From Eutreptiella sp. 'Long Island Sound 2002' (lineage: Eukaryota > Protista > Euglenida): a stretch of DNA of 64,000 nucleotides. The stretch spans positions 2,356,001 to 2,420,000 of the forward strand of contig OZ038379.1 of NCBI GenBank assembly GCA_964036045.1, written 5' to 3'. This document shows positions 1-64,000 of the stretch, piece after piece (position 1 is the first letter of the stretch; every line of letters begins with the position of its first letter). The notes below the pieces were generated by a model. The model was not told the origin of the DNA. It made no database searches and was given only the letters and a program-made list of their open reading frames with translations. The position numbers were made by a program, and so were the translations under genes.

Positions 1-325
1 GTATGGTAAAACTTAATAGAAATTTTCTATTTTTAATCAGTAAAACTAAAAACTTTCCTTAAAAATTTGTAAAACCTTTTTTTGTTTACTAAATTTTACC
101 TCGTTTCTACTGAGTTTTACCACATTTCACGAAGTTTTGCCTCGTCTGGTACTAAGTCTTATCAAATACCTGCGTGCATCCGGGCGGTCCATGAGGACAC
201 TCACAGTTTATCTTTTTTTTTCCCGTACAAAGTTGAACACCGCTCTTAGCAACCGCCCGAGTCGCCCTCCAACTGCCGTTGATTACTCTCCGACAGCCGT
301 CTGTTACCCCCCAATAGCCGAAAGA

Positions 326-375
326 CTTCGGTTGGTTGAGAGGTCAGAGCACGTGGCTCCTGCACCCAGGGCTTT
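326..375 (+). repeat. tRNA-derived SINE-like head, degenerate copy
   Basis: CTTCGGTTGGTTGAGAGGTCAGAGCAcgTGgCTCCTGCACC closely matches the copy at about 1208-1270. Confidence 0.4.
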
Positions 376-576
376 GCATGCAGGGACTCCCAAGGCTTTA
401 GCGTTCGGTGATGGTCATGACGTTTGGGGGAATACTGAAAAGCCCACCATCTGCCAAATCAGGCAGGCCATGGTAAATCGATTCAGCTTCTTCTTCAGCT
501 GCGTGAAAGGATGGAGAACGGGGCTGGTCATATTGCATCGGAGTCAAGCAGTCTTTGTGGAATATCCCCTGCTCAA

Positions 577-1078
577 CAGTCCCCCCCCCCCCCCCTGAAA
601 GTAAGACCGGGGGTCTTACTTTCAGTCCGGCTGGTCCTGGGTCCCAAGAGGGGTCTTACTTTTGGGGGGGGTCTTACTTTTGGGTTCATCCACTTTGCTG
701 TCACGTCACCTTTCCCGACACAGAAAATGTCTGAGCCCATGCTTTTAGACGACCCGCAGCTGGAGGAAACTGACACCATTGACGAGGTAGAGTCATCTGA
801 TGACTCAGAATTTGAAGTTGTTGAGTTCCTGAAGAGGCACCTATCCGGTTGCCCTCTTTCAAAGCAAAGCAGAAACCTATCACCTCGTGGTTCAAATCTG
901 AGTAAATATGTGACAGATGATCGTGGATTGTATGAGTGGTAGACCAAAATGTGTTGCTGCCGTGCAGGTGCCACTAAGGGGGTCTTACTTTTGGGACGGC
1001 TGGTCCTGAGCCTGCAAGGGGGTCTTACTTTTGGGGGGTCTTACTTTTGGGGCGGGGTCTTACTTTCGGGGGGGGCTG
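577..1078. mobile_element. MITE, pogo/Tigger-like termini
   Basis: Left end CAGT(C)n-TGAAAGTAAGACC and right end GGTCTTACTTTC(G)n-CTG are inverted repeats. About seven internal GGGTCTTACTTT subterminal copies. No TSD recognised. Confidence 0.65.
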
Positions 1079-1207
1079 GGGGGGTTTAGGGCAAGTCGGA
1101 TTTTTCAGCGTGGGTGGGGGGGCACCTGCCTGTTCAGGTCCAGGCCACTGATGCGTAGAGGAGGTCGCTGTGTGGTCAGGAGCAGGGGAACGCACCTCTA
1201 ACAAAGA

Positions 1208-1270
1208 CTTCCGTTGGTTGAGAGGTCAGAGCATATGACTCCTGCACCAATGGTTCAAGGTTTGAATCCC
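1208..1270 (+). repeat. tRNA-derived SINE-like head (Arg-CCT-like, degenerate)
   Basis: A-box-like GGTTGAGAGGTCAGAGCA, then GACT-CCT, then B-box-like GGTTTGAATCCC. It does not fold as a complete cloverleaf. Confidence 0.45.
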
Positions 1271-3149
1271 AAGATTCGAGGGTCCCACTTGACCGGCACC
1301 GGGAGTAAAGCTACACCCTCCGAAAACTCCCAAATACCCCATGGTTCCAGGTTCGAACTGGGGATGTGCTTAGGGCTTGGCCTAGCCTAGGGGGGGGCAG
1401 ATGGGTGGGTGGGTATTTGGGAAATTCTGGGTGGGTGGGTAACAACCCTCGTTGTCTGCGTACTTCTCCTCCCTGGTGCAACCGATGCCCCATGTGAAAC
1501 ATGAAGATGTAATCGTTGTATTACTTCATTTTGGCCCCAGCCCCCCTACTGTGGACCCGTCTCCCCTCCCTGCTCAAGCGAGACCCTGCCCCCCCCCCCC
1601 CCCCATGTTGTGCGGGCAGGGCCGGAGAAGGTGGAGCCCAAGGTGCTTGACGAATTTTTTTTCCACATTCTGCCTTTGGGTCAAGTTGCGTGGTGGGTTG
1701 GTGAGTCCCCAACAGCCACCCTGCACCCCACCCCACCCCCCAGGCCTGAGGGGGCAAACTTTGGTGATGGTCCGGACGTCCGGAACTCTTTTGGGCGGAC
1801 CATCACACACCTGCGGCATCGTGTATTTGGGGACGACAATGGCCCGTTACCAGGCCCAGTGCCCACGGGGTCACTGACTGCAGTGACCGCAATCCAGTGT
1901 GCGGCCCTGGCGAGATCCATCTTTGTCTGCCCTCCCCACCATCGAGTGCCTAAATTTTCGTTTTTTTTGGCAACGGTGCCCCCCCCCCCCCCCCAACGAG
2001 CACCCCCCCTCCCGGGACATTTTGGGGTCCCTAGGTGTCCCCCAAAATCCGGGTGGTCGGGTCTCTGAATTCCTCCCCATCCCCCCCTCCCCCATGGTAG
2101 ACAAGCACATCCTCGGTTCAAACCTGAGGTTTGACACTGATGAGTTGGAAACCTGCCTCACGGCGTGCTTGCGGGCTGGCCTCAGAAACAGGAACCATGC
2201 CCCGGAACACCCTCCCCTAACTCCCTCACATTCCCCTGCTGGCAGCAGCACAGCACAGGGACCAGGCCTTCAGTGTCAAGTCGCCAGGTCCACAGCCCTC
2301 GCGTGCCCCTGCCGGTGCCCATGCCCCTGCGCAAGCTACGGGTTGTCCAGCCACCCCCCTGGTAGGGACCGTAGTTGTCAGCGTACCTGGGTGTCCCATG
2401 GACAAGGGGGCAGGGATGGTGTTGAATTCCGATGGCCTGTTCCATCCCTTTTCCGTCCATGTCCCTCTTGGGCGCACTGATCGCCACTATCGCCGTTGTT
2501 GTGTTCCAGGATGTTGCCATTCAGAGTTGTCTGAGCGCCGCCATCCAGATCTGCGTACTGGTGACCCCTGTGATAATCATGGCGGGCTTCGTCTCAGGCC
2601 ATCACTTGTCCCTCCGGTTTCGATCCTTTGACTCAGCATTGGCCATTATGGCGGTGGTTGTGGCAAAGTTTTCAATGGGCAACACCAGAATTGTGTGGCT
2701 TTTAGGTCTGTGCCGTGTTGTGGGGCTTGTGCTGCCGTGTCCTTGTGTGAACTAGGCTGTAACCCTATCCTGGTGTGACTGAGCCCCCTCCCCCCAATTC
2801 CCTGGTGAAGCCAAGGGGCAGATGTAAGCAGGTCAGCCTCGGATGCCAGCCTGCATCATGGGGTCCCCCCATCCCCCCCCCCAACACAACGGATGTGTAC
2901 TGGCCACTGCCGCATGGTGTACAAACTCCCACCTTCAGCATCCTTTGGGGCATCAGATCTCCCCCAGGGCTGAACTGCATCCCCCAGGGCATCAAGACCT
3001 CTTCCACCACCTGTTACTGGTGGCTGAAAACCGGTTTTAGTAGCCATGCTAGCGGTTGCAACCTCATTGTAGTGTAGTAGGGAGCGGGAAGAGGCAGCTG
3101 GGGCAGCACTGACAGTCTCCGTGAAAGGGGGCTGGGGTCAAGGGGCGTA

Positions 3150-4514
3150 CCCCCCCCCCCCGTGTCCAAGAACCACCTTGCGCAAGAACCAACCCCTGGT
3201 TCCGTGGTCAAATTCTCGCATCACTTTTTTTACCAGGGTAGTTGGTTTTTCATGTTTCTGGTGGATGTAGGACAGCTATTCAGGTGTGCAGGACATCATT
3301 TCATGTGTGTTACTATGGGTCCCCCCATCAGGGGGGACCCCATCAGTCACTCACAGGCTCATGTTTGCTTTTGTACCACCTCTTCCATTCCTTGTTATGT
3401 ACCATAGACCTTCCCATGTACACTGCCGGTGAGTCTGTCTTCTATCAGCGATCTGATGGCTCTCTTGTTCCAGCCACTGTGTTGGGTCCTGGTGCCCAGT
3501 CTGAGACAGCGCAGATTGAGTACAAACGCAATGAGCGTATGGTGAGGCACCCAGCTGCTTTAATTGCCAACCTCTCGGTCCCATTCCCACGATCCCCGAT
3601 TCTCCGGAATGCGACAGTGCACCAAGTCGGTCCCCATCCCCACCCCCAAGGACACGACCAATGGAGCGATCTGCCAAACGACGTGCACGGCATTCTGCGC
3701 CCCCCAGTGTGCGACCTGTCCAGATTCAACCGGAGATTACCAATTTCTTTTCTGCGGCGCCTGTCCAGAAGCAAACAGAGATCACCAACTTTTTTGGGCC
3801 CAATGCTTCACTCCCCACCAGTGGCAGTTCTGCACAGGACATTGCACCCACAATCGTTGTCCGCACGGAGCCGGCAGTTCGCAAGCGCAGGCGGTCACGA
3901 GCTGAAACCGATGGGGCGCCAAAGCGTGTGCATTTCGATGTACGTCGCAAATTGCGTTGTCCGGCGTACGCTGACAAGCACGGGCCACGCGAGGCAGCAC
4001 GCATCTACAAAGTGGGGAGCCACGGTTCGGTGTGTAAGTGGGACGACAGACGCAAGGCGTTGGAAAAATTGGCGAAAAAAAAGGGCACGGCAAAGAGTCT
4101 TCACCCCGGCAAGCAATTACGGTTTCATGAACTGGAGGGGGAGCTCCGAGCGTGGATTGTCAAGCGAATTCAGGATGGTGTATCACAGGAAGAAGGGTTT
4201 CACGTCTCAGCCAATTGAACAGTAGATCATCCCATGCATGTTGGAAGGCACACTACAGCCCAGTCAGCTGCGATTCACTCCTTTGGTGTTCATTTGTCAA
4301 CGTGGTTAACTGTGGGAAAGGAGAGGGCACGCATGTCCCGGCGCAACGCGCCGGAAAATTTTTTTTCCGCGGTACGGGGTTGCCCACGGCTGTGCGCAAG
4401 AACCAACCCCTGGTTCCGCGGTCAAATTTAGGGGGAAAAGTGTGCGCAAGAACCAACCCCTGGTTCCGCAGTCAAACATTGCTGGTTCTTGGACACGGGG
4501 GGGGGGGGGGGGGG
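3150..4514 (+). mobile_element. Non-autonomous pogo-like DNA transposon
   Basis: TIRs (C)n-GTGTCCAAGAACCA and TGGTTCTTGGACAC-(G)n. TA precedes the left end but is not seen at the right end. Three subterminal copies of GCGCAAGAACCAACCCCTGGTTCCG (about 3180, 4394, 4444). Contains a truncated transposase. Confidence 0.8.
3416..4218 (+). pseudogene. Truncated pogo-like transposase: Tudor-like N-terminus, two PIP boxes, Brinker-type DBD, start of CENP-B-type HTH; DDE domain absent
   Basis: ATG at 3416 (MYTAGESVFYQRSDG...) with a frameshift near 3575 into the 3661 frame. Motifs QPEITNFF, QTEITNFF, KLRCPAYADKHGPREAARIYKV...W and FHELEGELRAWIVKR. Confidence 0.7.
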
Positions 4515-4699
4515 ACAACATCCCCCTTCACGCACAGGAGGGGTGTGAGTGGGGATGTTGTGACAGTATATGCCTACTAGGATACGAAAGGACGTTTTTT
4601 TTGCAGTTTGTCGCCTTGCCAAGGGCCGCTCAAAACCCGTGCCAAAAGATGCGAAATGACTGTTTCCACCAATAATGGTTTACATGAGTAAATGGGCCG

Positions 4700-5360
4700 G
4701 TGAATGGTGCACAACCTGCTCATGCAGTTTTTCACCTTGGACAACTCAAAAATTGAAGTTTTTGAAACTTTTTTTTTGATATCGTGATCACTTAAATTCA
4801 CTATCCAAGGTATGTAGAGCATGTTTGAGGCCGTATTCATGTGTTTTTCACCTTATTTGGGTATTGGGCGCGGGGGGGGGGGGGGTGTCTCCCAAGGGTG
4901 GTACACAACCTGCTTATGCAGTTTTTCAGCCTGTGCAGCTCCAAAATCGAAGTTTCCGAAACTTATTTTTTTGATACCATGATCACCTAAAATGACCATC
5001 CAAGATATGTAAAGCATGTTTTAGCCCGTATTTATGTAGTTTTTACCCTATTGGGGTGGGTGTTGCTTGGGGTAGATTCTCTGCGAGGTGGACTTGCCGA
5101 AGGCAATAGAATTTTCAAAGTGCGACTTTTTCCAAAACCCTTCTGTTGCCCCTGGGATGGGTTTGGGTGATCATTTGGTATGGGTACTTGAGCACCCAGT
5201 AGACCCACAAAGTGGCCGCTGGGCCTACGTAGCCCGGGCCATGCCCCCCCCCCCCCCACCCCAAAAGCCCCAACGGTGCTATTGTGTAGGTTTTTTTGTT
5301 GGCACCTAAAAGTTTTTCAAAATTCAACTTTTTCCGAAACCCTTCTGTCGCCCCTTGGAG
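4700..5360. repeat. Interspersed repeat family with internal duplications; related copies in opposite orientation at about 26690-28160
   Basis: CTCTGCGAGGTGGACTTGCCGAAGGCAATAGAATTT is the reverse complement of sequence near 27095. The GGGTGATCATTTGG motif recurs. The CAACCTGCT(C/T)ATGCAGTTTTTCA block is duplicated. Confidence 0.6.
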
Positions 5361-5509
5361 CTGTCTTGTGTCAACCACTTGGATGAGTCAACCGCTTGGA
5401 TGGAAAATGGCAGAATGCTTGAGTTACATCCGACTGCTTGAAATGCTCAGTTCACCTCCACCTCTGTGCAAAAGTGCCACACTTGTGCAATGCCACGCTA
5501 CATGAAATA

Positions 5510-5790
5510 TCAAAGAAGCCACCACGAAATAACAACAAGCATCCAAAGCCTCCAGGAAATAGCAGCAACCACCCTAAAGCCTAGATGAAAAACCAACAAG
5601 CATCCCGAAGCCTCCAAAAGTAACAGCAAGCATCCAAGAGCTTCCAGGAAATGACAGCAAGCATTTAAAAGCCTCCAAAAACAACAACAAGCATTCAAAA
5701 GCATCCGAGAAATGACAGCCAGCATCCTGAGGCGTCCAAAAAATAGCAGCAAGCATCCCAAGAAATGACAACAACCATCCAAACGCCTTT
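5510..5790. repeat. Degenerate minisatellite (AGCAAGCATCC...AGCCTCCA.GAAATGACAGC)
   Basis: About seven imperfect tandem units. Reverse-oriented relatives at about 8940-9012. Confidence 0.65.
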
Positions 5791-5808
5791 AGGAAAATGT
5801 TTGCGGCT

Positions 5809-5908
5809 GTTGTTGTTGTTGCGGTTGTTGTTGTTGTTGTTGCGGTTGTTGTTGTTGTCGTTGTGTGGTGGTGGTGGTGGTGGTGGTGGTGGTGGTGGTG
5901 GTGGTGGT
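5809..5908. repeat. Compound microsatellite (GTT)n-(GGT)n
   Basis: Direct reading. It explains the spurious poly-His/Thr/Gly/Trp ORFs in the track. Confidence 0.95.
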
Positions 5909-8900
5909 TTCTGGTCAAAAAGATGCGGCTGTGGTCCTCCTTGCCCTTTCCCCAATCCTCCTGGCATCCTCCACACATGGGCTTCGAGGACCGCAGACCC
6001 TCTGCTCGAGCACAGAATCATTGGGAACCGCCTTGCCTACGGCACTGCGACCATGGGCAAAATGCCTGGGAAGGCACTGCCCCACCGATGTGTAACGCTT
6101 GGCCATCTGGAACCCCCTGGCCGAGGCCTGTACTTGATGTGGGGCTGCCCAAGGCCTGCGCCTCCCCATGGAAATGGCTGTCGCTTCTGTCCGCCTCTTA
6201 TTGCCCTCCAACCGTTTTGCAACCGCCAGCATGGCTACTGCAACCGGTTTCCAGCCGCCAGTGACTGCTTTTGCGATCGCTCATGAAACCTCCCTTCATC
6301 CCCCCGCCCCCCTCTCGAGCGCAGCCCTGACCCCCTCCCCCAACAGTAAATGTCAGTTACGCTACAACCGTCTACCTCCAGCGTCAACTGCGGCTACACC
6401 GCCGCCTCCTGCTCCCCGACGGCCTCCTCAACCGTTTCACGAAGCGTTAGCCGCTCTGCGCCCCTCTCCTCCAGGGCTGACAACACGGATCAAGACCCAG
6501 TGCCATACACAACACCCATGCCACCCCCGAACATGTTGACGCACATCCTCCTTGTCCTTCAGGTTACATGCTTTATATTTTGTATGGGGCATTTGCAGCG
6601 CTCGATTACTTGGAACCCTTACCTTTCCACGTCACTGCGCAGTGACGGCCATTGGCTGCCTCACCCGCCAATCCCCTGGTCCTGTGGCCTCGTTCGTCAC
6701 AGACGTGTGGCAAGGAATCCCAAATGTGGGCGTGGTCGGCTGCTGGGCACCGGCAACGGAGGAATTTTGTCCCTGTGGCTGGGCCCGTGAGCTTACCTCC
6801 GGAGGACCTCGCACGGCTGTAGGGTCGCCCGTGGTCTGGTTCACACTGTTGACTTGGACCATGGCCTGGGGGGTGTTCGGGTGTTTGGGTTCCGCGGAGG
6901 AGCCGGGGGTGGTAGGTACCAGGGCTCTGCTTTGAGGAATGAGATTTTTCTTTTGTTTTCTTTTGCAACAAGGAGGGCGTAAGATCATCGGTTGCGGGAT
7001 TTGGTTAACCGACGGCGGTTGACACTCAACCGGGAAGTTGTGCGCTTAACCGACGGCCAACCGACGCTGGTTGGCAGGTAATCGGCTGCTTGCGCTCTGC
7101 TGAGGCCCGAGGGTCCAGGCGGTCGACACTTTTTTATGTTTCCCCCCCATGAACGACAGCCCTGTTAGGCACCCATGCTGCAGCCAGGTGCCACATGGCG
7201 CGAGGCTGCCGATCCAAGGGGCTTTGAGGATGGAGCAATGTATTCTGCGCCCACACGGTGCTGATGAAGGCTGACCGGGGCTGTCCTGAAGACCCCAGGT
7301 CTTTTCGCCTTGAACTAAGGACTGCCCTCTGAACCTCAAGCGGCACAAACACTGCTGCCAAAGGATCGGCTTTCCACCGCACGCCTTCGCAATACACACC
7401 TGAGCGCATGAAACTCCCCCCCCCCCCCCCTCTTGTGCTCCCACACCTACGCGCATCCCATCCCCCCGGGCCACCATACTCCTTTTTGACTGATGGTTGG
7501 AGGATAGGTCACAGCAGAATTGCTTCCCCCCAGTGCGTTAGCGGGTTAGGACTGGGCGCCATCCCTCCCCTGCCCACCCTGTGTATTGCAGCGAAACCCT
7601 TCTTTTGACCATCCTTTCGCATGAGCGTCCAGCACTTTAAAAGACGCCTACCCTTCCCCCCAGTGCCCCCCCCCCCCCCCCCCACACACACACTACTGGA
7701 GGAGGATGATGATACCTTTTCCAGTGCATGGGAGGGCCTCTTCTGAGATCTCCCACATCTCTCATTTTCATTTCAGGTTCGGCCTCCACTGAAGGGGTGG
7801 TGCACAGCCATAGAGCGATCCTTGCTCCCATATAGAATCCAATATGGCTGCAACTGCAATGCAGCAACTGGGCCCCCCTCATTAGATGCCACAGAGCACG
7901 CACGCACACACACACACACACATACACATTCAGTCACTGGCCTTCCCCATGTACTTCACTCCACTGGGTCCTTGCCTCCCCGCTGACTACGGCCGGTACC
8001 TCACATAAGCCCACGCACCATCCGGGAGCGTGCTGCGTGCAGCATAGACCCACCTGGCTGCAGTTTTGGTATTTCTGGAGGGGACGAATGCTCTGTGGAA
8101 CAGCCTGAAGCGCCGGCATTTGATTGCCAATCGACGTTTGATCTCCCGCAGGTCCAGTCTGGACGCGGCTCGTTTTGCCTGTTGAATTTAAGACGGTTGT
8201 GGTCCACCCGAATCCCATAATTGGTCATGGGCGGGGGGGCTATATCCACCGCCCGGGGGGGGGGGGGGGCGCTATGCCTTGCGTGCACACACAGGCTGGC
8301 TGGGGGGCGTGGTGATTGCTTTGACGACAACAGAGAGCTCCCAGGGACGCCCTTTGTTGGGCATGTGTCGACGGATGTCAGTTTGCTGACCCTCCCGATG
8401 CATTTTGCACTGTGCCTCCACATCCCCAATCCCCAGCCCTCCCCCTTCCCCCACACAACGGAGTCGTCCTCGCAGCTATCGGCCCCGGCGTTGTCCAATA
8501 CAATGCGTTGGGTCGCAGTCCTGGTGGCATCGGTGGCACCGATGCAGACGACGGCTCATACCCTAAGACGCGTTCTCCACAATGCACACCGTGAGGTGCG
8601 GTGCGCAAAGGAATCCCCCATGGGCAGGTGCAGACATTGCACCGGGGTTGGGGCAGGGTTTGAAGGGGGGGCTCCCCCCTTCAGGGCGCCGTTCCACCTG
8701 CTTTCAACTGCCCCCGACTGCCCTGCTACTGTTCGTAACCGCCAGCAGTCGCCCGACAACCAATGTTCCAACTGCCAGAAACCGCTTTTGCTGGAGTGGC
8801 AACATTTGGTGCTGAGGAAATTTGGCACCTATTCTTAAATCACTGCAAACTTGGTAAGAACTTCCCAGCTTTTGGCACAAGAACAAGCATAGACCGTGAA

Positions 8901-9965
8901 TGTTGGTTGTTATTTCCCATTGGCCATTGGTTGGTTGCTGTTATTTCTTCCTTCTCGGCTTCTCGATGCTTGCTGTTATTTCCTGGAGGCCTCTAGATGC
9001 TTGCTGTTATTTCGGACCTTACACTGCCATGGCATAAAATTTGGCACACTTCTGCTGTGCCAGGTTTTGCCACTTCAAATCTCGCCTATTCCTCGTGCCC
9101 CCCCCCCCCTCTGTTACATTAACGTCTGGTTGTCCTCTGTTGTTTGAAGATGTTGGCAATTACAACCCCCCAGTGAATCCCCAGTAAACTCGAGAAACCA
9201 CCCAGTAAATCTCCAGTAGTTCCCGGTAACCCCTGTTGCAACGCCTCCTTGGTATGAGGAAGCTTCGACGATTGCTAGAAACTCGCGATCATGCATGCCA
9301 TGCCCCCAGGCAGCCTCGGCAAAACCATGACATGTTTGTCTTCACCTGCATGCTCAGCCATGCATCTCCCCTTGCTGATGATTGATTCAATACTTTGGGA
9401 AGCTTCTGAGTGAGAAGTGCACAAGGTTGCCAGCTCCTCTGCTTCTTGGGGGTTGTAGGGGTTGGGGCTTGTGGGGGGGTTGTGGGGACTCTGGGGGTTG
9501 CATGGGTCATGGAGGTTGGAGCACGGCATGTCGACGAGATTGAAGATTGTGTAGAGATTGATGTGTTGCAACTCGAAGGGTTTGGGGATTGGGTTAAGGA
9601 TCTCGTGCCCCTCCTCCGTCCTGTTTTTCTTGAATTGAATGGCATTTCGCCAAATGCCCCGCATTGCCCAAACGACGAAAATTTACTGAAAACAGGAACA
9701 GATACATCGACGCATAGCTGATGAAGTGGTTCTTAGCTTGTTGTTGAACTAAGTTTTACCGACCGAGAACATATCCAGATCGTCAGACTTGGGGGATTGG
9801 GGGGGGGGGGGGGGGGGCTGCGTGGGGTACGGGGGTTGCTTGGGGGGGGAGGGGGGCTGGAAAGGGTTGGAAAATTTTGTATATGCACTGCAAAGGGGAG
9901 TTTCAGGCACCTTGCGTGTGCGGTGCAGCGCTCATATTGGGGTTTTGCTGTGATACCCACCAGAC

Positions 9966-10546
9966 CAGGCTTCGTTTATAAGAGCTATTTTGCAATGGGG
10001 GGGGGGGTCTGGGTGGGTGGGTCTTCAGCCGGGTGGGTGGGTCTAAAGCTCTGGACCCCCCCCCCTCTTATAATTCTGAGGGTTTTCTGGGTTGGGCTCC
10101 TGCCACACCTTCTTTCTTTGGTCACAGGAGCCTTGTCTGGCTGTTTGCTGGTGCCCCTTTCTGTTGTGTCGTTGTGCAGGTGGCAGGTGTGCAGGTGGCA
10201 ATTTTTCACATGGCGGACTTTTTTTTGATAACATGTTAAACCTGTGGACCCTTTGTTGCACAATGCTGTCAGAGCTGGTTGGTAGCCCAGTTGTCAAGGA
10301 ACGTAACTGCAATTCCAAAGATCCCTAGTTCAAACCCTGGTGTTGTGAAGTTTTTGGTGTGTCACCCTTTGGGGATGCCTAACCCGGGAGCGCCTTGGCT
10401 TCAATTTGGTTCACAAAAAATGCTCCCCACAGAATTATAAGAGGGGGGGGGGGTCTGGGTGGGTCAAAAGTTGGGTGGGTGGGTCCAAAGTTGGGTGGGT
10501 GGGTCTTGTCCAAAATACCCCCCCCCCCTCTTATAAACGAAGCCTG
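9966..10546. mobile_element. hAT-type MITE
   Basis: Perfect 19-bp TIR CAGGCTTCGTTTATAAGAG / CTCTTATAAACGAAGCCTG, flanked by the 8-bp direct repeat CACCAGAC (9958-9965 and 10547-10554). Confidence 0.85.
10276..10346 (+). pseudogene. Degenerate tRNA-Cys(GCA)-like sequence inside the hAT MITE
   Basis: GGTAGCCCAGTTGT (A-box-like), anticodon-loop-like CT-GCA-AT, and T-arm-like GATCCCTAGTTCAAACCCTGG. Stems are poorly paired. Confidence 0.5.
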
Positions 10547-13500
10547 CACCAGACAATAGTGATGTTGCCAGCACCCTCCGCCAAAAGACAATCACAAATC
10601 ACAACACAGCTCCAGGAAAACCCCAGTGCCCCCCAAAATCCCGTAACAGAGCAACACAGCGCTCCAGCCCTCCCTTGGATCTTGGATCCCTTGGCTCTGG
10701 TCTGATTCATTGGCCCTGGTCTTAGTCCGAAACCCTGTCCGGTGTGTGCACCATGCACATGGAAGAGGTATCTATGTGCTGTGCGCCCGCAGGGAGGTGC
10801 TCGCCAAGAGGCGGGAAAGGCAGGCCAGCCTGCCACCCGCCACTGACTGGTGTGCCCTGGTATGACTGGCCCACCCCTGGAGAACGCGCTCCCCCGGTTA
10901 ACCCACACTGGTCTCCCTCCTCCAATTATTCAGCCTCCCTCCTGGCACGCGAGTGACCCGGACCTTCTCTTGCCCTTCTTCGAATCAGGTCCATGTGCTG
11001 TGCAAGGTTCTCATGGGGGGTGGTGTGGGCTGTTGGCTGGCAGGCTAACCCGCTCCTTGACCCCGCATCTGACTCCTTCAGCATTTCTCTGACGCGCCGT
11101 ATTCAGGACTGGCCGAAGTGGTAGTGGACCGTGGGGGCCTGGGGCCTTGGGGACTGGGTCAGTGCGATGGCATAAGCTCATCCATCCCGGCCCTTGTCGG
11201 GGCTGAAGAAGCCAGATCCCCCCTTCACCCCACCATTATCCCCGCACAAGAAGTCCTACACAAGTCTGATACAAACCTCCTTCAGGTTCAACACAACATC
11301 CCTACGAGTCTTATGCGAGTGCTGTGCAAGTCCCACCCTGCCCCTCCCCTTGCCATGGCACAGCCTTGTCTAAACATGGCGATACCTTGCATCGAGGCTG
11401 ATTAAGCAGGTAAGGTGGGGGCGCCTGCAGCGCCTTGAGGGGGGTCCTAATCAAGATGTGTCTGACAGACTGAAGAAGGGGACCTTCACCAGGACATATC
11501 ATGGACTGCAGCGCCTGTCCGGACCAAGCACTGCACTGATGTTTGGGGTGTAATGCCCAGGGTGACGCCCATCATCAGATTAAGCATGGCAACGCCGTTT
11601 GCCCATTGTTGTTCTGTCTGCAATTTGTGTGAGCAAGAATGCAAGACAACAAGTTTCTGAAGTGGTTGTCATGGGATAGGGGGCTGAGACATGCTGTTGA
11701 GGACGGTTTTGCTCATAATTATATTCTTCTTGACACTGCAGGTCTCTTCTATTTGTTTTTGGTGTGACTTTCAGCCAATATTGCTGTTAGCCCCCCCCCC
11801 CCCCTTCCCTTGCCTTGCCCAAGTTCCAGACCAGGAAACATTTGATGTAGTGCTGGTCACGAACTCAAGGCAACATTAAGTATGCGCATGGCAGTTTCCC
11901 ACTGCATAACTTGGGAGCAGAGTCAGCTCATCCTCAGTAAGTGTCAGATCTGCTACCACAATGAGTTGTGGGAGCATCAGACATCTTTCACGTCTTGAGT
12001 CAGGCATGCAGGCAGCAAAAGTCATCCAGATCCTCCAGATGAGGCACAGGCTTGTCAACCCAAAATACTTTGAGGCATGCAAAAAGTAGTGATGCCAGAT
12101 CCACACCAAATGCCAGGGGGAGCGTTGGCGCGCCGGGCGCGCGTCGGGCCTCTGTTTTTGACCATTCCCCACTCGTGCCTGTTGTTGTCCCCACCTCACC
12201 AAACAATTTGGAGTACCTTCTCGCCGAGTCTAAGGGGGAATCCTTGCACCGCGCACTACTTTTAGACGATGTTCCCTCCGAAGAGCCCCCAGGCACACCC
12301 CTTGGAAACGCCCATAGAATTAGCTGACCCAAACTCACCAATCCAGTAGTCCAACACTAGCGACATAACCTCGGTGATATCCAAAATACATCCAGCAGGC
12401 ATTATAAATCTGGACATAAAAGAGCAAACCTCCACGCAAGCATGTTGTGGAAAAATCAGAAGTCAAAACCTCCGCTAGGAGTCACAATGATGCCCCTAGG
12501 TGCCCCCAGTATCTCAAAGTATGGGTCTCTAGTACGGTCAGACGCCCAAAAAGTTGCACTGCGCGTGCACTGCGCTTAAGGCGCCCCCTAAGAATTTGGC
12601 CCATCCTTTGCACCCAGTTTATGACGATGGCAATGGTGGTGGTTGGAAGTGGTGGGAGTGACATTTTGTGTTGTTGAATTCTCATATTTCGGCTTATACA
12701 AGGTGCCTTGCAGAGAAGGTTTGCGGTCTAGTGCGGTCTACTTGGGGGACTTCCCAAGGTGAGGATAAAGTTGGGGCTAGAGATAAGATACTTAATACCG
12801 CGCCGGGCATGCGCCGGGCGCGCGCCGGGCAAACATTCCCCCCCAGTGACCCTCGGTCTGATGCCAACAACTATAACATGGCACCTGCTTGGGGTCTGTT
12901 TTGAAGATGCATGCACTCCTGACGGGTTGTGGGGGGGGGGGGGGTTGAGGCCTTTAGTTGCGAACCTGGCACAAGGTAGGGGGCCCCAACACCTGGGGCT
13001 GCAACACACGGGAATCTTCCCTATGTTGCTGCCTTGTTTGCATGCATTAGTGCTTGTTTGCTTGTTTCTTTGTGTGTCCTTAATTGACCGACGTATGTTA
13101 CATGTATGCATCCATGTGTCACCTGCATGCATCCACACTTACATGTCTGCACATTGTCATACTTAGTTTCCTTACTGTTCATTTATTTGTCTTCCCCTCG
13201 CCACGTCCACCCATGCTGGGTGCCCCAGCTGTGGCAGGTGCGGCAATGAGGCGCCCTCCAGTCAGACAGTGGCGATCCCTGGGGAATGGTCAGAGGTTGT
13301 TGCGCAGGGGCAGGTGTCCTGCTCACAGCCATGCACGTGGAGCCACCGTGCGAGCGCGGGATTGGAACGTGTTGCCAGCCACGGTTCATTGTTTTGTTGC
13401 TGAGTTTGGCACGTCTTTGCCACATCGAATTCAACGACAGAAGACAAAAGGATTGAGGACCACGCTGCCGGGGATTCTGGCATGCATGGCGCACAGCGAC

Positions 13501-14151
13501 ACCAGCCCCATGGGCTGCTCCAGACCCAGAACACCACGGGAAGGCTCCAGGACATGGGCACACACAGCAAACTCAGTGTTGGCCTCTTCCTGATGCTCTG
13601 ACGGCACACTGGGATACCCCGCTGCATTTGCTGGCATCAGACTCATCTGTACGTTACGTCGCTACATTGCACTGTGGGATAGTTGTAGCGTCAGACGGCT
13701 CTGACCCTCGATTCCAAGAGTTTTCTGAAGTACCATTTGGGAAGAGGGCTTCGCAAGCTTACCTTGGTCTGGATCCCCCCCCCCCCCCCGCACCAGGAGA
13801 AAAGCAGTGTACTGTTGACCTGTGCTTCATCCCAGATTGAGGCCACGGTGTCTTGGATTATAGCGTCTGCGAAATCCATGAAGTGGGGACTAGGGACCAG
13901 TAAGAGTTCAAGTTATGCAAGGTTGATTCATTGCACGCTGATGAATTGGGTTGCTTTTTTTTCGTTCCTTTCCATTGAAAGCATCAGCAGGCCATGGTAG
14001 GAGGTTCGTTTAAGGGGATCTAGGGCCACCACAAAAGGCATGAGTATTGTAACAGCACAGCCCGTGATGCTGTCTTTTGCATTTGCGCTTTCCTGAGAAC
14101 GCCAAAGGGGCCAGTATACTGGCAGATGATGCCGCTGACATTTGGTCCCAG

Positions 14152-14190
14152 GTGTCTACATAAGTCTGACACAAACCCCTTACAGGTGCA
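14152..14190 (-). pseudogene. SWIM-like zinc finger remnant (CTCKGFVSDLCRH), possibly MULE-derived
   Basis: CxC-x7-CxH pattern. A decayed homologous copy at about 11253-11320 has Cys-to-stop changes. Confidence 0.35.
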
Positions 14191-15499
14191 AAACAACATC
14201 CCTTCGAGTTTTATCCGAGTCATCAGCCCATCACTTATGCGGCGCCACACAGAGCATCGCACAAAGCATTTCATCCTTCTAGAATTGTAATACAACTGAC
14301 ATATGGCCTCAACATGGCATTTGGTGCTTTCGGAATTGTTTTCCAGGTGTGTGGGAAGGCTTCAAGGTATTTTAGTTGGCCATGGTCTTAATCCCTCAAG
14401 CATACAATGTTTGTCATGTACAGAGCCGCGACAGAGCTCTATTGATTGAAGAGTGCAGCAAAGGAATGCTCTTTTTTGGAGGCAGCAGTTTCCCGCCAAA
14501 GCATAAGACTCAAGTCTGCTTCTGGTAGGGGGGAACCCCTCTCCCCAGAGTAGGATCCCCCCCCCCCCCCCCCCGGGGGGGGCTTTTTTCTTGCGAGGGT
14601 TTTCCCCTAATCCAGGGTTTTTGGGAGGGGTTCTCCACAGGGGGGGGGATTTGTGACCAGATGACCGGGGGGGGGGGTTGTCCACAATTGGGGTTTTTTT
14701 GTGCACTGGGTTTTGTTTTTCACCCTTTTACCGGTAGCCCATGGTTTCCATGGGGGGGGCATGGTGGGCATGCATTACCCTGTATTGGCTTTTTGTCAAC
14801 CCTTCTTCGGTGGTGCAGGTTGCCGATGGCCCATCTGTTGTGCTGTACAAGGTGTGAGTTGGAATAACAACACACATGTGCGTGTGTGCATGGTTTCAAG
14901 GCATTTTTGGAAGAAGCAAAGCAGATGTTGACCTGCCAACATCCATTATTGCATGTACACTGTTGTTGCCTGTGTTGAGGACAAATTGGTTTTGAAGACG
15001 GGGGGTTGTGGCATCAAGGATATTGTTGTGATGTCCCCCCCTTCATTGTGCCATAGGACCATTGTGCCTATGTGCTATTTGTGATGTTGCCCCCGCGCTG
15101 AGCGTCCACCCCAAAGGTCTTTAGCCCCCGCCCCCCCCCCCCCCCGCCCCCCCAACCACCACCTCGACCGACAACAGCACGTCAACCAAAGACATGGCAC
15201 CGGACACCGGGTGTACCACACAGCACGCTACCAGCCTTTCTGGACCCCGTTACCCCGCGCACACACACGCACACGAGCCCTTGAGGGGCTCTGCGTATTC
15301 ACCGGCAGTGCGCTGCTGAATTCTCTGCCCCCCATCCCAGGGCATTTGGTGTGAGGGCACTGTACGCAAGGCATTGTCTGTGAGGGCACCGGTTGTAAGG
15401 GTGAGAGGGGATTGTATGTGGGTGCACTGTGTACAAGGCACCGTGTGTGAGGGCACTGACTGCAAGGTCACTTGCGGACCCTCAAACAGCACGGGTGAT

Positions 15500-15790
15500 G
15501 TAGCCATTTTGCCCACATGTGGCCCTCCAAGACAGCAGGGGTGAGGCAGCCATTCCTGATGTTGTCCCCGGTCTAAGCATTGCAGCCCTGAGACGTCAGG
15601 GGTTGTGCAGCCATTGTGCCCACTTCCGGGCCCCCGAGACAGCAGGGTGAAGTAGCCACTTCCGATGTTGTCCCCGTGCTAAGCGTTCGGGACCCCCAAG
15701 ATGGTAGGGGATGTGTAGCCACGGTGCCCACATGCAGGGTGTGCCCATTTCTGACATTTTTCCTGCGCTGAGCGTCGGGGGCCCCCAAGA
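15500..15790. repeat. Imperfect tandem repeat of about 100 bp
   Basis: Recurring AGACAGCAGGG(G)TGA...GCCA...GATGTTGTCCCCG blocks. Confidence 0.5.
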
Positions 15791-18509
15791 CGGCCACGAA
15801 ATGTATTTACATGTAAATGTATATTGGATTGAATATGGATGTAGTTCGTTGGTCTCTGGCACATTTGGCCAAAGGATTGATGTTTTTGTACTCTGGCTGA
15901 TTGTGCTGCCACTACAGAATGCAGTTTCAATGGAGCTCGGTATATTTATGGAACGGGTTTCCACAGGTGCCCACCGTATGATGGGAACTGAGACAGATTG
16001 GGCATCCGTTCATTTTTGGATTGCATAGGGCTTTGCATCGGTTGGGCAGGTCAAAGTGGTTTTTTCCCACAACAGTGGAGGGTTTTGTCCATGAACAGAA
16101 GGTTGCACTGGTGGTGGTGGGGGGATTCAGCCCCCAAGGGTTTTTTTTTGCTTAAGATGATTTACAAGGGGTGTTTTTTTGTGCTCAATGTGTAGTACCA
16201 AATGTCTTACATGGGTTTTTTGGTTTTTGTTTAAGGGTTTACTCACCACATGGTGGTTTTAATTTCCATCACACAACTCCATCCAAGTGAAGTTGCAGGA
16301 AATTATAGCAAAGTTTATCAACAAGGTGGCAAAATGTTTCACCGAGGAGTGCAAAATCAAAGAGAAAAAACACAGAACCTCAATAGCGCAAAAAAAAAAG
16401 GCAATGTGCTTTGTAAATGGTATTAGTACAATACGTGCTTGTTTGAAAGTGTGTTCTGGGGCCCACATGTGTTTTTTGCTCCCCATACACATGTTTGTGG
16501 CACCATAAGTGCATTCATCCAAAAGTGCAAACTTGTGGGTGTGTAATTCCAAATTTTTTAGAATAGGCAATCAACAATGGGACATACTAAATCTGCTTCA
16601 ATTCATCATTACAATACAAAAGCTTCTACTGTAGTACGGAAAACTCTCATTATTAAAACAATAATGCGCATTGGTTCCGTTTTACTCCGCAACGTTTTTG
16701 TAAGCCACGAGGCGGTCAATCATATAAACAAAGCGTGATATACATTGTGTTATCAACAATCAACAACGTGGAATGATCATCTACAATATGTGTGCAATCT
16801 CTGATTGGCGTGCATGCTCTGATATAGAATTGTATGTACATCACTGTTTCATTAGAGTCTTTTCACAAGATATCCATGCGAAGCAAGCGTTAGGTGTCTG
16901 GCAAAAGCATACAACAGTTGAACCAATGTGTGACCATGAATCGCATAGCTCGGAAGTAGTGACAAGCCTGATGATCGACTCTGAGATGGACTAAGCAACT
17001 TCCGCTTGATCTCACAAATCTCCACAAAAAAGAACAACAAACATTTTACTTCACCATTGTGACTACAAAGTTGCATAGCATAGGCAATTGTTTTGGTTAG
17101 GACGGGCATAAACCGAGCCCGTGATGGTTGAAATGCCGATGATTTTTTTTTTATCTGGGAAATGCATAGAAAATAAAAGCAACACTCTCGTTGAAAAGTA
17201 CCAAAGAACGAATGGAAAAGCAGTGCTATAACTTGTCAAGGGGCCACTCATTGTAATCGCAGGAGACGCATTGCAACATCGGGGCAATTGCAAAGGATCC
17301 GGCGACTCAACACCGAGCTTCATGAATGTCACCGCATGATAGAAGGCCGCCATGGGCCAATAAGGCCTCGCTGATGAGCTTTACCCTACCCGTAAGTCAG
17401 GTACAAGACCTTCCGGTCCATATGCTATTCGTGAAGGGACGCCGACTGCCCAGTCTTCCCGTGCTCCTATTGGAGCTAGAGACATCTTAGTTTGTTCCGC
17501 CCTTCCGTGTTCGGGATCTCTTGGAGGCCCAAACCCGGCTTGTATCTAAGTCTCACTAAGGGCGCGTCTGACGCCCTAGGTTTTCACACTTCTCAAAGGA
17601 ACATTTCTTGCGGACACAGATAGTGACATCCGTCAGAGTCTTGAATTGCCTGATGGTCTTGTTTGTGTGGTGTTGGTCTCAAAGCACCCCAAAGAATAAG
17701 CCTCTGCTACCAGAAAAGCTGATTGGGTTACAGCACAAAGATCGGACATGTTTTTATTTTGGTAAGCCCACTTGCTTGCAAAGGCCAACAAAGACACCAA
17801 ATGCAAGGAGCACAACCAATCAGATGGGAATTGGTTTGAATAAGAATCCATAATACACAAAAGAGCAGCAAATTGTACCTGTTTCCGAATGCAGTTGCTT
17901 GGCCAAGCTGGCCAAGCCATATCGTGTGTCCGATTTCCGAGACAACCTTCTTGCCTCAGATTCCTAACCAATTGCCTACTCAGCAAAACAGTGCATGTCA
18001 TGTGCTTCATTGACCGTATTCAACTGGATTGCTTTGACGTTTGCATATTAAATCTTTTGCAACTCAATTGTACTATAAAGCAACATTGTACAAGCAAGTA
18101 GGACTTTAGAATATCTGGGTTCCGTGGTGGAAAACCACTAGGCTTAACCTTTAATGGAAAAGGCATGAAGTGCGTACTTTATTTCAGTATATACCTCCAT
18201 GAAGGATGATACCTCCGCTCTTTGGATTGGTAAAAGTAAATTTCATGGAAAGGTTAGGGTTAATAACCCTAATGACACTAAAAAGTGTACTTTTTGATAA
18301 GATTGTGCCTTAAGCAAAGGAATACCACAAAGGATAAGCTAAAGCAATGCTTTGGGGTGGTGCAGGTTATGTAGTAGGGCTGCTGCCTAGTCTAAGGGCC
18401 CGAAGAAAGACATGGTAACTCCCTTTTTACCAGCTGCAATGACGTGGTATTTCTTCCTCAACAGGTGGTCTTGGGTATAAACTACTTTTTTGGCCATTTT
18501 TGACCCTCG

Positions 18510-18912
18510 GCGTGGTTTTATGCCACTTGGGGGTGGTTTTATCCCCCCTTTCGCAAAGGTGGATTTTTCCCTCCAAAGAGGTGGTTGCATCCCCCCATTT
18601 GGTCATTGCGGGGGTTTTATCACCCCTTTGGGGTGGTTTTATCCCGCATTTTTGGTGATTTTATCCCCGGATTGGCTGGGGGGGGGGGGTGGCCCATCTC
18701 AATGTGAACCAGGAAACACAGTCCCGGAAGACAGACAGACGCACACTACACTCTTCAGACTGCTTTGGTTTAGATTGTTTTGCTTTGCTTTGCTGTGTTG
18801 TGTCATTTTTTTTGCGTTGGTAGCATAAAACCACCTTGGGGTGGTTTTATCACCCCGAAGGGGGTGGTTTTATCTCCCATAAAAGTGGGCATCAAACCAC
18901 CCGGGGTGGTTT
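18510..18912. repeat. Cluster of GGTGGTTTTATC(C/A)CC motifs, probably transposon subterminal repeats
   Basis: About eight copies, including inverted AAACCACC copies. No TIR or TSD identified. Confidence 0.45.
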
Positions 18913-19142
18913 TAAGATGTGTCCGCAATATTGACTGTTCAATAGGGTTTAGAGCGGATCTTCTGCATTGGATGCACTTCTAATGCGTCTAAATCTTGTG
19001 CATGATTGTGTATTTTTGTGACTAAAAATCCTACTATCTTAGTGGGCTATGTATTAGGGTACCGAGGGCCCATGTTGAGCAACATGTCGGTCAAACCTAC
19101 CTAGCTCGAGAATGTGCTGCATATGATGCATGCAACATGGCA

Positions 19143-19804
19143 CCCGGCTGCCGGAGTTAAGCTAATGTTTATTGGGAAACATTAGTTTTGCCCCTTGTCA
19201 GCGACACAAATCCCGTCTAAAATACAATGCTCATTGGTGCCACAACCAGCGTCGCTGTTGACGTCAAGACAGTCGCACAGTACCAACACATTCGTCAGGC
19301 TCTAGGCACACATTGGTCAAACTCGTCGGCTTGTCATCAACGCACTTCCCTCCAACGACACAATGCTACCCATGAGGACAAACTCCGTCCTTGTTGATAC
19401 CAGGGTACACGGGGCAGAACAGGGCCACGCAGTATCCATCCGCGCATTCCGCTGGAGCGAGGCACGCGTGCCCGGCCCGCTGCTGCTTGAACATTTCCCC
19501 GTCACGTGGCAGAACTCGCCACTCCCGCAATCCCCATGATCGCCGCAGTCGGAGAAGCAGATCACCCTCCCATTCTGCCCAACCCAGAGCTTTAAATCGC
19601 CCGACGGGTTCGATTCCAAAGTGATGCAGACCTACGCCGTGGCGCTGGACCAATTTAAAATGTCAAACTGGATCCCGCAGTCGCTGGGGGAAGCGTAGGC
19701 GCACATGGCGGCCTCAAAACCAAGACTCCTCCCCGTCAAAGACCCCGCGCATCAGCGCAAAGGTGTTGTGCAGGCCGTAGAGGGCCTTGCAATTTGACGT
19801 TGAG
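19143..19804 (-). pseudogene. Duplicated Cys-rich pseudo-exon, copy 1
   Basis: Nearly identical to 22836-23500. The minus frame reads ...CGIQFDILNWSSATA*VCITLESNPSGDLKLWVGQNGRVICFSDCGDHGDCGSGEFCHVTGKC. Confidence 0.55.
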
Positions 19805-19949
19805 CCTTGTGGGTATATGCAAATTTATGGAAATGTTTCGCGAAATTGGACCTAATTTTCGAAAAATCCACCACGCACCATGTCTGCTGGTGATGGTGAT
19901 ATAAATATACATATATATTACTACACCCCTCTCCCCTTAAATCTAGCTA

Positions 19950-21050
19950 ACAAGCAAGCAAGCAACAAGCAACAACAACAAGCACTTCTCCTTTCCGTTT
20001 TGGCCATTGCTCGGCCTCATCGCTCCGGGCTCTACTCTACTCTAGCCACCCTAGAGCCTAGGTGGTGCCCTTGCCAAATCCAAGTTTTCAGCCAAAAACT
20101 CACCAGTGGCGCCCCGGAGCGGGGGCGCCAAGTCGGGAGGTGCCCTTCCAAAACTGCGCATTTTGTGCCCCAAAACAGCGTTTTTTGGCCAAACACGGCC
20201 CCAAAACCAAGTCATAACGGCAAAACTAAGGCAAACGGTTCCTACACTCCACGTGCGCCACGATTGCCCCGTGAACCAGAGCCCTTTCTTTCCCTCTAGC
20301 TCCACGATATGTCCGAGAAACGGCCCAAAAATGGCCAAACGGGCCGCCAAAAATGGCCTAAGTGTGCGTCATTCGTGTGCAACACGGCCAAAACCAAGAA
20401 CGGGCCGTATCTTGGGCTACGTGGCTCAAAACCAAGTTCCGAGGGCACCTATTCCACCCGCACCCCCCACTTTTTGTGGTTTCCAAGCCTCAGATTCGCC
20501 CAACGAGACCCCTACACCCTCGTACCAGTGGTCACTTCGTGTAGCCGGAGGGCAGCACAGCCCGCGCACAGTTGGGGCCAACGGTGGGTCCACCGGGGTG
20601 CCCGGGCCGAAAAAAATGTTTTTTTTCAAAGTTGTTCCTAGACCACTTGGGATGCTCAAACAAGTGTTTTTGGCCCGTTTTGAGCCCGTGGTGGCGCGTT
20701 TTGGGCCACAGAAAATCCCAAAATACCTTGAAAATGGGCCGTTTTGGGACCAAAAGTGGCTCAAAAATGGGTCAAAAAAGCCTTTTCTCAAAAGTGATCG
20801 TGGCCCATTTGGGATGCCCAAACAAGTGTTTTGGGCCCGTTTTGATCCCGTGGTGGCGCGTTTTGGGCCACGGAAAATCCCAAAATGCCTTGAAAATGGG
20901 TCGTGTTGGGACCAAAAAAGGGCCAAAAATGTGTTTTTCCAAAAGTGAACTTGGACCATTTGGGATGCTCAAACAAGTGTTTTTAGCCCATTTTGACCCC
21001 GTTTTGACCGAGTTTGGCCCCTTCCACCACATGTATGTACCACGCTGTGC
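19950..21050. repeat. Interspersed repeat with internal tandem units of about 120-170 bp; related copy at about 31260-32000
   Basis: The AACAAGCAAGC...TTTCCGTTTTGGCCA...CTAGAGCCTAGGTGGTG block is shared with about 31290-31400. TTTGGGATGC(T/C)CAAACAAGTGTTT occurs three times. Confidence 0.65.
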
Positions 21051-21097
21051 CTTTCGCACGCCCCTTCCTAGAGTTGGGGAGAGGGGTGTAGATTGGA

Positions 21098-21099
<2 letters not shown>

Positions 21100-21145
<46 letters not shown>
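21100..21145. repeat. (AT)n microsatellite
   Basis: Direct reading. Confidence 0.95.
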
Positions 21146-21146
<1 letters not shown>

Positions 21147-21147
<1 letters not shown>

Positions 21148-21763
21148 GGCATATCTTTACCTATGTACCTACCAGGGTGTAGGGTCACCGGGGGGGCTTG
21201 GGGTGGGGTGCAGGGACCCCCCCCTATTTTGAGGTCGGGAAACACAAAAAAAACATGTTTTAGAGGTGAATTGGATGGTTATTAGTGGGTATTTGCCCCC
21301 TATAAAGGTCTAAAATGGCTAAAATTAGGGTATGACATCACTGCTGGTAGGATCCTAACCAGAGTACTAAAAATAACCACTAAATCCTAAAAATAACCCA
21401 CACCACTCCTATATACACCCAATGACATAGTAATTCAGCATCTGTAACATACCCTTGTCCATTTTCATATCCCTCAAACTATTATTGGGGGTATTTGGTG
21501 CTAGTATTAGGGGTTTGGACCACAATTGTACCTATGTTTACTACTCTGGTTAGGATCCTACCAGCAGTGATGTCATACCCTAATTTTAGCCATTTTAGAC
21601 CTTTATAGGGGGCTAATACCCACTAATAACCATCCAATTCACTTCTAAAACATGTTTTTTTGTGTTTTGCCGACCTCAAAATAGGGGGGGGGGTCCCTAC
21701 ACCCCACCCCAAGCCCCCCCGGTGACCCTGCACCCTGGTAGGTACATAGGTAAAGATATGCCA
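21147..21763. mobile_element. Foldback-type MITE with inverted arms of about 220 bp
   Basis: 21147-21366 is the near-perfect reverse complement of 21541-21763 (TGGCATATCTTTACC...GGATCCTAACCAGAGTA). It sits in a TA-rich site. Confidence 0.85.
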
Positions 21764-23013
21764 TATATCTATATATACATATATAAACAAAGAAAGAAAT
21801 AAATATATGTGCCGCTTTGAATGGATCACTGGCAGGTGGTTAGGGTGCACCTTGGCTTCTGTGGCCCAGGGTGGGGTTGACAGAGAAAGCGCATCCCTGC
21901 CCCATTTGAATCCCTCAAACAAACTGAGCCACACCCTTTTTCAAGAACATCGAGCAACAAATTCTTGAAGATGGGCTCCACAAAGGGTTACCGTACACTG
22001 ACACAGGGCATCAACAAACCTCAAAAAGCAAATACACAGGTTGCTGAATGACAGCGCCGGTATTCGCTCTCGTGGAATGCATGGATGTATGCAAACCAAT
22101 CAATAGAAAAATCAGCGAGGCAGTGCACCCTGGCAACAAAACAGAACACCATCAAACCTCAAAACTCAGTGGTCAGCTCTGATAGCCTGAATGGCCCCGC
22201 CATAGACACTCAGCCATTGGTCACTGAAGGTCCAATCAAAGCACAGCAGCTGTAATTCTACAACCACAACTTTAGAATTTAGGCCTGGGCTGCCGAATGA
22301 TGTGCACTCTGGGCCACAGAGAAAGAACATGGATGCTGACAGGCATGGAGGCTGCACATGCATCACAGCTTGCTGAATGATAGAGCCTATACCAGCTTGC
22401 ATGGCACATATATATACATGGAATGCAAACCACTCACCACCGAAACGGAACCAACAAACCTCCAAAAGCAAACACACATATGGAGCACAGGGTGCTGCCC
22501 ATTATTCGCAGGTTGCTGAATGACAGCGCCTAAATTTGTTCGCGTGGCATCATGTATTCGTGTAAAGCAACCACTGGGGAATGCATCATGTGACCAAAAC
22601 AGAACACCAACACCCAACTTCGAAAAGCGCAAAATTGCAATACCACATGATGAGCACCAAGACAGCGTGCCATATGAGAGACATCCTCCTGTACGCCTCA
22701 GCTTCCTGACTGGCGGCAGCAATCATCAAACTGTGAAGAAGGAACAAACACAAACTGACAGTGGCCTGTCGGCCCCCACCACTTGCAGCCGAAGCATGTG
22801 TCTCCCCTGACACCACACACAGGGCCCCGACCTGACCCGACTGCCGGAGTTAAGCTAATGTTTATTGGGAAACATTAGTTTTGCCCCTTGTCAGCGACAC
22901 AAATCCCGTCTAAAATACAATGCTCATTGGTGCCACAACCAGCGTCGCTGTTGACGTCAGGACAGTCGCACAGTACCCACGAACACATTTGTCAGGCTCT
23001 AGGCCGACGTTGG

Positions 23014-23998
23014 TCAAACTCGTCGGCTTGTCATCAACGCACTTCCCTCCAACGACACAATGCTACCCATGAGGACAACCTCCGTCCTTGTTGATAGCAG
23101 GGTACACGGGGCAGAACAGAGCCACGCAGTATCCATCCGCGCATTCCGCTGGAGCGAGGCACGCGTGCCCGGCCCGCTGCTGCTTGAACATTTCCCCGTC
23201 ACGTGGCAGAACTCGCCACTCCCGCAATCCCCATGATCGCCGCAGTCGGAGAAGCAGATCACCCTCCCATTCTGCCCAACCCAGAGCTTTAAATCGCCCG
23301 ACGGGTTCGATTCCAAAGTGATGGAGACCTACGCCGTGGCGCTGGACCAATTTAAAATGTCAAACTGGATCCCGCAGTCGCTGGGGGAAGCGTAGGCGCA
23401 CATGGCGGCCTCAAAACCAGACCCCTCCTCGTCAAAGACCCCGCGCATCAGCGCAAAGGTGTTGTGCAGGCCGCAGAGGGCCTTGCAATTTGACATTGAG
23501 GCTTGTCGCCACTAGCAGAGTGACTGCAGGGGCGTCCATTCAAAGGTAGACATCCACGTCGGCCGGGAACAGACTGGAAAAGTCGAACTCCATATGTTTC
23601 GCTTTGTCATTCGGCCGTTTGCCTTTGATACGGAACGTGGGGGTGGCGGTCCCAGACAACAGAACCTCAAGGTCCGCACTGGACCCCCGGCGGAACGCTG
23701 CTTCCAGCCCGTCGTTTTTGAGGCCGGCGTCGAACAACGTGACCCGGATGGCAATCGCAACGTCCACTTTCGGAGACGTTAGCCCTACGGTCCCAGCGCC
23801 CGGGAGCAAAATGTGCCAAACTTGACCTTCTTCGCTGGGGGGCTGGAGAGCAGGTTGTTCAGGGAGAACCCGAGGGCATCGGCAGTGACCTCTACAGCGC
23901 CGCCCGGGCCGATGGGGATCTCAGGCAGAATGCCCTCCTGCGCCACAGCGCTGGGTCCGGACGCGGCTCTGGATACACTGGTCAGATTCGGATGGGGC
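23014..23998 (-). pseudogene. Decayed coding segment with a Cys-rich motif; its 3' part is copy 2 of the duplication
   Basis: Protein-like frames (GILPEIPIGPGGAVEVTADALGFSLNNLL; VDVAIAIRVTLFDAGLKNDGLEAAF; CFSDCGDHGDCGSGEFCHVTGKC) are broken by frameshifts, a TGA and a TAG. Confidence 0.5.
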
Positions 23999-24725
23999 TA
24001 AGGTCCTCAACAGAAGCACATGATGTGTCCTGTGTGCATGTGATGAGACTTAAAATGTCTATGTAAACGTGGCCTGATGTACAGATTGAGGCTCGATTCA
24101 GGTCAACTTGATCAGGAACGACCGTCAGACGTGAGGATAGCCTCCTACCAACAAGAGGCACAAATATTGGGCGAGACTACCTCAGATGGGGATGCTGAAG
24201 CAAAAATTTGATGCTTAAGGATCCAGCAGGATCCAGCAAAGCACAAAGAAAGAAAAAAATGCCGGGCTTCCATACGCCCGGATCTCAACAGAGCACTGGC
24301 CGACCAATAACCACTGTCAGCCAATCATCAACGACCGTCGGTTGACTGCCAACCACGAAATCCTGCCACCTAAAACCTTGGGCCAAGCGGGGTGGATGAA
24401 CTTTCACTTGGGGGGGCCGGGGTTCATTAGAGCCCCTCGCCCAGACCCCCCCAAAAAGGGCTTAATTGGTAGGAGTCCCCAAGACCAACCTGAGGAGCAT
24501 TGTGGTTATAATGGCACTGGTATTTGTGTTTAAGGCCAATGTGGGGAGAACTTATAGTGGCTGCATAACCCCTGCCTTCTCGGGATCTCCGGTGTGGGGA
24601 GACATGAAGAAGAGACAAAGCGCTGCCTCTTTTCTATGCAACAATGGCCCCTATCAATTGAGCTCCTTTCCCAACCCCCCATCCCAGTTTTGGGGGGCTC
24701 CATTGGCATTCCCCCCAAGCAAAAG

Positions 24726-25670
24726 TCATCGACATCGATGAAGGGGGAGGGGGTGGGGGCAATCAAGGCCACCCAAAAGACCGCTCCGCCCGAGGTCAAG
24801 CCCCCATTCCCAATATTCATGCCTCGCAGTGCCGCCTGCAGGTTCTGCACTCCTTTGATATCGTTCTGCGTCACCCTGGAGTACCGCTTCCGCTGGCAAA
24901 ACAGTGGCCGGCACCACGTCCCCTGCCCCAGCCACACCCGGCAGGATGCGCTCCCGATTGAGCGCCACAATCTTGGCGGTTGGCTCCCGACGGGCGGCCT
25001 CGTACGTCTGCAGCGCACGCGCGACCGCCGCGTGCATTCGCGGGGGGGAGCGCAGGGCCTCAGCGAGCGCCACGCCATCCAGAATGGCCTGGTTGGCCCC
25101 CTGCGACCCGTACGGGAGCATGGGATGCGCGGCGTCCCCCATCAGAGAGACCCGGCCAAAGCTCCAGCGCGCGAGCGGGTCGCGGTCGACGGCTGGGAAC
25201 TGCACGATGGTGCTCTGTATCCTGTCGAGGAGGCCCGGGCAGCTGAGGAAGGGGAACTCCCACGCCTGCAAAGGGGCCAGTTTGGAGGTGGGACACGGGA
25301 CCCCCCAGTCCCTCAGGGCTGCCTCAGGGACACCCTCGAAGGCTTTCTCGAAGACGAAGTTGACTTCGAGTCGGGGAGCGGCGAGGGCACTGATGGGGTA
25401 CGCCTCCACGCGCTGCTCCGGGGTCCCGACCACAACCATCGTGCAGGGGGGCATGACGCAGGTGTCAGGGGCCATGTGCGCGGTGCCACGGTACAGCATC
25501 GTGCCGTGGAACGTGGGCGGGCCCTCACTCGGGAAGAGCTGCGCGCGCACCTGAGACTTGATGCCGTCAGCGCCGATCAGCACGTCCCCCCGGAACACGG
25601 TATGCTCGCCGGTGGCGGTCGCGGCGGCGAACACCAGAACTGCGGCTTCGTCTTGCTCGAAGCCTGTGAC
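24726..25670 (-). CDS. FMO-class A monooxygenase fusion gene, exon 5 (class A hydroxylase C-terminal half)
   Basis: Acceptor ttgcag|GTC, phase 0. DG motif GADGIKS and GD motif GDAAHPMLPYGSQGANQAILDG. Stop TGA at 24726. Confidence 0.9.
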   Translation of the reverse strand, partial: VTGFEQDEAAVLVFAAATATGEHTVFRGDVLIGADGIKSQVRAQLFPSEGPPTFHGTMLYRGTAHMAPDTCVMPPCTMVVVGTPEQRVEAYPISALAAPRLEVNFVFEKAFEGVPEAALRDWGVPCPTSKLAPLQAWEFPFLSCPGLLDRIQSTIVQFPAVDRDPLARWSFGRVSLMGDAAHPMLPYGSQGANQAILDGVALAEALRSPPRMHAAVARALQTYEAARREPTAKIVALNRERILPGVAGAGDVVPATVLPAEAVLQGDAERYQRSAEPAGGTARHEYWEWGLDLGRSGLLGGLDCPHPLPLHRCR

Positions 25671-25799
25671 CTGCAACGACCCCAAAAAAAGACTCACAGC
25701 ACGAAGGGGGAAAGGGGGGGATGAAGCATAAAACTCCAATGTGACACATTTGTTCAATTTTTAAACGGAAGGCAATAATGTTGCCTGGGGCAATTTTGC

Positions 25800-25860
25800 T
25801 GATCAGAATTTCGCCAAAGGAAAATTTCCCACCCTTGAAATCCCCAACGCTCAAAGTGCC
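25800..25860 (-). mobile_element. Remnant of the right end of the pogo-SAM element family, in intron 4
   Basis: AATTTCGCCAAAGGAAAATTTCCCACCCTTGAAATCCCCAA matches the reverse complement of about 62935-62975. Confidence 0.6.
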
Positions 25861-26689
25861 ACATGCCTGCACAGCTGCAATACAACACACAAAATATGCG
25901 CAAGAAAGAGACTCCAAAACTGCGACACATTGCCACAACATGGTCACAGGAGGCAAGGAGTACACTAGGCACAACCAGGCCTCAAGGAGTTAAGTATCTG
26001 GCATGGGGCAGGCGGGGCTAGGGTGGGCGATCTAAGGCCTTCAGCCTCTAAACAACAAGTGAGCAGGGTGGGAACAGATGATACCCCACCCGCCCCATGG
26101 GCAGTAATGCAAAAGGAAAAACACGCCCGCCGCCACCTACCTCTACTCCAAGCGACAAAACTGCGCCCACCCCCCAACGGTCAGTGCAGGGGGCGGGGGC
26201 GGGGGCAACAACCAAGCGACAATCAGACGCCCTCACCCTGTTGCCTCCCCACGGCAGGCAACCTGCCAGACCAATGGAAAGCATCCGCCGCTTCCACACC
26301 AACAGCCACACAGTGGCAGCAGGGCTCCGGTGGCTTCTCAGGGACCCACACCCAAAACTCCCCGGGCGCATGAAGCCCCCATGCAACTCAATGACCCCCT
26401 GATACCACCCCTTACCCTGCCCCAGGGTAAGACTGGACCAGGGCCAACTTCCCGATGGACCTGGTGGCAGGAAGCTCCCACTACACATACTACATACAAT
26501 GCCCGGCTAAGGTCAGACCCCGATTCCTTCCAAGTGGACCTTGCCAAATCAACTACCTCACCCGGTTACCCCCATGCTCAGTCCTCAGGCAGGACACAGG
26601 GTCAGCCGGCTGAAGATGGGGCGGAACCCAAATGAAGCAACACAGGGTGGTGGAACAAGAATAAATTCTACTGCCTTCAGCAAGGCACC

Positions 26690-28160
26690 TCAAAGAGAGA
26701 TGAGAGACGTCGAGGGGAAGTCATACAGACCCATCCTAGAGGCGACAGAAGGGTTTGGGAAAAAATCCACATTTCAAAAAATTTTCAGGTGCCACTACAA
26801 ACCAGCGATTTTTCGGCTTTTCGGCATGCGCCACGCTACACGGGCCTAGTGGCCACTACCTAGGTACCCTTGGGTGCTAAAGTATCTGTTTTGTCACCAA
26901 ATGATCACCCACACCCATCCCAGAGGCGACCAAAGGAGTTCAGAAAACATTGAAACTTCGAAAAATTGGGGGTACCACTACACAGCCTAAAAATTAGTAA
27001 TTTTGGGGCTTGGGTGGTAGATTTCCCGTATTGTCACCAAGTGATCACCCAGACCCATCCGAAAGGCGGCATATAGATTTCAGAAAAAATCCGAAATTCT
27101 ATTGCCTTCGGCAAGGCACCTCGAAGAGAGGCTGACACCCCCCAAAAAGTGGTACCCAAATACCGGGGGGAGGGGGGTAGAGGGCTCAAAATCGAAAAAT
27201 TCGTTGGGGGATATTGTCTCGCAAAATAAAGATTTTATAAGGGCTTAGACATCCAATATCATGCCTTGGGGTATGCTACGCGAACGACCCCCCAAAAAGG
27301 GGGTGTATAGCGTCCACACCTACGCTTGATCTAACAACCTCTCGTCGAGGTGATTTTCCGGTGCCACCAAATAGCCTGCAAGATAGAAATTTCGGGGCTT
27401 TCGGGGCGGACATGGCACGGGCTACATGGGCCTAGCGGCCACTACGTGGGTCCGCACGCGTGCTCAAGTACCCGTATTATCACCAAATGACCACCCAAAC
27501 CCATCCTAGAGGTGACAAAAGTGGTTCTGAAAAAGTCGAAATGTCGAAATTTTTCAGGTGCCACTGAACAGCCTCAAAAACAGCAATTTCGGGGCTTTCG
27601 GGGAGCCCATGGCCAAGGCTACATGGGCCCAGCGGCCACTACATGGGTACCCTTGGGTGCTAGAGTCCCCATATTGTCACCAAATGATCATCCAAACCCA
27701 GCCTAGAGGCAACAAAAGGCTTTCGTACAAGATCAAATTTTCGAAAATTTCAGCCGCTGCATGCCAACCTGGAAACGGTTCAGTCCTCACCGGCAAGGGC
27801 CCAAAAGGGGGGCGACCAGGGTTACCCGGAGTTTGGACCCAGGACCCCCACCATTGAGTAGGGGGTCCATATACAAGCAAAAATTCTTCAGGACCTGGGT
27901 CTGAATCAACACACAATGGTCGCAATACGCAAAAAGTTTTGACCCCACCTCCAAAATCGGTACCCAAGAACAGGGGGGGGGGGAGAGAGGTTAAAATTGA
28001 AAAACTCAATGGGGGGGGCAATTTTGTCTCCCAGGAGGATGATTTTACAAGGGATTAGACATCCGATATCATGCCTTGGGGTATGCTACGTGAATGAACC
28101 CCCCAAAGGGGGGGTGGTATGTCACCCACGCACCTGCGCTTGATCTAACGACCTCTCTTT
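26690..28160. repeat. Nested copies of the 4700-5360 repeat family in intron 4
   Basis: Repeated CACCAAATGATCACCCA.ACCCATCC.AGAGG units and a duplicated CATGCCTTGGGGTATGCTACG block. Confidence 0.6.
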
Positions 28161-29616
28161 GAGGTGACTTGTGTGACACACAATCCACGGTTGCACCCAC
28201 ATTCCCATTGGTGCCCACTCCCCAATCCCAAGTTATCCGAAAAAATGGACAACACCCTCCACCCCAAACAGGCCACCACCTGGATCACATACCACACTCC
28301 CATCGACTCTGCAATGTGCTGGTGGAGCACCCTTTCACACTTCCCCACCACCACAACCCCAACAAGGCCAATTGCCAAGTAGCTTGGGAGAAGACCCCCA
28401 CCGGAAATCCCTCCACCACATCTTGGTGGTCTTGGGTAGCATCGTTGCATGTGACACCAGATGCCCGGAGTAGAGTGCGCACCGGGCCAGCACAGACTGA
28501 GAGAACCAAAGACCACTGAACCCCTCACCTCAGCAAGCTCTCACCCCAAATTCCTGAAGATTGGACGCCAAGCGAGAAGCACATGGCCAAACACCTGCAC
28601 TAGCGACTGCAAGACGCCAACAGGCACACCATCACAATATTGCGGCCCCCAAAGTGTCTATGCCAACAGCCCCACCATCTGGGGCCCGGTACCACCCTGG
28701 GGCTGCAAGGCCCACTGTAGGGATCCCCAGAAACTTTGCAAGGATCAGACCTCAGACTAGGACACTCCACAGCCGCAACCAAGCCAAACAAAGCAGTTTG
28801 GCCAAAGAGGAATCCCTGGAGCAGATCTCCCCAAGACATAAATAAATGCTCGCCACAAGGGTTTTGGCCACTGGCCAGCAGATAGTTTGTTTAGGTGCTT
28901 GTTTTTTTTTTGTTTTTTGCTTCTTCTTTTTTTGGCAGAAAATATGTAAAAAAAAACTGTTTGCATTTCACCACTGTTGTTTCTGTTCTTGTGAATGTGG
29001 CCTTGGGCCACTGGACCAAGTAGACGGGTCCATACATGACACCCCATGTCGAGAACGAGCGGGGAAAGAGAGGACGACCAGCTAAACAGCTTGCAAGGGA
29101 AATGTCATAGGGCAAGAAAGGGAAGACCCATGGCCGGCACACAGACGGGCGCTAGGGCCCGGAAAGGCACAGACCAGCAAGAAGTGGAGCACAACTGACC
29201 GCAGGAGTGGAACCAAGAGAGCCGCCCCCCGCATAGGGCAGAAGCATCCTCGCATTATCACAGGATGCAGCAATCCGGTGCAAGGCTGAAAGGCTGAAAG
29301 GCTGGGTCAAAACTTGCGATTGCTGGGCGACCTATGACAACCCCCAGAGACCCTTGGGCCGGGGTGGGGTGATCATTTGGTGACAACGGGAGTGCATGTA
29401 AACCCATGGGGGGCGGCCATTTTCTTTTGTTGTTGGGGGGGGGCTGTCAAGGAGGAAGGGTTGGGGGTCTGGACCCCCCCCCTCAGCCCCCACCCCACCC
29501 CCACTGGTCTCCAGTTGCTAAAAAGGACTCTGGGCGTCCCCCAATGGCATGGACTGCAATGGCATGGACTGCACCCTCCAGGCCAGTCTTTGCATCAAGG
29601 GCCACAGAATGTGCAC

Positions 29617-29853
29617 CTGCATGCCCACGTGCATCTCAATCTGGCGCGACTGCACTGCCTTGTACAGCAGCTGGAGGAACCTGGCACAGCTGACACTGCA
29701 CTGCGGAACCTTCTGGCCACTTGGCAGCTCCAGGGCACATTGCTTCCTGGAGACCACCTGGCCGCTGTCAGTGGCGAAGACCACCTCCTGAGGTTGGGCA
29801 GCAACGTCCAACAGCTTCTGATGGAGCCCCAGTTGCTGCAGCACTATGAACAC
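29617..29853 (-). CDS. FMO-class A monooxygenase fusion gene, exon 4
   Basis: Acceptor tgctag|GTG and donor CAG|gtgcac; 237 nt, phase 0/0. VFIVLQQLGLHQKLL...PQCSVSCARFLQLLYKAV...HVGMQ joins NIVPK (exon 3) to VTGFEQD (exon 5) as expected for class A hydroxylases. Confidence 0.85.
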
Positions 29854-32415
29854 CTAGCAGAGATCATGAAGATAGGGATGCAGGAGGGGAGCGGAGGGTG
29901 GTTAGGAGGAGAGGAGAAAGCTGGGCACTATAACCAAGAAGAGGGAACAGAGGAAGGATGAAGACAAAGGAAAATCACTTTTCGTCTGGCCTCGGGGATT
30001 GAGGTGTTGAGGCCAGTGGTGTGGAGAGCCTGCATCCCGATCCGAAGCCGAACACAGGAACAAGCAGAAAGTGAGAAAAAACGAGGGACAAGCAGACGAC
30101 AGAGAATGGCCATGTCAGGCAAAGATAAGATGGAGACAATACGCACAGCTCGTGGGAGGGGGCAGTGGAACACCAGCTGGGGGGGTGGTCACTGGCCACC
30201 TGCTCGCAGGTAACAGCCAAGTATTGTCGGCTTCCGGCCAAATCACCTGGCAGAGGGTGTTAAAAATCATGTAGGCACGCAGAAAGGGAAAACGCCACTT
30301 ACCTGCCTTTGAGGTGTATTTGATTGCACTTGCTATCCTTGGCCCTCACTGGTTTACTGCGCTGTACATGTGCCGCCGCATCCGACCACTATTGCTCCGC
30401 AACGCCACCCACTGTAGATGCTACTCTCTGCCACCATGGATGCTGCTCCTAGGCTGGGTGGCAGCAACATTAAACTGCAGTGTTGCAAAAGGGCCACAGG
30501 CAGCCACATGGATCTGCATCTTAGTGCAGTGCCAGGGAGGGTCAGCCAGTCCCCAAATCACCCCCCCCACCCACCCCTCGGGTCACTAAGCTACTGCAAT
30601 TGCATCCCCCCACTTGTCTCTTGCTACACCCAACCTGCTGCTTCCCCCCTCTCCAAGAGAGATGTCCCTAATGAGTATCATTCGTACAAAAAAAATCTGG
30701 ATATTTGGATTCTTAAGGATAGCCCTTGTGGGACTGCACCACAGAGCAGAATCGTTCTCGAACTGCAGCTGCACGGTCGGTGTGGGAGCCCCAAATCCAG
30801 GAATTGGGTGCATGGTGGCACAACGCAACACGACCACAACCCATATGCAACATAACACAGCACATTTCTAGTTCTCATTCATAGTCTTTGTATTCTGAGT
30901 AACCTGGCCAAACATTTACGGCCACAGGGTTACTTGCTTACCTCTAACAAAAAAAATTGACATCATCCTTGATGTTGTGTTGGGCTACAACTCCACATCT
31001 GCAGTCCAGATACATCTAGGATGTAAAAGGGTGTGTTTTGCAGCCTGTAGCCTTGCCTACTACTGGCCACGGCTCGTGAATTCACCAGTTCCACTGAAAA
31101 TGACTAACATGGGTCGGCTGAAAATTGCACTTTTTCTGGTGAGGCCAAAGGGTCCCTGGGGGATCATCAGGTGGTGGCTACACGCCAACCAAGTCTTGGG
31201 CACCACGGCAATTAAGCCCAAACTGATGCTACATCTATACATATGTATATTACTGCACCCCTCTCCTCTTAAATCCCGCCAAAAAGCAAGCAACAAGCAA
31301 GCAAGCAAGCACGTCACATTTCCGTTTTGGCCACCATTCCTTCCCAACGCTTCGGACTATACGGCACTCTCGCCATCCTAGAGCCTAGGTGGTGCTCTTG
31401 CGAAATCCAAGTTTTGAGCCCAAAGCTCAGCAGTGGCGATCCGGGGCAGGGGTGCCCAGTCGGGAGGTGCCCTCCCAAATCAGCGCAATTTGGGGCCCAA
31501 AACAGGCATTTTTTGCCCAAAGCAGCCCTAGAACCTGGTCAAAACGGCCAAATGAAGGGAAACGGTTGCTACATTACATGTGCGACTTGACTTCCTTGTG
31601 TCAAAGAGCCGTTTGGTGCCCTTCACTTGCACAATATGTCCGAGAAACGCCTCAATAGGGGCCCCAAAAGCCCAAAGCCCGCGTAGATCGGCCACAGCCA
31701 GCCCCAAACCATGCACAAGCCATATCTTGGGCTGCATGGCTCAAAATGCAATTCTGAGGGCACCTAATCCACGCGCAATCCCCCCTTTTTGTGGTTTCCA
31801 CCCCTCATAAGCACCCAAACAGACACCTGGACCCCCCGGCGGCAAACTGCAAGCTGAAGCCCAAACAGGTGGGTGCCAACCCGGGTCAATGGGGTCCACT
31901 CGGGGCAGAAAAATGACTTTTTGCACAAATGGTTTCAGACCACCTGGGATGCAAAAACAAGTGGTTTTAGCCCGTTTTAGCCTGTGGTGGCCAGGCTCAT
32001 CAAAGAACATCACCCACACACCAAGCCCGGCCCTCCACAAGGCGTACTTGCCTACAGCATGTTGTTTTATGGCTTGGGAGTGGTGGTTGAGCACGCATCA
32101 GTTGTTGTGCCCAGGAGTTGGACGCAGAAGCTGTGCCTACTACTTCTAGGCCCTCCGTATCAAAGGCCCCGTGCAGTGCCCCGCTGCATCGTATCTTGGA
32201 AGGGAGGGCAAAGGCAAAGGCAGAGTGGCCAGGGGATCTCTGCATCATCGTGCTGTGCTTATTATTCCCTTCCTATTCTGCAAGTGGGCACCCTGACGCC
32301 CAGGACAGCCGAGTGTCAGTGTTTCTCTTGCCCCACCCGAACTGGAGCACTTTGTTAAGCAACCGAGCGATCCAACCACTGAACCTGGTTTCCTGGTAGT
32401 GGAGGCAAGTATGAC

Positions 32416-33014
32416 CTTGGGAACAATGTTCAGCCCTGCACCCACATCATTGCTGGGGGTGTGACTCCGCTCTACGATCACAGGCCGCAGCCCGTGCCTC
32501 TCCAACAGCAGAGCGGCGGCCATGCCTGCAATCCCACCGCCGGCAATGATGACCTTCAGGCGCATGTCCCCTTGCGGGCTGCGGGACACTCTGTACAGCT
32601 GGGTCTCCGCCTCTGCCCGCGACATGCCGTACGTTGTGGCTGTGGCCCCGACCGGCCGGTACCGCTTGGCCCAAGCGAAGGGCAGGAGGGACATCACAAA
32701 GCAGCCAAGCCACAGCACCACCGCCAGCCGCATTAAACGACTTTGCCACAACTCATGGAAGGAGAGCCGCTGCCGCAGCAGCTCCTGCCGGGCCAGCTGC
32801 GGTTGAGCCCCAGGGCCCCGCAGGCGGAACTGGGCGGCAACGAAAGGTCCAAACGCCAGAGCCAGGGCCAGCTGCGGGTCTCGGTAGAGGATGGGAAAAA
32901 TGGGCCCGTGCTAGCGATGTCATTGAGGTACAGGACGTAGTCCACAAGGCCCTTGACGCGGCGGGCCAAGTGGGAACCAAACTGGTACAGATAATGCTGC
33001 TCGTCGATAAGCGC
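32416..33014 (-). CDS. FMO-class A monooxygenase fusion gene, exon 3 (FMO C-terminus, hydrophobic linker, class A Rossmann start); frameshift near 32905
   Basis: Acceptor ctgcag|GCG and donor AAG|gtcata. Reads LVDYVLYLNDIAS, then after the shift PILYRDPQLALALAFGPFVAAQFRLRGPG...LAVVLWLGCFVMSLL...KVIIAGGGIAG...ER...VGAGLNIVPK with no stop from 32910 to 32416. Confidence 0.85.
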
Positions 33015-35093
33015 CTGCAGACAAGGAAACATGGCACCGTCAACAACGGCATGGCAGGGAAGCACAGAGACACCATGGAGCAACAGCGCACAGCACAAGG
33101 GCGGCGGAGAGGGGCAGCGCTGCGAGGGGAAGCCGCAACAGCCACACCCATATACACGGCAAGCTGAGGTGACCCAGCACCGGGGTCCTGCCTGCACTTT
33201 AGACGGGGAGCATGAGGGGGTTGCGATCCTGCAGCCACCGCAGGGGTGTAACAATACCATACACACCACACAACCTCAGGTGGTGCCCATGGACCATGCA
33301 CCACCTTTTTTTTTTAATCCGGCGCATCCTGTGTCCAATCGTGCTCTCAAAATAATCCTGGATCAGAAATCAGTATCGACGGTGTACGAGGACAGCCTCA
33401 CAGGGTTACTGTTTTCCCATAGACCCGGGAGGAAGGCGGCCTTGCTTCCAGTCTACCATGCGTCGCATGCCACTTCTAGGACTGTTCACCCGGGAAAACC
33501 CATGCCTCTTAACTAGGCCCCTGTGCGTGGTGAGCCCTTTCCTTAATTGCGCCCCTTTTCGAAAGGCTTCCTTTGCCCTCTCACTCGGCGTTGAGGCCGT
33601 GCCCAGAATGCTGTGTCCTCATACCGCAGGAAACCTCCTCATGGTCCATCGCGCCCTAATCTCTGCCCGCGCGTGCTCCGCGTGTTGCACGCGCACCGGT
33701 CCCCACACTTCGCCTCAGGAGCCGGGCTAGCGCGCCCCTCAATGCCTTAGTGACATGCATTAGGCGATCTAGCCACCCCACGCGATGGCCCTTCACTCAT
33801 GCAATCGCAGCTAGCAGCCAACAGGTAACAGCCGTGATGGTCTCACCGCCGATGGTAGAGGGGGTGAACAGTCCCCCGCAACTCTCAACGACCATCCCCA
33901 TGGCTCCTCTCCACAACACCTGCTTTTCACCAGGACCGTCCTTAAGGGAAGGGGAAAAAAACAGTCCCCCTACGTTTCATTAAAAAAAACGTCGCACCCA
34001 ATTTGCTTGACGGGGAGGGGGCCATGGGGGTTATCCACAGAGCGATTACAGGGGACTGTGAAAACGGCTGCTGGCGGTTAGAAATACCGTTGGGGCTGAT
34101 GTTGGGGCCTGGGAATGCCTTTGGGGTAGAGTCAGCCACCCCCCCTCAAGTGATTCCCTGCTGCTGCCCCTGGAGCAGCAGTCAACTGAATGGCGCCATG
34201 CCCGTCAAAAACAAGTCAGCTTGTCACGACACCAGTTGGGGGTTTCTGCTGGACGCCACGGACGCCAACTGGAATCTTTGAGCCTCAACTCACCTGCACA
34301 ACAACAGGAGTGTACAGCAACATTCAACCTCGGATTCGAACCCTGCCCTGCTCTTCTACGGTGTTCTCAGCGTCGGCTTCACTCGACGCCGATATTCCGG
34401 GCATGGGGTTCGACCTTGGGGCTTTGGTACACGGAGCCTAAAACTCTATCCGGGTACCAGGAACGTTGCTTTGGCTTTGCCAAGTAGAAGTGCCATTTCC
34501 CACAATTCTTACGGGGTATACTCGGGGAACGCCCTCTGGTCTGTGGAGAGCAGGGCTGCCTTAACCAGTAACCGGCCCCCTGGCCCAGTTACTGGCCAGC
34601 CGGCGCCGCTTAATGGCCAAATTTCGTAAAGCGCCAAGTGTCGTCCTGTAACCGCCAATTGCTGCACCAGCGGTTGCCCACCACTCGCCAAAACGGGGGG
34701 ACTACACCTTCCTTGATGAGAAAAAAGGGAAATCTGGTCCCTCATGGAAATTAAAGATATCGTACGGATTTGCAAATTTGATGCTTCTAATTCGCCATTT
34801 TGCATCACAAATTCGCGATGTTCGGCGTGGCTTCCAACCCCAGCCGCATGTTTGTGGTGGTCACTGTTTCCGTGCGCACTGTGCATGCACCGTGCAGTCC
34901 CCACCATCTGTGCCCGTTCTCCTGTCTCCTGTACCTGTCATGCCTATCTCCCCATGTCCTGCTCTATTCTTCTGCCTGTTGCCGATGCAGATTCCATCTG
35001 CACAGAGCGTGTCGCGCGCGCACACCCTCATACAGCAGGCACTCCCTCACACAGCAGGCACGAGAACACAAGGGAGACGCACGAGGCAGGCAC

Positions 35094-35439
35094 CTGCAGC
35101 CGCATCTCCTCCGGCGAAGGGAGGGGCACGGCTCCGCGCAGCACCTGGACACAGAGCCGCGCCTGCTGCTCTGCAACTGGTGGCAGCGCCCCAAACCCTG
35201 GTCGGCCAAACCCCACGAACATCACGGCGGAGCCGAGGTCGGGGTGGATGCAGTGCTTCCAGAGCTTGCGGACCTCTGTCATGTCGTGCAGGGCGGCCTG
35301 AAGGAGGGGGTCGCCCTCGGGGTCGAAGAAGTTGAAATCCAGCTGAAAGCCGGTGTGCTGAAGAAGAATGTCGGCCTCGATCTGCGAGCCATCCTGTGAC
35401 GGTGGTGCCAGGCCCTATGCTCTGGACATTGGGCTTCAC
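35094..35439 (-). CDS. FMO-class A monooxygenase fusion gene, exon 2; frameshift near 35394
   Basis: Acceptor gatcag|GTG and donor CAG|gtgcct. Reads VKPNVQSIGPGTTVT, then after the shift DGSQIEADILLQHTGF...FVGFGRPGFGALPPVAEQQARL. Confidence 0.85.
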
Positions 35440-37211
35440 CTGATCACAAAAAGGAGGCAGGAGCAGGGAATCGCTTGAAGGGAATCGCTCCGCCCCCAAG
35501 GTTCTGGCCCTGATTCCACCCCGAAGGCATTCCCTACCCCAACACCAGCCCCAACCGCGTTTCGAACCGCCAATAACCGCCTCCCAGCCACTTTCACGGT
35601 CCCCTGTAACCGCTCTGTGGCAGCTCTGGAATTGCCCCCATGCAGGGGGAGGGGGGGATATGGCGCTCACTGTGGGAAGTTTTGCTGCATGCTGCATCCC
35701 ACGGAGGCTGCCAAAAAGCCCTTTGGCAGGGCACAAAGGTGGGAAACGGCCCATTCATATGTCCAGTGTACCGCACTTGTCGGGGTTTGGAGGGGGCCAT
35801 CATCGGTCGCTGTGATCAGCTGCTGGTCTGCAAAAACAGCATTGGGGCTACTCGCTGTACATCAGCGCCGCTGTTGTCTTGTGCTAGCTCATGTCTCGTG
35901 AACGAGGGCCTGTGGGTAAAGCATACCACTTGCTTGCCACTCCACAACCGTATGTCAGGGGGCCTGGGTGAGGTGCATCAAATGGTCAGTAAGCTGAGCT
36001 GGATGTCCGTGCCTTGGTATGAGTTTGGGGAGGGGGGAGTGGACCATAAAAGTCAAGAGTTTGTTGGGGTTGTTCACCACCGCCACCATTTGGCAGCTTC
36101 TGCACCCCTAGGCCTCCACACGCAGCCAGGATCGGCGACGCTTTTTCACCTTCAGTCCTTCAGTCCACTCAGGACCATGCAGCGTAGAGAAGGGTACGTA
36201 TGGGCGATGTGGGTATGAGATTGGCCACTGACCCATGGCCATTGGCGGTTAGATCATGGCGGTTGGCGGTGCTGGTGGTTGCCCAACGCCGGTCAATACA
36301 TCCAGAAAAACGCACTTGTTCAAATTTTGTGGAGGAAACCCTCCGTTGCTGTGCCGACACTGAGCAACACAGCACATGGGTTGCTTGCTGTGCACCGATG
36401 CTCTGGGTCTTTTCCGTGGCACCAGGCCGAAAACAAAGGGCTGTGGGGGCACTGAATAGTCCAGTGAGCACGTGTGATGACCTGGTAGGGGCACAGCCGG
36501 AGTCGTGATTCACTGATCCCTTGCGCCACCCTCCCCGCAACACATTTCCCCCCACTCTTGCCACTGTGTCGGAGTCACACCAAATTCTGAGCACTGGACC
36601 ATATGTGATACATCTGTTCTGAAGTAGGCCCCAGGAAATGATGCAATTGTGTTGTGGACCAAACAGTTTATAGATGTATGGGGGGTGTAATAATGTAACA
36701 ATCACCTCAGAAACAAGGTGCTGTGGTGGGTGAAAGTTCGCCGTTTTTCGGAATGGGCGATACCAGCCATTCGGCCTGGCAAGGAAGACCCTGCACTCCG
36801 GACACATAGGGAGCACCCTGTGGTCTAATCTACCGGTGGGCTCATTGTACCACCGCCTAACGCACCAGTCCCCTGTGGATTATGGTCTTGCGCCCCCCCC
36901 CCCCCCCGTTTCGCACAGCCCCTCATTGCCGTCTGTCCACTGCAGTCTAATGGAGTGATCTGACGTAGTCGCCCGGTAGAGCGTGTGAAGTCCCTGAGAC
37001 AGCTGGCAGTTAGATCATGGCGGTGGGTGGTACTTGTGTTTGCCGAACGCTGGTGAGCGAAATCTGGTGCGTAAACCCCGGCGGTTGGGAATGAACCGAA
37101 AACGGGCGGCCGATAACCGCCAGCGATTGGCCGGGACCCGCCGGCCGAAGAGCGAAAGAGAACCTCCTTATGGAGAGCCCTGGTGTTGCAATGGGGTTGC
37201 GCAGACCGGAC

Positions 37212-38114
37212 CTGGGCCCCGTGCTGCTCAACGGCGACGAGGAACGAGTTGCACTTGGTCCCAAAGGCCCCGAACACCCCCAGACTGGCCCCCGCCGCCT
37301 TCGTGTGCTCGAGGACCGAGAGATTGTACTCCCCCATGCGGCGGAGCACGGGGTCACCGGAGCGAGAGTCCATCGTGGCCATGATCTTGGACAGCCACGG
37401 CCCCGCCGCGCGCGACATGCCCCACAGCACCCGGCCCGTTATCAGATCCGTATGCAGCGGGGGTCGATCCGGGCGCTCCCGCAGCCGGGGCACCACCCAT
37501 CCCGACCGGCTCCGGATTGACAGGTGAGTCTGCGCCGCCACCTTTGCGATCTCCAGTGCGATGTCGGACCCGCTTTCGCCCATCCCCTGCAGTACCACCC
37601 GCTGGCCGCTGAAAGCCCTGGCGGTGCGGTAGTCGGCGGTGTGCATGACGCGGCCGGTGTAGCGGTCCTGCCCGGGAACGGGAGCGGAAACGGGTCGGGC
37701 ATGCGTCCCGCAGCAGATAAACAGATTGGAAACCGTCCATGCCTCGTCGCCCCGAGCTCCACTGGTCCGGATGGTCCAGCCACCGCCTCCCTCCCGGTGC
37801 GTGCGCTTGACCTCCAAAACGCTGGTATTGAGACGGATGTTGCGCCGGATGCCGAAGTGATCCACGTATTCCTCCAAATACTGCAGATACTCAGCCTTGG
37901 TCCAGAACGTAACCGGCGATTTGCTGGGGAAATCCGAAAAAGTGGTATGGGCCGAGGAGCTCGTCATCTGCAGAGTGTCCCACGCCCACAGGAACACGCC
38001 CCCGACTCGGGCCTGGCGTTCGAAGCAGATCGGGTCATAGCCCGCCTGCTTCAGTTCCTTGCACACCACCAGTCCGGAAGGGCCAGCCCCAATAACGGCC
38101 ACGAGCTCTGGCAT
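37212..38114 (-). CDS. FMO-class A monooxygenase fusion gene, exon 1 (class B flavin monooxygenase, FMO-like)
   Basis: First in-frame ATG at 38114. FAD motif GAGPSG, FMO fingerprint YTGRVMHTADY and NADPH motif GMGESG. Donor CAG|gtccgg, phase 0. Confidence 0.9.
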
Positions 38115-38216
38115 TGGGACAACGGCCGCAGCTGCGACAAGAAGGACAGGACGGAGCACGTGCCACAATGCCAAACTCCAAAAGCGCGGTCCGATGGGGT
38201 CACCACCGTTCGGACC

Positions 38217-38728
38217 GCTATTGGGGACGAGAGGACCGGGACTTTACTAAAAAAAAAATAGGAATTGTTTGCCCATAACATTTGCTACGCCAACTGCCGG
38301 CGGTTGACCACCGACGAACGCCATGTGACCGCCGAACCATGCCAAAACCGCCGGCGGTGAACTGCCATCCGCCAAACCGGTGTGTTGACTGTCCTTCACT
38401 GAAAAACAAAAAAGAAAAAACAAAAGAGTGCCCCCTAGTGTACTTGTGTTGCTCTGCCTCATGCGTGTGCGGCTGTTGTTGAACCAACACGGTCACATAG
38501 CACAATGCCAAAGCACGCGGTCCGACGGGGTCCTCGTCATAAGACAAGCGGGTTGTTGGTCGTCGGTCGTCGCCTCCGCAGGAGAGAGGGGAAGGCGGCT
38601 TTTCAATGTAGGGGAGTGTGTCAATAGAGCCACCCAACCGGACCCCCGCTCAATTGACGGGGCCCACAAAATCCAACCCGGACCAACCTCTGGGCCTTAA
38701 ACCTTCATCAGCCAATCTCGTGCCCAAA
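38217..38728. repeat. Direct repeat A, copy 1 (about 512 bp)
   Basis: Essentially identical to 39690-40200; the ORF track shows identical peptides in both. Confidence 0.9.
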
Positions 38729-39689
38729 GGGGGTGCCCACAGTCGCAAGCGGTCGCAGGCGGTCGCAGGCGGTCGCAGGCGGTCGCAAGCGCTTGAGATG
38801 CCCTTTTTTGGCCAGAAACCCCCTTTTGAGGGCTCCATGCAGTAGTACTGCGGCTTGTGACCCGTCTACGCACATATTTTCTTGTGCTCTTTGCCATGAA
38901 AGTAGTTTTCACCAAAATTTTATTTCAACCGAAAAAAACGGTTTTGTACCCGAAAGTAACAATTGCACAGGCAAATGACGTCATGGCTATGAAAAAAAGT
39001 GACGATGGGGTCTAAAGGACCAAATTTTGCTGCCGTGGCAAATCGGTTCCTATTCCCATTATTGATGTTTGTCGTCGTGCACGTAAGGCCCAAAAAGTAC
39101 TTCGTGACCTTCATGCAAAAGCTTGGCGCAAAAATGGGTATCCCCCGGTGGCGTCACAATTTGATGTGCCACCGATGGTTGCCTGCGTCTTGCGTTCTTT
39201 TCATAGCCATCGTCTAGCACCCGAGGAAGAGGGGTACAATGACCACTAGGCCGTCTCAAGGTCGCCGGCGTTGCAAGGCATCTTAAATGTTCGAAAAGAT
39301 AGGAATGAGCGCACGCGCAATGCCCTACAAAAGGCGGACAAACAAAAGGGGCAAGCGACAGATCCAATGGAAGCTAACAATTAAAGGTGCGTGTTCATTG
39401 TGCCAAGTGGCAAAAGGCCAAGGCTCCTTGCATCCAACCGCTTGAGTTGACAATGAGGCAGGCAACAAGCCATTGGCAATGCTACTATTTAGTGCAAGAG
39501 ACAATTGTGATATGTCTTTCCTTCAATGGGTTAATGCATTGCACACTTGGAGGGACGGAGGGAGGGAGGCAGGGCGGGTTGGAGGGATTGGGGGAGTGAG
39601 TGTATGGGTTATGCCATCTGTAGACGTGTACGAAAATTTTCTTAAGCGGTCGCAGGCAGTCGCAGGCGGTCGCAGGCGGTGGGCACCCC
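38729..39689. mobile_element. Probable non-autonomous TIR element with (GGTCGCAGGC)n subterminal arrays
   Basis: GGGGTGCCCAC / GTGGGCACCCC inverted ends and 10-bp tandem repeats at about 38742-38790 and 39645-39680. No short TSD. Confidence 0.55.
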
Positions 39690-40200
39690 GCTATTGGGGA
39701 CGAGAGGACCGGGACTTTACTAAAAAAAAATAGGAATTGTTTGCCCATAACATTTGCTACGCCAACTGCCGGCGGTTGACCACCGACGAACGCCATGTGA
39801 CCGCCGAACCATGCCAAAACCGCCGGCGGTGAACTGCCATCCGCCAAACCGGTGTGTTGACTGTCCTTCACTGAAAAACAAAAAAGAAAAAACAAAAGAG
39901 TGCCCCCTAGTGTACTTGTGTTGCTCTGCCTCATGCGTGTGCGGCTGTTGTTGAACCAACACGGTCACATAGCACAATGCCAAAGCACGCGGTCCGACGG
40001 GGTCCTCGTCATAAGACAAGCGGGTTGTTGGTCGTCGGTCGTCGCCTCCGCAGGAGAGAGGGGAAGGCGGCTTTTCAATGTAGGGGAGTGTGTCAATAGA
40101 GCCACCCAACCGGACCCCCGCTCAATTGACGGGGCCCACAAAATCCAACCCGGACCAACCTCTGGGCCTTAAACCTTCATCAGCCAATCTCGTGCCCAAA
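39690..40200. repeat. Direct repeat A, copy 2; supplies the stop codon of the upstream hydroxylase gene
   Basis: Identical to copy 1. TAA at 40169-40171 lies within it. Confidence 0.9.
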
Positions 40201-42052
40201 GCAACCCAAACCCCATAGGCCCAAGGTAAATTTCTTCATGTATCAAGAACTTGACCTTCTCCGGAATGTCCAATTCGTACTGGCGCGTAAGGACATTGTT
40301 GTTGCGCTTTCCGGCAGCAATTAAGTTGAAAATTGGTTCTTTCTTCCCCGCCTTCCGCCTCTCCTCCAGCAACTGGCCTATGCCGATCTTATGTTCCACC
40401 AACTTCGATTTCACGAGTTCCTCTTGACAAACGACTGTTGTGGTGCAAGTGGCAAGGCAAGGGCCGTCGGTGGATTGAACGTGCAATGTTACTGCACGAT
40501 CCACGAATGTCCGATGTTCTGTATGTTTGTCCGCTAGTAACCCAGGCTGAGGAGTGGCCCTTGTGGTTGTCATCACAGGCCTGACGACGACACTTGTGTT
40601 AGTGAAAGCAGACATGGTGCGTTGAAGTGTCCCGTTTGCACCCAATAAGACTCTTTCAATCGGGGAGAAGTTTGCAAGCAGTTGGTTGTTGCTCCAAGGG
40701 ACTCTAGTTGCAAGACCCCCGCTATTTGAGTCAACCTGTTGAGACTTGCAAGAAGTGAGCGGAGGAGAACCAGCTTGGCACTTTGACAATGCTTCGAGAA
40801 GACCTTTACGATAGCTAATGGGAATGAGAACTTTCGTTGGAACTTCCTTTTGAACTTGGTCCATAACTTTCTCTGGTAACATCTTCCGGCAAGCAAGTTG
40901 CACCGAAGTGGCCACAGGGCGGCGGTTTCTTTCGTATTCGTTTAAGGCCATGGCAACATTGCTCAATCCGTTGGTACCAGGTGCATTCTTCGTGTTACGT
41001 GAAAAAGACGATGCAAGTTCCACAGCATCAAGCAAGGCCGTAGATGCTCCATTGGAACCCACTGGATACATTGGATGGGCAGCATCACCCAAAAGTACGA
41101 CTCTCCCGTCACACCACGAATCCAGTGGGTTTTTGTCAGACATTGGAAACGCGCGAATGGAGACCGCATTGCAAAGCAATTTTCGATGGTCAAGAAAGGG
41201 CAACCGGAAGCCTCCATTCGCCTTCTCCAGCTCCTCAGCAATTTCCTCGGCAGCCAGTGTTTTTTTGTGGTGGAAGTCAAGGTGGTCTTGGATTGAATGA
41301 TCCTCGGCGAGTTCAACCATAAAGTTCAACGCCTGCTTTTGACATTGGGTCGCTGCCGTTGGTTTCTTGAGAGGGTAGCAAACTAGCTTTCCTTTCGAGT
41401 TTCCGGCCACAACTATTGTTTGTCCGTCGAGAACTTTGTCGACAATGGCTGTGCCGCGATATAGAGTAATTCCACAGGTGATTTGGCCCGTGTCGCTCTT
41501 TCCTTTCGCTCGAAGCACAGCTTTGCGGATTCTAGAAGAAATACCGTCAGCTCCAATAACGACTTCGGAATGCATATCAAATTGTCTCCCATCGGCATGC
41601 TTGCATCGAAGACAAACGCTTTGTTCGGTTTGAGAATACGCCACCCCTTGTACACCGCGTTGTATGGTGCCAGGTCCGAGTCTGTCTTCGACAGCTCGTT
41701 CGAGAATTTCATGTAGCACTGCACGGTGAATCGATATCTGTGGGAATCCTGTTGCGTCGGCAGCTAGCCCTCTTGGCGACTTTGCAATGAGACGTCCGTC
41801 GCTGGTATAGTATTGTTGCTTTGTAGGCGCCCACCCATTTGCAACAACCTCTTCCATCAAGCCAATCTCGTTTAGCGCCCAAAGGGCATGGGGTTGCAAA
41901 TTAAGGCCGGCTCCGCGCCCCGCAAAGCCCACCGTCGAATGCTCTAGAATATCTATGTTTAGTTCCTAGAAGGGTAAACTACGCTTGTTTGCGTGGAGAG
42001 CGAGGGCGGTCGCGAGGCCTCCAATTCCTCCGCCAATGATGCATATCCTCAT
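40169..42052 (-). CDS. Class A FAD-dependent aromatic hydroxylase fused to a C-terminal chorismate-lyase-like domain; in-frame TAG at codon 29 (41966-41968)
   Basis: ATG at 42052: MRICIIGGGIGGLATALALHANKRSLPF*ELNIDILEH...GAGLNLQPHA. Motifs PQISIHRA, GADGISS and GDAAHPMYPVGSNGAS. C-terminal FSPIERVLLGANGTLQR...IGIGQLL...P.FNL...LTRQYEL...IHEEI. No introns. Confidence 0.8.
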
Positions 42053-44667
42053 TGTGGGATTTCTTGTCACTTGGTTTCTACAAGAATAAGAGTGATAGTT
42101 CAGAGGAGTACGGAATCGGAAATCAATTCAACCTCCGATGCTGTGGAGCATTTGGCGCTACCTATGTTCTTACTTCAAGGTGCAAACGAGAAATATACCA
42201 CGAGGTATCGCAAATAATTGACGAAATAATCCTGTACCTACCGGACATTACAAGCCAAAACTCCTCGGGAGCTTGGCTCACAGGTGACCAAAGGTGGAGT
42301 GCAAGGCAAGCGAGAGCAACAAAGCAATAGTGAGGTCGCGTTCACTCGGTGGTCGGCGCCACCACTTGCGAGTATACATGTGCGTTATACAAACTCAAAT
42401 AGTGCTACCCGTCGTCTACGGGAACTCACTCCCTCTACGCTTGGCATCTTTATCAAGTCGTGCCCTCGGTCGGTTTCCTCTTTTTGAGGTTGGGTACGTT
42501 GGGCTCACTCCCTCTAGCCTTGGCATCTTTACCAAGTCGTGCCCTCCATCGCTTTCCTCTTTCTGGGGTTGGGCAAGGCTACAATGGGCTTCGAGTAATT
42601 GAGCAGGCAGCAAACGGATATGCCACCGTCCCCCTTGGCCTCGCTACGAGTCGTGGCATTCAAGCAGGTTACGAATGTGTTGCCCACTGTTGTAAAATGC
42701 ATAAAAAATTTCGAATCTGAACACCCTCGAAATTGTGAGATCCGGAAATCGTGGTAAGTGCTTAAAAATTTGCATCCCTGTTCCCAGCTGCATCATTTAC
42801 CAAAGTTGCTGAGTAAATCGAAAAGTACCTTTGTTTGCATGCGTAACATGCACTCAGGTACGCATAGGGTGAAGGAGCAAAGGCAACACGTGACAACGAA
42901 GCAGCACACGAAGGGGCGCCTTGTCTGGGGTTCCAGCGCTGGTACGTGGGGGTACGGTAAGTTTCCGGCCGGGGTGCTTCCTAACATCCAAGCAAATGAT
43001 CAGTCCCGATCGAATTTGGAAAATTTCAGAAACGGCACATTTTCGATTTATATGAGCTCAGATGTATTTTTCAGAGAATACCTCAAAATACTTGTGCTGG
43101 ATCTGTTTGTCAAACCCCAAAAATCGAAATATCATTTCTTGTGCACCTCGATGTCGTTGCCATCTGCAAATCCATCAGCATTAGGCCCTCACAATGATAC
43201 CTCATGACCCTAGATAACAAACACATCAAGGCCTTTATTGGCATCATGAACCACACTGCCGTACGATTGTTTCGCAATACACGTGGTTGGGTTGCCCCCT
43301 TATGTCGCGAATTGTTTCAAACGATTTGTTCGCAAACTTTGTCATCTTACCATCGTGTTGATTTGTACCATATTGCTACGCCGTGCATCGAGACATTCAA
43401 GCAAAAAAAAAACGGACGTTGGCTCCACCCGTTGTCACAAATTACGCAACCGCGTCCTCATACCTCCGTGCAAGTGTGGCGGAACGATGGAATTCATAGC
43501 AAGGAGAGCTAAACACGATTGAGATCAAGAAAACAAACATTCAATTGGAGGGGTAAAATGCACAACTTCGTGTGATTCTCCGATTGTTTGGGAAATGGGC
43601 ATTGAGGTCTCTTTTTGGGTTCGGTTCATTCGTCTCAACGGGTCCATCTAAATTTACATTACTCTCGGTTGTTGCATGGAAGGAATGTAGTGGGCCAACG
43701 AGTCACGCACGTCTGAAGGTCGGTGGAGTCTCATTTCAAGAAGCCGTTGCACGGGTGGTCGACGGAGTGCACGCGGTCGGCTGTACCGCTCCCAAAAACC
43801 ACTCCCCGATTCTAGATTTGAATGTGTTTCGGCCGTTGCGCCTCCCATTGTCTCGACATGGATACCCTTGCCGTTGTTACAACTGTTTTCCAACGTTTTG
43901 GACAACGGGGGAAGGGGGGGGGTGGCACATATTTAGATCCCGGCTTTCGCCTTCCTTTACAGAGATCGCCCTCTAAAATTCCGACGAGCGCATTTTGTGC
44001 CTATCTAGTATGAGGCATGTAGAGATCCGGCTATCGAGACCATCCTCCTTTTTCAAACTCAAGGGTGTCCTTCGTCCCGGGTCGCTCCTCCATCCTTCCC
44101 GAGTCCGCTCATCACCGCCCACATGCCCCCGTTGTGCTACATCTACGTCTTGCCCGAAAAATCGGGGTGCGGCTCCGCAGCCTTCCACATGCTTCGTTGC
44201 AAGTTTTATTTGTTGACTTACGTAATTGGAATCCAATTGCCATCAAATTCGATGGCGGTTGGCGTGAGCAAGTAGTCTTTGGCACCAATTAAATTAAACG
44301 CTGTACCAAACGAATGTGCTATGTTGTACGTCGACAAAGGCATTTCCGAGACCATGGGGGGGGGGGCGGGGTGGGGAATGGTCTGACACCTTAGTGTTTT
44401 TTGGTTTGCAACTGGCGGCGCCAATTACTGCCCTTCCCGGGGGCGGGCGGGGGGGGTGCGTCAACCTCATAACTCCTCGGAACATGATCCGGAATTCTAC
44501 GCAGTTACGCAATTAGGCTTGTTACGCAGTCACAAGCCTTGTGAGTCACATGCTGAATACGCAACAACAAGCTCATCTTCGAAGTCACCACTATCCTCCA
44601 AGGCAAGGTGGTGGGCAGCACAATCTCAACTCAACTCAAGCGTTATGGCGTTTTCTCTCAATTGGGG

Positions 44668-44708
44668 CGTGTGTGTGTGTGTGTGTGTTGTGTGTGTGTG
44701 TGTGTGCG

Positions 44709-44745
<37 letters not shown>

Positions 44746-44748
44746 CGT
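44668..44748. repeat. (GT)n microsatellite
   Basis: Direct reading. Confidence 0.95.
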
Positions 44749-44844
44749 GTCCCCTTCAAGCACCGGCCCGGACCAGGGTGTGTCTCGAACAAACGACGAA
44801 ATGTGCGCCAAATGAGCAACGTATTCCGCCTCTTATAGGCCACC

Positions 44845-46352
44845 ATGGACTGGAGCTTGCGGTTCGTAGCCGCGCAAATCGTGCACGGCACCTTTGTTGT
44901 GCTGCTGGTTGGAGTGCTCAGCCTCGTGTCGGCAGATGATACGGTTGTCATCAATCCCTCCGTGGAATGGGGGGAATGGGAGGGATGGGGTTGTTCATTG
45001 GCGTGGTGGGCGAGCGCGTTTGGGGACAACGATGACCTCGCGGACTTGCTTTTCACGGACAAGTTTGTCAACTTCAACGGCGCTCTGCTCCCGGGGCTCC
45101 AAATGAATATCGTCCGCTATGCGGCGGGCGCAAGCAGTGAGGTCCCGGCAAGCAACGGCGAGAGCATGTCACGGGGCCCAAACCTAAGTCGGCGAAAGCA
45201 GATCCACGGGTACTGGCTCACATGGGACAGCGACGATCCAGCGTCCTCGAGTTGGGACTGGAATGTAGATGCGCTGCAACGCACCATGATGGGGAAAGCC
45301 AAGGACCGGAACGCCAACCACTTTGAGCTTTTCTCCAATTCCCCCATGTGGTGGATGCTCTACAATCACAATCCTGCTGGGGGCAAACGGCACCACCCCG
45401 AGTTTTGTGGGAAGTGGAGCAGGCCGACCAGTTGTGTTGAAGGGAACTTGCAGAGTTGGAATGTCCGAAACCATGCCGTGTACCTCGCCACCATTGTGAA
45501 ATTTGCACGTGATTACTGGGGCATCGACTTCGCTTCCGTGGCACCATTCAATGAGCCTTCCGGTGGCTGGTGGCATGAAGATGGGAATCAGGAAGGCTGC
45601 AATATGTTGGTTGACACCCAGCAGCAGGTTATCTCGGGATTGTGGGAGGAGTTGCGCGTCCGTGGCCTCACATCGGTAGACATTGCTGCTTCTGACGAGA
45701 GCTCGTATGATGAGGCGCACCGTATTTTCAACGAATACGACACCGGCAGCAAGTCTCACGTGGGACAAGTCAATGTGCATGGGTATCAGTATGAAGGTGG
45801 TCGTCGTGATTTGTTTCATAACCTGGTCCACCAAGAGAGAAGGTAAGAGGCTCTGGAACTCGGAGTATGCTGACTGGGACGCAAGCGGGATGAAGATGGC
45901 CACCAACCTTCACCTGGATTTCCAGTGGTTGCATCCAACTGCGTGGTGTTACTGGCAACCTTTGGATATCGATGGATGGGGGCTCATGGAAGCTGACATC
46001 TTCACCCGCCAGATCAAGAAGGTCAACCTCAAATATTTTGTGTTGGCCCAATTTTCACGCCACATCTTGCCTGGAATGAGGATTATGGATGTGGGGCAGA
46101 GCAACACAGTTGCTGCGTATGCACCAGGCAAGCTTGTGATTGTCACCACGAACACTCAGAGTGCACGGTGGATAAGCTACGATCTCTCTGGTTTCTGGCG
46201 GGCGGAGGGCCCTATCACACGGTGGGCAACGAACTCCCATGGAGAGCAGTACACTCAACATCAAGACACCGTGTTGGATGACGGGGTATTTGAGTCCTGG
46301 TTCGACACACCAACTGTGCAGACTTTCGAGATTCATAACGTCTTCCTGTTTG
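44845..46352 (+). CDS. Secreted GH30 endo-beta-1,6-galactanase-like glycoside hydrolase, exon 1; frameshift near 45835
   Basis: Hydrophobic signal peptide. Motifs WEGWGCSLAWWA, FELFSNSPMWWM, acid/base PFNEP, NVHGY, and after the shift the nucleophile LWNSEY and KYFVLAQFSRHI. Donor TTTG|gtatgc, phase 1. Confidence 0.85.
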
Positions 46353-46785
46353 GTATGCATAGCCTTCATGCATGTGTCCAGGTACCTGTGCTGCAACACA
46401 AGGAACACCGCCAGAGGGTGGCTGTTAAGGTCTTGTCGGATACGAGGCAGCAATCTGTTGGCCGAGGCAGACAGTGCCTGCCACACCAGACAGTGGTGTT
46501 GTAGAAGCGTGGGTTTAAACTTGCCAGCACATGGGGTTCTGTGGGGTATATCGGAGGCATGCGGGCCTACTGAGACGCGCATTTGATGCCCAATGCCTTG
46601 CTCAGAAATGCGCACGCGTGGGCACGGTTTCATGGGGTGTGTTCCTGACCAAAGCCATGTTTCACCCGGATACCCCCGGGGCACCATGCAGGGTATCGCC
46701 TGCGCACATTTGACCGCTGCATTACGCACTCGGTTGAGGCGGTGACGTTTCAGCCGAGGTCATCCGTCATTCCCTGTGTTCCCAG

Positions 46786-46947
46786 AGCTGTCGAATGCGG
46801 GCCAAGATTGTTGGAGTGCCTGCGAGGGTTCCGGCCCGTGTTCGTGGTGTGGAAGTGGGAAGTGCTGCCGCAAAGATTGGAACGGAGGTGAAAACGGCTG
46901 TTCGGTGCACGAGGGCGGAGATGGACGGCACGTCTGCGTCGCAGGAG
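46786..46947 (+). CDS. GH30 gene exon: 8-Cys module 1
   Basis: cccag|AG...GGAG|gtgctc; 162 nt, phase 1/1. LSNAGQDCWSACEGSGPCSWCGSGKCCRKDWNGGENGCSVHEGGDGRHVCVAG. Confidence 0.75.
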
Positions 46948-48086
46948 GTGCTCCATACACACCCGCGCATTCTCCTGACCCCCCAACACCCCCTTCTTCT
47001 TCGCCTCCAGTTTCACGTTGCACGCCTGGAAGACACTTCGGTTTAATGAAGAGGTCGCCTTCGCCACTGTGCCTGAGCGACTCTGTCCACTGAATAGCAG
47101 CAACCCAGCGAGTAGCCCCTGTTCGTAGGCGAACAAATAGCGAACCAACGGTTCGCGAACCGTGTCACTGCAGTGTCCAATATCACCACTGATCCCAATG
47201 TCCAAAATCAGAAATGCCAGCCAACATACAACCGGCAAACCATAGAACAGCCCAAAGAACAGAGCTAAGAGTCAGGGTGCCGTCAGGCCGGCCAACTCAG
47301 AGTCGATGTCTGGTGTGGGAGCGATAGTATAGTTGGCCGTGTGTGTGCAGAGAAGTCTTGCAGACAAGTGCATAGCCGATCAGAGGGAATTGGACATGCA
47401 TTGCGCTTAACGTGCCCAGCGGGAGGGACAGCAACGGAAATCTTTAGTTCTGATATGGCACGTTCAATCCGGGCACCTCTTCCCGCACCTCCTCAAGAGC
47501 CCTATCCAACGAGGCCTTTAATGAAGTGGAAGGTGTCAGCGCCGAGGGGCGCGTGGACAGGGGTGGCAGCAGCACAATGGGACGGAGGGGTACAACGAGA
47601 GTGAAGGTATTCTCATGGGCAATGATCCGCCCACGCGGAGGACTGAAGACGGAATGTGTGCGTGTGTGCGTGTGCGTGTGTGTGGGGGGGGGCTTTGGGG
47701 TGCCATTGTATTGCGGCCATGAGGATCACACCAGGTGTCCTCAGATCCGTGCGGCAGGCGTGTGACGTGTGAAGGCATGTTGATGTGCTGTGGAAGAACG
47801 CAGTGGCCTTCCGTGTGGGATCGGGCGACAGGCAGAGACTCAGGACCTTTGCGGAGACGACGGCCTTTGAGCGCGTGTGGCCCCTTCAGAAACAAGAAAG
47901 AAAGACGGGGCTCCTAAACGAACCCGCTGATACCGTGGCGTCCATTACCACAGGGGGCGTCCGTGAGCGGGTTCTCATGCCTCCATGGACCCCTTTCCCG
48001 GATGTCGCTGGCCGCACACGAGCTCCGCTCTTGTTGACTGTTCCGTTCAATCTTTTGCCGATGCACTCATCCCTCGCTGTTCCCAG

Positions 48087-48248
48087 AGCTGCTGAATGCG
48101 GGCCAAGATTGTTGGAGTGCCTGCGAGGGTTCTGGCCCGTGTGGGTGGTGTGGAATTGGGAAGTGCTGCCGCAAAGATTGGAACGGAGGTGAAAACGGCT
48201 GTTCGGTGCACGAGGGCGGAGATGGACGGCACGTCTGCGTCGCAGGAG
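48087..48248 (+). CDS. GH30 gene exon: 8-Cys module 2
   Basis: cccag|AG...GGAG|gtactt; 162 nt, phase 1/1, open frame. Near-identical to module 1. Confidence 0.75.
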
Positions 48249-48546
48249 GTACTTCATGCATCTCCGTACTGCCTGCGGTGTGTAGTGGTAGCACACAGCT
48301 TCCTAACGATGCAGCCCGGGTTCAACTGCCAACCGTGGCTGAAGCTGGGGCAAGGGTGATCTGGCACTCCCATCGGGGACACCCGTCGCAAAGTCTGCCT
48401 GAACCTGAAGTGACGACACCCGTCCGCAGCAGATTTTTCGTTTCTTTTTTTCATTTTCCCTTGGGTCCTAGAAAGTGGAAATGATGGTAACAACTCCTAA
48501 CATCCCCCCGGTTTGGGACGGCAGGGCAGGGCAAGGTTCTCAGCAC

Positions 48547-48618
48547 TCCCGCGTAGTATAGTGGTGAGTATACCCGCTGGATGACTTGGGCGACCAGGGT
48601 TTGAATCCCTGCCGGGAG
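48547..48618 (+). pseudogene. tRNA-Asp-like sequence, copy 1
   Basis: TCCCGCGTAGTATAGTGGTGAGTATACCCGC...GGGTTTGAATCCCTGCCGGGAG. D and T arms retained; anticodon arm altered with no GTC; T-run follows. Confidence 0.75.
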
Positions 48619-48977
48619 GATACCTTTTTCTCTGCCCGTTTTGTTTATTGGTCCCTGAAACAACAAGGGGCGTCTTTTTGAAAGAGGGTCTCATGACTCT
48701 TTTTGACGGGAATGGCCTGTGTAACGGTGTGTAGTGGTAGCACACAGCTTCCTAACGATGCAGCCCGGGTTTACCTGCCAACCGTGGCTGAAGCTGGGGC
48801 AAGGGTGATCTGCCGTCGCAAAGTCTGCCTGAACCTGAAGTGACGACACCCGTCCGCAGCAGATTTTTCATTTCTTTTTTTTCATTTTCCCTTGGGTCCT
48901 AGAAAGTGGAAATGATGGTAACAACTCCTAACATCCCCCCGGTTTGGGACGGCAGGGCAGGGCAAGGTTCTCAGCAC

Positions 48978-49048
48978 TCCCGCGTAGTATAGTGGTGAGT
49001 ATACCCGCTGGATGACTGGGGCGACCAGGTTCGATTCCCCGCCGGGAG
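48978..49048 (+). pseudogene. tRNA-Asp-like sequence, copy 2
   Basis: As copy 1; B box GGTTCGATTCCC. Confidence 0.75.
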
Positions 49049-49425
49049 GATACCTTTTTCTCTGCCCGTTTTGTTTATTGGTCCCTGAAACAACAAGGGG
49101 CGTCTTTTTGAAAGAGGGTCTCATGACTCTTTTTGACGGGAATGGCCTGTGTAACGGTGTGTAGTGGTAGCACACAGCTTCCTAACGATGCAGCCCGGGT
49201 TTACCTGCCAACCGTGGCTGAAGCTGGGGCAAGGGTGATCTGGCACTCCCATCGGGGACACCCGTCGCAAAGTCTGCCTGAACCTGAAGTGACGACACCC
49301 GTCCGCAGCAGATTTTTCGTTTCTTTTTTTCATTTTCCCTTGGGTCCTAGAAAGTGGAAATGATGGTAACAACTCCTAACATCCCCCCGGTTTGGGACGG
49401 CAGGGCAGGGCAAGGTTCTCAGCAC

Positions 49426-49497
49426 TCCCGCGTAGTATAGTGGTGAGTATACCCGCTGGATGACTTGGGCGACCAGGGTTCGAATCCCTGCCGGGAG
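49426..49497 (+). pseudogene. tRNA-Asp-like sequence, copy 3
   Basis: B box GGTTCGAATCCC with a perfect T stem CAGGG/CCCTG. Confidence 0.75.
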
Positions 49498-49856
49498 GAT
49501 ACCTTTTTCTCTGCCCGTTTTGTTTATTGGTCCCTGAAACAACAAGGGGCGTCTTTTTGAAAGAGGGTCTCATGACTCTTTTTGACGGGAATGGCCTGTG
49601 TAACGGTGTGTAGTGGTAGCACACAGCTTCCTAACGATGCAGCCCGGGTTTACCTGCCAACCGTGGCTGAAGCTGGGGCAAGGGTGATCTGCCGTCGCAA
49701 AGTCTGCCTGAACCTGAAGTGACGACACCCGTCCGCAGCAGATTTTTCATTTCTTTTTTTTCATTTTCCCTTGGGTCCTAGAAAGTGGAAATGATGGTAA
49801 CAACTCCTAACATCCCCCCGGTTTGGGACGGCAGGGCAGGGCAAGGTTCTCAGCAC

Positions 49857-49927
49857 TCCCGCGTAGTATAGTGGTGAGTATACCCGCTGGATGACTGGGG
49901 CGACCAGGTTCGATTCCCCGCCGGGAG
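49857..49927 (+). pseudogene. tRNA-Asp-like sequence, copy 4
   Basis: Same variant as copy 2. Confidence 0.75.
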
Positions 49928-50294
49928 GATACCTTTTTCTCTGCCCGTTTTGTTTATTGGTCCCTGAAACAACAAGGGGCGTCTTTTTGAAAGAGGGTCT
50001 CATGACTCTTTTTGACGGGAATGGCCTGTGTAACGGTGTGTAGTGGTAGCACACAGCTTCCTAACGATGCAGCCCGGGTTCAACTGCCAACCGTGGCTGA
50101 AGCTGGGGCAAGGGTGATCTGGCACTCCCATCGGGGACACCCGTCGCAAAGTCTGCCTGAACCTGAAGTGACGACACCCGATTTTTCATTTCTTTTTTTC
50201 ATTTTCCCTTGGGTCCTAGAAAGTGGAAATGATGGTAACAACTCCTAACATCCCCCCGGTTTGGGACGGCAGGGCAGGGCAGAGTTTCCAGCAA

Positions 50295-50368
50295 TCCTCA
50301 GTAGTATATAGTGGTGAGTATACCCGCCGGATGACTTGGGAGACCAGGGTTCGATTCCCCGCCGGGGA
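50295..50368 (+). pseudogene. tRNA-Asp-like sequence, copy 5 (ends closest to canonical: TCCTC...GGGGAG)
   Basis: TCCTCAGTAGTATATAGTGGTGAGTATACCCGCC...GGAGACCAGGGTTCGATTCCCCGCCGGGGAG. Confidence 0.75.
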
Positions 50369-51180
50369 GATACTGTTTTTCTCTGCCCGTTTTGTTTATT
50401 GGTCCCTGAAACAACAAGGGGCGTCTTTTTGAAAGAGGGTCTCGATGGCAAGGGGAATGGGGGATTGGGGAAGGGTATGGGGGGGTCACCTGAGGATCCA
50501 GAATCCTCCCTGAGACGCATGACCAGCACCCCCCCCCCCCTGGCGTCATGCCAAACACCCCCCCCCCCCGGCACCGTGGGCATTTGTATGTTTTTTAATT
50601 AGGTCACCCCCCCCCCCGCACCGTGGGCAGGCAGCCTTTCTGGTCTTCGGGTGTGGGAGGGGGCAGCACGTCCGTGTCCCACCACGTGGCGATTTGGGGA
50701 CCAAGTCTGGTCACCTCATGACTCAGTCTACCACCCGCCGACCCAGGGTCTGCACTTTCAACACCTCCGGAGGTTATACGAGGCGCTTTGGAGGCCCTGC
50801 TCACGCTCCCGATGCGTTTGCGTCACGGCTCGAGGCAGGACGGACCGCCCACCGGGCAGCCAGCCTGGAGACCGCTGCTGGCGGGCGTTGTTTTTCATGC
50901 GTCTCTGAAGGACCCCCTTGACGCGGCGTGCGATACTCCGACTACCGCAGAGGGCGTCTGGGAGAGGGTTCGCATTCCTCAATCGATCGGATGTCCCGGG
51001 CCGCACGTGAGCGGCGCTGTTGTCTCAGGGCCATTTCCAAACCCCCGGCCATTCCTCATGTCATGAGGGCGCAGCCGTGGAATGGGCGCATGGCAACACG
51101 ACTGTGTGTCCTGCGGTGCGTTGCACGAGCGTTGGGGTGCTCAAGCGCCTCAAAACTCTCCTTTTCGCTGTTGTGTCCAG

Positions 51181-51384
51181 AACCGCAGAGCACCAGCCAC
51201 AATTGGGCGGCACCAGCCCTGAAGCTGCTGAATGCGGGTCAAGACTGTTGGAGTGCCTGCGGGGGATCTGGCGCATGCCGGTGGTGCGGGACCGGCAGAT
51301 GCTGCCGCAAGGATTGGAACGGAGGAGAAAACGGCTGTTTCGTGCAGGAGGGCGGAGAAGGAAAGCACATCTGCGTCGCAGGAG
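51181..51384 (+). CDS. GH30 gene exon: linker plus 8-Cys module 3
   Basis: Pyrimidine-rich tgtgtccag|AA...GGAG|gtcctt; 204 nt, phase 1/1. LLNAGQDCWSACGGSGACRWCGTGRCCRKDWNGGENGCFVQEGGEGKHICVAG. Confidence 0.7.
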
Positions 51385-51608
51385 GTCCTTCGCCCTGTCC
51401 GTGGCCGAGCCCTGCCCCTCGTTCATCGGTTGTGTTTCACTGGCGCGGCGCCATATGAGCGCAGTTGGCCTCGTGTAGAAGGAGGTGAAATGTAGGGGGG
51501 GGGGGCGTTGGGGGGCCGTTCACTCAAATGTGACTTTTGCTGAGCGAATTTGTTGGTCAATATTTGTTTTTGGTGGGTGGGTGTTTGGAGGCTCAAGGAC
51601 CCTCCCCC

Positions 51609-51852
51609 AGGGATGCATTAGAAGGGAAGGGACCTCAGAGGCGGCCCCAGAAGCGGTTAGACAGACGGTTGCAGCAGGTTGCCAAAGCAGTTGGGGGCGG
51701 TTGTTGTCAGCTACAAATGCCATTGAAGCTGGTACTTGCCGTCAGGGAGACAGTGGCTGGGCGTTGGCTAGGCGCCCTGAAGGGGGGGCGGTACCTCCCC
51801 TCCTTCCAACGCAATCAGGTTTTATGCCAAACTCACCTTCAAATGCATCCTT
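51609..51852. mobile_element. Short MITE-like repeat; relatives at about 3020-3060, 6150-6300 and 8640-8790
   Basis: AGGGATGCATTAGAAGG at the left end and CCTTCAAATGCATCCT at the right end. The internal GGCGCCCTGAAGGGGG is shared in reverse orientation with about 8675. Confidence 0.5.
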
Positions 51853-53372
51853 GCCCCCCCCCCCCCATCCTATAAACCAAGCCTGGAGGCAGGCTTCTGG
51901 ATGCCTTGTACGCAGGCACTGTGCAGCAACGAGGCGTTTTTTGTCAATTCCTTCCATTCGTCCTTACACACAGAAATGGCATTGGAAGCTGAAGGAATGA
52001 GGTTGGGTTGTACGAAGGGGGTAAGGGAAGGCGCCCTTCCGGCATGGCACAGATGCAGATGGCAGCGCATGGCGGGAGAAGGATGTAGCAAACGCAGCAG
52101 CAATGAGAGGCGCGAAGTGCGGAGGGGCAACAACAATTTGCAAGGCAGTGGGATGAGGTGGTGGCAGTGAGAGGAGTCCAGGGCAAGACAGGATGCAGGG
52201 TGTGGGTGAGCGAATACTACTCTGGAAACTGGAGCCTGGGGCATGTGCACCCCAATGCAGCAAAGCCTGCGCAGCAAGAAGGGCATCTACCACCCCTCTG
52301 CCAGTACATCTGGTGAGATCCGTTCCCATTTGTACACCAGAGTGGTACGGCTGCCCGACTGTGGAGATGCGCCTCGGCTGCTGCTCCTTAGCCCTGTCCT
52401 ATGTGATGTGATCAAAGCAAACTTGGAGGTGAAGGGGGCGAGGATATCTATCGATCTATCAAGGGACCAGTGTTCTGTTCTGTAGGAGGCGATGACGGGG
52501 GTTTTGCGGTGCAACAAACGTCTGTTGCACAACGGCCGCAGTGCTGCCTGCCAGTTTCCAGAGGGTACTGCCTCCAGAGTGGGATTGTGAGCATGAATGT
52601 CCGCGTTGTTACCCGAGCCAATGCCGACAAATGACCACGAAAACCCTGTCGGCTAAGGCTTGGGCCAAAGCCAGTTCGGCCCTGCTTTGCACTTGACAGA
52701 ACTGGGGCCTGGGCTGCAAACAGCAATCTGGTCTGTGTTGGAGCACACACAAGTACTTAGCCGGTATCCTCGGATGCTCGGACACCCCTGCGCTGATGAA
52801 CGAAATGTGTGGGTGTGGATGGAGCTTGTGTTTGACAAGATGATTCAGGTCCGGTGGAGGTGATTAACCCCAACGGGTGCGGCCCTGTCCTGGCGCGCGA
52901 ACCCGCCCCCCCCCAGGTTTTTGAAGGCAGTGTCGCCATCGAGCCATTTTTCGGGCCGCCGAAAGCCCCCCCCCCCCCCGGAATGTTTGAACAGTCGCTG
53001 GATGCTGTGGGGGCGTCAGCACAACAGGAGCCGACGAGAGTTTCTCCCCATGGACAAGCAGGTTTTCGAAACGCAGATGGATGCTAGAGCTCCTTCTTCA
53101 GAGGACTCACTGTCACTTCGAAGGATCCGATTCAAATGCACGTGCAAAGTTCTTGCACTTCTGCGCGCGCGGGGGTTGGGGGGTGGGGCCAAGGGGGTGA
53201 AGAGTGGGGGCAGGCCGACTGTTGATTAGCAAGAGGGGGGGAGCAGGGGATATGTCGGATGTTGGATCAGCTGCTGCCCAAAGAAGGGACGCTTGCCAGG
53301 TGGCAGGGGCCGAGGGTTGTCTTTGCTCAACATTCGAGGGTACAGCCGTTCGCTCCGCCGCTGGTGTTGCAG

Positions 53373-53804
53373 ATTGGCATCTGGTCTTTCGTCAAAGCGT
53401 GGGCACATACCTCACAAAAGAGGAGTGGCACCATGTTGGCAGTCCTGACTCTGAAAATTTCAGTATCCTCGATGAATTGGAACGCTTCCGAGACACCCGT
53501 GGGAAGTTCGTCTTCAAGATGTTGTTCCCAGACATGCAGGCCCCCAACTACAATGTGTGGAGCCAAATCAGCAACCCTGTGACTGCCACAAGCGGAGGGG
53601 TCGATGGATATGCGGCGATAGAGATCCATTTTGACTCTCACCATTGGGGCGGCTTGGAGCGGTCAGCTCGGGAGACGACCCTGCTCGATGGGTCTGTGCA
53701 CGAGTATTGGTGGTTCTATGCGGTTGGAACCACTATTCCGTTCTTTGGGGGTATTCCTGGTCCATCCAAAAAGGTTGACAAAGTGGAGCTGTACGTTTGG
53801 GAAG
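53373..53804 (+). CDS. GH30 gene exon: fibrinogen-C/lectin-like domain (acceptor could also be 53307 or 53346, all phase 1)
   Basis: WHLVFRQ...NFSILDELERFR...GKFVFKMLFP...NVWSQISNP...WGGLE...LLDGS...WWFYAVG...GIPG...VELYV. Donor GAAG|gtacgt, phase 1. Confidence 0.7.
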
Positions 53805-56800
53805 GTACGTGTTGTTGGCACCGCGCGGAACCCCTGTTTTCTGGCGTCACCTGTTTGACCCTCATCCGTCAGTCGTCCTGTGCAGATCTGTTTCAGGCGT
53901 TGGGCTTTGGGATGTTGGGTGTGCGGGGCTTCCACTTGCCGAGCCTTCCAATCGTCTGTCTGGCAGTCTTGGTCTCAGCAGTCTGTGTTCGCCAGCGCGG
54001 CTCCTGATGCAACAGCCTTTGACCCTTCAGCCGCTGACCAACCTCCCATGACTCTTCACAGCCGCGGACACCGGTCCAAAGCACCGGAACGACCCCGGGA
54101 CCGTCAACGGCCGTCAACGCCCCGCGAGCTTTCACAACCCTCAACAATGCTTGACATCCCTCGACAACCGTCAACACAACTACACAATCTCACGACCTCT
54201 GACGACCTTCTGCGACCGTCTATGGCTTTTAACATCGCTCTGCAGCCCTGAGTGATCCCCCGTGGACCGCCATTCGGCTCATGCAGGGGCAAAAGTTGAG
54301 AGTCGCTGACTGTTCCTGACTGCTCTTGCGTGGTGGAAGTTGTTTGGGGTGGTTGGTGCGTTTTTGAGGATCCTCCAGGATTGCCGAGGCTTGAGCGGCC
54401 AGGACGGTTAGCGTTGTGCGGGGTTGTTGATGGTCACTGAGCGGTGGGGCAGGTTGGGTAGGATTGTGCGGTGAAGGGATTGCTGGCGTGCTTTCTGCTG
54501 CACGAAAATGGGACCCCCTTTGACACCTCAAGTGCCACAATACTACCCCTCAGTAAAACTGACAAGTGGTTGCTTCTTCGGGCCAAATTGCCCAACAACC
54601 GGCATAATGCCACAACGTTTGTTGTAAACAAGACAACCACCACCTTGTCAGAAATTGCAGACCCATTTCCTGGCTCAGCACCATCTACAGGTGCTAGCCA
54701 TGTACTCCGCCATACCTCTCACCTTCTGCTAAAATGCCACCGTCGTCTGACAGCAATTGCATCTTCGTGGTCCTTACCTTAGACCTAAGTGCCGTCTCAA
54801 GTCCCAGTCCAAGCTCCAGCACAAGCCCATCTCCAACTCCGAGTCCCAGTCCCAGTCCCAGCCCCGGTGTGTCTGCCATGTACAGTTCTGAACGGTCGCA
54901 TGGCCTTGGCATGAGCCGCGCATTTGTCCGTAACGCCACTGTACGTGCAGGGGGTGGGGGCACTTGGGCAATTGCTGTTGCTTTGAGGGACCAACTAGCA
55001 CCCGAAACTAGCAAGGCACCATCTACAACAACCATGTGGGTTGGTTGAGCTCGTAACCCGCGAGCAGCCACGCATCTCCATGAGGCACGGAGGAAATACT
55101 GGAAGCTCCCCCATCAGGGGATGCCCGTGTCCAGGTTCCAAGTACGGTTACACACAAAAGCAAAAGCAACAGAAGTACCCAACATGACACCCATACCAAA
55201 GGACACTGCGTGATCCGCCGCCCCCTGACGCCGTGTTCCATTTCGACTCTCACCATTGGGGCGGCTTGGAGCGGTCAGCTCGGGAGACGACCCTGCTCGA
55301 TGGGTCTGTGCACGAGTATTGGTGGTTCTATGCGGTTGGAACCACTATTCCGTTCTTTGGGGGTATTCCTGGTCCATCCAAAAAGGTTGACAAAGTGGAG
55401 CTGTACGTTTGGGAAGGTACGTGTTGTTGGCACCGCGCGGAACCCCTGTTTTCTGGCGTCACCTGTTTGACCCTCATCCGTCAGTCGTCCTGTGCAGATC
55501 TGTTTCAGGCGTTGGGCTTTGGGATGTTGGGTGTGCGGGGCTTCCACTTGCCGAGCCTTCCAATCGTCTGTCTGGCAGTCTTGGTCTCAGCAGTCTGTGT
55601 TCGCCAGCGCGGCTCCTGATGCAACAGCCTTTGACCCTTCAGCCGCTGACCAACCTCCCATGACTCTTCACAGCCGCGGACACCGGTCCAAAGCACCGGA
55701 ACGACCCCGGGACCGTCAACGGCCGTCAACGCCCCGCGAGCTTTCACAACCCTCAACAATGCTTGACATCCCTCGACAACCGTCAACACAACTACACAAT
55801 CTCACGACCTCTGACGACCTTCTGCGACCGTCTATGGCTTTTAACATCGCTCTGCAGCCCTGAGTGATCCCCCGTGGACCGCCATTCGGCTCATGCAGGG
55901 GCAAAAGTTGAGAGTCGCTGACTGTTCCTGACTGCTCTTGCGTGGTGGAAGTTGTTTGGGGTGGTTGGTGCGTTTTTGAGGATCCTCCAGGATTGCCGAG
56001 GCTTGAGCGGCCAGGACGGTTAGCGTTGTGCGGGGTTGTTGATGGTCACTGAGCGGTGGGGCAGGTTGGGTAGGATTGTGCGGTGAAGGGATTGCTGGCG
56101 TGCTTTCTGCTGCACGAAAATGGGACCCCCTTTGACACCTCAAGTGCCACAATACTACCCCTCAGTAAAACTGACAAGTGCTTGCTTCTTCGGGCCAAAT
56201 TGCCCAACAACCGGCATAATGCCACAACGTTTGTTGTAAACAAGACAACCACCACCTTGTCAGAAATTGCAGACCCATTTCCTGGCTCAGCACCATCTAC
56301 AGGTGCTAGCCATGTACTCCGCCATACCTCTCACCTTCTGCTAAAATGCCACCGTCGTCTGACAGCAATTGCATCTTCGTGGTCCTTACCTTAGACCTAA
56401 GTGCCGTCTCAAGTCCCAGTCCAAGCTCCAGCACAAGCCCATCTCCAACTCCGAGTCCCAGTCCCAGTCCCAGCCCCGGTGTGTCTGCCATGTACAGTTC
56501 TGAACGGTCGCATGGCCTTGGCATGAGCCGCGCATTTGTCCGTAACGCCACTGTACGTGCAGGGGGTGGGGGCACTTGGGCAATTGCTGTTGCTTTGAGG
56601 GACCAACTAGCACCCGAAACTAGCAAGGCACCATCTACAACAACCATGTGGGTTGGTTGAGCTCGTAACCCGCGAGCAGCCACGCATCTCCATGAGGCAC
56701 GGAGGAAATACTGGAAGCTCCCCCATCAGGGGATGCCCGTGTCCAGGTTCCAAGTACGGTTACACACAAAAGCAAAAGCAACAGAAGTACCCAACATGAC

Positions 56801-59800
56801 ACCCATACCAAAGGACACTGCGTGATCCGCCGCCCCCTGACGCCGTGTTCCATTTCGACTCTCACCATTGGGGCGGCTTGGAGCGGTCAGCTCGGGAGAC
56901 GACCCTGCTCGATGGGTCTGTGCACGAGTATTGGTGGTTCTATGCGGTTGGAACCACTATTCCGTTCTTTGGGGGTATTCCTGGTCCATCCAAAAAGGTT
57001 GACAAAGTGGAGCTGTACGTTTGGGAAGGTACGTGTTGTTGGCACCGCGCGGAACCCCTGTTTTCTGGCGTCACCTGTTTGACCCTCATCCGTCAGTCGT
57101 CCTGTGCAGATCTGTTTCAGGCGTTGGGCTTTGGGATGTTGGGTGTGCGGGGCTTCCACTTGCCGAGCCTTCCAATCGTCTGTCTGGCAGTCTTGGTCTC
57201 AGCAGTCTGTGTTCGCCAGCGCGGCTCCTGATGCAACAGCCTTTGACCCTTCAGCCGCTGACCAACCTCCCATGACTCTTCACAGCCGCGGACACCGGTC
57301 CAAAGCACCGGAACGACCCCGGGACCGTCAACGGCCGTCAACGCCCCGCGAGCTTTCACAACCCTCAACAATGCTTGACATCCCTCGACAACCGTCAACA
57401 CAACTACACAATCTCACGACCTCTGACGACCTTCTGCGACCGTCTATGGCTTTTAACATCGCTCTGCAGCCCTGAGTGATCCCCCGTGGACCGCCATTCG
57501 GCTCATGCAGGGGCAAAAGTTGAGAGTCGCTGACTGTTCCTGACTGCTCTTGCGTGGTGGAAGTTGTTTGGGGTGGTTGGTGCGTTTTTGAGGATCCTCC
57601 AGGATTGCCGAGGCTTGAGCGGCCAGGACGGTTAGCGTTGTGCGGGGTTGTTGATGGTCACTGAGCGGTGGGGCAGGTTGGGTAGGATTGTGCGGTGAAG
57701 GGATTGCTGGCGTGCTTTCTGCTGCACGAAAATGGGACCCCCTTTGACACCTCAAGTGCCACAATACTACCCCTCAGTAAAACTGACAAGTGCTTGCTTC
57801 TTCGGGCCAAATTGCCCAACAACCGGCATAATGCCACAACGTTTGTTGTAAACAAGACAACCACCACCTTGTCAGAAATTGCAGACCCATTTCCTGGCTC
57901 AGCACCATCTACAGGTGCTAGCCATGTACTCCGCCATACCTCTCACCTTCTGCTAAAATGCCACCGTCGTCTGACAGCAATTGCATCTTCGTGGTCCTTA
58001 CCTTAGACCTAAGTGCCGTCTCAAGTCCCAGTCCAAGCTCCAGCACAAGCCCATCTCCAACTCCGAGTCCCAGTCCCAGTCCCAGCCCCGGTGTGTCTGC
58101 CATGTACAGTTCTGAACGGTCGCATGGCCTTGGCATGAGCCGCGCATTTGTCCGTAACGCCACTGTACGTGCAGGGGGTGGGGGCACTTGGGCAATTGCT
58201 GTTGCTTTGAGGGACCAACTAGCACCCGAAACTAGCAAGGCACCATCTACAACAACCATGTGGGTTGGTTGAGCTCATAACCCGCGAGCAGCCACGCATC
58301 TCCATGAGGCACGGAGGAAATACTGGAAGCTCCCCCATCAGGGGATGCCCGTGTCCAGGTTCCAAGTACGGTTACACACAAAAGCAAAAGCAACAGAAGT
58401 ACCCAACATGACACCCATACCAAAGGACACTGCGTGATCCGCCGCCCCCTGACGCCGTGTTCCATTTCGACTCTCACCATTGGGGCGGCTTGGAGCGGTC
58501 AGCTCGGGAGACGACCCTGCTCGATGGGTCTGTGCACGAGTATTGGTGGTTCTATGCGGTTGGAACCACTATTCCGTTCTTTGGGGGTATTCCTGGTCCA
58601 TCCAAAAAGGTTGACAAAGTGGAGCTGTACGTTTGGGAAGGTACGTGTTGTTGGCACCGCGCGGAACCCCTGTTTTCTGGCGTCACCTGTTTGACCCTCA
58701 TCCGTCAGTCGTCCTGTGCAGATCTGTTTCAGGCGTTGGGCTTTGGGATGTTGGGTGTGCGGGGCTTCCACTTGCCGAGCCTTCCAATCGTCTGTCTGGC
58801 AGTCTTGGTCTCAGCAGTCTGTGTTCGCCAGCGCGGCTCCTGATGCAACAGCCTTTGACCCTTCAGCCGCTGACCAACCTCCCATGACTCTTCACAGCCG
58901 CGGACACCGGTCCAAAGCACCGGAACGACCCCGGGACTGTCAACGGCCGTCAACGCCCCGCGAGCTTTCACAACCCTCAACAATGCTTGACATCCCTCGA
59001 CAACCGTCAACACAACTACACAATCTCACGACCTCTGACGACCTTCTGCGACCGTCTATGGCTTTTGACATCGCTCTGCAGCCCTGAGTGATCCCCCGTG
59101 GACCGCCATTCGGCTCATGCAGGGGCAAAAGTTGAGAGTCGCTGACTGTTCCTGACTGCTCTTGCGTGGTGGAAGTTGTTTGGGGTGGTTGGTGCGTTTT
59201 TGAGGATCCTCCAGGATTGCCGAGGCTTGAGCGGCCAGGACGGTTAGCGTTGTGCGGGGTTGTTGATGGTCACTGAGCGGTGGGGCAGGTTGGATAGGAT
59301 TGTGCGGTGAAGGGATTGCTGGCGTGCTTTCTGCTGCACGAAAATGGGACCCCCTTTGACACCTCAAGTGCCACAATACTACCCCTCGGTAAAACTGACA
59401 AGTGCTTGCTTCTTCGGGCCAAATTGCCCAACAACCGGCATAATGCCACAACGTTTGTTGTAAACAAGACAACCACCACCTTGTCAGAAATTGCAGACCC
59501 ATTTCCTGGCTCAGCACCATCTACAGGTGCTAGCCATGTATCTCTCACCTTCTGCTAAAATGCCACCGTTGTCTGACAGCAATTGCATCTTCGTGGCCCT
59601 TACCTTAGACCTAAGTGCCGTCTCAAGTCCCAGTCCAAGCTCCAGCACAAGCCCATCTCCAACTCCGAGTCCCAGTCCCAGTCCCAGCCCCGGTGTGTCT
59701 GCCATGTACAGTTCTGAACGGTCGCATGGCCTTGGCATGAGCCGCGCATTTGTCCGTAACGCCACTGTACGTGCAGGGGGTGGGGGCACTTGGGCAATTG

Positions 59801-61352
59801 CTGTTGCTTTGAGGGACCAACTAGCACCCGAAACTAGCAAGGCACCATCTACAACAACCATGTGGGTTGGTTGAGCTCATAACCCGCGAGCAGCCACGCA
59901 TCTCCATGAGGCACGGAGGAAATACTGGAAGCTCCCCCATCAGGGGATGCCCGTGTCCAGGTTCCAAGTACGGTTACACACAAAAGCAAAAGCAACAGAA
60001 GTACCCAACATGACACCCATACCAAAGGACACTGCGTGATCCGCCGCCCCCTGACGCCGTGTTCCATTTCGACTCTCACCATTGGGGCGGCTTGGAGCGG
60101 TCAGCTCGGGAGACGACCCTGCTCGATGGGTCTGTGCACGAGTATTGGTGGTTCTATGCGGTTGGAACCACTATTCCGTTCTTTGGGGGTATTCCTGGTC
60201 CATCCAAAAAGGTTGACAAAGTGGAGCTGTACGTTTGGGAAGGTACGTGTTGTTGGCACCGCGCGGAACCCCTGTTTTCTGGCGTCACCTGTTTGACCCT
60301 CATCCGTCAGTCGTCCTGTGCAGATCTGTTTCAGGCGTTGGGCTTTGGGATGTTGGGTGTGCGGGGCTTCCACTTGCCGAGCCTTCCAATCGTCTGTCTG
60401 GCAGTCTTGGTCTCAGCAGTCTGTGTTCGCCAGCGCGGCTCCTGATGCAACAGCCTTTGACCCTTCAGCCGCTGACCAACCTCCCATGACTCTTCACAGC
60501 CGCGGACACCGGTCAAAAGCACCGGAACGACCCCGGGACTGTCAACGGCCGTAACGCCCCGCGAGCTTTCACAACCCTCAACAATGCTTGACATCCCTCG
60601 ACAACCGTCAACACAACTACACAATCTCACGACCTCTGACGACCTTCTGCGACCGTCTACAGGGGGGGGGGAAAACTTCGCCAGGGGAGAATTTCGCGGG
60701 GAAAATTTCGCCGTTAAGAAAGGTGGCGAAATTTTCCCCTGGCGAAATTTTGGCGTAACAGTTCCATCCTTCACCACAGCTGCAGGCATTGTGTTTCGTG
60801 CGCAGGGCCAGGCGCAATTACGAACCTGCCTGTGCCAACCATTTGCTGCGCAGATGCATGAATCTGACAATCGGGTATCTGGTGTTGGAGCTGTCGGCTT
60901 CTTTTTCAAGGCATCAACAGTCCTGAATGGTGACGTAGGTTTACCTCTCTCTTCAGCCTCCTCAACACTGAAGGGGGGGAGGCAGGTAAATGACTGCAGG
61001 AGTGGGCGGAACATCATCAACACTTTCGGCTTCGGGTACAACATCCTTTTGACAGCATGATCATGATGAATGCTTGGATGCATAAACTGTTGCGGCAGGG
61101 AAGGGAACACATTCTGCACATTAGGATACTCATAAGTTCCCTTTTGCTCTGCAAAGTACTTCAGGGGCGTTTCGTCGAATGCCAGCCTAGTATCCAGAAG
61201 AAATATGTCGCATCCAAAGCACTTGATCCACGTGGCTGCAGTTTCCTCCGGTGTTAGTCGCAGTGTGCTACGTGCTTTTTGTCTTTCGGTGGCAGTGTGG
61301 ATGCAATCCTTTGTACCCCTTGCACGTGCTGTCTGTTTTTGACAGCTTTTCC

Positions 61353-61811
61353 ATGGACAAATTTGTCATCCGCAAAAGTGCATCCCAAAGTGCTGTGGAT
61401 GGTCTCGTTGACAATTTGAAGGAGTTTGCATCCACATTGCCACCGAAAGAAAAAAAGCGCAAAGGGTACAATTCAAAACCATGGGCAAACTGGGACCAAC
61501 AACAACGTGAGGATGCTGCATTACTTTATCTTCGTAAAAAGATGGACGGTTGCAAGCTCCAGTATGGTGCATCATGTCCCCCACGTAGCACACTACGAGA
61601 CTGGGCAGATAAGTATGCAATGCAAGGCAAAGTGAACCCCATGGGACGTCCACCGAAGCTAACACCGGAGGAAACTGCAGCCGTGGCGAAGTATTTCTCT
61701 GGAACGCGGTCTGAGGGTGCTGTCATTGACGCCGAGGCACTTCTTGTCATGGCAAAACACGTTTTGAAAACAGCGCGGGGGCTTAATTATGATACCTTCC
61801 ATCGTGGGTAA
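61353..61811 (+). CDS. pogo-like transposase N-terminus (psq-like HTH and CENP-B-type HTH), truncated
   Basis: MDKFVIRK...PPRSTLRDW...GRPPKLTPEETAAV...GAVIDAEALLVMAKHV. No DDE domain follows. Confidence 0.7.
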   Translation: MDKFVIRKSASQSAVDGLVDNLKEFASTLPPKEKKRKGYNSKPWANWDQQQREDAALLYLRKKMDGCKLQYGASCPPRSTLRDWADKYAMQGKVNPMGRPPKLTPEETAAVAKYFSGTRSEGAVIDAEALLVMAKHVLKTARGLNYDTFHRG

Positions 61812-61911
61812 AGGCTTCGTGGCGTAAGGCTTTGGATGTTGTACCCGAAGCCGAAAGTGTTGATGATGTTCCGCCCGCCCCTCCAGTCATTTACCTGCCC
61901 CCCCCCCTTCA

Positions 61912-62598
61912 GTGTTGCAGGATGATACATCTCAGGATGCCCCAGCGGAACAGCCTGAGGAGGCTGCCGAGAGAGTGGTTGTTCATGAGGCCTGGCTCCC
62001 CACTCAAAAGCGCAAACGTGCGCGCCAGCCTGAGGCTCGGGTGGCATTGGAGGAACGGGCGCGGAAACGAACAAAAGCTTCTCAGTCAGCCTCTGCTCCT
62101 GTTTCTGTCTCTAGTGGTGCGTCAGCATCACGCAGAAGTGACAGTGACAGTGACAGTGACAGTGACGGTGACAGTGATAGTCACAGTGACACTGATAGTG
62201 AGCGCACCAGTGGCAGTGGCAGTGGCAGTGACAGTGACAGTGACCCTCCTGCCACTGTCAACAAACCAAAGGCCACAGTTGATGCCCCGATTTTCGCTGC
62301 AACCAAGGCAGCTGCTGGTGCTGTTGTAAAACCCAAGGCTGATCTTGTGAATTTTTTGCAACAGCTTGGGTATTCACAGTATGCAGTGCCACTTGCAGCT
62401 GCTGGATTTGCATGCATGAAAGAGCTCACTCTTATTAATATGGCAGCACTTAAAAAATGTGGTGTCCTGGATGGCCATGCATTAAGGATTGTTGATGCCT
62501 TGAAAAAGAAGCCTGCACCTTCTGCACCAGTTACTGGATCGTCTGCACCAGATTTCATGAAGCTGCGCAAGAAACGGTTGGCTCAGGCGCGTTCGTAG
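61912..62598 (+). CDS. Acidic/Ser-rich region plus C-terminal SAM domain carried by the transposon
   Basis: LVNFLQQLGYSQYAVPLAAAGFACMKELTLINMAALKKCGVLDGHALRIVDALKK fits the sterile alpha motif pattern. It probably extends upstream to about 61793 across a poly-C slip. Confidence 0.7.
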   Translation: MLQDDTSQDAPAEQPEEAAERVVVHEAWLPTQKRKRARQPEARVALEERARKRTKASQSASAPVSVSSGASASRRSDSDSDSDSDGDSDSHSDTDSERTSGSGSGSDSDSDPPATVNKPKATVDAPIFAATKAAAGAVVKPKADLVNFLQQLGYSQYAVPLAAAGFACMKELTLINMAALKKCGVLDGHALRIVDALKKKPAPSAPVTGSSAPDFMKLRKKRLAQARS

Positions 62599-64000
62599 GC
62601 GCGCCTGGCTCCTCTTGGAAAACACAATTCTGGGACCATGTTGTGCCAGCCTGTTGCAGTTTTGGACCCCCTGTGTAGTGCATGTGTTGTTGTTTTGTGA
62701 CCATTGGAGACTGCTTCAGGCAGGGTTTGTTTGTGCATGAAAAACCAATCTCATCAGATTCACATCACTGTGGTTTGAACCAACGCCTGTGCCATCAGAA
62801 CCAAGTGCATGTACCACTGGAGTAATGACCAGATCTGGCATCTAGGTCCTCAAGGGGCATATAAAGACCGAGAGACAAAATTTTTTTTTTGAAAATCGAG
62901 AGACATTTTGCGAGACACATGCTTGCTTGGGGCTTTGGGGATTTCAAGGGTGGCGAAATTTTCCCCTGGCGAAATTTTCCCCTGCGAAATTGTCCCCGGG
63001 CGAAGTTTTCCCCCCCCCCTGTATGGCTTTTAACATCGCTCTGCAGCCCTGAGTGATCCCCCGTGGACCGCCATTCGGCTCATGCAGGGGCAAAAGTTGA
63101 GAGTCGCTGACTGTTCCTGACTGCTCTTGCGTGGTGGAAGTTGTTTGGGGTGGTTGGTGCGTTTTTGAGGATCCTCCAGGATTGCCGAGGCTTGAGCGGC
63201 CAGGACGGTTAGCGTTGTGCGGAGTTGTTGATGGTCACTGAGCGGTGGGGCAGGTTGGATAGGATTGTGCGGTGAAGGGATTGCTGGCGTGCTTTCTGCT
63301 GCACGAAAATGGGACCCCCTTTGACACCTCAAGTGCCACAATACTACCCCTCGGTAAAACTGACAAGTGGTTGCTTCTTCGGGCCAAATTGCCCAACAAC
63401 CGGCATAATGCCACAACGTTTGTTGTAAACAAGACAACCACCACCTTGTCAGAAATTGCAGACCCATTTCCTGGCTCAGCACCATCTACAGGTGCTAGCC
63501 ATGTATCTCTCACCTTCTGCTAAAATGCCACCGTCGTCTGACAGCAATTGCATCTTCGTGGTCCTTACCTTAGACCTAAGTGCCGTCTCAAGTCCCAGTC
63601 CAAGCTCCAGCACAAGCCCATCTCCAACTCCGAGTCCCAGTCCCAGTCCCAGCCCCGGTGTGTCTGCCATGTACAGTTCTGAACGGTCGCATGGCCTTGG
63701 CATGAGCCGCGCATTTGTCCGTAACGCCACTGTACGTGCAGGGGGTGGGGGCACTTGGGCAATTGCTGTTGCTTTGAGGGACCAACTAGCACCCGAAACT
63801 AGCAAGGCACCATCTACAACAACCATGTGGGTTGGTTGAGCTCGTAACCCGCGAGCAGCCACGCATCTCCATGAGGCACGGAGGAAATACTGGAAGCTCC
63901 CCCATCAGGGGATGCCCGTGTCCAGGTTCCAAGTACGGTTACACACAAAAGCAAAAGCAACAGAAGTACCCAACATGACACCCATACCAAAGGACACTGC

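Follow-up and report, generated by a model that had tools for sequence, protein, structure and literature searches.

A class B FMO and a class A FAD hydroxylase joined end to start in the DNA of Eutreptiella sp., with two frame breaks in the FMO half

Relatives of the two halves

The tail-anchored eukaryotic FMOs, which belong to class B, and the class A enzyme PhzS of Pseudomonas aeruginosa, with its surrounding bacterial 'flavin-dependent oxidoreductase' family, are the described systems closest to the two halves of a five-exon gene in Eutreptiella sp. The gene is located on the minus strand of the 64-kb stretch of DNA that was analysed (the window), and extends from the ATG at 38114 to the end of the stop codon at 24726. 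The nearest full-length FMO relative is a 574-aa protein of Tetraselmis sp. GSL018 (UniRef A0A061RF39), while the nearest solved FMO structures are those of ancestral mammalian FMO5 and FMO2 (6SEK, 6SEM). The locus shares with the tail-anchored FMOs the domain order, the FAD, FMO-identifying and NADPH motifs, the C-terminal motif FRLRGPG, the hydrophobic anchor and the RPxG tail. Unlike these proteins, it is frame-broken twice within the domain, and its tail continues into a second enzyme. The decarboxylative class A hydroxylases (NicC, vanillate 1-hydroxylase and salicylate hydroxylase) are more distant from the class A half than PhzS. In contrast to the PhzS family, the copy described here is eukaryotic, is split by two introns, carries an FMO tail and anchor in front, and has both lost and altered conserved residues, as detailed below.

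The N-terminal part of the FMO is encoded by exon 1 (37212..38114; 301 codons, donor CAG/GTCCGG), which scores 113 bits against the Pfam FMO-like profile (PF00743; cut-off 22). Its FAD motif GAGPSG, the sequence YTGRVMHTADY, which is of the FMO-identifying type, and the NADPH motif GMGESG align with the motifs of the homologues. In exon 2 (35094..35439; 346 nt, i.e., 3n+1), which also encodes FMO, codons 1-15 (VKPNVQSIGPGTTVT) share the frame of exon 1, after which the FMO homology is one base out of frame (QDGSQIEADILLQHTGF...). Exon 3 (32416..33014; 599 nt, i.e., 3n+2; donor AAG/GTCATA) includes the FMO segment ALIDEQHY...LNDIAS and, behind it, a second frame break; the FMO C-terminal motif and the hydrophobic anchor come next, and a tail of 30 residues leads to the class A start MRLKVIIAGGGIAG. 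The reading frame through the FMO domain is thus interrupted by two breaks and by a premature TGA at 32922-32920. When an X is set at both breaks, a full-length alignment of the FMO half with the Tetraselmis sp. GSL018 protein is obtained (45% over 561 aa), and 61 of the 67 conserved FMO columns are retained. The tail anchor has a mean Kyte-Doolittle value of 2.14 in a 19-residue window. Together with the RPxG tail, it aligns with the relatives P0122-P0125 and L003.

Three exons with canonical borders encode the whole of the class A half, namely the end of exon 3, exon 4 (29617..29853; 79 codons, phase 0 at both ends) and exon 5 (24726..25670; 314 codons and the stop), the last of which encodes the C-terminal part and scores 72 bits against the Pfam FAD_binding_3 profile (PF01494; cut-off 22). 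All of the class A fingerprints, GGGIAG, GADG and GDAAHP, are present and aligned, the latter two in exon 5. Members of the bacterial-type family with lengths of 414-435 aa align end to end with this half at 38-40% identity over 374-406 aa, and the best match among solved structures is PhzS (2RGJ/3C96; E value 2.5e-36). The GC3 is 0.77-0.78. Among the 92 class A columns conserved at 90% or more, 73 are kept and 19 are changed, as compared with a maximum of 17 and a median of 3 changes in 55 relatives. The changes include the HRGR-type motif, which is SCAR here, and a 12-residue gap near the C-terminal helices.

Exons and reading frame of the spliced message

All of the introns in the gene are of the GT..AG type, as the preliminary description had stated, and the four of them measure 1.8-3.9 kb. 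The exons sum to 3030 nt, or approximately 1010 codons, which agrees with the reassembled length of about 1010 aa that had been reported; the frame, however, is broken, and the first ORF ends after 447 codons. Nor are all exons in phase 0 within one spliced frame, as had been claimed, given the lengths of exons 2 and 3 and two in-frame stops. In the frame set by the ATG, the spliced mRNA has the TGA at 32922-32920 and a TAG at 32913-32911, both in exon 3. These leave two stop-free runs, one of 447 and one of 558 codons. The message therefore holds an ORF of 447 codons and, beyond the TGA and TAG, a second one of 499 codons that begins at an internal ATG (32733) and covers the anchor and the hydroxylase, whereas no single ORF connects the first start with the last stop. 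Translation of 33014-32416 in a single frame encounters six stops. Exons 2 and 3 together measure 945 nt, a multiple of three, such that the two frame breaks offset each other; exon lengths that sum to a multiple of three can mask compensating breaks of this kind. The outer frame was rejected as the reading of the entire mRNA, since it runs into the TGA and TAG of exon 3 and since the composition of the middle part shows that this part evolved in the other frame. A search of the 64-kb window for a relic of a dinoflagellate spliced leader found none.

Two frame breaks in the FMO half

The FMO homology changes frame twice, near 35397-35394 in exon 2 and again near 32913-32910 in exon 3, just behind the TGA and TAG of the mRNA frame. 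At the first break (35394..35397, minus strand) the homologues have one additional residue (F), a pattern that fits a deletion of 3n+2 bases; at the second (32910..32913, minus strand) they have about 4-5 additional residues (..IIGC..), which is consistent with the loss of 3n+1 bases. When read in the frame of the homology, the out-of-frame middle has GC1/2/3 values of 0.74/0.35/0.80, as against a GC3 of 0.35 in the mRNA frame. Because this part still has coding composition, and because most conserved FMO columns (61 of 67) are retained, the breaks would be recent, and from the pattern of the alignment we infer that they are deletions. The approximately 1010-residue two-domain enzyme cannot be made as the sequence is written, since the FMO half has two frame-breaking deletions. 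By the same token, the membrane-anchored two-step enzyme in one frame that was originally suggested is not encoded as the sequence stands.

Both breaks were checked in Logan contigs from four DNA runs (X1-X4), which represent two samples, possibly of the same strain or individual, with X4 being the second sample. The first break is identical in contigs of X1, X2 and X4, and the second in contigs of X1, X2, X3 and X4. The 9-kb contigs of X1 and X2 and the contigs of X4 span both breaks with no differences. Furthermore, an ENA contig from a second assembly (49x) is identical over 20,972 bases that include both breaks. Since no base differs among four runs, two samples and a second assembly, an assembly error was ruled out as the source of the breaks. 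Micro-introns or micro-exons were likewise ruled out, as the homologous flanks adjoin directly in the DNA. No second allele in the form of an insertion was found at either break in the four runs; Logan contigs drop minor variants, and a diploid may therefore possess an intact second allele.

Such an unrepresented allele, or alternatively two extra splice events, could in principle allow the full-length two-domain enzyme still to be made. The splice version would employ an acceptor at 35393 and the removal of a short GT..AG segment in exon 3 (32958-32911 or 32946-32872). In-frame solutions of this type exist on paper, the breaks compensate each other, the remaining frame is open with coding composition, and the cofactor motifs are retained in both halves. 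Two events without support are nevertheless needed for the rescue. Its additional introns would measure only 35-86 nt, compared with the kb-sized introns of the gene; the strong pyrimidine-rich acceptor is at 35440 rather than at 35394; and about 15 and about 20 of the conserved FMO residues would be missing from the rescued protein. In addition, the single hydrophobic span would put two NAD(P)H-dependent domains on opposite sides of the membrane. Taking the absence of an insertion allele from the four runs into account as well, we consider this explanation quite improbable.

The FMO-hydroxylase junction

The two halves meet within a stop-free ORF of 165 codons (32416..32910, minus strand) that matches both Pfam families, FMO-like at profile positions 448-518 of 532 (31.9 bits) and FAD_binding_3 at positions 2-40 of 349 (28.5 bits). 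It runs from the FMO C-terminus through the anchor LAVVLWLGCFVMSLLPFAW and the tail KRYRPVG to the start of the class A Rossmann fold, with KVIIAGGGIAG following the hydrophobic segment. The uninterrupted passage from the FMO motif to KVIIAGGGIAG within one exon, which had been noted from the sequence at the outset, is hence borne out, and in the DNA a class B FMO is joined end to start to a class A hydroxylase, whatever the splicing model. What survives of the fusion as first described is this DNA junction; the single spliced reading frame does not. The complete FMO C-terminal tail meets the class A start methionine, which is kept at its usual place (M-R-L-K ahead of the first beta strand), with neither a stop nor a spacer between them.

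When the junction ORF was used as a query against 1.84 billion representatives, no protein was found in which an FMO C-terminus is followed by a class A start. A search of the ESM Atlas for fused relatives returned nothing useful, and no described class B-class A fusion was found in the literature. The view that this architecture is unrecognised is consequently upheld for the relatives, the representatives and the literature search. FMO relatives stop 17-45 residues past the anchor, and six loci with an FMO C-terminus obtained by a metagenome scan have no class A domain nearby. Separate genes encode each of the closest FMOs (the Tetraselmis transcript, one contig and the six metagenome loci) and, likewise, the bacterial-type hydroxylases. 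Thus, as far as is testable, every homologue found stands alone, which counts against the fusion as it was originally presented. Origin from a bacterial FMO-hydroxylase operon is without support, as no FMO gene neighbours the bacterial class A relatives P0002 and P0010. The fusion is most likely lineage-specific, as judged from the relatives found, among which it has no counterpart.

These characteristics might also arise if the fusion had never been functional, with a bacterial-type class A gene having landed, or having been left by a deletion, behind the FMO tail, and the 30-codon bridge being open by chance. The class A start methionine in its typical position would fit such an event, as would the closest class A relatives, all of which are bacterial-type stand-alone genes. 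We estimate that a matching frame (1 in 3) together with approximately 30 stop-free codons has, given the GC content here, a chance of roughly 0.1. However, the introns of this locus are kb-sized, and zero spacing between two independent eukaryotic genes leaves no space for a 3' end and a promoter. Two spliceosomal introns have since been gained by the class A part, which indicates that it has long been resident and presumably expressed, and its sole upstream exons are those of the FMO. We regard this origin as very improbable.

A further proposal is that only the downstream half works. Transcription would begin in intron 2 or exon 3, and translation from ATG 32733 would yield a 499-residue protein, in which the former FMO tail anchor (MRLAVVLWLGCFVMSLLPFAW, then KRYR) would serve as the N-terminal, P450-like signal anchor of a cytosolic PhzS-like hydroxylase, the FMO exons being a decaying relic. 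In agreement with this, the intact 499-codon ORF opens with a hydrophobic segment whose C-terminal side is the more positively charged, and the class A part retains its three exons, its fingerprints, its GC3 and its end-to-end alignment with PhzS and the bacterial-type enzymes. On the other hand, the internal promoter or transcript is a postulate, and the number of changed conserved columns, which is above that of all 55 relatives, could mean relaxed constraint. The class A half has no lesions in 443 codons; given two lesions in 568 codons, however, the chance of this is approximately 0.2, so that intactness by chance is not improbable. On balance, the proposal appears doubtful.

We propose, with moderate confidence, that the locus is a lineage-specific DNA-level fusion that was recently inactivated, i.e., a young pseudogene. 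A eukaryote-type tail-anchored class B FMO would have been joined at the DNA level to a bacterial-type, PhzS-like FAD hydroxylase of class A, after which two small frame-breaking deletions would have hit the FMO half in the sequenced material. The canonical mRNA would then be predicted to encode 316 genuine FMO residues followed by 131 out-of-frame residues and a premature stop in exon 3, some 500 nt ahead of the next exon junction, and the gene would be dead rather than rescued. None of the sampled words of the locus was found in three small RNA runs of the species (2013); only the DNA runs contain them. Counting against inactivation, the breaks compensate and both halves are otherwise open, features that could also fit a gene in use. 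It is conceivable, though in our opinion unlikely, that the FMO-anchor-PhzS-like fusion works, or worked until very recently, as a two-flavin membrane enzyme in this lineage. If so, intact alleles or orthologues would be expected in other strains or sister species, and this would be the first case in nature of a class B flavoprotein monooxygenase fused to one of class A, capable of two successive oxygenations on one membrane-bound polypeptide. Such an architecture, if it works, would be new and relevant to pathway channelling and biocatalysis. What the evidence indicates instead is a one-off: the only genome with the fusion has it in frame-broken form. As such, the locus would provide a small example either of a gene fusion that subsequently decayed or of the capture of a membrane anchor by a downstream enzyme.

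A second class A gene (40169-41932) is located on the same strand, 2 kb upstream; a long C-terminal extension follows its FAD_binding_3 domain. A recent tandem duplication involving this neighbour was ruled out, as the identity is 30%. Similar to the fusion locus, it joins a class A hydroxylase to something else; unlike in that locus, the 587 codons of the neighbour form one intact ORF.

Gene structure and the domain junction

The fusion gene occupies positions 38114 to 24726 on the minus strand of the window and includes five exons, namely 38114–37212, 35439–35094 (346 nt), 33014–32416 (599 nt), 29853–29617 and 25670–24726, all based on ORF listing and three-frame translations. Each of the four introns has GT-AG borders, and their lengths range from 1.8 to 3.9 kb. 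The total exon length of 3030 nt accounts for the figure of about 1010 amino acids in the preliminary description. That description had also placed every exon in phase 0 within a single spliced frame. Its five exons and GT-AG borders are retained, while the phase assignment fails for exons 2 and 3, whose lengths are 346 and 599 nt (together 945 nt); read from its acceptor in one frame, exon 3 contains six stops.

The Pfam profile FMO-like, typifying class B flavin monooxygenases, matches exon 1 (113 bits), exon 2 and the first part of exon 3. FAD_binding_3, the profile of the class A FAD hydroxylases, matches the end of exon 3 and exon 5. The stretch 32910–32416 is one open frame with four successive parts: the FMO C-terminal motif (positions 448–518 of 532 in the FMO-like profile), a hydrophobic segment of 19 residues with a mean hydropathy of 2.14, a 30-residue KRYRPVG tail, and M-R-L-K-V-I-I-A-G-G-G-I-A-G, with which the class A domain starts. 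Because this single frame holds both domains, the FMO/class A junction is real and independent of any splicing model. The complete FMO tail runs with zero spacing to the class A start methionine, which argues for a true fusion event joining the two genes rather than for neighbouring genes. An in-frame juxtaposition by chance is, by our rough estimate, improbable though not negligible, and we consider it improbable that the FMO and class A parts never formed a functional fusion.

Upstream of the ATG at 38114, the minus-strand frame remains open for 20 codons (38115–38174), whose translation is hydrophobic (..LRPVLLVAAAAVVP). The FMO may have a longer N-terminus or a further exon upstream.

Frame breaks in the FMO half

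Near 35397–35394, the FMO homology after VKPNVQSIGPGTTVT goes on one base off as QDGSQIEADILL; near 32913–32910, after LNDIAS, it returns to the former frame as HGPIFPILYRDPQLA. With an X put at both breaks, the FMO half can be aligned over its full length to an FMO of 574 aa from Tetraselmis sp. GSL018 (45% identity, 561 residues). In an alignment with 26 relatives, the first break lacks one residue and the second lacks four to five (the ..IIGC.. stretch), so that small deletions are the likely cause, 3n+2 bases at the first site and 3n+1 at the second.

In the spliced mRNA, the ATG frame comprises 447 codons (316 true FMO residues and 131 out-of-frame residues) and ends at a TGA (32922–32920), followed by a TAG (32913–32911). 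With these stops, the proposed double enzyme of about 1010 residues is untranslatable as the DNA stands. In the canonical transcript, about 500 nt would separate the premature stop from the exon junction downstream of it, and a stop so placed marks a transcript for decay in most eukaryotes. A second ORF of 499 codons, with its ATG at 32733, includes the anchor, the tail and the entire class A domain. The downstream half might survive by itself, as a hydroxylase of 499 residues in which the old FMO tail anchor would serve as N-terminal signal anchor, but we regard this as unlikely.

All public runs containing the locus are DNA-like, with introns and exons present alike. The 9-kb contigs of runs X1 (depth 51) and X2 (depth 12) span all of 32300–38200 and have no substitutions there. 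In run X4, which represents a second sample (depth about 30), the contigs match the window at both break sites without differences, and an ENA contig (49x) built with another assembler agrees with the window at each of 20,972 bases, both break sites included, with the caveats that X1 is possibly the source data, that both samples are possibly one strain, and that a second allele may be lost from Logan contigs. The sole difference across 5.9 kb is one extra C in X1 and X2, in an intron 1 C-run at 36892. Also in intron 1, summed contig depth at 35452–35648 (core about 35535–35572) reaches 1040, 452 and 4698 in X1, X2 and X4, compared with about 51, 12 and 30 beside it; the many short contigs piled there indicate a short high-copy repeat.

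An intact allele escaping these contigs, or two extra splice events, could keep the full-length fusion alive. In-frame splice solutions exist on paper, but they need introns of 35–86 nt in a gene with kilobase-sized introns and would cost the FMO some of its conserved residues; a live fusion seems quite improbable.

The out-of-frame middle (405 nt), when read in the frame of its homology, contains no stops and has GC contents of 0.74, 0.35 and 0.80 at the three codon positions, its third-position value resembling the 0.77–0.81 of the other exons; in the mRNA frame, third-position GC is 0.35. The FMO half keeps 61 of the 67 columns conserved in at least 90% of FMO relatives, which is inside the family's own range. 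Coding composition and retained columns suggest that the middle evolved as coding sequence in a now unreadable frame and that both breaks are recent. We favour, with moderate confidence, a fusion gene that was inactivated recently. Moreover, two NAD(P)H-dependent domains joined by a single membrane span would face opposite sides of the membrane, which would argue against the membrane-anchored two-step enzyme first envisaged. What survives of that proposal is the junction at the DNA level, without the single phase-0 frame or the intact double enzyme; the locus is probably a disabled fusion of two known families.

The class A half and the search for homologous fusions

The class A half is complete over three exons, all in phase 0, and includes GGGIAG, GADG and GDAAHP. 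Its best relatives are stand-alone proteins of 414–435 aa (38–44% identity), those with names being proteobacterial (e.g. Ferrovibrio) or JGI-labelled PhzS-like. Among solved structures, PhzS (2RGJ, 3C96) is the best match (E value 2.5e-36), ahead of other decarboxylative hydroxylases. Nineteen of 92 conserved columns are changed, compared with a maximum of 17 and a median of 3 among 55 relatives, and a 12-residue stretch of the family is absent. Relaxed constraint or membership of a divergent eukaryotic branch may account for this outlier status.

A HMMER search of 1.84 billion representative proteins with the junction ORF, unfiltered for length, matched FMO C-termini and class A N-termini separately only, never in succession within a protein. 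In the nearest FMO relatives, the chain extends 17–45 residues past the anchor. No class A domain lies within 4 kb of the FMO C-terminal motif in any of six metagenome loci, no FMO lies beside the bacterial class A relatives (their neighbours are a tannase or a MarR regulator), and a literature search found no description of a natural class B-class A fusion. The architecture, which the preliminary description did not recognise among described proteins, thus appears, within the reach of these searches, unique to the Eutreptiella genome. Uniformly separate homologues had been named there as evidence against the fusion, and all homologues found are indeed separate genes.

In another ENA assembly, contig L003 carries one of the nearest FMO relatives, a stand-alone, almost intronless gene ending in TAA followed by AT-rich sequence. 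This homologue (10001–11741; 48% identity, 6x contig) consists of two ORFs because the frame changes near 10830–10930, possibly a low-coverage error, and ammonium-transporter exons are located upstream.

Neighbouring sequence

A second class A hydroxylase is encoded 2 kb upstream of the locus on the minus strand (40169–41932) as a single ORF of 587 codons. FAD_binding_3 covers residues 12–344, and the absence of the first Rossmann strand makes a further exon upstream likely; the long C-terminal extension of about 240 further residues has no Pfam matches. Its identity to the class A half is only 30%, which rules out recent duplication as their origin. A shared pathway is possible.

A direct repeat of 515 nt (99.8% identity, 1473 nt spacing) is present at 38215–38729, where 100 nt separate it from the FMO start codon downstream, and at 39688–40201, overlapping the neighbouring class A gene at its last codons and 3' end. 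Either a repeat element or a tandem duplication of part of the region could explain it.

Follow-up and report, generated by a model that had tools for sequence, protein, structure and literature searches.

On the minus strand of the window (the whole 64,000-nucleotide stretch of DNA analysed), an intronless gene translates from its ATG as a class A hydroxylase followed, in frame, by ~180 further residues, most of which belong to a second conserved domain (Table 1). A single in-frame TAG within the first ~30 codons separates the GxGxxG motif from the remainder of the protein, and the longest uninterrupted ORF covers 40169–41932 (587 aa). Seventeen of the 20 other long ORFs scanned in the window have no Pfam domain, and the remaining three are FMO-like, GH30-like and SAM-domain ORFs; the best outside match to the FMO-like ORF, at 47% identity, comes from Tetraselmis. 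An Rfam search gave no match.

Table 1. Features of the fusion gene and of the adjoining repeat (coordinates within the window)
Feature	Coordinates	Strand	Basis
Whole fusion gene, ATG to stop	40169..42052	-	Intronless, with one in-frame stop near the 5′ end; translation, alignment with intact relatives
PhzS-like group A FAD-dependent monooxygenase domain	40766..42052	-	Pfam PF01494, PDB 2rgj/3c96, NCBIfam NF005720
Variable linker, ~24 residues	40694..40765	-	Poorly conserved alignment columns; low pLDDT in a relative
C-terminal domain, predicted chorismate-lyase/DUF98 fold, ~155 residues	40223..40693	-	phmmer, profile against PDB, AF2, Foldseek, hhalign
Last 10 codons and stop, from repeat copy B	40169..40201	-	100% identity to 38697–38729
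Repeat copy B, abutting and overlapping the gene 3′ end	39688..40201	.	
Repeat copy A, 515-bp direct repeat	38215..38729	.	

In alignments, the relatives of the gene are all colinear at the TAG site and have no stop there. The 28-codon 5′ piece upstream of the TAG aligns with the N-terminus of an intact relative (P0002), and the GxGxxG unit, cut off from the 587-aa ORF by the stop in the window copy, is contiguous both in P0002 and in a second intact relative (L007). Excision of the TAG by a tiny intron was rejected: the only GT..AG candidates around the stop are 17 and 30 nt long, of which the former disrupts the frame and the latter would remove part of a conserved beta-alpha-beta unit that is encoded colinearly in the relatives. 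A variant genetic code was likewise rejected, as freeing TAG or TAA hardly extends the ORFs. Freeing TGA extends ORFs in all frames simultaneously because this TA-poor DNA contains over twice as many TGA triplets as either of the other two stop triplets (1908 versus 814 and 862); the code is the standard one.

The 3′ end of the gene is also unusual in that its terminal codons fall within a direct repeat. The two repeat copies, separated by 958 bp, differ by one A in a poly-A run only, and together with the intervening segment they may represent either a local duplication or a small element with terminal repeats. Similarity to the relatives stops just upstream of the repeat-encoded codons, past the conserved C-terminal domain. 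Otherwise the gene is well preserved, with 72 of the 74 highly conserved family positions kept in the hydroxylase and 16 of 16 in the C-terminal domain. The window copy is thus conserved apart from a premature stop that interrupts the FAD-binding fold and a 3′ end derived from the repeat. Most likely it is a gene copy or allele whose inactivation was very recent, and less likely the product of an assembly error.

Against Pfam, the 587-aa ORF matches PF01494 (FAD_binding_3) over residues 12–344 with 58.5 bits, well above the cut-off of 22, and its PDB match is 2rgj/3c96 (E = 8.6e-48). The GxGxxG, GADG and GDAAH motifs are all found in the translation and the alignments. The class A assignment made in the preliminary description thus stands, whereas its claim of a complete enzyme does not, in view of the in-frame TAG and the 587-aa ORF; that account mentioned neither the stop nor the 3′ repeat, nor the closest relative, which lacks the second domain. 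The best-matching NCBIfam model is NF005720 (E = 3e-82), whose curated cut-off of 400 is reached by neither the window ORF (276.6 bits) nor P0002 (310.3 bits), so that the sequence points to a PhzS-like hydroxylase and the score does not establish membership in the named NF005720 subfamily. PhzS of Pseudomonas aeruginosa (5-methylphenazine-1-carboxylate 1-monooxygenase) resembles the domain from end to end, with the same single-component FAD layout and motifs (E = 1e-57, residues 6–398 of P0002 aligned to PhzS 7–371 of 402), although identity is only ~35% and, unlike the fusion, PhzS and its bacterial relatives (~410 aa) carry no extra C-terminal domain. A Pfam scan of the long ORFs found no phenazine genes near the window gene. 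Many of the top solved relatives in the PDB search are decarboxylating hydroxylases of hydroxy-aromatic acids, and salicylate hydroxylases also occur among the solved relatives.

The C-terminal extension belongs to a family that standard domain models miss. Single-sequence searches of the domain against Pfam, NCBIfam and PDB gave no match, nor did its single-domain scan against metagenomes; only a family profile and a fold search succeeded. For PF01947, the DUF98 model, the window domain has no match at E ≤ 1, and 3 of 45 relatives match weakly (best E = 0.0019). Using phmmer with the C-terminal 183 aa against 1.84 billion representative proteins, we recovered 84 homologues at E ≤ 1e-3. The family is mostly eukaryotic, and most of its members are stand-alone proteins of 145–215 aa; no partner domain was found in 10 longer members that were scanned (327–518 aa). 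The invariant or near-invariant columns of an alignment of 33 sequences include R23, G30, Q33, R75, G113, G115, Q116, R146, Y148 and E162 in domain numbering, a pattern far beyond chance. All five motifs by which the extension had originally been recognised are present, each on an invariant or near-invariant column. One small family member lies directly 3′ of a polyprenyl-synthase gene on a prokaryote- or phage-like contig, as would be expected if it supplied a precursor of the quinone ring.

The family profile (positions 29–169) matches a single PDB entry, 2nwi_A (residues 3–168), at E = 9.5e-10. This is AF1396 of Archaeoglobus fulgidus, a DUF98 protein (PF01947, ‘Rv2949c-like chorismate pyruvate-lyase’), and it is also the best structural match to the AF2 model of the domain (pLDDT 85, pTM 0.81), with Foldseek TM-scores of 0.64/0.73, E = 2e-5 and an rmsd of 2.8–3.2 Å. 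In the profile alignment the two have in common Arg, Gly, Arg, Arg..Tyr and Glu positions; identity is 18%, the function of AF1396 is itself not demonstrated, and, in contrast to AF1396, the domain studied here is eukaryotic and fused to a flavoenzyme. Second in the Foldseek ranking is Escherichia coli UbiC (1fw9, 1g1b, 1g81, 1jd3; probability 1.0, TMq 0.46–0.49), which shares the fold at 12–16% identity, while the domain has no match to the UbiC model PF04345. UbiC further differs from the fusion in being a stand-alone bacterial enzyme whose gene adjoins ubiA. Its product stays tightly bound to it. Third are the UTRA domains of GntR/HutC regulators (PhnF 3f8m, YvoA 2wv0, YydK 3bwg, DasR 9i0v), which have the same superfold (probability 0.9–1.0, TMq 0.42–0.47). 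Like the extension, UTRA is attached C-terminally to another module, but it scores below the DUF98/UbiC enzymes and its partner is a winged-helix DNA-binding domain rather than a flavoenzyme; no such partner was found here, as the N-terminus of the fusion is a flavoenzyme and the stand-alone relatives are without any Pfam domain. Profile and predicted model thus agree on a chorismate-lyase/DUF98/UTRA fold, bearing out the proposal of a UbiC/DUF98-type fold, with which a weak alignment to UbiC is also consistent.

In that hhalign comparison (probability only 30%, E = 5.5e-4), R75, L117 and E162 of the domain pair with Arg76, Leu114 and Glu155 of UbiC. UbiC binds its product, 4-hydroxybenzoate, through Arg76 and Glu155 together with the backbone amides of Met34 and Leu114 (PMC7879144); the aligned range does not extend to the Met34 region. 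R75, L117 and E162 are invariant in all fused members that span the complete domain; among 25 stand-alone members, R75 and E162 occur in every one and L117 in 18.

Fusion of the two domains is not confined to the window. The same architecture recurs in spliced transcripts from at least three uncultured eukaryote lineages, with intact examples in P0002 (650 aa), L007 (an ORF of 644 aa) and further cluster members of 619–653 aa. A 155-nt GT..AG segment is retained in L008 and missing from L001, which identifies the transcripts as spliced mRNAs. The two-domain architecture, for which a search of other genomes had been suggested, is thus conserved among several lineages of uncultured eukaryotes, with marine relatives, and is expressed in them. 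Neither of the outcomes named in advance as refuting the first proposal, a different fold or a lack of co-occurrence in other genomes, was observed. Fused proteins were not found in NCBI, UniRef or MMETSP, and no natural lyase–hydroxylase fusion is described in the literature searched; the preliminary description had not recognised it as a described fusion. Searches for DUF98 with chorismate lyase, and for Rv2949c, returned nothing relevant. The closest relative of the intact fusion, of the P0004 type, is 75% identical to P0002 and consists of the hydroxylase alone, ending in a genuine stop, with no C-terminal domain found within 6 kb of the gene. The two parts are therefore separable. Between them, residues 436–458 of P0002 have pLDDT below 50, the linker being predicted as disordered, and in the full-length model both domains are confident, whole-protein pTM is 0.68 and there is no confident inter-domain interface.

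Taken as a whole, these observations are best explained by a two-step aromatic enzyme, lyase then hydroxylase, that is inactivated or mis-assembled in the window, a reading to which we give roughly even chances. The C-terminal domain would remove the enolpyruvyl side chain from chorismate or a close analogue to yield a hydroxybenzoate and pyruvate, relying on its conserved Arg/Glu pair, which aligns with Arg76 and Glu155 of the UbiC product site. The hydroxybenzoate would in turn be hydroxylated by the tethered flavoenzyme with NAD(P)H and O2, and the carboxylate may be lost in this step, as happens with PhzS, salicylate hydroxylase, 6-hydroxynicotinate 3-monooxygenase and 4-hydroxybenzoate 1-hydroxylase. 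We infer lyase catalysis from the conserved Arg/Glu pair and from the ranking of DUF98 over UbiC and of UbiC over UTRA. Of the bifunctional enzyme originally envisaged, generating or channelling the hydroxylase substrate, the generating role is accordingly retained as the best-supported possibility; a fixed channelling interface is not supported, given the disordered linker and the pTM of the full-length model, and the two steps would be coupled by proximity, without a fixed tunnel. Chorismate synthesis in algae is plastidial, whereas no targeting peptide is obvious in the fused proteins, whose first element is the FAD-binding strand; this counts against the lyase–hydroxylase reading. The same order of reactions, with a chorismate lyase supplying a decarboxylating hydroxylase of group A, has been built in an engineered pathway in which UbiC and MNX1 (4-hydroxybenzoate 1-hydroxylase) convert chorismate via 4-hydroxybenzoate to hydroquinone (PMC11440761); that pairing is, however, artificial, the two being separate proteins of different organisms, and the same source describes no natural fusion.

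Three other explanations bear on this reading. The fusion might be artefactual, mis-assembly or read-through having joined two neighbouring genes, as could be suspected from the metagenome-assembly origin of the window contig and the internal stop of the window copy; yet single uninterrupted ORFs of 644–653 aa span both domains on independent contigs from at least six samples (ENA, Logan, JGI), and in the window itself the two domains share one frame that is stop-free between them, which makes an artefact extremely improbable. The C-terminal domain could instead be a non-catalytic UTRA-like module that senses or holds a small aromatic or carboxylate ligand and modulates or feeds the hydroxylase. 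The effector domains of PhnF, YydK, YvoA and DasR are clear structural matches, and the hydroxylase occurs without the domain in the closest relative. Against such a role, every UTRA domain ranks below DUF98 and UbiC, the only PDB match of the profile is DUF98, the positions aligned to the product-binding Arg and Glu of UbiC are invariant, and most family members stand alone with nothing attached to regulate; we consider it unlikely.

A lyase acting on another enolpyruvyl compound, converting isochorismate to salicylate or using amino-deoxychorismate, with the hydroxylase then acting on its product in the manner of, for example, salicylate 1-hydroxylase, appears to us about as unlikely as a sensory module. 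It would fit the distance of the family from the characterised lyases, noted above for both 2nwi and UbiC, its additional family-specific invariant residues (R23, Q33, Q116, R146 and Y148) and the salicylate hydroxylases among the solved relatives of the N-terminal domain. Nothing, however, points specifically to isochorismate, and the reaction characterised in this fold, according to the literature and the Pfam family name, is only that from chorismate to 4-hydroxybenzoate.

If the lyase–hydroxylase reading is extended to the family, a divergent chorismate lyase of the DUF98 type, missed by current domain models, would be present in many eukaryotes, including chytrids, zoopagomycetes, labyrinthulids and algae. 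In one uncultured marine clade it would have become joined to a PhzS-like hydroxylase, possibly a decarboxylating one, and one polypeptide would then lead from chorismate to a dihydroxy-aromatic product, either hydroquinone or a ring precursor of the protocatechuate type. This wider proposal is tentative, and we hold it with clearly less confidence than the two-step enzyme itself. Because Pfam and NCBIfam both miss the domain, routine annotation overlooks the family as well as its fusion. Such fusions bring two activities together in one pathway; here, aromatic-ring hydroxylation is connected with an uncharacterised and largely eukaryotic branch of the chorismate-lyase fold. Were the lyase active, the fusion would be a natural counterpart to the engineered lyase-plus-hydroxylase route. 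Reviews describe a UbiC homologue as absent from yeast and mitochondria (PMC8231959, PMC5714133); an active lyase domain would provide a eukaryotic chorismate-to-hydroxybenzoate step, which the coenzyme Q literature treats as absent.

Used as a single-sequence query, the last 183 residues of the Eutreptiella fusion protein gave no match in Pfam, NCBIfam or the PDB. An exhaustive phmmer search with the same residues, covering 1.84 billion representatives, recovered 84 proteins at E<=1e-3, the majority of them stand-alone proteins of 145-215 aa. Named sources are the chytrids Polychytrium and Phlyctochytrium, Neoconidiobolus, the labyrinthulids Hondaea and Mucochytrium, and MMETSP protists; one JGI record among these relatives carries the label 'chorismate-pyruvate lyase'. 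In a 33-sequence alignment of the family (A4), R23, G30, Q33, R75, G115, Q116 and P129 (C-domain numbering) are invariant and G113, R146, Y148 and E162 nearly so, and the motifs quoted in the preliminary description coincide exactly with its conserved blocks. The A4 profile had a sole match in the PDB, 2nwi (AF1396 of Archaeoglobus fulgidus, Pfam DUF98; E 9.5e-10), with which it has the Arg, Gly, Arg, Arg..Tyr and Glu positions in common, and the corresponding Pfam model, PF01947, was touched by only 3 of 45 relatives, weakly.

A confident AlphaFold model of the domain built on A4 (pLDDT 85, pTM 0.81) retrieved 2nwi first in Foldseek (TM 0.64/0.73), then the four entries for E. coli chorismate lyase (probability 1.0, TMq 0.46-0.49) and, third, UTRA domains of GntR/HutC regulators. 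The chorismate-lyase fold put forward in the preliminary description is thus borne out by profile, model and structural ranking. E. coli UbiC holds 4-hydroxybenzoate via Arg76, Glu155 and the Met34 and Leu114 amides (PMC7879144); hhalign placed R75, L117 and E162 of A4 on Arg76, Leu114 and Glu155, at a probability of only 30% and without reaching the Met34 region. All three residues are invariant in every fused member covering the whole domain, and among stand-alone members R75 and E162 occur in 25/25 and L117 in 18/25.

Four stand-alone eukaryotic members in the alignment (P0178, P0195, P0196 and P0199) have hydrophobic, signal-peptide-like N-termini, which would fit complex-plastid or secretory-path targeting. 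The small members P0197 (contig L012, 8001-8438) and P0161, within 145-173 aa, both lie on gene-dense, phage- or plasmid-like contigs carrying ParA, an N6/N4 methylase and many small ORFs of no assigned function.

The longest clean ORF of the fusion gene is shorter than its frame because a single in-frame TAG lies within the first ~30 codons; this 587-aa ORF and the 28 codons that precede the stop were searched separately. The former scored 58.5 bits against Pfam FAD_binding_3, matched the solved PhzS structures 2rgj and 3c96 over nearly its full length (E 8.6e-48), and matched NCBIfam NF005720 at E 3e-82, under the curated cut-off of that model. The 28-codon piece contains the GxGxxG motif and is identical at 14/19 residues to the N-terminus of P0002, an intact fused relative of 650 aa, whose residues 6-398 in turn align with PhzS residues 7-371. 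The stop therefore falls inside the FAD-binding beta-alpha-beta unit, which it interrupts, and does not precede the true start. A tiny intron removing the stop and a variant genetic code were each considered and rejected. Stop aside, the copy is well kept (72/74 highly conserved N-domain positions and 16/16 in the C-domain). The complete hydroxylase of the preliminary description therefore stands only in part: both domains are present in frame, but the hydroxylase is broken by the TAG, and the window copy is probably inactive.

Coordinates of the fusion gene and of the direct repeat at its 3' end
Feature	Position	Strand	Remark
Fusion gene frame	42052 (ATG) to 40169 (stop)	-	translation, 627 codons
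Longest clean ORF of fusion gene	40169-41932	-	587 aa
515-bp direct repeat, copy A	38215-38729		
515-bp direct repeat, copy B	39688-40201		holds last 10 codons and stop of fusion gene

The fusion of the two domains is real and common to other lineages. P0002 (53% identity over 97% of the query) is carried by five contigs, each 2.1-2.5 kb long, that come from data sets of RNA type. The JGI contig L007 holds both domains in a 644-aa ORF, and more fused members of 619-653 aa occur in 90%-identity clusters, so the two-domain architecture recurs in other organisms. Contig L008 has the P0002 gene with an additional 155-nt GT..AG segment within the C-domain; L001 lacks this segment and is therefore a spliced mRNA, which makes the owners eukaryotes. 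No source for any fused protein was found in NCBI, UniRef, MMETSP or EukProt. Among all representatives, no further protein pairs the C-domain with a hydroxylase, and the fusion is therefore limited to one narrow clade. Within this clade, the P0004 type, the closest relative of the intact fusion (75% identity to P0002), is found on a 7.9-kb genomic scaffold from Tara Oceans. There a genuine stop directly follows the hydroxylase and the next 6 kb hold no detectable C-domain, which shows that the hydroxylase can exist by itself. The fused P0005/P0359 lineage (L007, 61-1995) shows marked divergence around the GD (GDAAH...) FAD motif, keeping 70/86 highly conserved hydroxylase positions versus 16/16 in the C-domain.

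The two copies of the 515-bp repeat differ by one A only, are 958 bp apart, and have no third copy elsewhere in the window. Homology of the fusion gene to its relatives stops just upstream of copy B, past the conserved domain, and nothing but a non-conserved tail has been displaced. The whole 1987-bp unit (38215-40201) may be a small terminal-repeat (mobile) element or have arisen by local duplication; the pair showed no clear target-site duplication, and GGTCGCAGGC-like short tandem runs mark the inner edges of the repeats. On one side the pair meets the fusion gene at its 3' end; on the other lies the 5' end of an ORF for an FMO-like flavin monooxygenase, encoded on the same strand (36825-38174, -), making two adjacent flavin monooxygenase genes. 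The family match of the FMO-like ORF is limited to its first ~230 residues (profile positions 4-225 of 532; relatives are ~574 aa), the remainder being in other exons or degraded, and its best outside match is from Tetraselmis sp. GSL018 (47% identity).

The window DNA looks eukaryotic in character. It holds only 29 ORFs >=180 aa in 64 kb, including SAM-domain and GH30-like ORFs besides the FMO-like one, and TA is scarce, TGA abundant, and satellites and microsatellites are present. An Rfam search of the window gave zero matches, and the one tRNA-like call is doubtful and of no assigned type. A 79-bp unit (1.9 copies, 42425-42573) lies in the 5' flank of the fusion gene, with a long (GT)n-type microsatellite farther upstream (44650-44800) and a satellite of 430-449-bp units at 48383-50443 (4.7 copies, 93% matches). 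A tandem array of a ~1612-bp unit occupies 53600-60400 and 63000-63800, with at least 4 copies at 99-100% identity, an extra partial copy ~4 kb downstream, and ORFs recurring at the array period. Positions 22000-32000 differ from other parts of the window in a positive AT skew (0.10-0.22) throughout ~10 kb; the ORF at 29377-29961 within them showed no domain in a Pfam scan.

As to function, we give about even chances to a two-step aromatic enzyme, in which the C-domain would eliminate pyruvate from chorismate or a closely similar compound, whereupon the flavoenzyme would hydroxylate the product, possibly with decarboxylation. This reading draws on the invariance of the C-domain positions aligned with UbiC Arg76 and Glu155, on the prominence of decarboxylating hydroxylases of hydroxy-aromatic acids among solved N-domain relatives, on one small chorismate-lyase-like family member directly downstream of a YjbQ and a polyprenyl-synthase gene, and on an engineered UbiC plus MNX1 route that performs equal chemistry, lyase then hydroxylase (PMC11440761). 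It also draws on DUF98/UbiC enzymes outranking UTRA sensor domains in the fold search; the UTRA matches would suit a purely ligand-binding appendage, which we consider unlikely.

Counting against the two-step enzyme are the weak link of the C-domain to characterised lyases, the separability of the two domains in the P0004 type, and the lack of an obvious targeting peptide on the fused proteins. With so distant a link, the C-domain might be a lyase for another substrate, an equally unlikely alternative to the ligand-binding appendage. That the fusion is an artefact is extremely improbable in view of its recurrence. In the full-length P0002 model each of the two domains is predicted with confidence (pLDDT 80-97 in most 10-residue blocks), pLDDT falls below 50 at residues 436-458 (linker) and 625-650 (tail), and overall pTM is 0.68; the model is consistent with two domains joined by a flexible tether and lends no support to the substrate channelling of the preliminary description via a fixed channel.

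No description of the fusion or of the eukaryotic C-domain family turned up in the papers searched, in keeping with the preliminary description, which did not recognise the fusion as a described one; reviews list yeast and mitochondria as without UbiC homologues (PMC8231959, PMC5714133). Both domains are of known kinds, and what is new is their architecture and the eukaryotic DUF98-like branch.

Follow-up and report, generated by a model that had tools for sequence, protein, structure and literature searches.

A divergent pogo-like transposon lineage of a euglenid alga whose transposase ends in a SAM domain

Does the SAM (sterile alpha motif) domain that follows the remains of a pogo-like transposase gene in a euglenid alga belong to the transposase itself, and if it does, what may it contribute to transposition? 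The question is raised by an element of 2362 bp, located at 60660-63021 of the window, i.e. the whole stretch of 64,000 nucleotides of Eutreptiella DNA that was analysed, in a genome of 2.28 Gb. Transposases of the Tc1/mariner/pogo type act as dimers or tetramers, and to our knowledge their assembly on the element ends has been worked out for a few animal elements only. In the literature we found no report of a SAM domain as an addition to this class of transposons. The features of the element and of its surroundings are listed in Table 1.

The element sits in one 1612-bp unit of a tandem array of the host, and four other units of the array represent its empty sites. Four further stretches of the window (at 54221, 55833, 57445 and 59057, spaced by 1612 bp) have the two flanks directly joined by a single TA, without an insertion, while the number of such matches expected by chance in the window is 0. 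With a TA on both sides of the element, the original prediction of a TA-duplicating insertion documented by four empty-site copies was thus confirmed. At other places in the genome, four more insertions of the family have TA duplications at their borders as well, and no target preference beyond this dinucleotide was seen among the family insertions examined. The inverted-repeat arms that were found cover 51 nt with 90% complementarity (60658-60708 and 62973-63023, pair I4); since they take in the flanking TA, the terminal inverted repeat (TIR) proper measures 49 nt, and its CAG-poly-G terminus is common to subfamilies B and C of the family. A motif of 15 nt has eight matches in the window, where 0.23 would be expected, and all of them lie within the two ends of the element. 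At least 345 fragments matching the element, up to 100% identical to it, are present in the genome. The stretch 60660-63021 is therefore one copy of a DNA transposon that is young, multi-copy and TA-duplicating, and its place in the IS630/Tc1/mariner superfamily follows from the traits by which this superfamily is recognised, i.e. the TA duplication, the TIRs and the mariner/Tc1-type RNase-H-like core described below.

Table 1. Features of the element and its insertion site in the window.
Feature	Position	Strand	Remarks
Host tandem array	53620..64000	.	1612-bp units, at least 99% alike; received the insertion
Left TA of target-site duplication	60658..60659	.	Single TA in the four empty sites
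Left TIR	60660..60708	+	Starts with CAG, then ten G; pair I4
Left array	60668..60739	.	15-nt motif, four times (GGCGAAATTTTCCCC and variants); putative sites of transposase binding
5' leader	60788..61306	-	Blocks matching the coding and 3' sequence of the element itself in reverse complement; pairs I1-I3, I6, I7, I11
Truncated transposase ORF	61353..61811	+	MDKFVIRKS N-terminus and two HTH regions; stops shortly past the deletion junction
Filler at internal deletion junction	61781..61795	+	15 nt; from alignment of other copies
Catalytic-end remnant	61796..61911	+	LPSWVKASWRKAL...SVDDVPP...Pro run; third frame; from alignment with full-length copies
Poly-C run	61898-61907		C10; within the catalytic-end remnant
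C-terminal tail open frame	61912..62598	+	Acidic patch, KRKRAR, Ser/Asp tract, SAM, basic end
KRKRAR basic motif	62008-62025		Within the tail frame
Ser/Asp tract	62137-62256		Within the tail frame
SAM domain	62332..62508	+	Pfam SAM_1, E 4.3e-7, 30.6 bits
3' untranslated part of element	62599..62951	+	No ORF conservation; partly mirrored in the leader (pair I2)
Right array	62952..63013	.	Four copies of the 15-nt motif; from the motif count
Right TIR	62973..63021	-	Pair I4
Right TA of target-site duplication	63022..63023	.	From the same empty-site comparison

Comparison with longer copies defined the junction that makes the window copy a non-autonomous internal-deletion derivative, as had been proposed. 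In other copies, the segments matching element positions 1-1121 and 1137-2362 are separated by up to 926 bp, so that at the break (61780/61796) most of the catalytic core, around 930 bp, is gone and the frame is shifted; when other copies in the genome were compared, this junction was found in the window copy only. The N-terminal ORF of the window (ATG at 61353, stop at 61809-61811) matches, in collinear order, residues 35-211 of an ORF of 528 aa in a longer copy, L031, and contains the HTH regions of the transposase, in agreement with the tandem HTH domains previously read in it. The stretch noticed at about 61793 and likened to the end of a pogo DDE domain corresponds to LPSWVKASWRKAL at around 61796, the sequence with which the catalytic region really ends in full-length copies; its leading Y derives in the window from the filler. 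The poly-C run is hypervariable among copies (C10-C13, C11 being in frame), and this variation in length is the cause of the frame offset between core and tail. Since the three pieces that remain in the window copy lie in three frames, it could make at most a 152-aa HTH stub; it is a dead derivative, and of no special importance by itself.

The structure of the parent had to be read from other copies. In the window's own subfamily, L038 has a continuous frame of 526 aa that leads from the first catalytic Asp to the stop, with the linker and the SAM domain in between, and the sister subfamilies have intact single ORFs with all parts, of 711 aa (L068, in a 3002-bp TA-flanked element with CAG-poly-G termini) and 749 aa (L072). 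Core and tail are also read through in one frame in P0002 and P0004. A search of longer copies for DDE and SAM in a single frame, the check suggested together with the original prediction, thus found both in L038, L068 and L072, and the HTH-DDE-acidic-SAM order assigned to the parent holds. In the window's own subfamily, no copy was found that is both full-length and fully intact, L031 having a poly-C frameshift and worn ends and L038 being without the 5' part. The autonomous form is a single protein, with a conserved N-terminus, two HTH regions, an RNase-H-like DDD core and a SVDDVPPP/Pro-run motif, followed by a tail made up, in this order, of an acidic patch, the sequence KRKRAR (probably a nuclear localisation signal), a low-complexity Ser/Ala/Asp linker, the SAM domain and a short basic end.

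The assignment of the last domain, which had been read in the window behind an acidic/Ser-Asp tract, was supported by profiles as well as by structure. Bit scores for SAM_1 were above the Pfam cut-off of 23 in the three subfamilies (30.6 in A, 32.6 in B and 24.6 in C) and in P0009 (36.2). The model of a SAM homologue from subfamily B is a five-helix bundle with a pLDDT of around 90, and its top PDB matches are, among the matches listed by Foldseek, nearly all SAM domains (TM 0.75-0.85, rmsd 1-1.5 A, probability 0.97-1.0). A sequence search of the PDB with the L038 ORF, covering core, tail and SAM, gave matches to the SAM and low-complexity parts only. Between subfamilies, SAM domains are 58-65% identical, gap-free, with dN values of 0.26-0.40, and the core is 54-64% identical with dN of 0.32-0.43, while the linker shows 32-41% identity, dN of 0.66-0.85 and many gaps. 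Judging from these sequence comparisons, the SAM domain is constrained as strongly as the catalytic core, unlike the linker that separates them.

These data bear on the possibility that the SAM domain is a one-off captured fragment of the host, or a separate second gene, and lies outside the transposase. The tail frame does differ from the core frame in the window copy and in L031, as this explanation would have it, but the length of the poly-C run accounts for the difference, a single frame reads through in L038, L068, L072 and P0004, and the domain has been conserved in three subfamilies sharing just 54-64% identity in their cores. We consider this explanation extremely improbable: the SAM domain is an old, selected part of the transposase. 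Two relatives from other organisms (P0005 and P0155) show no SAM domain, indicating that it is not universal in the lineage.

With regard to the kind of transposase, the AF2 model of the core (pLDDT 86.8) gave Z scores of 12.3-13.3 over 175-199 residues with SETMAR and Mos1, of 10.9 with Sleeping Beauty, and of 9 or less with retroviral integrases. The motifs of the DDD triad (DET, DN(V)xSH and SGD) are conserved, and align with LDETS, LDCAGSH and QPLD of the relative P0145; the second Asp is replaced in the L056/P0002 subfamily (IGN for IDN), and the first one in a deletion copy, P0001 (EET for DET). A direct match of Pfam DDE_1 to the family was absent even at E 1. The family profile matches P0145 at E 2.8e-11, and this protein carries DDE_1 at 35.1 bits (cut-off 22). 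Only 384 relatives were retrieved with the profile from 1.8 billion proteins, and the neighbours in the protein atlas are nearly all DDE_1 clusters. Given the lack of a direct DDE_1 match and the low number of relatives, placement with pogo is based on this transitive link along with the fold and the architecture. HTH_Tnp_Tc5 was above its threshold in subfamily C (23.8 bits, cut-off 22.2) and below it in A (14.7 bits), P0016 and P0019, and the HTH of the window ORF was matched weakly by Pfam (HTH_32, E 0.22). A PDB profile search with the N-terminal half, which takes in the HTH regions and some of the core, returned nothing meaningful and did not reach CENP-B, a metagenome scan for relatives found none, and a second word search retrieved proteins of the same genome only. 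The element is best placed in a divergent, pogo-like lineage (DDD) of the euglenid. Abundant 614-aa relatives were also seen in the same genome; none of them coincided with matches to the chromodomain profile PF00385 among the 150 candidates scored out of 28,654.

It had also been proposed that splicing of the window copy joins its HTH and SAM parts into a repressor-like protein. The phase arithmetic of the proposed splice (61804 to 61912) is correct for the HTH frame of the window copy, and for that copy only: exon 1 ends at 61803, leaving one codon base, and exon 2 starts at 61913. Inhibition by truncated transposases is also known in other transposon systems, an example being KP, the repressor of the P element. 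Nevertheless, the donor (C/GTGGGT, the slash marking the splice point) is weak, and in the parents the sequence taken as intron is coding and conserved, comprises the SVDDVPPP motif and the Pro run, and is read straight through. The parent, then, needs no intron, and since the deletion junction is unique to the window copy, selection for an HTH-SAM product cannot be shown. Moreover, the SAM frame has its first start codon no earlier than mid-domain, and the abundant short derivatives keep neither an HTH-SAM nor a SAM-only frame. This part of the original prediction was not sustained, and we regard such a product as highly unlikely. Two other candidates were discarded. An intron from TGG/gtaaag (61808) to ttgcag/GAT (61920), in phase 0 on both sides, which would join core and tail in the parent, was rejected because the sequence is conserved coding, read through in L038, L068, L072, P0002 and P0004, and the poly-C run explains the offsets. 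A SAM-only protein starting at the native ATG of the short form of around 1.63 kb, the most amplified short derivative, was dismissed as well, its frame stopping after 9 codons in 10 of the 10 copies checked.

As for the role of the domain in the parent, chances appear evenly balanced that SAM makes the transposase self-associate, which would aid its cooperative loading on the four candidate 15-nt sites of each end and the pairing of the two ends of the element. RNA and other SAM proteins are further binding partners known for SAM domains. Heterotypic SAM-SAM complexes (EphA5/SAMD5 and EphA2/SHIP2) are among the closest structural matches, and could suggest that the domain, rather than mediating self-association, binds SAM proteins of the host and thereby anchors the transposase on host chromatin or selects its targets; yet the insertions examined revealed no preference beyond TA, and the repeated candidate sites at each end fit self-association at least as well, which leaves tethering as a somewhat doubtful option. 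A role as an RNA-binding module, as in Smaug or Vts1, acting for example on the structured leader of the element, is very hard to favour. The top structural match is the SAM domain of Tric1, a protein tied to tRNA transport, and the leader of the mRNA is able to pair with the coding region. However, the SAM domains of Smaug and Vts1 are absent among the structural matches listed, and the mismatches between leader and ORF include 39 of the G-U and 32 of the A-C type, with 83 transversions; without an excess of G-U over A-C, and with that many transversions, nothing points to selection on RNA pairing. The overall explanation, in which a pogo-like parent ending in SAM gave rise to the core-deleted window copy, and SAM may serve for the self-association of the transposase, is in our opinion a probable one.

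The family shares with pogo/Tigger elements (DDE_1 plus HTH_Tnp_Tc5) the TA duplication, short TIRs, two N-terminal HTH regions, the DDD triad, an RNase-H-like core nearest to mariner-type structures and an acidic C-terminal region. It differs from them in being too divergent for Pfam DDE_1, in a specific insert (FQIIWKG...HHDHAxKKTQ), in the distance from the second Asp of the triad to the third (46 residues in subfamily A, 42 in B and C), and in having a C-terminal SAM domain, four 15-nt repeats per end and a 5' leader that mirrors the coding region. In CENP-B, HTH domains for DNA binding and a pogo-derived core are followed by an acidic tract and a dimerisation domain, small and helical, at the C-terminus, and the parts of the euglenid protein come in the same order, with SAM as the candidate self-association domain; CENP-B_dimeris gave a weak match over the acidic part (E 0.41). 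CENP-B, however, is encoded by a domesticated host gene present in single copy, its core is inactive and its dimerisation domain is not a SAM domain, whereas the euglenid element is mobile and its triad intact. SETMAR, POGK and POGZ likewise combine a transposase, of Tc1/mariner or pogo type, with a module for protein interaction or chromatin, but these are vertebrate host-gene fusions made after domestication, while the euglenid SAM is part of a mobile element and has been kept through the diversification of subfamilies. With a protein-interaction module kept for so long and several repeated sites per end, the family lends itself to testing how oligomerisation controls cut-and-paste transposition.

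The mirrored leader raises a question of its own, that of concerted evolution or self-regulation in DNA transposons. A more ambitious interpretation would make SAM an obligatory oligomerisation domain in the euglenid pogo-like lineage, matched to the four candidate sites per end, and the leader a compressed antisense mirror of the gene, whose likeness to the coding sequence is kept up in each subfamily, that could be a hairpin feeding RNA interference and so limit copy number; this we put forward as speculative and rather unlikely. The leader blocks are collinear, running from the 3' end of the gene to its 5' end, and longer copies, as well as subfamilies B and C, have the same mirrored design.

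The parent transposase of this pogo-like family had been predicted to read HTH-DDE-acidic-SAM, and the question is settled by two sister subfamilies in the same genome. In subfamily B (locus L068), a 3002-bp element flanked by TA and with CAG-poly-G termini like those of the window copy holds one intact ORF of 711 aa, and subfamily C (locus L072) has an ORF of 749 aa; SAM_1 is above threshold in both (32.6 and 24.6 bits, respectively), as is HTH_Tnp_Tc5 in L072. The parent needs no intron. In the window copy's own subfamily, A, an ORF of 528 aa in the longest copy (L031, contig C14) covers the HTH regions and the entire core, and the tail lies downstream in a different frame. This offset was traced to a poly-C tract whose length is C10 in the window copy and C12 in L031; ten junction sequences showed C10 (n = 2), C11 (n = 3), C12 (n = 2) and C13 (n = 3), C11 being the only in-frame length. 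In L038 (subfamily A, contig C3) the tract is interrupted, and a single frame of 526 aa stays open from the first catalytic Asp, across linker and SAM, as far as the stop. The length variation, seen also at L031, L032, L041, L044, L045, L049, L050 and L015, could stem from genuine instability of the homopolymer or from errors of assembly.

When the HTH and SAM exons of the window copy were searched separately with Pfam, SAM_1 was found with 30.6 bits (E 4.3e-7, cut-off 23). The C-terminus of L068 was modelled as a five-helix bundle (pLDDT about 90); SAM domains, Tric1 and EphB2 first, make up almost all of its PDB matches (TM 0.75-0.85, rmsd 1-1.5 A, 30-36% identity). In a comparison of A (L038), B (L068) and C (L072), in which synonymous sites are saturated, the SAM domain (58-65% amino acid identity, no gaps, dN 0.26-0.40) is as conserved as the catalytic core (54-64%, few gaps, dN 0.32-0.43), with the linker at 32-41%, many gaps and dN 0.66-0.85. 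This conservation, together with the fold model, contradicts the idea of a one-off captured fragment. No SAM domain was found in the related database proteins P0005 and P0155, which the genome does not encode (its closest matches to them are 44% and 35% identical), and the domain was therefore gained within the lineage. Full-text literature searches that paired SAM or sterile alpha motif with the words transposase, DDE or pogo brought up no account of a SAM-bearing transposase.

The window copy itself is internally deleted, since other copies align with element positions 1-1121 and 1137-2362 and hold up to 926 bp extra in between; the deletion is bridged by 15 nt of filler, and a genome match search found its junction in no other copy of the family. 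The resulting parts are listed in the Table. According to the original prediction, an HTH exon ending at 61803 would be spliced to a SAM exon from 61913, which may give an HTH-SAM repressor-like protein. Such a repressor was not upheld, as conserved coding sequence would be spliced out and the junction is found once; the splice is phase-compatible in the window copy, but only in its shifted frame. In-frame deletion products do exist (L006, with a deletion junction identical to that of database protein P0001) and retain the last SAM helix only, and in an abundant 1.63-kb derivative the frame ends after nine codons.

Table. Coordinates of the element, its surroundings and related features (window positions unless a locus or contig is named).
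Feature	Position	Remarks
Host array	53620-64000	Six or more units of 1612 bp, sharing at least 99% identity
Flank-joined sites	54221, 55833, 57445, 59057	
Element	60660-63021	2362 bp
TIRs proper	60660-60708 and 62973-63021	First bases CAG, then ten G
Mirrored leader, window copy	60788-61306	
Upstream ORF	ATG 61353 to stop 61809-61811	N-terminal HTH part of transposase; frame lost just past junction
Deletion junction	61780/61796	
LPSWVKASWRKAL...SVDDVPP...Pro-run	61796-61911	True end of catalytic region; second frame
Coding poly-C (Pro) run	61898-61907	C10-C13 among near-identical copies; toggles SAM tail in or out of frame
Acidic patch, KRKRAR motif, Ser/Asp tract, SAM domain, basic end	61912-62598	Third frame
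Mirrored leader, subfamily B	L068:3709-4121	
Mirrored leader, subfamily C	L072:192-675	
Mirrored leader, L031		Upstream of 528-aa ORF
Family-specific insert	L068 ORF residues about 270-320	
Related 614-aa family, examples	C19:8763682-8765118, C14:29863353-29864801, C8:63672062-63673453	Same genome
1.63-kb derivative, example	C15:8811677-8813306	

Both sides of the element are bordered by TA, and the inverted-repeat arms are 51 nt long and 90% complementary; they take in the flanking TA, so the TIRs proper measure 49 nt each. The clean, TA-duplicating insertion that had been proposed was confirmed: the left and right flanks, fused through a single TA, occur four further times, with none expected by chance. 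These are a clean set of empty sites, and the 1612-bp units in which they lie (at least 99% alike) are repeated in tandem from about 53620 up to the end of the window. TA also borders four insertions of the family at other places in the genome. In the 2.28-Gb chromosome-scale eukaryotic assembly, of which the window is C2:2356001-2420000, at least 345 matches to family fragments were found, and the family is young, because many of them are 96-100% identical.

Regarding classification, the subfamily ORFs gave no direct match to Pfam DDE_1, and a profile searched against 1.84 billion proteins returned only 384 matches, mostly short fragments, so that the lineage is isolated in sequence. One of these matches, P0145 (E 2.8e-11), has DDE_1 above threshold (35 bits), and its motifs LDETS, LDCAGSH and QPLD align with DET, DNVxSH and SGD of the family. 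In the protein atlas, almost every neighbour of the family is a DDE_1 cluster. The core model (pLDDT 86.8) scored Z 12.3-13.3 against SETMAR and Mos1 and 10.9 against Sleeping Beauty, retroviral integrases being clearly lower (9 or less). The second and third Asp are separated by 42 residues in B and C and 46 in A, distances that equal or exceed the largest described for pogo. On the basis of the TA duplication, Tc5-type HTH, DDD triad, core model and link to P0145, the family was assigned to the Tc1/mariner superfamily, as a divergent member of pogo-like type. An insert shared by all subfamilies separates the first catalytic Asp from the second and has the nearly invariant motifs FQIIWKG, CHP and HHDHAxKKTQ; it may represent an element, not present in canonical pogo, that binds metal or contacts DNA. 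The genome also harbours a large family of related pogo-like elements; their intact open frames, of which there are many, are 614 aa long and show about 34-36% identity to P0155 and P0005.

Each element end carries four copies of a 15-nt motif, and all eight copies in the window (0.23 expected) fall within the ends. Several candidate sites per end, along with a candidate C-terminal oligomerisation module, suggest cooperative loading of the transposase and pairing of the ends through SAM-SAM contacts. In CENP-B, HTH, core, acidic tract and a small self-association domain follow one another, the same order of parts as in this transposase. Tethering, by binding of the SAM domain to SAM proteins of the host, is a serious alternative to end pairing; that the domain serves as an RNA-binding module is unlikely.

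Between the left TIR and the ATG, each of the three subfamilies has a leader of about 600-880 bp that is made up of 4-10 blocks, reverse complements of stretches of the same element's ORF and 3' end. Each block measures 20-160 nt and shares 71-100% identity with its partner in the ORF, and the blocks are collinear from the 3' to the 5' end of the gene. Leader-ORF mismatch types gave no sign of selection on RNA pairing, with no G-U excess. Blocks from different subfamilies overlap, for instance near the first catalytic Asp, a region that all three mirror, but their boundaries are not the same. ORF-to-ORF nucleotide identity between subfamilies is about 55-60%, and each leader is much closer than this to its own ORF. 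Two histories are suggested: either an ancient inverted duplication that gene conversion has kept similar and that eroded independently, or more than one origin. The 1.63-kb derivative (L020-L028 and L030) shows MITE-like amplification, with 10 or more near-identical copies (96-98%), and its leader retains extra inverted blocks that the window copy has lost.
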